A stretch of DNA of 23,041 nt from Alloascoidea hylecoeti (lineage: Eukaryota): positions 310,001-333,041 of the forward strand of contig BCKZ01000023.1 in NCBI GenBank assembly GCA_001600815.1. Reading direction: 5' to 3'. How positions within the stretch are numbered: position 1 is the first letter of the stretch; each line of letters starts with the position of its first letter. This document shows positions 1 to 23,041 of this stretch, piece by piece. A program made the translations under genes and the position numbers. The notes under the pieces were generated by a model, which was not told the DNA's origin, made no database searches, and worked only from the letters and a program-made list of their open reading frames with translations.

Positions 1-203
1 ACGTACCAGACAAGAGGCACAATCGCCATGGTCTAAATACGTTTAGTGGTAATACCTTTACCTTATATATTACATTCTTCAATAATACCCATATGTTTAT
101 CGGAGAAGAAAATCGACTTTGCATAAAATTATAACCCCATATGTACAAATATTAACTTAGAGACAATTGCATCTTAAAGAAAAAATGAAAAAAGAGGAAA
201 TAG

Positions 204-2471
204 TCACCACCTGCCGAATCCTTCTGTTTCTTGAACAGCCAATTCTAGTTTATCGCATAATTCTTTATAACTTGAATATGAAGGCAAAACTAGTGTATTA
301 AAACAAACATGACTTCTTGGAAGTTCTCGTACTTTTGAAGTTTTTTGTATAGTAAATTTATGATGTCCTTTACCAGCCGGTAAGTCTTTAAATCCAGTAA
401 CAGGCAAACGAGTACTGCCAGTGGTAAATTGTAATACTTTAGCCCTTTGTTCCATATTCCATGATTCCATACACATCCAAAACCATCTATAGACATCATC
501 TGTTTCTTTATACTTATATAATATAGTATTCTCCTTCCAATCAATAATATCTATTTCCGCAGTACCACATATGATATATTCTAATTGTGGTCCGTTTACA
601 CTATTAAGTGCGCTCTCTGGAATGACTTCATGAAACCCTTTAAGAAGTTGTTTAGTAAAGTTATGACATATTTTAGTTAATTTCCATTCAGTCATTAATT
701 CAACATATAGATCTTTATTTTTGTTTGTGACTAGAACATTACGACCATTATCAATCAAATCAATTATTTTTGATTTTCCTGATTTCATTTTATCAACTGA
801 AAAATTCAATTCCAGGTCTTCAACATCATCATTGTTTAAAATATACATCAAACTATTATAAAATTGAATATCATTTATTTTTAAATCGCTAATAGAAACA
901 GGAGCACCAGCCAATTGTTTATAAAGAGATTCAACAAATGAAACATTTAAATAGTTATGATGAAACATACATAATCCAATTATTCTACCAACAAATCTAA
1001 AATGTGAAAGTCTATCAATTTCAGTAAATTTATTACCTGGATCTGGATTAATTTGTAATCTATAATTTTCACTTGATGCATATTCAAATAATCCAAAATC
1101 TGGATTAAATATAACTTGTGATATAGAATGGAAAAAATCTTTTGAAACACCACCAATATCAACACCGTTTTCACCTGCAAATGTTAGTTGTAATTTTCGT
1201 TTTCGTAGTTTTTTAGGTGGTAATGACATAAGACTAGCATATGAAGTTTCAAATATTTGATCTCTTGATACATCTATTACACAACGACCTCTAGGGAATT
1301 TTAAAATTTTCTGAGATCGAAATATTTTTTCATTTGATGTAAAGTCTTCTTTATCAGCATCAGCAATGGCAGAAATATGTAATTTTGATTGACTTTCTCT
1401 TGGTTCGATGAATTCATGATCTTCAGAACGAATTATTTGTGGAGTTGAAGATCTGTTTTGACTTGATTGAGAGGCTAGGGATTCTGGTTGTGATTGTGAT
1501 TGTGACTGTGATTGTGATTGTGGTAATGAAGATCCAGCTGTTGCATATGAGGACTCTTCTGAATCATTTCTAAGAGGTATGATTTCACTGGAGGTACTAT
1601 TAGAATTGTTTAGTGATTCAAAAGGATTCATAAAGTTCGAGTCAATTGAGGATGAAAGAGATATGTTAAATTCTGTATCATTTACTGAATGTTGATTCTC
1701 ATTCGAAGAATCTAAACTTGTAGTATGATTTGTTATTGAAATAGGTGGTTGATTATCCACTAATGTACCATCTATAGTAGATTTGCTTTTAATATAGATT
1801 GTTATCCCTCCTGATACTTTTGTACCCTTAATAATTGGTTTTAAATATTCTTGTAATGTTACTGTCCACAAAAAAAAAAAGTGATTGTTAGAATTGTTTT
1901 AAGAAGTAAGAATGGGTTGATAAACAAAGCCTTACATTCATTATCATGGTTCATTTCTAACATGACTGCGATGGTATCTGGTAAAGATATCCCCCCCAAA
2001 GAACCATGGTATTTCTTGTTTTTCCTATCAAAATCTGCAACAAAGAAGAAAATACGACTGTTTTCATCTATTTCACTATAAAAGTGTATAATAAGTTAGA
2101 TTTTAAATGTTCCATAGCTTCCCCATGTCTTAATTAATTAAAGTACTGACGCTTCAAATTCCTCATCCCAATACGCATCCCTTGCATTCTTACAAACAGT
2201 AGTTGCAAAAGTTTGAGATTCATCTAAGTTTTTTAGATTCTTGATTACTGCGAATACTTTGGGACTCGGAGGTTCTATTGTTAAAAAAAAATTAGTGTCA
2301 TTTCTAGGAGGATCAGTAGACGTCATTTACTTACTAAACCATTTTGCTGAAAGTCCCTCTACCGCCACAACTGTAAAACCATTAACATGTCAGTAAAAAA
2401 CAGCTCATTTTTATTTGACTATTAATTATTAATGATGAAGATGAAAACTGACCTCTTATCAATATTTTCAT
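204..2471 (-). CDS. Rsp5/NEDD4-family HECT E3 ubiquitin ligase paralog (C2 + Ser/Gln-rich linker + HECT, no WW domains); 5 exons, 658 aa
   Basis: Manual splicing: exons 2471-2453, 2370-2335, 2274-2151, 2075-1936, 1861-204 total 1977 nt, in frame. Introns of 82, 60, 75 and 74 nt have donors GTCAGT, GTAAGT, GTCAGT, GTAAGG, CTRAY-type branch points and YAG acceptors. The N-terminus MKILIRVVAVEGL...VFAVI...AYWDEEF...HGSLGGI resembles the Rsp5 C2 domain. HECT motifs: FAGENGVDIGGVSKDFF, QFTTGSTRLP, catalytic LPRSHVCFNTLVLP, end ETEGFG. Confidence 0.9.
1489..1522 (-). repeat. Coding hexamer repeat (TGATTG/TGACTG) encoding a (QS)n tract
   Basis: Tandem hexamers are visible and translate as PQSQSQSQSQSQP in the HECT ligase linker. 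Confidence 0.85.
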
Positions 2472-2704
2472 TTTATTGTGAAAAATGATGAAGATTGAAG
2501 ATATCGATGCCGAAGCTTATAATGTATATCTGTGAATGTTTGGGTGTTATATTTGGAGTAAATTGCTTGCTATAAAAAAAAAAAAAAAAAAAATTTAAAA
2601 AATTCCCTCTCTTTTCAATGATGAGAAAGTAATGAGATTTAACTAAGGTCAACTTCTATATCTATCTATATAATCTAGCTAATGGCACTTCTATATTTAT
2701 ATAA

Positions 2705-3850
2705 TCAGAGAAATTCTTTACCGACCTGTTCCAACGCATTTGTCAGATCTTTAATCAAGTCCTCAACATTTTCAATCCCAACTGAAAATCGTAGCAAGTC
2801 ATGCTCCACAGTTGGATCAGACATTGCTCTCCATTCAACAAGTGATTCTACTCCTCCCAACGAAGTAGCATGATGAAATAATCTCAATTTCGAAGGAAGA
2901 TGTTTAGCCGCTTTCTTTGATTTCAATTTAATAGAAAATACTGGACCATAACCAATTGGTAGTTGCTTTTTAACGAATTCTTCAGTTTGTAATGAAGAAT
3001 GGTAAATTTCATCTATAATTGGTAATTTTTTAACATTGTTTTTTAAATATGAAACGACTTGAGTAGCATTAGAAGATTGAGTTTTAATTCTTATTTCAAA
3101 TGTTCGTAATGATCTTAAAAGAAAATGAGATTCTAAATTTCCAGTAATTGTACCCAATAGTAATCTCTGTTCAAATAATTTCTTTTTGATGGATAAATCC
3201 TTAGTGACCAATATACCAGCCAATAAATCAGAATGACCTCCAAAATACTTGGTAGCTGAATGCATAACCATATCCGCACCAAACAAGAAAGGGTCTTGTA
3301 GTGGTGGCGGAGCAAAAGTAGCATCGACCAACAAGTATGCACCTCTTCTATGAGCTTTATCAGCATAATGCTGGATATCAAAAGAGATCCCTGTTGGGTT
3401 GACTGGAGTTTCCAAATGAACAATATCTCCAGGTTGCAATTCCTCTTCCGGCGCATCTAATGGGATTTGTTTCAATCCATAGTTTTTGGTCAGAATATTC
3501 AATATTCCGTGGCATCCATGATAACCATCACCAATTGCTACGGTTTTTGGACTAAAATAAGTCATCGCAGCATAGAAAGAAGACAATCCAGATGAGTAAG
3601 CAATGACATGGGATCCTTCACCAAACACAGCCTCCAGGACTTTTTCAACTCTTTCTGTATTCGGGTGAGAAAAACGGGAGTAAATGAAACGATCCGAGAA
3701 ATCTTTTTTATCACAAGCAGGAACCAAATCATTAGGATCGTCAGGATATTTGTATGTTGTAGATACATCAATTGGAGATGCAATGTCAATGACTCGTGCA
3801 AGGGAGTCATCAGCATGGATTAAAAGAGAATTGAGGCCAAGATCACTCAT
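2705..3850 (-). CDS. Cys/Met metabolism PLP-dependent enzyme (cystathionine gamma-synthase/beta-lyase family), S. cerevisiae YHR112C-like; 381 aa
   Basis: Motifs YSRFSHPN, SSGLS, ETPVNP, VDATF, PLP-lysine motif HSATKYFGGHSD and HATSLGGVESLVEWR. The first ATG is at 3850 (MSDL); the ORF-track start at 3925 is a GTG. Confidence 0.93.
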   Translation of the reverse strand: MSDLGLNSLLIHADDSLARVIDIASPIDVSTTYKYPDDPNDLVPACDKKDFSDRFIYSRFSHPNTERVEKVLEAVFGEGSHVIAYSSGLSSFYAAMTYFSPKTVAIGDGYHGCHGILNILTKNYGLKQIPLDAPEEELQPGDIVHLETPVNPTGISFDIQHYADKAHRRGAYLLVDATFAPPPLQDPFLFGADMVMHSATKYFGGHSDLLAGILVTKDLSIKKKLFEQRLLLGTITGNLESHFLLRSLRTFEIRIKTQSSNATQVVSYLKNNVKKLPIIDEIYHSSLQTEEFVKKQLPIGYGPVFSIKLKSKKAAKHLPSKLRLFHHATSLGGVESLVEWRAMSDPTVEHDLLRFSVGIENVEDLIKDLTNALEQVGKEFL

Positions 3851-4415
3851 GATTGATATATTCAAAAAGTTTGGAAATTTAAATTGTAATTGTTGTGATA
3901 GCTTTTCATTGTAAATATGATTCACATTAAATCATCATAATAATAATAATATCAATTTGGCAATTTCACATGATAAACTATTACTAATGTATGGTTATTC
4001 CACTTAATTTCGGCTATTTGGTAACTAAATATTCGACTCATTTAAACTATTATACCATGATTATTATCGTAGTCCCAAATCCGAGTGAAAACATACAAAA
4101 CTTAAGGGATATACTGTTTAAAGTTTTGAAGATCATACTTTACACCAAGAATGTCTGAGGGGATCGAAAACAAAACAATTAATAATTCAACCAAGTTGAG
4201 GAATTATTTGCTTATAGTTCCAATGGGAATTTTACTTGGATACTGAATTCTGTATTCAAAATTGTACTTGATCACGTGCCAATGTATTTATCATCTCAAG
4301 AACGAATACTTAGTTCAAGAAATGCTGAACATTTATTCATACAATTGCCGAAATTAAATATACTGACCGTGTGTGAACTTAATTGTTTTTATTCCACCAC
4401 CACTTTTCATCAGAA

Positions 4416-5765
4416 ATGTCAGAAATACCCAAAACAACAGAAACCGACACAGATTTTTTTTCACTATATGATCCGAAAACACTATACTTGCTGAAGAAGA
4501 AAAAGAAAAAGGATCAAAAAAAAAAGTATGTTTGATAAGATTCCCTAGTAAGTTAATTTTTTACTAATTCTGTTTCTTTAAATAGAAAGCATAAACATCC
4601 AAAATTATCTACAAAGTTATCTGTTAAATCTGAAACAGAAGGAACTTCAAATGATATCGAAATAATAAATAATAAAGAAAGCACAACGTCTGTTTTGAAT
4701 GCCTCGGCCCGGGTTAAAGTTGATGATGATGATTTAATAGTACTTGATTCTGATTCAAAACGTAAAAGCAAAAGCGAAAACAAAAGCGAAAACAAAAGCA
4801 AAAGCCCCGATTTAGATCAAAGTCTCGAACAAGAACTTGGGTTAACTCCATCTCCTGATGAAAATGATGAACCAAAAATCGATCTAGAACAAATTCGTCG
4901 AGAAATTAGAGAAAAGGCTCTAATATATGAAACTGATATGGAGGTTCAAAGAATGAAACTTCGTCAACAAAATCCAATATCAGCCTCACGGTATGATCAT
5001 GTTACTAAAAAACAAAAAGTATCCAAGAGTAAATCACCAACTGAAGAAGTTCCAATTTATCATACACTTATTGAGTCACAAGTTCCTTTCTCTTTTGGTA
5101 TAATTTATAATATTAAAATCAAAGCAAATCAAGAATTTAGTCGAATATTAAAAGGTTGGTTAAAACAAATTCAACATGATTTAACGTGTGAGGTTACAAA
5201 AGAAGAATTTTTACGTTTATATAATATAAATAATTTATGTCTTGTTTGGCAAAATACTGAAATTTTACCTTATGTTACACCTGCTTCATTGAAAATTGAT
5301 GATGGATTTGGTGATGTGAAATTAATTATTATGACTAGAGATGAATTTCATCGCCAAGATAATCAAAGACGTCAGGATGAAGAAAGAGAAAGAGAACTTA
5401 GAGAACTTGAAGATGAAGCTGAAACGTATACGCCTCCAGCTCGGAAAAAATCCATTGAAATAGCTTCTTCACCAACAAATAAGGATGGAACTACTAATTT
5501 ACCAAGAAATTCTTCGAATGATGAAGAACATGATGATTATTTTAGAGTAGTAATGAAAGGTAAAGATAATGACCCAATAGCAGTTCAAGTTAATCCAGAA
5601 ACCGTTATTTCAAAATTGGAAAATTATTATAAACAAAAGAAAAATATTCCTGCAAATATTAAAATTACTCTTTTATTTGATGATGATAAGCTGGAATCAA
5701 ATCAAAAAGTTGGTGATACTGAACTTGAAAATGATTTTACCATTGATGTTATAGTTGGTAAATAA
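4416..5765 (+). CDS. ESC2: Esc2/Rad60 (RENi) family SUMO-like domain protein; 2 exons, 429 aa
   Basis: join(4416..4525,4586..5765); 60-nt intron GTATGT...TACTAAT...TAG, in frame with the track ORF. It has an acidic/basic N-terminus, a SIM-like DDDDLIVLDSD and a C-terminal SUMO-like domain FRVVMKGKDN...LLFDDDKL...ELENDFTIDVIV. Confidence 0.82.
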
Positions 5766-6228
5766 AATGAAAAATAAGCTAAAATATTAAAAAAATTAAA
5801 AGTAGGAGTTATATAGGGAGGAAGAAAATTAAATCAAATTTAAATAGTTGAACAATGAAAAAGAATAATAATTTGTAACATCTTCTGGATATGTTTCTTA
5901 TATTTGGAGCTTTAATAATTTATCATACTTTTGAATATCCAGGATCCCTTAAATTTGTCGTGATGATTTTTGTTATTTATCTTCAATTTTATGATATAAG
6001 TTTATAGCTGAGTATTATTAGGAATTACAAATATCTGTATACATAACACTATTAATAAATTTATCTTGTTTAATATTTAATTTCATATGTTCTTAAAAAA
6101 AAATCAAACGTTTAACACGTGACTACTCTATTTGGTGTCAGTTTTCAACATACAATTTCTTTAAAGTTTATCATATAATAACAATTATCATCTTTTGCCA
6201 TTATTCATTAGACATTCAGTACTATATT

Positions 6229-7347
6229 ATGCTTTTATGGTCAATAGGTGCTTTTAATCTCTTTGCATTACTTCTTTTTATATCGGGAACAAGTGCTGGT
6301 GTTCCGGCAATTTTTCTATCTCATCGATTGTAAGTTTTTTTGTCATTCAATAACTATTTAGAGAAAAACAATTTTCAAATAGAGCGGGAGAATTTAAAAC
6401 TAATCTCTCTAAATTTTAGAGTCCCTGCTTTTCAACGACATATACCGGATCCAAAACCAAAACATTTTCCCCTTGGAACTCTTCAAACTTTAACACGTCG
6501 TCTAATTGCACCATGCTCTTCAAATGCTTATCTTTTAGTAAATCAACCTGGATTAAGACTCTCTGATCTAGATGATCTTAATTTACGTGAGAAGCGCGAT
6601 ATATTTACAAATTTCAGAGGTTATTTGGACCATGCTTCTACTAAATTAACCATTCCTAATATTGAAGATGATGGATTACTTGATTTTAAATCACTTGAAA
6701 AATATATCATTAGAAATTGTCAAGCTGAATTTGTACTAGTGGAAGAGGATCCTGATCATCTCCAAGATTACTTAGATACTAGGAAAAGAGTTATTAGAGT
6801 TAATCTACCTGAACTGCCTGAAAATGAATACCTACGAAAAGAAATCTTAAAAGAAAATGATGAATTATTACGAGATGTTATTCGAAAGATTCCAACTCCG
6901 TATCATAGCATCTACTATACTTCATTATCCCCTTCTACAGAATTTGAAGACATAAAATGGAATATCTCTCCATCAGATTCAGAAATTCCTAATCATATTT
7001 TTTCTGATATTACTGGTACAAAAGCATCCCGTTTAGAAATTGAAAAAAATAAACACGAAAGTAATGAGGAACAAAAACCTTATTTCCCTCCCCGTAGAAC
7101 TCATCTATTAAAACATGAAGAAAGTCCAACATTATTTGATAGAAAGTTAATTATGGAAAATGGTAATGTTATTGTTGGGATTTTCACGATGGGGATTATT
7201 GTAATTAGTTATCATATTACGAAAAAATTAAATATAATTACCAGTACTGTAAAGAAAGATATTCTAACGCAAGACAATGACGATAAAGAAGTTGAGGATA
7301 CTGAAAATAATAATGATACTGAAAAAGAAGAATACAAAGACAGATAA
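6229..7347 (+). CDS. BIG1: Big1-like ER membrane protein (beta-1,6-glucan synthesis); 2 exons, 342 aa
   Basis: join(6229..6329,6420..7347); 90-nt intron GTAAGT...ACTAAT...TAG. Exon 1 encodes a signal peptide plus VPAIFLSHRL. The motif CSSNAYLLVNQPGL matches Big1 (C..D.Y.F.NQPGL), and there is a C-terminal TM helix VIVGIFTMGIIVISY. Confidence 0.85.
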
Positions 7348-7670
7348 TGTATTTAGAGATCTTATATAGGAACACATAATATTATTGTCAGTTATATGTG
7401 AGGCAGTATGATTGATGATGTTAAAGAAATATAATCCTTAAAAAGCAGAGTAGTTAATTACCACTTATGGTCGATTAATTTTCCACACGTTCGCTATGTT
7501 TCTATTTTTTTCCTTCAAAAATAACACTGTATTAATTTCAATTGTAGAGTTGGAATCTACATTTTGTTAGTACTGCAAGCTGCTACTTTTCCATTTATTC
7601 CATCAACTCAACCAGTTGGAGCTTGGAACCTACAGTAATTAAAAGCAAAGTAACGGGATTCTTCAGAATG

Positions 7671-8225
7671 CATCTCGATTGACTTTTTAATCAAGTGTTG
7701 TGTTTATTTTGGTTGACAACCTTTTCTCCATCATTGCAAGGTGTAATATATCTTATTAATCTTCATCTTCATAAATATCAATTGCAAATAGATATTTACT
7801 TGTGATCTATTGGAACATCATGCATCCGATGGACCACATTATCACAGGGGTAAGTCCATCCTGTTCCAAGTATAACCATAACCTCAGGAGCTTGATTGAA
7901 ATACTTGCTGAGGAGGAGTTCATTCATATTAATCAAACCATGGCTCTTATTGGTTTTGGTCTGTCTATATTTGAGAGATAAGATCATCCTCAGCAGGTAT
8001 TTCAATCAAGCTCCTGAGGTTATGGTTATATTTGGAACAGGATGGACTTACCCCTGTGATAATGTGGTCCATCGGATGCATGATGTTCCAATAGATCATA
8101 AGTAAATATCTATTTGCAATTGATATTTATGAAGATGAAGATTGATAAGATATATTACACCTTGTAATGATGGAGAAAAGGTTGTCAATCAAAATAAACA
8201 CTTGATCAAAAAGTCAATCAAGATG
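7671..8225. repeat. Long inverted repeat (arms 7671-7914 and 7987-8225, 72-bp spacer)
   Basis: Block-by-block comparison of the arms shows 8 substitutions plus one 5-nt indel over ~240 bp. Confidence 0.97.
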
Positions 8226-8450
8226 AATCCAAAAGCTTTTCGAGACTTTTTTTTTTTTGATTATGATCCAACTAAAATAATAGCAATTGGAGTTTAATGA
8301 TGTAGCTGTAGTAATTGTAGTGATTGCTAAAGAGCAAGGGGTAAATGCTGAACAAAACCTTTCAAAAGAGAGGTTCTTCTAGACTGACATATACTATCAC
8401 ATAGTGGATATGATCACAAACGAGAAGCGATAATACGATTATTTATGGAC
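7935..8450 (+). pseudogene. Fragmentary pseudogene of the divergent CLK/LAMMER kinase (subdomain VII towards the C-terminus); part of it is mirrored on the minus strand at 7671-7914
   Basis: Frameshifted pieces are collinear with the 20561-21928 kinase: ALIGFGLSIFE (TLIDFGLAVLE), HPQQV, NQAPEV, GTGWTYPCD, MWSIGCMMFQ, HLVMMEKRLS, FDYDPT, SKERF. It carries stops and indels. Both ends are approximate. Confidence 0.88.
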
Positions 8451-8769
8451 CGCCTTTCTACCTATTAATGGCGCTATTTACGAAAATAATTAGGGAAAGT
8501 CTGAGAGTTACTTCGCTATATTTTTGTAAATTAGAATCGTATTTAGCGATCTGCCTGGATAAGTTGTACTTCTCACTGTTCTCAGACAATTAACTAGTGA
8601 TGTGTGTCAAATATAATATCGACTCTGCTGAAATTAGATTACCCAGACATTTGAAGATTAATTAAAAAGAGAACACAATTAGCATTGTGCCAATATTTTT
8701 CTTTCGTGACTTAAACTTATATAGTAATGGCTTACCCAACTCTAGTTTTTGTACATTCTCAATTTTATC

Positions 8770-9733
8770 ATCCTAGTAGGTACCAGTTGTTGCATCATCA
8801 CCATAATTTGGTTTTAATACCATCGATATCTTATCAATATTACATTTCTTGTAATAGTCCGATAAGATACTTGGGCTGATCATTAACTGGTAAATAGAAG
8901 AACCTCGAGCTCTAATATCTTTTGATCTCAGAAATCATAATTAGACATAAAACCAGTAGTACAGGCACATGAGAAAATTCCAAAATAATGAAGACAACCA
9001 GTAAGACTGCTTAGAACAAAGAATAAGTTATAGAAAATCTTAAGGTTGACAGACGAGAAATAGATTGATAGCAGTCGGAATGAGTGAAGGCAAACGAATG
9101 GCCCACAGACAGCTAAATAATACCCCTATATTGAAAATGTTTTTGAAGTATTTAAACATAGATTTCCCTAATTTAATATAATAACAATCTCAAAGAAGTC
9201 ATAAGCACTTCTAGATTATATCATTATTTCAGTACCTTCCAATAAAGATCATCAGAATTATTCCTAACATGATATACAATATATTTTGCAACAATAAACT
9301 TAAATAAAATTAAACAATGAAATACGCCAACAACTTTAAACTCAATTAACTTTAAATTACTTGCAGTTACTGATTTTCTTGCAATGACTTGATAAACCAT
9401 AGCTAGCGGCGTAGCCGCTGGTGAGATCACAAAAGCTATAGATAAAGGTAGTGATGATTACGTTCAATTTTTTTCTTTATAACTTCGTTAAATAAGATAT
9501 CAAACATTTATACGTGTAATTAGCAGAAGTCATATACATGAATACCACAGGTTATTATTAATGGGGATACAAAGTCAACGTTATTCATTCTCTAAATTCC
9601 ACTTTACTGTGCTCTCAAATGGTGAAATAACTTGAATAGTCACCAATTTAGGAAAACTCTATATACAGATCGAGACATCATCTCTTTTTTATAATGAACT
9701 CCTGCAATTTCACTTCATAATCAATACAGCCAT
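8770..9733 (-). pseudogene. Heavily decayed MFS sugar-porter (Lac12/cellodextrin-permease-like) pseudogene
   Basis: Collinear remnants in different frames: VVFMYMTSANY (TM1-like), KVVGVFHCLILFKFIVAKYIVYHVRNNSDDLYWK (TM5 and loop), LHYFGIFSCACT and ISEI..KDIRARGSSIYQL (post-TM10 SEI..RARG motif). Recognised by eye only; boundaries approximate. Confidence 0.5.
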
Positions 9734-10641
9734 TATTTAATTTCATCCGCCAGACACTAATGTTCGGCCGTGTTGATAAATAATTGCAGGACACTCCTTC
9801 ACTTATTAATCATTTAAAAATTTCAAACTATAAGTTATAGGCCTTACATAAGTCTGAAAACTTACCATAGAGTGTAGAAAAAGTAATAGGTTAAGGGGTG
9901 GCTGATAATCTGTAACGAGAAAGCCGAACATTTAGTGTATCAAATAAACATATATTTAGTTTGGAAAATGCCGAATATACAGCCAACATATGGCCGAAAT
10001 TAAGTGTAGTGGCTATATTTAAACTTTGAATGCGTCACAAATATCAACTAGCATCATTTACAATTTTCAATTCATATCCGACTCATCCCATAAATTAAAT
10101 GACCCATTTGGCCAATAACAAGAAGGCTATAGTAATACAAAATTACAATGAAGAGCTACTCGTGAGATCCCACCAGTAATATGTTAGCATATCATAATCT
10201 ACAATAATCTACTGGGAGTAATTATGATATTGTTTAATTATAGCCAAACTGGCGTAATATGCATATAATAATTATAATATCAAGCCATCTTCTTGATGAT
10301 AATACAATATAATGACCTCATATATTTGTAATGCAGTTGTAAGCTCCAATTGTCTGGTTGAAAGAATAAAATACACATATAAAGTATTTATGATAAATTT
10401 TTATAACTTTTATAGGCCTATATGTATAGTAACATTGTATACCTATATTCTAGACGATAAGTAAAAATCAAAGCTGTAGTTGCTAGGAACATCTACAAGT
10501 TAAACCAAGGAATTATGTATGATTGTATGATGAAGAAGTATAAATAAATACCCTTTAAATATTTAAAAGAGAAGAGCCATACGATCCGCAATATTGTTTG
10601 ATGAGATTGACCAATAAGAAGTTAAGTATTAATAAGCAGTT

Positions 10642-11110
10642 TCATGTTCTTCTTTCTCTTCTGGTGATGACCCCTAAGGTATACTCTAAATCTATTATGG
10701 AATAAAATTAATATTGATGCCTTATTCCATTAACACGCCGTACCAACAGTTGTAGAAGTATAAAGAAACGTACCTGGAACAATTACAACTTCATAGTTAG
10801 ATGTTGTAACCCTTACCAAATTCAATGGATCACCATGGTGCTTGTTGTCTGTAGGTTCAGCGGCATCTATATTATCTGAATCATTTGGCTCAAAACCAAC
10901 CCTGCTCAATTGCTGTGCCTGTAGAACGAGCTGTTTCGCGTGGTTTATGAAAATGAGAAGATCCTTTTCATTGACAGTAGCTGAAAATATCTGTCGATGA
11001 ATAGTAGACAGATCATCAGACGAAAGGACAAAAAGCGCAAGTAGAGGCTTGTTCGAGGAAGATACCAATTCGTTTATCTTAGTCTCGTACGATGGGGTAG
11101 CTACAGACAT
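10642..11110 (-). CDS. Roadblock/LC7-family protein (dynein light chain roadblock-like); 2 exons, 128 aa
   Basis: join(11110..10774, 10691..10642); 82-nt intron GTACGT...TAG. Splicing gives the C-terminus DPLNLVRVTTSNYEVVIVPDLEYTLGVITRR, matching the roadblock pattern D.L..LR.RT...E..I.PD..Y.L.V. Confidence 0.75.
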
Positions 11111-11340
11111 ATTTGGCCCAAAATGCAAAAGGAAGGTGCAACGGTCGGAGGCAAAGTGTATGGGTGTGATCGCCGCTTCATATTCCTTGAAGCAAGATAA
11201 ACTTTAAATATCGGGTGATTTTAGGCTTCGAAACTTACGTTTAAATTTAATAAGGAAAATATATAAGCCACCAAATATCGTGCTTTTTTCTTTCGTTAAA
11301 TATATTTCTTCAAGAACATAAAAATAAACAATATAAAAAT

Positions 11341-11511
11341 ATGGCCGCTCACAAACTCATCACTAGATCGTTTACATCAGGAACTCAAAACTCTATGAAG
11401 CGATTAACATCTAAATATATCACACTTGCATATTTAACCCTCGGTATTACAGTTCCCTTTGCTCTGCCTCTGAAAACAACACTGGAGAGTCACAATGAAC
11501 AAAGGAGGTGA
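11341..11511 (+). CDS. Putative 56-aa single-pass microprotein, possibly mitochondrial
   Basis: ATG in A-rich context (AAAAATATGG), with TATATAA ~80 bp upstream. Sequence MAAHKLITRSFTSGTQNSMKRLTSKYITLAYLTLGITVPFALPLKTTLESHNEQRR has a basic, acid-free N-terminus and one hydrophobic segment. Not in the ORF track; no family recognised. Confidence 0.5.
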   Translation: MAAHKLITRSFTSGTQNSMKRLTSKYITLAYLTLGITVPFALPLKTTLESHNEQRR

Positions 11512-12218
11512 GACTCTTCATGCTTAAGTGAAGTACTTTTTCAAATATGGACTCAAATATGAACTCAACATTTTCATATTTTATTCTTATGTTGCATTAT
11601 GGCGCTGCAGTGCAGGTCTTTCGTTTTGATATAATATAATGGCGCATGTTTATGACTATCTATATGGATCACTACAATAGGTTTTATTTATCGCAATTGT
11701 TTCTTGTTTTGGTTTTTATCCTTCCATGGTGGATTGAGTTTGATTTATTGCAAACGGAGTTTCTTTATAAAGCCTATGATTATAAAGATGTTAACTATTA
11801 TATAATTAACTCTATTCATGAAAATAATAAAAATGGCCTGATAATCTTTCTTTCATAAATACTTCTTAATTTTTTAATAAATTCATATGCATGTTAGATA
11901 TTTGACAAAACCAACTTAAGCCCTTTGATTTTAAATCCGGGATATAAAAAAAATAAACTACGAGTAGCTTTTATTATCGAGATGGAACAAAGATATATTG
12001 AACTGTAACAAATGTTCCCATTTATTTTTAACTTTACGTATAATTTCAATTAATTATGTGTATTCCGCCTAAGGTTATTCTTTCTATAAGTTCTTGCAAT
12101 TGACTTATCTTTCTTCGTTATCTCTTCATTTGTTCCTTTAGCTTGACTTTTAAAAACAAATTTCGCATACGGTTGCATATAAATGATCCAAAAGAAGAAA
12201 GAATTTCATAAAAGCAAA

Positions 12219-12292
12219 GGTCTCTTGGCCCAGTTGGTTAAGGCACCGTGCTAATAACGCGGGGATCAGCAGTTCGATCCTGCTAGAGACCA
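12219..12292 (+). tRNA. tRNA-Ile (anticodon AAT/IAU)
   Basis: 74-nt cloverleaf GGTCTCT...AGAGACCA, anticodon loop CTAATAA, T-loop TTCGATC, Pol III terminator TTTTT at 12295-12299. Confidence 0.98.
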
Positions 12293-12299
12293 TCTTTTT

Positions 12300-12700
12300 C
12301 TAGATCCCTATTTCTTCCTCTGTAAAAAGATCCCAGCAGTTTTTTCATCCTGCTTCAGTACTCTTTTTATTACGTTTTTCTGGCCAATCTGGAATAATGG
12401 GGTTCAGTTTAGCCTTAATGGCCACTTCAAAAAAAAAAAAGTTACATAAATCTTGGAAGGGGTTTGAAAACAACTTTTTTTTGGTTTTTTTTATCACACT
12501 CTTATTATCAACTGTCACATTATCTTATTCTCAATTTATTGATATTAATCTTATCCATTCCTAACCCACGTTTCATTTACTCACACTTATTTATCCTTCT
12601 TAACTTTATGACTTTACTTCTTATTACACACATTTTCTATTTATCCGTTTTGACATAAAGAGAACTAATATTGCCGCTCATTTATAAATCAACATAGCTA
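12300..12700 (+). mobile_element. Possible degenerate LINE 3' end just downstream of tRNA-Ile copy 1
   Basis: An ATG-less open frame contains LFITFFWPIWNNGVQFSLNG, resembling the L1 ORF2 terminal W.IW..RN...F motif. Weak, single-motif evidence. Confidence 0.3.
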
Positions 12701-13019
12701 TTAATAAAATACAATTCATGTCATCTTTGACTTCCAATAGTTCTACCCCAACTTCTTCCAATGGTGGCGGAGCTACCATTTCAGGTAGTTAATACTCTGT
12801 ATTGATATTATATAACATTGACTTTACAAATAATGATTCTACACAGCATATAATAACAATACAAAATATTAACTACCTGAAACCTACTATCCTAGCCTTC
12901 TGTTAATTCATCAACAGCTTTCAAATATATATTCTATGTTTTATTATCATCACTTTTATGAAGTGTTCCCTTAGGAGGTATTGGTAATCTATAAATTTCT
13001 TAATATGAATATAGATTTT

Positions 13020-13590
13020 ATATTTACAAAGGGGATGATACCAATAGTACATTGTAGTCACCTTTCCAGATGTCTATGGCTTGCAACTTTATATTCAGAC
13101 AAGCTCTAGCCTTGTAAAGTTGCTAAATCATTGCCATTTGATTGTCTTCAAGAAACAAAACAATCATACAGAAAGTTTGTAGTCCCTCGCCATATTCATT
13201 GGGATTTGATGGATCAGGTTGCTAGGCCTTAGTTCTTGACGTGTTTCTAGAGCTTTTGTACTTATTGACGGTTTAAGGTTCCTTTATAATTTCCTGTATT
13301 TGGGATTTTTTAATGGGCAAGATTGCGTTTGATAGTTCAGTTTAAAAAAGTTTAAAGCTTTTAAGCATTCTCTTACGAATATTATACTAATGATTTGATT
13401 ACGTATAGAATCTTTAATAAGTTGGTCAACATCTGATTTCGAAATAGGTGTTTCTAGGTGGTAGAATCCTTTCCTTATTTTCTTTTCATAATTATGGATA
13501 AAAAGACCTTTATTTTACTTTTTTTTGTACTTAATCATTTTAATGTAAATTGTACTAGCTGATCAATAGCTGAATAAAAAGAATTAAAGA
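13020..13590 (-). mobile_element. Stacked short LINE 3'-terminal remnants
   Basis: Minus-strand peptides KALETRQELR (~13228-13258) and NKGLFIHNYEKKIRKG (~13465-13515) resemble KNGAFIKKALELRKNIR at the end of the 14305-15081 ORF2. 13519-13584 is a diverged copy of the A-tailed 3' end at 13597-13664. Confidence 0.45.
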
Positions 13591-13596
13591 AAAGTG

Positions 13597-14150
13597 TTTT
13601 TTTTTTCACCTAATCATTTTATTATAAATTATACTTGCTAATCTATAAGAGGATAAAAAGAATATTTGAATAATTTTATATATATAACAAAGGTTTAAAT
13701 ACCTGTGTGGTAAAACCAAGTCTGATATCATATCTAATATGATCAACTACTTTATTTGTATTTCAGAATTAATTTATGTTTTTCCATTTTCGCAAACTTG
13801 ATAATTGAAGAGGACTTGTTAAATCAATAGAACTAAAGCGTCTAAGGACCAGTATATTCCATATTACCTCCACAGTAAGGCATATGTGCTTTATAAACTG
13901 AGAATCTTCCAAGGATGGATAAATCAAATCATTCAAGCATAGACTTTTCCAATAAGAGAGTTAAAAATATTGTAGTTTTTATTGGACAGCTATTAAAGAC
14001 ATGTTCTTCCGTTCCAGTACCGTTTTGTAAGCATAGGATACATTTGTCTAACTTACCATTTGATTGATCCACTGCCGGGGAGTCTAATGATGAGTGTGAT
14101 GTCTAAGATTAAAAGGATGTAAAAAATCTACGGACCCCGGATCAATGAAA
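13597..14150 (-). mobile_element. 5'-truncated, degenerate L1-like non-LTR retrotransposon (ORF2 C-terminus + 3'UTR + A10 tail)
   Basis: DPGSVDFLHPFNLRH, a CCHC knuckle KCILCLQNGTGTEEHVFNSCP (13983-14045) and EVIWNILVLRRFS, with frameshifts between them. A-tail at 13597-13606. Confidence 0.75.
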
Positions 14151-14176
14151 TTAAAAATTTAAAAGTTCACAAAAGA

Positions 14177-14250
14177 TGGTCTCTAGCAGGATCGAACTGC
14201 TGATCCCCGCGTTATTAGCACGGTGCCTTAACCAACTGGGCCAAGAGACC
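14177..14250 (-). tRNA. tRNA-Ile (anticodon AAT/IAU), identical to the copy at 12219-12292
   Basis: Exact reverse complement of copy 1, followed by TCTTTT on its own strand. Confidence 0.98.
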
Positions 14251-14304
14251 TTTACGGTTCTTTTTCGACCTTTCATATATTTTACTATTAAATTATATAA
14301 CTAG

Positions 14305-15305
14305 AGAATAGGTGATTTATTAAATAATACCAACCTAAGTTTACACTCAGTTATTCCAGTAAATCCGAGCAATAAGTTTAAAGGGAGATTAATTACATAC
14401 TTGAAAGCGTGGAGAGTAATAATAAATAACACAAAACTAAGAAATATACCAACTACTGAAACGGTACCAAAACTGACAAATGAAGCGTTACAAAAACTGG
14501 TAGAAAACCCAGGAGGAGAAGATATCGAAAAAAGAATAAAAGACATGGAAGAAGAAAACATATCCAAATACTCGATTAAATCAATAAGCCAAAAGTGGTA
14601 TAATAAAAACAAAATTATATTGAAACCAAGCAAATGGATGCAGTTAATTCCGGAACTAAAAAATGAAAATTGGAAGAAATGGTGGGGATTTATCAAAGAC
14701 ACATATAAGGAACACCCTGAGGAGACACAATGGATATATTTCCTCAGCTTGGGATATGTTACTCATATGCTACATCATAACAAAAAAGCAAAACAATGGT
14801 GGCAAAAATCTGATATTTGTAGTTTATGTCGACAAGGTAAAGACGACATATTACATCTATTTGAAGATTGCTCAACAATAAGAATACTAAAGAAGTTGAT
14901 GTTAGGAAGCGAAAGAATTGGGATCAAATTATTGATCATAAATATAGAAGATAACAATATAGAAAAAAATGGGGCTTTTATCAAAAAGGCACTAGAGCTA
15001 AGAAAAAATATTAGATTTACAGGGACACCACCACAAATATTAAATGTGATTGATTGGGGGCGGGGGGATTCTAATATCTAAAAACTTGAAAAAGTAAAAA
15101 ATATCTAAAAAAAAAAAAAATTATTTTAAAGGTGGTCTAGGTACATAAGAAGAGAAGAAAGAAGAGTGTCAAGAATACACAAAAATAAGAAGAATAGAAA
15201 GAGAGGTTTTTATTTCACTATATATAGTAGAGATTTCCTCAGAATTTACATAGTTTCTAGTTATGTAATTTAATTGGAAAATATATGAAAAGTTAAAAAA
15301 AAAAA
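14305..15305 (+). mobile_element. 5'-truncated L1-clade-like LINE (Zorro/Ylli-type): uninterrupted ORF2 C-terminal portion + 3'UTR + A-tail
   Basis: The frame is open from 14305 to the stop at 15081 with no initiating ATG. It includes YLKAW, WKKWW and a zf-RVT-type CCHC motif CSLCRQGKDDILHLFEDC (14818-14871). The purine-rich 3'UTR ends in A11 at 15295-15305. A related second copy lies at 15737-16505. Confidence 0.85.
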
Positions 15306-15625
15306 GATACTGTAAAGTTAAAAAAAAATATTCTATTCCTGAAACACATTTCACAGTTCTTGAAATAGCTCAATTCGGGGATATATACATATTGTATTTC
15401 ATTCTTACCGCACATTTAATATCTTATTATGTTTACTACTTCTAGGACTTTCTATATTAATAGCTGTTAGATTGATCTATATAAACATAAGATGAATCCC
15501 ACTTTAAAGGGAATTAAGTAAGTTTTAATACACTTTTTATCTTGATCTTAATAAGCCGAGTATCTGTTGATTTAGATACCTAAGTAAGTTATTAACTAGT
15601 TCCAACGCTTACTTTACAGTGAGAA

Positions 15626-15735
15626 TGTAAAGGAACTCATTATTCGACTATTCTTTGATTATTATTTCTTGTCTATATTAGGATGTAGTAAAGAAATAAT
15701 AATCAAAGAATAGTCAAATAATGAGTTCCTTTACA
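15626..15735. repeat. Short inverted repeat (45-bp arms, 20-bp spacer, 1 mismatch)
   Basis: 15626-15670 pairs with 15691-15735; the only mismatch is C15645/A15716. Confidence 0.95.
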
Positions 15736-15736
15736 C

Positions 15737-16505
15737 TTTAACCTTTTATATATTTTTTCAATTAAATTATATATATGGTGAAATAAAAATCTCTTTAACC
15801 ATTCTTCTTATTATTTTTGTATATTCTTGATATATCACTCTTCTGTTCTTATATTTCTTTACCTAGACCAAAGTAATTACTTTTTTTTTATTTTTTTACT
15901 TTTTTATTTTTTTATTTTTTGAAAAAAACCCCATTTTATTCTTTTTTCGATATCTTCTCCTGCTGGGTTTTCTACCAGTTTTTGTAACGCTTCATTTGTC
16001 AGTTTTGGTACCGTTTCTGTAGTTGGTATAATTCTTTTTTTTGTATTATTGATAATGGATTTCAAGTATGTAATCAATCTTCCTTTAACTTATTTGGAGT
16101 TAATGATATAACTGAGTCTAAACTTAGGTTGGTATTATTCAATAAATCATCTATCAAAATATTATACCATTGATAATTCAACTCTGTATGATGATTATCT
16201 CTTGAGTTTCCTGATTTTTACTTACTGCTTCCTTTAATTTTGGAGCATACATATGGATTTATATGTTTACATCCCTCTATGACCATAATATCTTTAACTA
16301 ATTGTTGTTTTATCAGTTTAATTATTTTATTTTTTCAAATTCAGCATTGAATTCTTAAAATGGGAACACTAAGATAAGTCAGATTCTTCAGATCTTCTGT
16401 TTTATAATTTAAAGCTGATTTGAATATTCGATCTTCTCTTCTCCTTTGACTTTCATCATTGAAATAAAATTTGTACAATTTTGATTGATTTACTCGCTTC
16501 ATGTC
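15737..16505 (-). mobile_element. Degenerate, internally deleted second copy of the same LINE family, inverted relative to 14305-15305
   Basis: 15934-16155 is a reverse-complement homolog of 14308-14541, and 15737-15930 matches the 3'UTR. About 0.5 kb including the CCHC motif is missing. Further 5' there are late RT-domain remnants MKRVNQSK and LTYLSVPI (the L..N..K and YLG.P motifs). Confidence 0.82.
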
Positions 16506-19200
16506 AATAACTTTCCTCTATGCAACTCGATGCATACAATAGTATGCAAATATTTGGCCTTTTTAATAACAATGGAACATGAGGATTGTGACGGAGGAAG
16601 AGATATTGTTCCACAGAAAAATCACCGCAAAACCAATATATAAGACATCATTATTATCGGAATGTGTCCTCCTCTTCTGTTGTTTTTTATTTGCACCATA
16701 ATTACGGAACTTCAAATATATGACTACCATATACATGTAACTTATAGACCGACAGAATCATTCAAGTTGGTTAACTAATTTGACAGGTTATGTTCATCAG
16801 AAATTACCCTCAAAAGCATCGAAAAGCATTTTCTCGTTCCTTCTCAACGCTAGCTGGCAAGGGTGGGCTTCTGATTCCGAACCGGTTCTAGAAGAATATG
16901 TAGCCTCAACGCCATTATTAATATTTAGTCGCGTATCCTAGTTGAACTCTTGCGTGGTCAACTCTTTCGAACTTTGCGAGTTTAACATTCTTTTTCTTAA
17001 TGTACTGCTTATGTTTGGTCTACTTTATAAAGTTTTCTTTTATGTGGTAGGAAGTTCAAGCTTAGGAAGATATGTTCCACGTTTATATAATTATAAAGTT
17101 TGACTCTAAGTCAATTTGTAATTAATATATTGTAAACCTATTAATACACTTGACCAGTATTATAATTATAAGTAATTAATTGCCAGACTTCCCATAAACC
17201 TATTTAGTATTAGTAGCCAAATGGAGCCACATCCACGTACCTAGTTCTCGCTAAACATTAGGATACTTAAACCTAATGACCAATGAGATGATGGAAGATT
17301 CTTCATAGACATTGGGGCACTGGATAGTCATGGCAAAAGTTTCAACATCAATGTCTGGAAAATTAGAAAACACAATATATATATTAATACTGATTGATAT
17401 GTTTTTATAATTTGAGAAACTGTACTAATACGATGAATTAATTTTATTAACCTAGCTTCTACTGAAAATGACAAGTTTGAAGAAGAAGAAGAAAAAAAAA
17501 CAGCAGAAACTGTTAAAGTCCTGTTCTCCCAGTTGCGTCAAAAATCCAATCGACTCTTTAGTGAACTGTTCTAAGAGTTTAATATATCCAATAGAAACTT
17601 CTAGATTTCCTTTCATATAATCACCCCCTTAGAAATATTTTTTGTGACAGTCGAATTCGAAAATAAGGAATAGGATCCGATCAAGAACTAGAGTAACTAC
17701 TTTCACCAATTGCAATGTATTCACACTTGATGTATAGTACAGTGATTTATACAACCAATTATCCCAGCTTTATAAAATAAATCTATAAACAGTAGAATCG
17801 ATGTTCGCCCACAGAATCATTATGATGAATATTAGAATAGAGTGGTTGTTGGAACGGCTGAGACATCCATGCATCCTACTCAACTAAGAAACAATAAATT
17901 ATTAATATTTGGAGGTGAGCCAAGAAAAGAAGTAATTACACTTGAGTAGTCAAATAATAGATAGGACTATGTGAAACCATACCATCGTTTTAATTGAACA
18001 TTAATTGTGTATACCCGGCTGGGAAAACCTAAGCGCTCTTTTATGTGAGCTTATGTGTACATGATGTGGTAAAATTTTGTATTGTAATTCTATACCATGC
18101 GGTATCAGGATACCCAGTATGGTGCTAAATGGGTACCAATATAGGGCTTCTGGGCTAAGTAATATCCATGATAAAGAGTAGGCAATCATTTTTCACAAAA
18201 AGAAGATATGTGAATCTCAACAACGTTATATGGAAGCTGATATCTAAATCTTATTAATTCTACATGAATTTTAAGAAATTCTATTGCACTTTATTTATTT
18301 GGTACCATTATTTTCAAGATATGGGTCAGACACTTAGATTAATGCAGCGACCAAGTATCGGTATAAGTATCATTACAAAACAAATATTTTCATTAAAGCA
18401 GAAATAATAATGATCCAGCAACATCGTTTTTATTAAACATTAGTTTGAACTTTCGTGTGTTAGATGATAATATTTAGCATTGAAGAAAGCTTTTGATCGA
18501 TGAAAACTAACCTGATTACCTTATAGCGTTGTTGCAAATAACCGGAACTCCATAACAAGGTATATTTCTCAGTCTATCGGTTCCGTTATACCACTGCAGT
18601 TATAAAAAATTAGACTAGTATACCAACCTATTTTACAAAACAAGTACTTGTATCTAATATCTATAGAATTCGCAATCCCTATATAATTAATATTATTAGG
18701 TGTAATGAGCTACAAGTTATATTTATATTATAATACATATACCTTTTTATTGAGACAGCTACATTAAAAATGTGGCACCATACTCGTCACTACTTAAGAG
18801 TGCGACTATTCAATTTACATATAGTCATCCCTCTAATTAATTGGATATCGTTATAAATAGCTAGCCTACATGGTTTTATATGGAAATGGAAGAGAGTACT
18901 CTTCAGCTGAATTGGAAAAGATCCTGAATCAAATTGTCTGTCGCTCTTTAAAAATTGGACTGCTGTTTTCCTGATTTTATTGTAAATATGCTGATTACCC
19001 CGTTGGGTAATTATTCTTTTACCTAGTATTCAAGGAGGTTCTGCGACAAACCTAATTTGCAGACTCAAAAAGCAAAATGCATATGTCAATTTAAAGAAAG
19101 GATATTTGATTATAAGAGTATTGTTATTTGGATTAATCCATGAATAAACAAATAACAATTTTAAATTGGAATGGATTAAAGGAAATCAATAGAATCATTT

Positions 19201-19334
19201 CGAAGGTTCTAGATATCTTTCTATACCTCCGTACACCCGATTGTCGTGATTGAATATTACTTCTAAACTAACCAACTTAGTTAGCTAGAATTTTCTACTT
19301 AGATAGTAGTTTACTTTTGAGATGAGTATATAAA
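19201..19334 (+). promoter_or_regulatory. Heat-shock elements and TATA box of the Hsp20 gene
   Basis: cGAAggTTCtaGAt at 19201-19214, aGAAttTTCt at 19287-19296 and TATATAAA at 19327-19334, which begins 117 bp before the ATG. Confidence 0.7.
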
Positions 19335-19443
19335 GACAGGTTATAGCCCTTAAATACTTATTGGTTTTCATAATAATAATCATACCTTCTTACAATTACA
19401 CATTATTACAAGCAACATAAATATTAAATTATAACAATTATAA

Positions 19444-19995
19444 ATGTCATTTTACTACTCACCAATTTGGGATTTTGTTGATTCAATCACAGATCAAGTT
19501 GATTCATTAAACAAAGAATTAAAAGATGCTGGTGTTACACGAGAAAACTATAGTAATCAAAATAAAAAACAAGTTTCTAAATCGAATAACAATAAATTAG
19601 ATAGGTGGGATCCTTTCCCCATAAAAATTAGTAATAATATTGATGGATTATTTACACCAGCAATTGATGTTTATAATAGTGATAAGCAAATCGAAGTATA
19701 TGCTTCTATTCCCGGTTCAGCTCAAAAGAATATTAATGTTGACTTTGACTCTAAATCAAATCAATTAACAATTAGTGGTGAAACAGAATCATCAACAGAA
19801 GAAAAGAAAAAAGATTTAACAATTAAAGAAAGAAGCAGTGGAAAATTTAAAAGAACAGTTAAACTATCAAAAGATATTGAAGTTGATGAAGAAAATATTA
19901 AGGCGAAATATAATAATGGAGTTTTAGGGTTAACTATTCCAAGGAAGGCAGAATCTATTGCTCCGAAGAGAAAGATTACTATTACAAACTTATAA
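19444..19995 (+). CDS. Small heat shock protein (Hsp20/alpha-crystallin domain), Hsp26/Hsp16-like; 183 aa
   Basis: PAIDVY, ASIPG, LTISGE, ERSSGKFKRTVKL and IKAKYNNGVLGLTIPR motifs. Confidence 0.95.
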   Translation: MSFYYSPIWDFVDSITDQVDSLNKELKDAGVTRENYSNQNKKQVSKSNNNKLDRWDPFPIKISNNIDGLFTPAIDVYNSDKQIEVYASIPGSAQKNINVDFDSKSNQLTISGETESSTEEKKKDLTIKERSSGKFKRTVKLSKDIEVDEENIKAKYNNGVLGLTIPRKAESIAPKRKITITNL

Positions 19996-20560
19996 TTAGG
20001 ATTAATTATATGGATTTGAATTTGCAATTAAATTATAGCTCTACATTTTATAAGACATAAAGTTAGCTATTATTTTTATTATTCATTGTTAATGTTTATT
20101 ATATATATCTTTTAATATAATTAATTATTAAAATAGTTTGCTTTTCAATAATATAAGCAAAGCACACTAAATACCTTGGAGTAGTAGAATCTTCTATTGA
20201 CTCGAAGTTTGGGAAAGAATTTGATAGTGGATGTTGGTTAGAAAAGAAGATATATACCGGTACAGTGTAAGCTTGCAACTTTCAACTTTTGAAGTAGTTT
20301 TCAAAGTAACACAATTATTCCAAAGGCAGTCAAAAACTATAGCTATAGGATAGGATAATTACCCTACATGTTAATTTCTAAATATTAATTTCTAAATATT
20401 AGCTATAGAATGGGTTATGTGCTTTACCTGTAGCTCAATATTAATATATCTATATAGGTTATCATTAATTATATATATATATTATTTTATTAAATTATAG
20501 ATAGATACGTTATATAGTTATTTTATGATCGTTAAATTTTATATTGTAATTAGAATAATT

Positions 20561-21928
20561 CTAAATTCCCATCGTGAACCATTCATGTTGTAATGCCTCT
20601 TCAGCAGTTATTCTTTTTGAAGGATCAATCGTAAGTAACTTTTTAAGCATATCTTTCATCGAATCTATAAATATGATTTCAGATTGATGTCTAGGTTTCC
20701 TTAAAAATGATGATTTAATTCCATCGAATACCTCATCTATACTTTCAGTTTCTGAAAACCGCTCTTTTGATTGTGACGATGAATCTGTATTTGGGAAATT
20801 TAGAACATATGGAAAGGTTACTCCACTTTCAGTCGGATCATAATCAAATACAAAATACTGAGATGCTTCTGATCTTTTTTGGATTGATTTTGCAATCATC
20901 TTGGGATCTATTTTTTTACTGAGCCTTTTTTCAATCATTGCAAGGTGCACGTCATCCTCATCTTCGCATATATCGAATAGTACTTGGCCAGTGATTAATT
21001 CGAACATCATACATCCTATTGACCACATGTCACAAGGATACGACCATCCTGTCCCAAGGATGACCTCAGGAGCTTGGTTGAGCAGACAAGACACCCTCTG
21101 AGGATGGCCTTCATTTTCCAACACAGCTAAACCAAAATCAATAAGAGTGACAGAAGAATCTGCTAAAAGCTTTCTTTTAGTCATTCCACTATCATGAACA
21201 AAGAATGAATTTGAATTGTTGAGTAATATGTTATCCAACTTCAGATCGGTATGGACTATCCCCGAATTGTGTACAAATGATATGGAACTAATCAACTGCT
21301 CCATCATCGATTGGACTTCTAACAAATTATAAGAACTAGCCATCACAGTATAAGGATTTAGATCATACTGAGTAATAGTTTTAGCCATATATGTATCCAA
21401 GTTGTCCCCCAACAAGTCGGACACAATACATATATGTCCCTTAAATACAAAACAATCTTTAATTTCCATACATCCATTTTGTTTGGATTGACCATCCCGG
21501 GATAGTTTTAATAAAATTCTAATTTCTTTTAAGATATTTAAAATAGTAAACTGTGTATTGTGATTGGAACTTGAAAGTATTGATTTGGATATTTTAATAG
21601 AGACATATTCTTTTGTTTCCGTATCATAAGCAGAAGTAACTCTTCCAAAACATCCTTGTCCCAGAATATTTTGAATTATATATTTTTGCGAAAACACAGA
21701 ACCTTTTTCTATAATATAATGGCCTTCATTATCATCACTGTATGTGTCATTGGTGCTAGTATGAGGGTCGTCTAGTGTTCTGATACTAGTTAATATTGCT
21801 CGAAGTTGAGTTGTTTGGGCATCCTCATCCAGAGTGATCTCATCATATTGCCATTTACTTTTTGGTAATAACTTTATAGCGACTGCCAGTGGAAGTGAAT
21901 CGAAATAATTATTGGAAACAGTAGTCAT
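20561..21928 (-). CDS. Divergent CLK/LAMMER (Kns1/Lkh1-related) protein kinase; 455 aa, intronless
   Basis: DDNEGHY pre-domain motif, LGQGCFG, VSIK, HTDLKLDNILL, DFG, APEVILGTGWSYPCDMWSIGC, VHLAMIEK (EHLAMMER box) and DPSKRITAEEALQHEWF. Confidence 0.92.
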   Translation of the reverse strand: MTTVSNNYFDSLPLAVAIKLLPKSKWQYDEITLDEDAQTTQLRAILTSIRTLDDPHTSTNDTYSDDNEGHYIIEKGSVFSQKYIIQNILGQGCFGRVTSAYDTETKEYVSIKISKSILSSSNHNTQFTILNILKEIRILLKLSRDGQSKQNGCMEIKDCFVFKGHICIVSDLLGDNLDTYMAKTITQYDLNPYTVMASSYNLLEVQSMMEQLISSISFVHNSGIVHTDLKLDNILLNNSNSFFVHDSGMTKRKLLADSSVTLIDFGLAVLENEGHPQRVSCLLNQAPEVILGTGWSYPCDMWSIGCMMFELITGQVLFDICEDEDDVHLAMIEKRLSKKIDPKMIAKSIQKRSEASQYFVFDYDPTESGVTFPYVLNFPNTDSSSQSKERFSETESIDEVFDGIKSSFLRKPRHQSEIIFIDSMKDMLKKLLTIDPSKRITAEEALQHEWFTMGI

Positions 21929-22224
21929 TTTCGGAGATTGATTTTAGTTAATTAGAAACAAATTTATTGTCTAATTGTATGTGGCTCTAAATAATATATT
22001 ACTATTTGAGCTCTCTTTTGAAAGTGCGAAATAGAAAGGATGGAGGAGTGAAAAGATTTTCATACTTAATCCGGGCTAATAATGAGAGTATGATAGTTAA
22101 AGATTCCTAATTAATCATATGCTGATATATTGATCTTCGAAATGGTTCTATCGATGAAGTTCTTGATTCTATGTGCAACCTTCTTGTTTGGGTTTTAGCT
22201 TTATATATGCATACTGTTATATCT

Positions 22225-22251
22225 TATGCATATGCGCACACACACACACAC
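22225..22251. repeat. 27-nt alternating purine-pyrimidine tract including (CA)7 in the palindrome spacer
   Basis: TATGCATATGCGCACACACACACACAC read directly. Confidence 0.9.
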
Positions 22252-22514
22252 TCAAACAAGAAAGTTGCACATAGAATCAAGAACTTCATCGATAGAACCA
22301 TTTCGAAGATCAATATATCAGCATATGATTAATTAGGAATCTTTAACTATCATACTCTCATTATTAGCCCGGATTAAGTATGAAAATCTTTTCACTCCTC
22401 CATCCTTTCTATTTCGCACTTTCAAAAGAGAGCTCAAATAGTAATATATTATTTAGAGCCACATACAATTAGACAATAAATTTGTTTCTAATTAACTAAA
22501 ATCAATCTCCGAAA

Positions 22515-23041
22515 ATGACTACTGTTTCCAATAATTATTTCGATTCACTTCCACTGGCAGTCGCTATAAAGTTATTACCAAAAAGTAAATGGCAATATGA
22601 TGAGATCACTCTGGATGAGGATGCCCAAACAACTCAACTTCGAGCAATATTAACTAGTATCAGAACACTAGACGACCCTCATACTAGCACCAATGACACA
22701 TACAGTGATGATAATGAAGGCCATTATATTATAGAAAAAGGTTCTGTGTTTTCGCAAAAATATATAATTCAAAATATTCTGGGACAAGGATGTTTTGGAA
22801 GAGTTACTTCTGCTTATGATACGGAAACAAAAGAATATGTCTCTATTAAAATATCCAAATCAATACTTTCAAGTTCCAATCACAATACACAGTTTACTAT
22901 TTTAAATATCTTAAAAGAAATTAGAATTTTATTAAAACTATCCCGGGATGGTCAATCCAAACAAAATGGATGTATGGAAATTAAAGATTGTTTTGTATTT
23001 AAGGGACATATATGTATTGTGTCCGACTTGTTGGGGGACAA
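22515..23041 (+). CDS. Second copy of the divergent CLK/LAMMER kinase (5' part; cut by the window edge)
   Basis: ATG at 22515; translates MTTVSNNYFDSLP...HICIVSDLLGD, identical to the first 175 aa of the minus-strand copy. Absent from the ORF track because no stop is reached. Confidence 0.9.
   Translation, partial: MTTVSNNYFDSLPLAVAIKLLPKSKWQYDEITLDEDAQTTQLRAILTSIRTLDDPHTSTNDTYSDDNEGHYIIEKGSVFSQKYIIQNILGQGCFGRVTSAYDTETKEYVSIKISKSILSSSNHNTQFTILNILKEIRILLKLSRDGQSKQNGCMEIKDCFVFKGHICIVSDLLGD

What the first reader, a model, noticed from the sequence alone, without database searches (positions are those of the whole stretch)
7671..8225. Kinase-pseudogene hairpin whose core mismatches are all G:U-compatible: candidate hairpin-RNA (endo-siRNA) locus
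Seen: the 215-bp core stem (7700-7914 with 7987-8201) has six substitutions: G7712/T8189, G7736/T8165, T7757/G8144, G7802/T8099, G7870/T8031 and T7905/G7996. All six form G:U pairs in a plus-strand transcript, so the RNA would be paired without interruption. The two A:C mismatches lie outside, beyond a 5-nt bulge. The stem derives from the kinase family encoded intact ~12 kb away, and BIG1 ends 323 bp upstream on the plus strand, so read-through could transcribe it. Known: hairpin RNAs made from gene fragments silence paralogs (e.g. Drosophila hpRNAs), and some budding yeasts retain Dicer/Argonaute. Inference: a dsRNA source regulating an expanding kinase family. Caveats: 6/6 has chance 1/32 for either strand, the core boundary was chosen after looking, and 6/8 overall is unremarkable. 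Identity to the local intact gene is modest (longest exact run I see is 14 nt, CAAGCTCCTGAGGT), so closer targets would have to lie elsewhere.
Basis: partly seen in the sequence, partly recalled or inferred. Interest (0 to 1): 0.8.

Follow-up and report, generated by a model that had tools for sequence, protein, structure and literature searches.

The report
Dead kinase-gene inverted repeat in yeast
A real, roughly 245-base-pair inverted repeat made of a dead kinase gene sits in a budding-yeast genome; it would fold into double-stranded RNA if transcribed, but it looks more like the recently re-copied centre of an old head-to-head gene pair than a proven small-RNA gene.

Summary
Arms 7700-7917 and 7984-8201 pair over 218 nt with 7 mismatches. 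Six are G:T on the + strand, at exactly the stated positions; one is G:A beside the 66-nt loop. Past a 5-nt bulge, 27 more nt pair with 3 disruptive mismatches. Contigs of public runs from three studies carry the repeat with the same arm differences, so it is not an assembly artefact. Both arms are fragments of a LAMMER/Kns1-like kinase and share frame shifts and stops.

Further out, the arms differ from each other as much as each differs from the intact kinase (27/47 against 30/46 and 30/44), whereas the core is 211/218 alike. The intact kinase 12 kb away also lies in a near-perfect head-to-head palindrome.

My reading is an old, decayed head-to-head kinase pair whose inner 245 bp was recently copied arm to arm. 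The G:U pattern is suggestive only: two-sided P is 0.002-0.04 for the core and 0.03-0.33 for the whole stem.

Transcription, small RNAs and Dicer/Argonaute could not be tested. About 79% of surveyed budding yeasts are predicted to lack RNAi. The local kinase is not a plausible target, with 14 nt the longest exact match. The hairpin-RNA reading keeps about 0.25.

The parts
7635..7667 (-). Old, diverged outer part of the left (antisense) kinase pseudogene copy, corresponding to about aa 352-363 of the intact kinase
   Evidence: The tblastn HSP for kinase aa 338-363 runs to 7635. The translation shows kinase-like residues. It is only 27/47 identical to the right copy's outer part, and 30/44 to the intact kinase.
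7668..7694 (+). Outer stem segment, left side. It pairs with 8202-8228: 24 of 27, with mismatches G:A, C:A and A:C.
7695..7699 (+). 5-nt bulge; it reads as a 5-nt tandem duplication in the left arm
   Evidence: Gap in the alignment; sequence read and alignment A1
7700..7917 (+). Left arm of the core inverted repeat: antisense copy of kinase aa about 283-352
7918..7983 (+). 66-nt loop or spacer. It is kinase sequence (the region after the DFG motif, aa about 257-282) that belongs to the right, sense copy only.
   Evidence: tblastn HSP for aa 257-279 at 7931-7999; translation
7984..8201 (+). Right arm of the core inverted repeat: sense copy of kinase aa about 283-352, carrying the same frame shifts and stop codons as the left arm
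8202..8228 (+). Outer stem segment, right side
8229..8277 (+). Old, diverged outer part of the right kinase pseudogene copy, up to about aa 367; it includes a T12 run
   Evidence: The blastn match to the intact kinase runs to 8277. Local alignment score is 22, against a maximum of 21 in 200 shuffles.
6340..7347 (+). The frame has no early ATG, so a 5' intron is likely.
20561..21928 (-). Intact LAMMER/Kns1-like kinase gene (455 aa), the closest relative of the hairpin arms that I could find
   Evidence: Pfam Pkinase E 5e-41; named hits Lkh1/KNS1; best of 121 kinases against the hairpin
21402..23041 (.). Near-perfect palindrome (arms 21402-22193 and 22250-23041, 790 of 792 complementary, 56-nt spacer) holding two head-to-head copies of the intact kinase. 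It has the same head-to-head topology as the hairpin and runs off the window end.

Best explanation
The hairpin is the inner, recently homogenised part of an old, dead head-to-head pair of LAMMER-type kinase genes. It is a decayed counterpart of the intact kinase palindrome 13 kb to its right.

Both copies were already pseudogenes. The central part of the pair is missing, that is, both promoters and roughly the first 256-282 codons. About 245 bp next to the new centre was copied from one arm to the other, by arm-to-arm gene conversion or by fold-back or template-switch repair that was captured by the old homologous copy. Since then the arms have gained 10 substitutions and one 5-nt duplication.

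On this reading the near-identity of the arms is a DNA-level result, not a result of selection on an RNA. The six G:T mismatches are a small-sample pattern made mostly of C-to-T changes on the + strand. The locus has no demonstrated function, although any transcript across it would fold into about 245 bp of dsRNA.

Shown: the structure, the pseudogene origin, the two layers of divergence, the presence in independent samples, and the parallel intact palindrome. Inferred: the copying mechanism, the central deletion and the neutrality.
For: 1. Two layers of divergence.
- In the core the arms are 211/218 alike, but only 144/196 and 146/196 alike to the intact kinase.
- In the next 27 nt the arms are 24/27 alike.
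- In the outer, still kinase-derived zone they are 27/47 alike, no closer than each is to the intact kinase (30/46 and 30/44).
- Mismatch density is 10/245 inside against 11/27 just outside (Fisher P 2e-7).

2. Both arms share the same frame shifts and in-frame stops, so dead sequence was copied.

3. Both gene copies read away from the centre, as in the intact pair 20561-21928(-) and 22515-23039(+). That pair's arms are 790/792 complementary with a 56-nt spacer.

4. Other inverted repeats crowd the same window: a tRNA-Ile pair, and retroelement-like fragments that include a 60-nt pair with a 4-nt spacer.

5. The loop is kinase sequence of the right copy only, as expected after an asymmetric central loss or a fold-back event.

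6. Contigs from three studies carry the repeat with the same arm differences. One metagenome strain differs at 5 of 2887 flanking sites, so the repeat is older than the split between strains.

7. Both RNA strands fold into near-perfect hairpins (-434.7 and -412.2 kcal/mol), so selection for G:U over A:C would have little to act on.

8. No plausible siRNA target is in view.
Against: - All six interior mismatches of the core keep pairing in a + strand RNA. None is A:C, and the only disruptive mismatch of the 218-nt arm lies 3 pairs from the loop. Other inverted repeats in the window show no such bias (10 G:T, 9 A:C, 22 transversions); Fisher P is 0.0036 for the core.
- The disruptive mismatches sit at the two ends of the stem, as selection for an uninterrupted duplex would predict.
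- Polarisation with the intact kinase gives four C-to-T changes and possibly one A-to-G on the + strand. Such a mix would fit wobble-preserving selection better than a single deamination process. The A-to-G call lies beside an alignment gap, so it is unsafe.
- The sharp outer boundary of arm identity could also mark the edge of a selected duplex.
- Neutrality is inferred, not shown.
Confidence: 0.58

Rival explanations
1. Hairpin-RNA (endo-siRNA) locus. The repeat is transcribed on the + strand, for example by read-through from BIG1 or from its own promoter. The transcript folds into about 245 bp of dsRNA, and a budding-yeast Dicer cuts it into 22-23-nt siRNAs that load into Argonaute. The siRNAs may act on a closer kinase paralog elsewhere in the genome. 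Selection for an uninterrupted duplex lets only wobble-compatible substitutions persist in the stem interior.
For: - The + strand RNA stem runs without interruption from the bulge to near the loop, MFE -434.7 kcal/mol, z -35.
- Six of 7 mismatches in the 218-nt arm are G:U on the + strand (two-sided P 0.002-0.04; Fisher 0.0036 against other local repeats).
- The disruptive mismatches are confined to the stem ends.
- Precedent: in Naumovozyma castellii, palindromic loci give 74.1% of the 22-23-nt reads that map to siRNA loci (passages of PMC7528652).
- Engineered G:U hairpins are diced and silence well (passages of PMC9263138).
- The repeat is kept with the same arm differences in samples from three studies.
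Against: - RNAi genes, transcription and small RNAs are all untested.
- The base rate is low: 906 of 1154 Saccharomycotina strains are predicted to lack RNAi.
- The only relatives in view share at most 14 exact nt, and 20/23 in the best 23-mer. No kinase above 41% identity to the intact gene turned up in the protein collection.
- The - strand hairpin is nearly as stable, so the advantage of G:U is small.
- Over the whole stem only 6 of 10 mismatches are G:U (P 0.03-0.33), and the core boundary was chosen after looking.
- Arm identity is explained by DNA copying.
Confidence: 0.25
2. Strand-coordinated C-to-T damage. The six G:T mismatches are a cluster of cytosine deaminations on the + strand while it was single-stranded. 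That could happen during resection after breaks at the palindrome, or on the non-transcribed strand of a + sense transcript. No selection on RNA pairing is involved. This is a sub-variant of the neutral reading and explains only the polarity.
For: - Four of the six sites polarise as C-to-T on the + strand, in both arms (7905, 8031, 8099, 8165). The other two are compatible with C-to-T if the gap-adjacent call at 8144 is set aside.
- Other repeats in the window show no strand bias (10 G:T against 9 A:C), so the effect is local to this palindrome.
- Recalled, not checked here: long inverted repeats are break-prone in yeast, and single-stranded DNA deaminates faster.
Against: - Alignment A1 polarises 8144 as A-to-G.
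- The outer stem carries a T-to-C change at 8207 (an A:C mismatch) and T-to-G changes.
- The dinucleotide contexts are mixed: C before T twice and C before A twice.
- Four events on one strand has only P 0.125.
Confidence: 0.1
3. Assembly or sequencing artefact: a fold-back chimera or collapsed repeat, with the arm differences being errors.
For: - Inverted repeats break short-read graphs. Contigs of all the runs break inside the arms, and two 147-nt contigs are arm chimeras.
- The window's other palindrome runs off the window end.
Against: - Contigs of runs from three studies, isolate runs X1 and X4 and metagenome runs X2 and X5, cover the arm ends, the loop and the flanks without differences. 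Each of the twelve arm-specific bases is seen in at least one run.
- The loop and flanks are unique, kinase-derived sequence.
Confidence: 0.02

Closest known systems
Palindromic siRNA-precursor loci of Naumovozyma castellii (passages of PMC7528652, which cites Drinnenberg et al. 2009; the 2009 paper was not held)
   Same: Both are endogenous long inverted repeats in a budding-yeast genome whose transcript would be a long stem-loop. In N. castellii such loci are the most prolific siRNA sources.
   Different: Here nothing shows transcription, small RNAs or the presence of Dicer and Argonaute. The organism is a different, unannotated lineage: its best named protein hits are only about 60% identical, and it reads CTG as Leu.
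Drosophila hpRNA genes and plant proto-MIRNA inverted duplications of target genes (recalled, not read here)
   Same: A gene fragment duplicated in inverted orientation gives a hairpin related to a paralogous gene family.
   Different: Those hairpins keep long stretches of near-perfect identity to their targets. This one is 66% identical to the only relative in view, and dead sequence was copied.
Engineered G:U hairpin-RNA transgenes (abstract and passages of PMC9263138)
   Same: C-to-T changes disrupt the DNA inverted repeat while G:U wobble keeps the RNA duplex intact. At least four of the six changes here are C-to-T on the + strand.
   Different: The constructs change every cytosine of one arm (18-26% of positions). 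Here 6 of 218 positions differ, spread over both arms, and no benefit is shown.
Gene-bearing DNA palindromes kept alike by arm-to-arm gene conversion, such as primate Y-chromosome palindromes (recalled)
   Same: Both have head-to-head gene copies and arms far more alike than their age predicts. The intact kinase palindrome in the same window is 790/792 alike, and the hairpin core is 211/218 alike beside outer zones that are 27/47 alike.
   Different: The scale differs, hundreds of bases rather than kilobases to megabases. Here the genes are dead and the centre has been lost.

Membership tests
hpRNA / palindromic endo-siRNA precursor locus | A long inverted repeat able to form an extended, nearly perfect intramolecular RNA duplex | tested here: met
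   218 + 27 paired positions with a 66-nt loop. MFE is -434.7 kcal/mol on the + strand and -412.2 on the - strand.
hpRNA / palindromic endo-siRNA precursor locus | A single transcript spanning both arms | not testable with these tools
   No RNA data could be laid on the stretch. The promoter scan offered is bacterial.
hpRNA / palindromic endo-siRNA precursor locus | Dicer-dependent small RNAs of 21-23 nt mapping to the arms | not testable with these tools
   No small-RNA data are available. Logan contigs cannot hold reads of 22-23 nt.
hpRNA / palindromic endo-siRNA precursor locus | The host encodes Argonaute and a Dicer or Dicer-like RNase III | not testable with these tools
   No whole genome is held for the window. 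Only a base rate is available: 906 of 1154 Saccharomycotina strains are predicted to lack RNAi.
hpRNA / palindromic endo-siRNA precursor locus | A trans target with near-perfect complementarity to the siRNAs | tested here: not met
   Within the window, the longest exact match is 14 nt and the best 23-mer is 20/23 against the intact kinase. The genome-wide test was not possible.
Gene palindrome homogenised by arm-to-arm copying | Two copies of one gene in inverted orientation around a short spacer | tested here: met
   Both arms match kinase aa about 283-363 on opposite strands.
Gene palindrome homogenised by arm-to-arm copying | Arm identity far above that of adjacent homologous sequence, which is a conversion-tract signature | tested here: met
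   Core 211/218, middle 24/27, outer 27/47. The outer arm-to-kinase identities are 30/46 and 30/44. Fisher P is 2e-7.
Gene palindrome homogenised by arm-to-arm copying | Present in independent samples, so not an assembly artefact | tested here: met
   Contigs of runs X1, X4, X2 and X5, from three studies.
LAMMER (Kns1/Lkh1/CLK-type) protein kinase pseudogene | Homology to the kinase catalytic domain of that subfamily | tested here: met
   The intact local gene hits Pfam Pkinase at E 5e-41, and its named hits are Lkh1/KNS1. The hairpin matches it by tblastn with E about 1e-16, and it is the best match among 121 kinases.
LAMMER (Kns1/Lkh1/CLK-type) protein kinase pseudogene | A disrupted reading frame | tested here: met
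   The homology jumps between three frames and crosses several stop codons in both arms.

The most novel reading that the evidence does not exclude
This is a natural G:U-type hairpin-RNA gene in an unstudied, RNAi-competent budding-yeast lineage. A dead kinase palindrome has been co-opted as an endo-siRNA precursor. Selection keeps its about 215-bp duplex uninterrupted by admitting only wobble-compatible (C-to-T, A-to-G) substitutions. Those substitutions also blunt the DNA palindrome, as in engineered G:U hairpins. Its siRNAs would act on a closer kinase paralog elsewhere in the genome.
Probability: 0.08. Interest if true: 0.7.

Novelty: new member of a known kind. Interest (0 to 1): 0.33.

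Why it matters
If the hairpin yields siRNAs, it would extend endogenous palindromic siRNA loci, studied so far mainly in Naumovozyma castellii, to another budding-yeast lineage. It would also give a natural example of wobble-only divergence between hairpin arms.

If it is what it most likely is, a partly re-homogenised relic of a kinase-gene palindrome, it is an ordinary piece of genome decay. It still illustrates, next to an intact copy, how gene palindromes lose their centre yet keep their inner arms alike. It also shows how such relics can mimic selected RNA hairpins.

Tried and rejected
- Whole-genome search for DCR1/AGO1 and for closer paralogs: not possible, because no genome is held.
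- RNA evidence: no RNA holder was listed for 7300-8700. Only DNA contigs were laid.
- Strain comparison: the two apparent variants at 7802 and 8099 are 147-nt contigs that mix the two arms, not polymorphisms. No real difference was seen in the covered parts of the hairpin.
- Orthologous or related loci: a metagenome scan with the BIG1-like protein matched 254 patterns but confirmed no relative. A scan with a 24-nt hairpin pattern gave 0 matches.
- Earlier findings of this scan: nothing by place, by sequence or by words.
- Rfam: its only match in the window is a tRNA; nothing lies at the hairpin.
- Drinnenberg et al. 2009 could not be read, neither by PubMed id nor by PMC id.
- RIP-like mutation was considered and rejected. 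The four polarised C-to-T changes lie before T twice and before A twice, and mismatches are few.
- A regional strand bias in mutation was rejected, because other local inverted repeats show 10 G:T against 9 A:C.
- Assembly artefact was rejected.
- A closer parent among 120 database kinases was rejected, because the local kinase is the best match to the arms (109 bits against 83 for the next).
- CUG reassignment was rejected. The 3 CTG codons of the PLP enzyme all fall in hydrophobic columns, so the organism is not in the CUG-Ser or CUG-Ala clades. This did not narrow its RNAi status.

Full report
**1. The observation**

The repeat finder reports arms 7700-7917 and 7984-8201: 218 nt, 97% complementary, 66 nt apart.

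A base-by-base check and a gapped alignment give the full anatomy:
- 7668-7694 pairs with 8228-8202: 24 of 27.
- A 5-nt bulge lies at 7695-7699. It reads as a tandem 5-nt duplication in the left arm.
- 7700-7917 pairs with 8201-7984: 211 of 218.

The two A:C mismatches beyond the bulge are also present. Over the 245 aligned pairs there are therefore 10 mismatches: 6 G:U-type, 2 A:C and 2 transversions.

**2. Is it real DNA?**

Contigs of four public runs were laid on 5000-11000. They were two isolate runs of the coded organism A, dated 2016 and 2023, and two runs of a wood-decay metagenome; together they come from three studies.

The contigs break inside the arms, as expected for a de Bruijn graph at an inverted repeat. 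Pieces without any difference cover:
- the left flank up to 7787,
- 7758-7961,
- the loop with both neighbouring arm ends (7875-8026),
- and 8114 onward.

Two 147-nt contigs each carry one 'difference', at 7802 and 8099. They are mixtures of the two arms, not variants. The metagenome strain differs from the window at 5 sites in 8114-11000, so it is another strain, yet it carries the same hairpin. The repeat is not an assembly artefact, and it predates the split between these strains.

**3. What the arms are**

The ORF at 20561-21928 (- strand, 455 aa) is a protein kinase (Pfam Pkinase, E 5e-41). Its best named relatives are Lkh1/KNS1-type dual-specificity kinases, and none exceeds 41% identity.

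tblastn of this protein hits both arms on opposite strands (aa about 283-363, E about 1e-16). It also hits the loop on the right-hand copy only (aa 257-279). blastn aligns 7944-8277 to the gene at 66% identity over 348 nt. Among 121 kinases tested, the local one is the best match to the hairpin (109 bits against 83 for the next).

In both arms the homology jumps between three reading frames and crosses several stop codons at the same places. The sequence that was duplicated was therefore already a pseudogene, or one dead arm overwrote the other.

**4. Two layers of age**

The kinase homology continues beyond the stem on both sides, to about 7635 on the left and 8277 on the right. There the arms are no longer alike.

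Identities in alignment A1:

| Zone | Arm to arm | Right arm to intact kinase | Left arm to intact kinase |
|---|---|---|---|
| Core | 211/218 | 144/196 | 146/196 |
| Next 27 nt | 24/27 | 16/27 | 16/27 |
| Outer zone | 27/47 | 30/46 | 30/44 |

In the outer zone the two copies are as far from each other as each is from the intact gene. Mismatch density is 10/245 inside the stem against 11/27 immediately outside (Fisher P 2e-7).

A single inverted duplication followed by neutral decay would not give this step. It fits an old inverted pair whose inner 245 bp was recently copied from one arm to the other.

**5. The parallel 13 kb away**

The intact kinase is itself one half of a palindrome. Arms 21402-22193 and 22250-23041 are 790 of 792 complementary, lie 56 nt apart and are limited by the window end. 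The palindrome holds two head-to-head copies of the gene.

The hairpin has the same topology: both copies read away from the centre. What it lacks is the centre, meaning both 5' flanks and the first 256-282 codons. The loss is asymmetric, because the right copy keeps aa 257-282 as the loop.

The window also holds other inverted repeats: a 100% identical tRNA-Ile pair, and several pairs among retroelement-like fragments, one with a 4-nt spacer. This stretch evidently generates or tolerates inverted duplications.

**6. The G:U pattern**

Counting all mismatch types needs a per-mismatch probability of a + strand G:U outcome. I took 0.24 from five other inverted repeats in the window (10 G:T, 9 A:C and 22 transversions among 41 mismatches). 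I took 0.40 for a strongly transition-rich spectrum, since 4 of the 5 strain differences are transitions. The two-sided probabilities are then:
- 0.0004-0.008 for 6 of 6,
- 0.002-0.04 for at least 6 of 7, the whole 218-nt arm,
- 0.03-0.33 for at least 6 of 10, the whole stem.

Fisher tests against the control repeats give 0.0036 for the core and 0.054 for the whole stem. The control repeats are older, and some may be partly chance alignments, which inflates their share of transversions.

The pattern is therefore suggestive. It depends on a boundary chosen after looking, and it rests on six events. There is no regional strand bias to explain it (10 G:T against 9 A:C in the controls).

*Polarisation.* With the intact kinase as outgroup:
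- Four sites are C-to-T on the + strand: 7905 in the left arm, and 8031, 8099 and 8165 in the right arm.
- Site 8144 polarises as A-to-G, but it lies beside an alignment gap.
- Site 8189/7712 cannot be polarised.
- The four C-to-T changes lie before T twice and before A twice, so there is no RIP-like context.

All-C-to-T would fit deamination of a single-stranded + strand. A mix with A-to-G would fit wobble-preserving selection. The data cannot separate the two.

**7. Would G:U matter?**

As RNA, the + strand of 7630-8265 folds to -434.7 kcal/mol with an uninterrupted stem. The - strand folds to -412.2 kcal/mol with six single-base A:C interruptions. Both are far beyond shuffled controls. A duplex with one mismatch every 35 bp or so should still be a good Dicer substrate; this is inference from general knowledge. 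Any selective advantage of G:U over A:C is therefore likely to be small.

**8. Could it be an siRNA locus?**

*The kind is known.* In Naumovozyma castellii, inverted-repeat (palindromic) loci are the most prolific siRNA sources, giving 74.1% of the 22-23-nt reads that map to siRNA loci in wild type (passages of PMC7528652). Engineered G:U hairpins are diced and silence well in plants (abstract and passages of PMC9263138).

*RNAi is patchy in budding yeasts.* This is stated in passages of PMC5499181. A survey of 1154 genomes predicts that 906 lack functional RNAi (passages of bioRxiv 10.1101/2025.04.25.647736; its supplement was not seen).

*The organism.* It could be placed only broadly. Its cystathionine-type PLP enzyme is at most 63% identical to any other protein in the collection. 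The best named hits, about 60%, are spread over Kuraishia, Komagataella, Scheffersomyces, Priceomyces and Pachysolen. Its three CTG codons fall in hydrophobic columns, so it uses the standard reading.

*Untested.* No genome is held, so Dicer and Argonaute are untested. No RNA data could be laid, and no related locus was found.

*Targets.* Within the window the arms share at most 14 exact nt with anything else, and 20 of 23 in the best 23-mer against the intact kinase. The protein search found no closer family member. Coverage of this organism in that collection is uncertain, and the intact kinase itself was not returned at 100%.

**9. Verdict**

The structure and the mismatch pattern are confirmed.

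The best-supported account is a DNA-level one: an old, dead head-to-head kinase pair that lost its centre and had its inner 245 bp re-copied arm to arm. It sits next to an intact palindrome of the same family that shows the same homogenisation at work (confidence about 0.58).

The hairpin-RNA reading remains open at about 0.25 for 'yields siRNAs', and at about 0.08 for the full story of a selected, wobble-preserving regulator of kinase paralogs. A strand-coordinated C-to-T cluster is a further explanation of the polarity alone (about 0.1).

Whichever holds, the feature belongs to known kinds, so I rate the interest as modest.

Noticed in passing
window 21402-23041: A near-perfect palindrome (790 of 792 complementary, 56-nt spacer that includes a CA-repeat run) holds two head-to-head copies of the intact LAMMER-like kinase. 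Its arm length is limited by the window end, so the true extent is unknown. The intact kinase was not returned at 100% by the protein collection, possibly because short-read contigs break in this palindrome.
   Followed up: partly
window 12216-12298 and 14171-14253: Two tRNA-Ile(AAU) genes lie in inverted orientation within 83-nt, 100% identical arms 1.9 kb apart. Rfam at gathering threshold listed only the second one.
   Followed up: no
window 13929-16154: A cluster of degenerate fragments carries sub-threshold zf-RVT matches (E 0.047 and 0.022, both below Pfam's cut-off) and several mutual inverted repeats, including a 60-nt pair with a 4-nt spacer at 15619-15742. These may be remnants of a non-LTR retrotransposon.
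   Followed up: partly
window 8230-19440: About 11 kb holds only one small ORF (10730-11110, no family) at a uniform GC of about 30%. Short segments at 8454-8492, 8977-9037 and 9085-9160 recur on other contigs of the same runs, so they are dispersed repeats.
   Followed up: no
window 6340-7347: The BIG1-like frame is open for 335 codons, yet its ATG-initiated ORF is under 80 codons, so it was absent from the ATG-start list. The start codon probably lies in a short upstream exon, which implies a 5' intron.
   Followed up: no
window 2705-3850 and other ORFs: CTG is rare (0-5 per ORF). In the PLP enzyme it falls in hydrophobic columns at 3 of 3 sites, so the organism reads CTG as Leu. No annotated relative is closer than about 60-63% for this conserved enzyme, which points to a poorly sampled yeast lineage.
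   Followed up: partly

Follow-up and report, generated by a model that had tools for sequence, protein, structure and literature searches.

Fold-back inversions have been described in Saccharomyces cerevisiae by Al-Zain et al. (2023; PMC10622511). That report places natural inverted repeats of 3-15 bp, some of them imperfect, at the centre of the inversions, and gives spacers of 6 and 35 bp, the 35-bp spacer occurring in wild-type events. It also indicates that mismatches in the priming repeat were corrected in the yeast experiments. Dicentric breakage and telomere capture are secondary events expected of such inversions. A second group of related structures comes from Caenorhabditis, where, according to Zhao et al. 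(2007; PMC1803023), near-perfect inverted-repeat gene pairs are kept alike across species, including C. elegans. In Drosophila simulans, two further papers describe hairpin-RNA suppressors that act on Dox-family meiotic drivers (PMC10317233, PMC10292708).

We have analyzed a stretch of 23,041 nucleotides of the Alloascoidea hylecoeti genome, hereafter the window, in which a divergent protein kinase family is found twice in inverted-repeat form, once in a young repeat (21402-23041) and once in an old one (about 7636-8280). Both repeats were recovered by a repeat search, and tblastn placed them in the same divergent subfamily, in agreement with the original prediction. Its further claim that the two repeats are oriented alike, each with its minus copy to the left of its plus copy, was likewise borne out by tblastn. 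The two structures had been described as sharing the same geometry, which holds for their orientation and for the similar size of their spacers but not for their centres: the young repeat is centred in a promoter, the old one within the kinase domain. Spacers of 72 and 62 bp had been given; the measured lengths are 66 nt (old) and 56 nt (young).

The explanation that we favour, with modest confidence, is that two independent fold-back-type inverted duplications arose in a rapidly diverging, lineage-specific kinase family subject to birth and death, and that gene conversion acted from arm to arm. The accident would be an inverted duplication of the fold-back (snap-back or template-switch) type. 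The fold-back mechanism and the gene conversion are both steps that we infer. As in the yeast inversions described in PMC10622511, a short, partly imperfect central repeat is accompanied by a unique spacer loop and by perfect arms beyond it. The present events differ from those in being fixed in a wild genome, in that one of them is only the size of a gene fragment, and in their spacers of 56-66 nt, which exceed the lengths of 6 and 35 bp given there. The resemblance to the Caenorhabditis pairs of PMC1803023 is that divergent homologous genes and all of the intergenic DNA are joined in a single long, near-perfect inverted repeat, and that the arms are kept more alike than their age predicts; the difference is that the second gene copy is only partly visible here.

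The kinase gene and its relatives

The intact gene, the left copy of the young repeat, occupies 20561..21928 on the minus strand, and the ORF list, Pfam and an alignment to CLK2 identify its product as a divergent CLK/LAMMER-type kinase of 455 aa. It matched the Pfam Pkinase family (E 5e-41) and human CLK2 (3nr9; E 2.8e-44), and all 19 PDB matches at E <= 1e-30 were CLK1-4. When aligned to CLK2, the catalytic motifs were all present, namely the glycine loop GQGCFGRV, VSIK (VxxK), HTDLKLDN (HxDxKxxN), DFG and APE. The helix EHLAMMERILG is the signature motif of LAMMER kinases; it has this form in CLK2 and reads VHLAMIEKRLS in the window kinase, a partial match. The activation/P+1 segment is SCLLNQAPE, versus STRHYRAPE in canonical members, including all of P0001-P0004, and because STRHYRAPE is absent the window kinase was filed as a divergent offshoot and not as a canonical member. 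Its N-terminal extension is short (83 aa).

Each of the 120 matches listed was a KNS1/Lkh1/dual-specificity/CMGC-type kinase or an unnamed kinase-like protein, and the named relatives among them were all KNS1/Lkh1/CLK/AFC kinases, with a best identity of 41%. The best full-length match among 1.84 billion representatives was 45% identical. Only P0244 exceeded 50% identity among the 150 matches listed; it is a 145-aa fragment without the catalytic HxD/K/N and DFG residues, and it reads as a further decayed member of the divergent kinase family in public data. A search of shorter proteins returned 126 matches, none closer than 49% identity, and no fragments of the window-kinase subfamily among them. 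The window kinase was absent from a 15-billion-protein collection by exact look-up, and a metagenome scan with the kinase yielded 98 stretches that fitted a pattern, one of which encoded a relative (24% identity). In a quick tree its end branch was 4.62 against a median of 0.16, the longest of 61 rows.

By these alignments the window kinase is a very divergent CLK/LAMMER kinase, 41-45% identical to its best relative. It is like canonical Kns1 (S. cerevisiae), Lkh1 (S. pombe) and human CLK1-4 in its kinase fold and catalytic motifs and in a recognisable remnant of the LAMMER helix (HLAMIEKRL), and unlike them in its low identity, N-terminal extension, activation segment and branch length. The altered activation segment and the dead relatives point to a small birth-and-death kinase family.

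The young inverted repeat and its right end

The repeat search delimited two arms of 792 nt each (21402-22193 and 22250-23041) with 56 nt between them. Base-by-base comparison showed that the outer 778 nt are perfect and that the two mismatches, at 22180/22263 and 22191/22252, both fall within the innermost 14 nt. The left arm (21402..22193) holds codons 1-175 of the kinase and 265 nt upstream, and the centre of the repeat is located in the kinase promoter. The inner 14 nt of this arm (22180..22193) pair with 22250-22263 at 12/14 positions and are a candidate for a pre-existing short inverted repeat used for fold-back priming. The spacer (22194..22249) is a unique 56-nt loop with a short CA run at its end. 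On the far side, the right arm (22250..23041) is cut by the window end, and the second kinase copy (22515..23039, plus strand) is identical to the left copy over its first 175 codons, with its frame open at the window end. The intergenic centre between the two kinase copies measures 586 nt, and one of the two remaining mismatches falls where the last base of a primer would be.

Under the favoured explanation, a DNA end left in the kinase promoter by breakage or stalling would have folded back on the short imperfect inverted repeat (12/14 nt, 56-nt loop), and extension along its own strand would then have produced a head-to-head copy of the promoter and of at least the first 175 codons. The two mismatches are a difficulty for this account. 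In the yeast experiments of PMC10622511, mismatches in the priming repeat were corrected, yet two of them persist here, which counts against a fold-back origin.

The original prediction had called this structure a young intact palindrome. The repeat exists and has a complete gene on its left side; on the right, the window closes after 175 codons of the copy, so that a complete second gene is not seen. This leaves room for the reading that the young palindrome never held a complete second gene, and that it is either an assembly product at a contig end or a true, truncated copy of 792 nt whose boundary stopped the assembler, with the old relic then being the sole bona fide biological palindrome. 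We give this reading a low but appreciable probability. It draws on the right arm finishing exactly at the last base of the window, which may be the contig end, and on the complete identity (100%) of the outer 778 nt. That the window is a terminal one is made plausible by its irregular length and by the same piece extending at least 135 kb upstream. In addition, the metagenome scan gave one distant locus only and no independent assembly of the junction. The favoured explanation has to allow for an assembly problem, or for an arm of exactly 792 nt, at the right-arm end. What speaks for a biological origin is, in the first place, the centre, which is not blunt but consists of the unique 56-nt loop flanked by the imperfect 12/14 repeat; neither a missed adapter nor a strand switch would be expected to yield a centre of this kind. 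In the second place, an inverted repeat of the same kinase family lies 14 kb off, which shows that events of this type hit the family in vivo. We infer that the young structure is real DNA.

Provided that this holds, the young repeat represents a natural, fixed, promoter-centred fold-back gene duplication in a wild yeast, and an older, decayed example of the same gene family lies 14 kb from it. The two repeats would then offer two time points in the life of fold-back duplications, from their birth through homogenisation by gene conversion to erosion that starts at the edges.

The old inverted repeat and the history of its arms

The repeat search placed the arms of the old inverted repeat at 7700-7917 and 7984-8201 (218 nt, 97% complementary, 66 nt between them), and a gapped alignment with one 5-nt indel carried an identity of 97-98% out to about 7665 and 8230. 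The whole relic, about 7636-8280, measures 0.65 kb. As aligned and searched by tblastn, its minus copy (7636..7917, minus strand) corresponds to kinase residues about 279-363 and is frameshifted, and its plus copy (7984..8280, plus strand) corresponds to residues about 279-367. The spacer (7918..7983, plus strand), which had been proposed to be the DFG region of the kinase, indeed proved to be kinase sequence of the plus copy (residues about 257-279), reading GFG. The centre of the repeat thus lies inside the kinase domain, and it is asymmetric, with the spacer continuing the plus copy only. The relic matched the window kinase by tblastn at E 1.5e-19, against about 1e-7 for four canonical LAMMER kinases, which assigns it to the same divergent subfamily; the derived NQAPE of the window kinase is also present in it. 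As a palindrome it is not gene-sized, since the relic covers only residues about 257-367 of 455.

Five indels relative to the intact coding sequence (-8, +6, +1, +6 and +9) are common to both arms, as had been claimed, and imply that decay of the copy came before the duplication or homogenisation of the arms. The arms differ from each other at 11/247 aligned sites, and each is about 66-68% identical to the intact gene. Identity drops at both edges from a core of about 97%, although the outer ends are still kinase-like, as would be expected of gene conversion between the arms. Kinase origin is clear for the right outer end (0/2000 shuffles reach its score) and weakly indicated for the left outer 30 nt (31/2000), and the two outer ends are not alike (870/2000). 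The comparison of the core (about 97%) with the intact gene (about 66-68%) indicates that the arms are more alike than their age predicts, with a small sample at the edges. The evidence for gene conversion amounts to about 45 nt at the outer edges of the arms, the left edge being weakly significant, and this tells against the favoured explanation.

The original prediction had offered either an inversion after pseudogenisation or a gene palindrome that had lost its centre and whose arms were homogenised. The shared indels and the decay at the edges uphold the general choice between inversion of a pseudogene and homogenisation. A whole-gene palindrome without its centre fits less well than a partial inverted duplication of an existing fragment, because the relic is a fragment and its plus copy seems longer than the minus copy at both ends. 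Under the favoured explanation, the turning point would have lain at the DFG region, inside the kinase domain of a paralogous gene, giving a non-coding inverted repeat of 0.65 kb; intrachromosomal gene conversion would since have kept its central 230-250 nt near identical, and decay would have overtaken its edges and all other parts of the gene.

Alternatively, the old relic might be a snap-back reverse-transcription or hairpin-DNA product of kinase mRNA, or of a fragment, that was inserted as a ready-made palindrome, which we regard as unlikely. In both arms recognisable sequence ends close to one point of the kinase reading frame (about nt 1088 and 1102 of the coding sequence), as it would in a hairpin copied back to its own start. 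We searched for further pieces of the gene by comparing nt 1-781 and 1103-1368 of the coding sequence, the promoter and the 3' flank with positions 1-20000 of the window; the surroundings of the relic yielded neither N-lobe nor C-terminal kinase sequence, which also suits an insertion, and relaxed blastn and tblastn gave matches at noise level except at 8362-8393. LINE-like debris located 6 kb off, beside two tRNA-Ile genes, points in the same direction. By eye, however, the ends of the relic showed neither poly(A) nor a target-site duplication nor any retroelement sequence. The exceptional match at 8362-8393 is weak but colinear with the kinase (30/1000 shuffles reach its score); the plus copy may therefore reach 8393, at about nt 1191 of the coding sequence, and this favours a resident pseudogene.

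The differences between the old arms are enriched in transitions (9/11, versus 29/59 for five further pairs of repeats within the window; Fisher p 0.045), an excess that a purely neutral account does not predict and that counts against the favoured explanation. RIP-like mutation was considered as its source; the sequence contexts, from only 11 sites, showed no single dinucleotide preference.

The predicted hairpin and the genetic-conflict hypothesis

It had been proposed, as a hypothesis, that the palindromes and a cognate hairpin resemble genetic-conflict loci such as driver/suppressor pairs. In such a system the kinase would be a selfish or fast-evolving driver that is amplified as palindromes, and the old repeat a hairpin-RNA suppressor in the manner of Nmy/Tmy, which act on the Dox family in D. 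simulans. We consider this very improbable. If transcribed, 7630-8290 would fold as a near-perfect hairpin of about 250 bp, with a predicted energy of -435.7 kcal/mol (z -32.4; 0/20 shuffles fold as well). The extreme divergence of the kinase and the presence of at least three lineages of the family, two of them decayed, would also be in keeping with a conflict. A bioRxiv study on D. simulans (10.1101/2021.08.05.454923) reportedly concerns hairpin-RNA suppressors of Dox-family meiotic drivers. Six of the nine transitions between the arms make G-U pairs in a plus-strand RNA, but this pattern is not significant given the transition bias (6 vs 3 by strand).

Target-derived hairpin RNAs are established in flies (PMC10317233, PMC10292708). 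The Dox/Nmy system described there resembles the present locus in that part of a gene from a young, fast-evolving family forms an inverted repeat, which sits apart from an intact member. It differs in that the old repeat here shows no full complementarity of siRNA length to the intact gene. Hairpin and intact gene, promoter included, share at most 14 nt without a mismatch, two mismatches occur in even the best 21-mers, and the overall identity of hairpin and gene is about 66-68%. The suggestion of a cognate hairpin is not supported for this gene, although a closer target may lie elsewhere in the genome. Drive or toxin activity has nothing to show for it, and none of the tests supports the conflict idea.

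A more far-reaching form of it is that this yeast repeatedly turns members of its atypical, fast-evolving LAMMER-kinase family into hairpins, that the old repeat is a maintained hairpin-RNA gene silencing a closer paralogue elsewhere, and that the locus is a budding-yeast counterpart of Dox/Nmy in which the young palindrome is the next round of an arms race; we hold this to be highly unlikely as well. Neither the fold-back pair nor the divergent kinase alters current understanding; the conflict hypothesis would matter, but is now without support. On the favoured explanation, a function is likely for no more than the intact kinase gene and possibly the second copy, if complete beyond the window, and the inverted repeats themselves need have none.

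The remainder of the window was surveyed for other features. Between 5766 and 20500 there are 42 starts of stop-to-stop ORFs that reach 55 aa or more; Pfam was run on 29 of these ORFs and gave no match at E <= 0.01. The 13 omitted from the set were the three ORFs of the relic, the HSP20 ORF (scanned separately), seven that overlap longer ORFs lying in a different frame or on the opposite strand, and two others. Rfam applied to 5700-15800 found one tRNA and nothing else. The LINE-like debris and the two tRNA-Ile genes are situated 6 kb from the old relic. The original prediction had weighed its reading against the possibility that inverted repeats are equally common for any gene in this genome, and this possibility gained partial support: repeats of at least 40 nt in the window comprise 10 inverted pairs and 0 direct families, all 10 long pairs thus being inverted.

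The window kinase and its relatives

Both kinase inverted repeats of the stretch, a young one at 21402-23041 and a decayed one at ~7636-8280, most likely arose by ordinary fold-back inverted duplication, in a small family of divergent LAMMER-type kinases that evolves by birth and death. The intact member, the 455-aa window kinase (20561-21928, minus strand; ORF and Pfam), matched Pfam Pkinase at E 5e-41 and had 1392 matches at E <= 0.001 among 7456 candidates; all that bear a name among the 120 listed are KNS1/Lkh1/CLK/AFC-type kinases. When 1.84 billion representatives were scanned exhaustively, 370 matched at E <= 1e-30, and the PDB matches at the same threshold were all human CLK1-4 (19/19). 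In an alignment to CLK2, the catalytic motifs of the window kinase are in place. It reads VHLAMIEKRLS where CLK2 has EHLAMMERILG, and SCLLNQAPE where CLK2 has STRHYRAPE, a motif kept by four of four public relatives (P0001-P0004). The best full-length relative, P0001, was 41% identical in the first of these searches and 45% in the exhaustive scan. A quick maximum-likelihood tree was built from 61 rows (the window kinase and relatives P0001-P0060). In this tree the window kinase joins P0001, a placement to which the tool's long-branch warning applies, and its end branch of 4.62 is by far the longest of the 61 rows (median 0.16). The window kinase itself was absent from the protein collection by exact look-up.

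Among the 150 representatives listed, only P0244 exceeded 50% identity to the window kinase. This 145-aa fragment, located on one 12.9-kb contig, is 53% identical over residues 190-332 and reads HNNLNLES against HTDLKLDN and DFD against DFG. With both its catalytic loop and its DFG residues altered, P0244 is probably a third subfamily member that is catalytically dead or decayed. Since it exists, the case envisaged in the original prediction, that only the window copies exist, does not hold. These results describe a small, lineage-restricted kinase family that evolves fast and tends to decay. A search for LAMMER kinases in inverted repeats gave nothing relevant among the literature matches listed.

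Anatomy and origin of the young repeat

The young arms were placed by repeat search at 21402-22193 and 22250-23041 (792 nt each, with 56 nt between). A base-by-base check found the outer 778 nt perfect (21402-22179 against 22264-23041); mismatches occur at just two sites, 22191/22252 and 22180/22263, both of them transitions within the innermost 14 nt. The left arm comprises codons 1-175 of the intact kinase gene and 265 nt 5' of its ATG, and the right arm carries the identical 175 codons, its reading frame meeting no stop before the window ends. The structure is a head-to-head duplicate of the promoter and N-terminal third, with 586 nt from ATG to ATG. The anatomy first proposed was largely right, but "intact" and "palindrome of the gene" were overstated, as only 175 codons of the right-hand copy fall within the window and the old repeat is a fragment.

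Since the right arm halts at the window end, it may belong to a full second gene, be a copy truncated at 792 nt at whose edge the assembly broke off, or be an artefact. The spacer of 56 nt is not itself symmetrical, and the inner repeat, matching at 12 of 14 sites, is far above chance (about 1e-5 at 27% per-site matching, by our own arithmetic). Missed-adapter and strand-switch assembly artefacts are not expected to leave a unique loop of 56 nt with an imperfect repeat on either side. Because such a loop and repeat are unlike assembly artefacts, real DNA is clearly the more probable reading of the young repeat.

The young repeat has at its centre a short imperfect inverted repeat and a unique loop, with perfect arms beyond, the same central anatomy as the S. 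cerevisiae fold-back inversions described by Al-Zain et al. 2023 (PMC10622511). According to that study, natural 3-15-bp inverted repeats lie at the centre of such inversions, the assay used an 11-bp imperfect repeat, wild-type events had a 5-bp repeat and 35-bp spacer, and hairpins with spacers >12 nt are poor Mre11 substrates. In the sae2 clones described there mismatches were corrected, whereas two remain in the young repeat.

The old repeat, possible arm homogenization and the conflict reading

The arms of the old repeat (7700-7917 and 7984-8201) are 97% alike in the repeat search and 66 nt apart. By gapped alignment, an identity of 97-98%, with one 5-nt indel, reaches about 7665 and 8230 and collapses beyond. 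A tblastn search with the intact kinase aligned residues 279-363 to the minus strand (7900 to 7635) and, on the plus strand, residues 257-367 to 7931 to 8277, in several frames. With the window kinase the relic gave E 1.5e-19, its segments being 55-71% identical, against only about 1e-7 for four canonical LAMMER kinases, and it carries the same derived NQAPE motif; judged by its sequence, it is a member of the window kinase's divergent subfamily. Three-way alignment confirmed two further claims of the original prediction: the arms share indels, five in number relative to the intact coding sequence (-8, +6, +1, +6, +9), and the spacer is itself kinase sequence, being the plus copy running on into the DFG region, which reads GFG. 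The relic is a fragment. Relaxed nucleotide and protein searches near it found no N-lobe or C-terminal kinase sequence, apart from a weak colinear match of 8362-8393 to coding nt 1159-1191 whose score was reached by 30/1000 shuffles. The plus copy outreaches the minus copy at its inner end and perhaps, weakly, at its outer end, consistent with part of a resident fragment having been copied in inverted orientation.

Either old arm shares only about 66-68% identity with the intact gene; between the arms, 11 of 247 aligned sites differ. Just beyond the highly identical core, a kinase origin is clear for the right arm (score reached by 0/2000 shuffles) and weakly supported for the left arm at the colinear position (31/2000), and the outer ends are mutually unalike (870/2000). 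A highly identical middle with decayed edges is the pattern expected of repeated gene conversion between close inverted repeats. The earlier proposal of arm-to-arm conversion is reasonable, though few bases underlie it. The young repeat has the same inner-edge pattern, its sole mismatches adjoining the loop.

Where the old arms differ (7667-8229), 9 of 11 sites are transitions, as are both sites that differ in the young arms (22180-22263), together 11/13, compared with 29 transitions and 30 transversions (29/59) in five other repeat pairs of the window. One-sided Fisher p for the excess was 0.045 in the old arms alone and 0.019 once the young sites were included; an 8:0 transition core, picked after looking, gave 0.006. 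Six of the nine old-arm transitions yield G-U pairs in the plus-strand hairpin, and the other three lie at the outer end. Either a bias in mutation or weak selection for pairing could lie behind this pattern, the sites being too few to decide.

If transcribed, 7630-8290 is predicted to form a hairpin about 250 bp in length, at -435.7 kcal/mol (z -32), and the original prediction had likened the locus to a driver/suppressor conflict. Fly hairpin RNAs, as described in PMC10317233, work via siRNAs with full complementarity to their targets. Compared with the intact gene and its promoter, the longest exact match of the hairpin was 14 bases, and the best 21-mers had 2 mismatches. The conflict reading is unsupported. 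Inverted repeats arising widely, on sequence of any kind, would by the original prediction's own terms speak against it, and this is partly so: all repeat pairs of at least 40 nt within the window are inverted (10/10), with no direct-repeat families, which hints at a genome-wide bias to fold-back events.

Setting of the repeats

The window is AT-rich (about 27-34% G+C) and budding-yeast-like in character, and the contiguous sequence it belongs to continues upstream for at least 135 kb. ORF and Pfam analysis placed a HECT ligase C-terminus at 204-1631 and a Cys/Met-metabolism PLP enzyme at 2705-3850 (both minus), and a Rad60-SLD/ubiquitin-like protein at 4938-5765 and an HSP20 at 19444-19995 (both plus). 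Coding sequence is scarcely recognisable from 5.8 to 19.4 kb, where 29 of 42 stop-to-stop frames were scanned and none of the 29 matched Pfam; a 126-aa ORF there belongs to no family. A 337-codon open frame at 6334-7347 (plus), with no Pfam match and no ATG upstream or near its start, probably has a 5' intron or an alternative start. Its nearest atlas cluster, offered as a lead only, is BIG1-family (score 0.93), and its stop lies ~290 nt ahead of the old relic. Just past the relic's left arm, at 7560-7645 (minus), GTAGGT occurs together with an exact match to the TACTAAC branch-site motif and, ~80 nt downstream, a TAG; the set resembles a small yeast intron and may be due to chance.

Two identical, convergent tRNA-Ile(AAU) genes lie 1.9 kb apart at 12219-12292 (plus) and 14177-14250 (minus), forming an inverted match of 83 nt at 100%; in the stretch scanned, only the minus gene scored at or above the Rfam gathering cut-off. 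Immediately on the upstream side of that gene, decayed inverted repeats form a nest (14258-16154); within its span, the product of an ORF at 14545-15081 has a tail rich in Cys and His and gave no match in Pfam. The nest includes 234-nt arms at 86% identity and, at 15619-15742, a 60-nt hairpin with a 4-nt loop.

Follow-up and report, generated by a model that had tools for sequence, protein, structure and literature searches.

Does a yeast LINE choose its insertion sites by tRNA genes? The question is raised by a cluster of LINE pieces around one of two tRNA-Ile(AAT) genes in the window analyzed here, by which we mean the whole stretch of 23,041 nucleotides. It is textbook knowledge that yeast LTR elements with an integrase, such as Ty1 and Ty3, target Pol III genes. 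The earlier note on this DNA had read the cluster as convergent tRNA-gene targeting by at least two LINE families.

LINE pieces around the second tRNA-Ile gene

An Rfam scan of the window gave 17 listed matches, two of which reached the gathering score, and both were tRNA. The two tRNA genes are 100% identical and form an 83-nt inverted repeat (I3) made of the gene, 3 nt upstream and 6 nt downstream. Five 3'-terminal LINE pieces surround copy 2: A, B and C belong to family 1, and D and D' to family 2. The features are, by position:

12021-12056, minus strand: G, a weak, possible 3'-end remnant of family 1, at 165-200 nt on the upstream side of tRNA copy 1
12219-12292, plus strand: tRNA-Ile(AAT) copy 1 (ARAGORN; Rfam tRNA, 56.4 bits)
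13519-13597, minus strand: D', a second family-2 3' end of 79 nt with an A8 tail, stacked on the tail of D (direct repeat D2)
13597-13606, minus strand: A10 tail of D (T-runs)
13607-14158 (about), minus strand: D, degenerate family-2 LINE, ORF2 C-terminus and 3'UTR (profile, tblastn)
14177-14250, minus strand: tRNA-Ile(AAT) copy 2 (ARAGORN; Rfam)
14258-14305, minus strand: C, family-1 LINE 3'-end stub filling the gap between tRNA copy 2 and A (local alignment; blastn)
14305-15305, plus strand: A, 5'-truncated family-1 LINE (ORF, phmmer, E 3e-24 with a distant-relative profile), consisting of the ORF2 C-terminus (14305-15081, 258 codons, open), the 3'UTR (15082-15294) and an A11 tail (15295-15305)
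15306-15328, plus strand: second tail-like unit behind the tail of A, 14 nt ending in GTAAAGTT and then A9; GTAAAG follows the A-run, as likewise in B and C
15619-15742, no strand: near-perfect hairpin with 60-nt arms and a 4-nt loop (repeat I4, 88%)
15737-16154, minus strand: B, older family-1 copy, inverted relative to A and lacking roughly A's 14597-15080

By sequence comparison, the pieces at 12.2-16.5 kb are assigned to two families of L1-like (APE-type, CCHC-tailed) non-LTR retrotransposons. Two features of the L1-like class were found in them: 1) the CCHC motif that follows the RT, and 2) a 3' poly(A) with variable 5' truncation, the tails being A11, A10 and A8 and the element start point differing among A, B, C, D, D' and the copy in protein P0006 described below. 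Every piece in the window comes from a LINE 3' end and lacks the RT-coding part, the N-terminal endonuclease is likewise absent from these truncated copies, and the RT was seen only in distant relatives, as RVT_1 in P0012 (1.2e-30) and P0016 (4.3e-33). P0016 also contains zf-RVT, for which the matches of the window pieces themselves, D included, were weak (E 0.047 and 0.022), and its best solved-structure match was human LINE-1 ORF2p (2.8e-37). Exo_endo_phos in P0012 scored 23.1 bits, just below the cut-off of 24.5 bits, and an RNase H family was listed for neither protein. Searches found no full-length member and no ORF1 of family 1.

With the 258-aa ORF of A as query, phmmer found 16 proteins at E<=1e-3 among 1.84 billion representatives. 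Among them were P0012 (1140 aa, E 6.5e-9) and P0016 (1245 aa, E 2e-4), both colinear with A, and the motif CX2CX8HX4C in the ORF2 C-terminus of A aligned with the same motif of P0016. The 3'UTR of A has an A14 run inside, and its 3' end was set by alignment with B and C. B matched A by blastn at 79% over 289 nt (E 3e-64) and at 75% over 155 nt, and its ORF at 15907-16089 matched the family profile (E 3e-8); its 5' part may extend to about 16480, judging from a single match to P0012 aa 890-968 at E 0.067. C aligned with the 3' end of A (15243-15303) with a local score of 37, which none of 2000 shuffles and none of 914 background windows reached, and by blastn it was 80-82% identical over 56-61 nt. 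Since the ORF of A is open in spite of a 3'-end divergence of about 20% from C, A and C probably represent separate events at one tRNA gene. Stub C, in the gap between the tRNA gene and A, and the inverted copy B were both absent from the earlier description. The hairpin lies directly behind the 3' end of B, and its miRNA-like Rfam matches were sub-threshold.

Downstream of copy 2 a different LINE had been proposed, and D bears this out. Its coding part is spread over three frames and carries the motif CX2CX9HX4C. The three minus-strand ORFs (14087-14158, 13932-14102 and 13772-13960) held ranks 2-4 of the 1216 window ORFs, just after A, with a profile built solely from distant relatives; they are colinear at profile positions 144-161, 177-205 and 219-253, and P0015, P0013 and P0016 gave colinear tblastn matches. 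The claim that further 3'-end remnants are stacked behind this LINE stood for one of them, D': on the plus strand, a T8-10 run closes each of the 79-nt units 13598-13676 and 13519-13597, whose similarity is 75-80% (75% as direct repeat D2; 80% over 66 nt, E 2.6e-10).

No confirmed LINE piece, and none at -55, was found in the flanks of tRNA copy 1 by blastn, profile and local-alignment searches, and the LINE suspected just downstream of this gene was not recovered by the first two. Piece G reached a local score of 23, which was equalled in 11 of 500 shuffles and 2 of 320 background windows. All confirmed pieces lie within 13.5-16.2 kb of the 23-kb window; no match at E<0.1 occurred outside 13.7-16.5 kb, in agreement with the earlier view that the genic 0-7.4 kb have no LINE remnants.

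Distance and orientation to tRNA genes at two loci

The 5'-truncated LINE that had been noticed upstream of copy 2, its 5' end facing the tRNA, corresponds to A, which begins 54-57 nt upstream of the tRNA 5' end (14250) on the opposite strand. This TRE5-like position hints at tRNA-gene targeting by a yeast LINE, a proposal that is only partly supported. A second, independent locus was provided by P0006 (159 aa), the sole match among 671 candidates of the 141-452 aa class. As far as can be read from the protein, by which alone the locus is known, an antisense tRNA-like stretch is followed by about 56-59 nt of unrelated DNA and then by family-1 LINE from residue ~165 of A. The tRNA was read by degenerate back-translation: the fit of the T-arm and acceptor was equalled by 1 of 300 shuffled peptides and that of the full cloverleaf by 4 of 200. 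In the cloverleaf solutions of 84-87 nt, 56-59 nt lie between the tRNA 5' end and the LINE, and a 108-nt solution leaves a 35-nt spacer. No LINE was found in any frame of the first 95 residues. We rejected tRNA-Ile as the identity of this tRNA-like gene. An inverted LINE end was also rejected for the spacer: 60, 42 and 90 of 200 shuffles reached the observed scores, in a test whose positive control gave 111.6 against a shuffle maximum of 16.2. With modest confidence, the P0006 locus appears to have the geometry of A at another tRNA and with another truncation point.

The TRE5-like distance was found at 2/2 loci with a readable family-1 5' junction and flank (A, 54-57 nt; P0006, 56-59 nt in the registers that agree with a cloverleaf), these being the only two loci with the -55 geometry and the window having been chosen because of it. 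Family fragments in the protein database are mostly without flanks, and metagenome scans made towards mapping LINE copies relative to tRNA genes found nothing. The antisense orientation is shared by A and P0006 but not by C and B, which lie on the strand of tRNA copy 2. Against a sharp rule, C abuts the tRNA gene with its 3' end, its short A-run and GTAAAG end pointing to the 5' end of copy 2 from 0-10 nt, and B was about 0.5 kb away from copy 2 before A arrived. Family 2 near a tRNA gene is a single case, D, whose 5' end lies 19-34 nt downstream of the 3' end of copy 2, both being on the minus strand. The earlier note was right on the LINE identity, on there being two families, and on distances and orientations. 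Because of the misfits of C and B, the LINE-free copy 1, this single case and the stacked tails, we do not uphold convergent targeting by at least two families.

We give a chance just short of even to the reading we prefer, a graveyard of dead 5'-truncated LINEs around tRNA copy 2 in which family 1 was steered by the Pol III complex. Two families would have built the pile in at least four or five separate events of target-primed reverse transcription. Family 1 would be guided in its integration by the RNA polymerase III complex that sits on tRNA genes, to a point close to where TFIIIB ends on its upstream side, like TRE5 of Dictyostelium and NLTR-B of Polysphondylium. The older copies C and then B would have come first, upstream of copy 2, and the young copy A, with its ORF still open, would have inserted later at -55, within C. 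Resident poly(A) tails may have offered additional entry points, to D' at the tail of D and likewise at the doubled tail that follows A. The nesting of the pieces was observed, as were their identity and placement and a second locus of like geometry, and the Pol III cue, the sequence in which the copies arrived and a targeting role of family 2 are inferred.

Other routes to the same arrangement

The pile could also have grown with no Pol III targeting, if the endonucleases prefer A/T runs, including earlier poly(A) tails, and each tail seeds further insertions; these would persist in gene-free DNA near tRNA genes because they are harmless there. D' sits exactly on the tail of D and a second tail unit lies behind that of A, and this tail-on-tail stacking fits a poly(A)/T-run preference. 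A/T runs of at least 8 nt number 10 in 12219-16505 (2.3 per kb), the four remaining stretches have 0-0.8 per kb, one stretch of 12 kb in the window is without a recognizable gene, and B, C and D have no common geometry. Integration at poly(A) tracts is described for Zorro3 of Candida albicans, with poly(A) on both flanks and no reported preference for chromosomal regions in the account cited first (PMC7175516, PMC3956500). However, such a preference does not predict two independent 5' junctions 54-59 nt upstream of different tRNA genes in the same orientation. Since the window is about 70% A+T, a taste for AT alone gives no reason to favor tRNA flanks, and the longest A tract in the window (A20, 2574-2593) is empty of LINEs. 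Unlike Zorro3, A has no same-strand poly(A) in its 5' flank (14251-14304), which holds the complement of C's short A-run. On balance we regard this explanation as unlikely.

Less probable still is that tRNA copy 2 was no target but came as a passenger, copied back from a tRNA-Ile transcript by the LINE RT, the adjacency being the by-product of a chimera. Two routes could lead to it: 1) twin priming and template switching, which in one step would have linked A to stub C and to the tRNA in antisense, or 2) a template switch from the RNA of D to the pre-tRNA. The GTAAAG family-1 end abuts the first tRNA base without an ordinary leader, and the identity of the tRNA copies ends in a T-run 6 nt past the gene, where termination of a Pol III transcript would be expected. 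The heptamer AAAAGAT lies directly left of the tRNA and again where the tail of A ends, as a duplication around a unit of tRNA, C and A would, whereas A alone has no target-site duplication (no common flanking run >=6 nt); yet beyond the A-run this putative duplication is informative at just three bases. Nor is a direct chimera expected to leave the spacer of P0006, where about 56-59 nt, neither LINE- nor tRNA-like, separate the tRNA and the LINE. A34-to-inosine editing is known for tRNA-Ile(AAT), and the unchanged anticodon AAT speaks weakly against an edited RNA template. Mammalian tRNA/LINE-1 chimeras, mostly antisense, have been ascribed to twin priming, but they mostly carry half tRNAs, as far as that source describes them, and copy 2 is full-length (PMC13174262). 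Two chimeras in roughly 15 known family fragments would also mean a rate far above that of the 21 tRNA/LINE-1 chimeras given there for the human genome (PMC13174262).

That the repeated pieces reflect a local inverted duplication or an assembly error is very improbable: A and B are inverted and the window is rich in palindromes (7668-8228, 12779-12882, 15619-15742 and 21402-23041), but A and B are just 75-86% identical with a deletion of about 480 nt, a divergence like that of unlinked family members, the flanks of C, A and B differ, and 62-81% of the words sampled from 11800-16800 are present in contigs of four runs from three studies, the best holder of which may be the source sample.

Known elements and meaning

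TRE5 (TRE5-A of Dictyostelium discoideum) inserts 40-54 bp upstream from the mature tRNA in opposite orientation and NLTR-B of Polysphondylium pallidum 39-64 bp upstream, and the table of a 2018 review gives tRNA-targeted non-LTR elements for dictyostelids only (PMC5911963). Both are APE-type non-LTR elements like those described here, the ORF2 C-terminus of TRE5 is a zinc finger, and A and the P0006 locus match TRE5 in distance and orientation. In contrast, our host is an ascomycete of yeast type and not an amoebozoan, the loci are two, and B and C break the rule; the likeness to TRE5 is one of behavior and not of clade. D recalls Dictyostelium TRE3 in lying downstream of the tRNA on the same strand, but the usual range of TRE3 is 40-150 bp as against 19-34 nt, and D is a single case from a different LINE family.

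Among budding-yeast elements, Zorro3, Ylli (Yarrowia) and Ace, Bri and Can (Scheffersomyces stipitis) are L1-like LINEs with many 5'-truncated copies and poly(A) ends, a likeness drawn from descriptions and not from sequence. The poly(A) preference of Zorro3 fits the stacked tails (PMC7175516), whereas A lies 55 nt from a tRNA gene with no poly(A) tract at its 5' flank; clear target-site duplications are reported absent in the accounts of Zorro3 and Ylli. Ty3 and Ty1 of S. cerevisiae, Tyl3, Ylt1 and Tyl6 of Yarrowia, and DGLT-A and NLTR-A of dictyostelids also integrate just upstream of Pol III genes, and the positions of NLTR-A (2-6 bp) and Ty3 recall the 3' end of C at 0-10 nt (PMC5911963). 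However, all of these except NLTR-A are LTR elements that use an integrase and no target-primed reverse transcription. Mammalian tRNA/LINE-1 and U6/LINE-1 chimeras similarly join a small Pol III RNA to a truncated LINE 5' end (PMC13174262); copy 2, by contrast, is a whole tRNA gene that shares its sequence with a neighbor, and at P0006 unrelated DNA lies between the tRNA and the LINE.

If neither targeting nor a passenger tRNA holds, the locus is an ordinary transposon graveyard. With a passenger tRNA, a yeast LINE would have produced an additional, intact tRNA gene, an initial stage on the way to a SINE. Tentatively, and with somewhat less than an even chance, we propose that an L1-like family of a budding-yeast-type ascomycete reads the Pol III complex and carries out target-primed reverse transcription about 55 bp upstream of tRNA genes, in antisense. 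The TRE5 strategy would then have been invented here independently, and the family would be the first non-LTR element outside Amoebozoa to target tRNA genes, with family 2 perhaps at a TRE3-like downstream position. If a yeast LINE has the TRE5 geometry, target-primed reverse transcription would have become linked to the Pol III complex two or more times, in widely separated eukaryotes whose genomes are compact. The targeting mechanism would then come within reach of yeast genetics, because marked-element assays like those described for Zorro3 already exist (PMC7175516).

The gene-free stretch and its tRNA genes

The G+C content is about 30% across the whole window, which is gene-dense except for a 12-kb stretch at 7.4-19.4 kb where no recognisable gene or Pfam domain was found. 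The genes are eukaryotic and intronless in appearance, and encode a HECT ligase, a Cys/Met PLP enzyme (a fission-yeast protein is among its two best solved relatives), a Rad60-SLD protein (its nearest Atlas clusters are mostly from Ascomycota), an Hsp20 and two protein kinases. The host is taken to be an ascomycete whose compact genome is of the yeast type. Two tRNA-Ile(AAT) genes were located in the gene-free stretch, and no further Pol III-type RNA gene reached the Rfam gathering score in the window. The two tRNA copies are identical over 83 nt, a stretch that covers the gene plus 3 nt before it and 6 nt after it.

tRNA genes and LINE pieces of the window (coordinates, strand, description)
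12219-12292, plus: tRNA-Ile(AAT) copy 1, ARAGORN and Rfam in agreement
14177-14250, minus: tRNA-Ile(AAT) copy 2, ARAGORN and Rfam in agreement
14305-15081, plus: ORF of LINE piece A (14305-15305), 258 codons stop-to-stop, ORF2 C-terminus, family 1
15737-16154, minus: LINE piece B, family 1; against A, 79% over 289 nt and 75% over 155 nt
14258-14305, minus: LINE piece C, reverse complement of the last ~50-60 nt of a family-1 3' end
~13607-14158, minus: LINE piece D, family 2

LINE pieces and tRNA genes account for only about 2.5 kb of the 12 kb (7400-19400). Among 36 ORFs of the remaining non-coding DNA at 7.4-19.4 kb, none matched a transposon-type Pfam family and three gave weak, unrelated Pfam matches below the cut-offs (E 0.018-0.039).

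Several inverted structures were also observed. A palindrome of 1.64 kb at the right end (21402-23041, centre ~22221) is 98% identical to its own reverse complement and sets two copies of one protein-kinase gene start head to head, 20561-21928 on the minus strand and 22515-23039 on the plus strand; the inverted duplication may be genuine, or the assembly may have folded back on itself at a contig end. The arms of a second palindrome (7668-8228) are ~89-97% complementary and, since their DNA is 66-68% similar to a segment (20827-21147) from the interior of the kinase gene, this palindrome resembles a decayed inverted kinase pseudogene fragment. Two hairpins of unexplained origin, both with sub-threshold miRNA-like Rfam matches, lie at 12779-12882 (35-nt arms) and at 15619-15742 (60-nt arms, 4-nt loop). 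The latter is placed directly behind the 3' end of piece B, and each of its arms starts with TGTAAAG, a motif that also follows LINE tails.

Two families of L1-like elements

In a full HMMER search against 1.84 billion representatives, the ORF of A matched 16 proteins at E<=1e-3. Of these, eleven (63-159 aa, 45-86% identical) are short fragments from A's own family and four are distant LINE proteins, namely P0012 (1140 aa), P0016 (1245 aa), P0015 and P0013; P0014 (2780 aa, SpaA repeats) was discarded as an unrelated repeat protein. P0012 carries RVT_1 and a near-threshold endonuclease match; P0016 carries RVT_1 and zf-RVT and has human LINE-1 ORF2p as its best solved relative (2.8e-37). Residues 986-1185 of the 1245 in P0016 align with A, including a CX2CX8HX4C motif. 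Based on this alignment and on the domains of the relatives, A corresponds to the C-terminal fifth of an L1-like ORF2. Downstream of the ORF there is a 3'UTR with an internal A14 run, followed by an A11 tail at 15295-15305. The ORF is open across 258 codons in DNA of 70% A+T and exceeds every ORF of the same family in the protein databases (the longest has 159 aa); copy A may be either young or under constraint. No full-length family-1 member was found in the protein searches, which returned nine short fragments, one protein in the near-length class and no longer relatives. In metagenome scans, a pattern from a single protein matched 94 stretches, none of them confirmed, and a degenerate DNA pattern gave five loci, all chance matches of 9-14 residues.

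Piece B lacks about 480 nt present in A; its extension to ~16480 was dropped, its sole basis being an E value of 0.067. Piece C, absent from the earlier note, occupies the entire interval from tRNA copy 2 to A. Aligned locally with the 3' end of A, it scores 37, a value not reached in 2000 shuffles or in 914 background windows. In A, B and C alike, the A-run is followed by a short motif ending in GTAAAG, which in C directly abuts base 1 of tRNA copy 2. The possibility that one twin-priming event produced C and A together from a single RNA was rejected, given that C differs by ~20% from A's 3' end, yet the 258-codon ORF of A is still open; for the same reasons A probably arrived later than C.

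The second family was found with a profile built from distant relatives only and run on the 1216 ORFs of the window. This profile ranked A first (3e-24), and ranks 2 to 4 were adjacent minus-strand ORFs (14087-14158, 13932-14102 and 13772-13960), colinear along the profile, which we assign to piece D. The middle ORF contains a CX2CX9HX4C motif and an A10 tail closes the piece. Directly on this tail lies D', another 3' end of 79 nt that shares 75-80% identity with that of D and ends in A8. The region 13380-13518 behind D' was rejected as a family-1 end, since 98, 145 and 464 shuffles out of 500 reached its scores. Immediately behind D' (13480-13518) and again in C (14255-14290), the words AGTAAAATA and AAAGGTC follow each other in identical order on the same strand, with a non-significant shuffle test; the junction position is curious because the two occurrences would bracket the block formed by the tRNA, D and D'. 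No LINE-like match at E<0.1 was detected in the window outside 13.7-16.5 kb. By descent the pieces belong to the L1-like group, which also includes the yeast LINEs Zorro, Ylli and Ace/Bri/Can, and the likeness to these is drawn at this level only.

Placement of the pieces and a second locus

The LINE pieces adjoining tRNA-Ile copy 2 are real and were well described in the earlier note. A starts 54-57 nt upstream of the tRNA gene and antisense to it; D starts 19-34 nt downstream, on the strand of the tRNA; and C, also on that strand, has its 3' end aimed at the tRNA from 0-10 nt. Before the arrival of A, the 3' end of B would have been about 0.5 kb upstream of copy 2. At the flanks of copy 1 there is no confirmed LINE, and the further element suspected just downstream of it found no support in piece-to-piece comparison or in the profile search. 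The A12-ended stretch at 12293-12440 has no similarity to any LINE piece, and a seven-residue match (FSLCQNG, 12644-12664, minus strand) is a lone word between stops without a profile match. A possible family-1 end at 12021-12056 is weak, with a score reached by 11 of 500 shuffles and 2 of 320 background windows.

A second family-1 locus is represented by P0006, a protein of 159 aa from a 3.9-kb contig that matches A from A residue ~165 onward. The 95 residues before its LINE part are not LINE in any frame, nor antisense tRNA-Ile. These residues were back-translated to degenerate DNA and then reverse-complemented. The resulting sequence holds a T-arm with the T-loop consensus and a matching acceptor stem, equalled by one of 300 shuffled peptides. 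A stricter search for a complete cloverleaf gave 12 solutions; among 200 shuffles, 23 gave any solution and four scored at least as high. In the solutions of 84-87 nt, 56-59 nt separate the tRNA 5' end from the first LINE codon, and in a 108-nt solution the spacer would be 35 nt. Just beyond the tRNA 3' end, two lysine codons would give the tRNA strand a T-rich run resembling a Pol III terminator. The spacer showed no likeness to an inverted family-1 3' end (scores reached by 60, 42 and 90 of 200 shuffles), whereas in a control with the same test the LINE part of P0006 scored 111.6 against a shuffle maximum of 16.2. Thus, a second independent copy seems to share the position and orientation of A, next to another tRNA, truncated at another point and with a spacer of unrelated sequence. 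This locus, read from one protein and no DNA, is the main support for targeting. Of the earlier proposal of tRNA-gene-targeted LINEs in a yeast, the geometry of A seems to recur at one independent locus, and the positions of C and B do not fit.

Possible Pol III-directed integration and alternative readings

We tentatively prefer a reading in which integration of family 1 would be directed by Pol III to about -55, antisense to the tRNA gene. This reading fits A and P0006 and would explain why A, the later arrival, came to lie within the earlier C at 55 nt from the tRNA; the positions of C and B are unaccounted for by it. A preference for poly(A) or AT runs, combined with tolerance of insertions in gene-free DNA, appears doubtful. 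It would suit the stacking of D' upon D's tail, the two successive tails that follow A, the poly(A) habit known for Zorro3 (available text of PMC7175516 and PMC3956500) and the local excess of A/T runs of at least 8 nt, ten of which lie in 12219-16505 (2.3/kb vs 0-0.8/kb in the other four stretches). However, such a preference does not predict the repeated distance and orientation, and an A20 tract between two genes (2574-2593), which should be ideal for a LINE in search of poly(A), is unoccupied.

It is rather improbable that tRNA copy 2 is itself a LINE-borne retrocopy, in spite of the LINE end in contact with its first base and of the identity between copies 1 and 2, which stops inside a T-run. 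AAAAGAT is found at both outer junctions of the unit formed by the tRNA, C and A, while A alone has no duplication, and antisense tRNA/LINE-1 chimeras ascribed to twin priming are reported in mammals (available text of PMC13174262). Yet tRNA copy 2 is complete, the putative duplication offers just three informative bases outside the A-run, and the spacer DNA at the P0006 locus is unrelated. An origin of the LINE pieces by duplication or assembly artefact is very improbable, since the copies have diverged from one another, and 62-81% of sampled words of 11800-16800 are present in contigs of four runs from three studies.

Under Pol III-directed integration, the closest systems to A by behaviour are the Dictyostelium element TRE5, inserted 40-54 bp upstream in opposite orientation, and NLTR-B, at 39-64 bp (review table in PMC5911963; also available text of PMC5006619), and the junctions of A and P0006 match this placement. 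TRE3 is the closest system to D by behaviour; the TRE3-like position of D is a single case and targeting by family 2 is not claimed. The available text of the open full-text literature (PMC5911963, PMC5006619, PMC7175516, PMC3956500, PMC8546629, PMC5014426) lists tRNA-targeted non-LTR elements only for dictyostelids and, in yeasts, tRNA targeting only for LTR elements. The available text of the S. stipitis and Yarrowia papers describes LINEs without a link to tRNA genes. With several loose ends and one independent supporting locus, the interpretation of tRNA-gene targeting is a good hypothesis.
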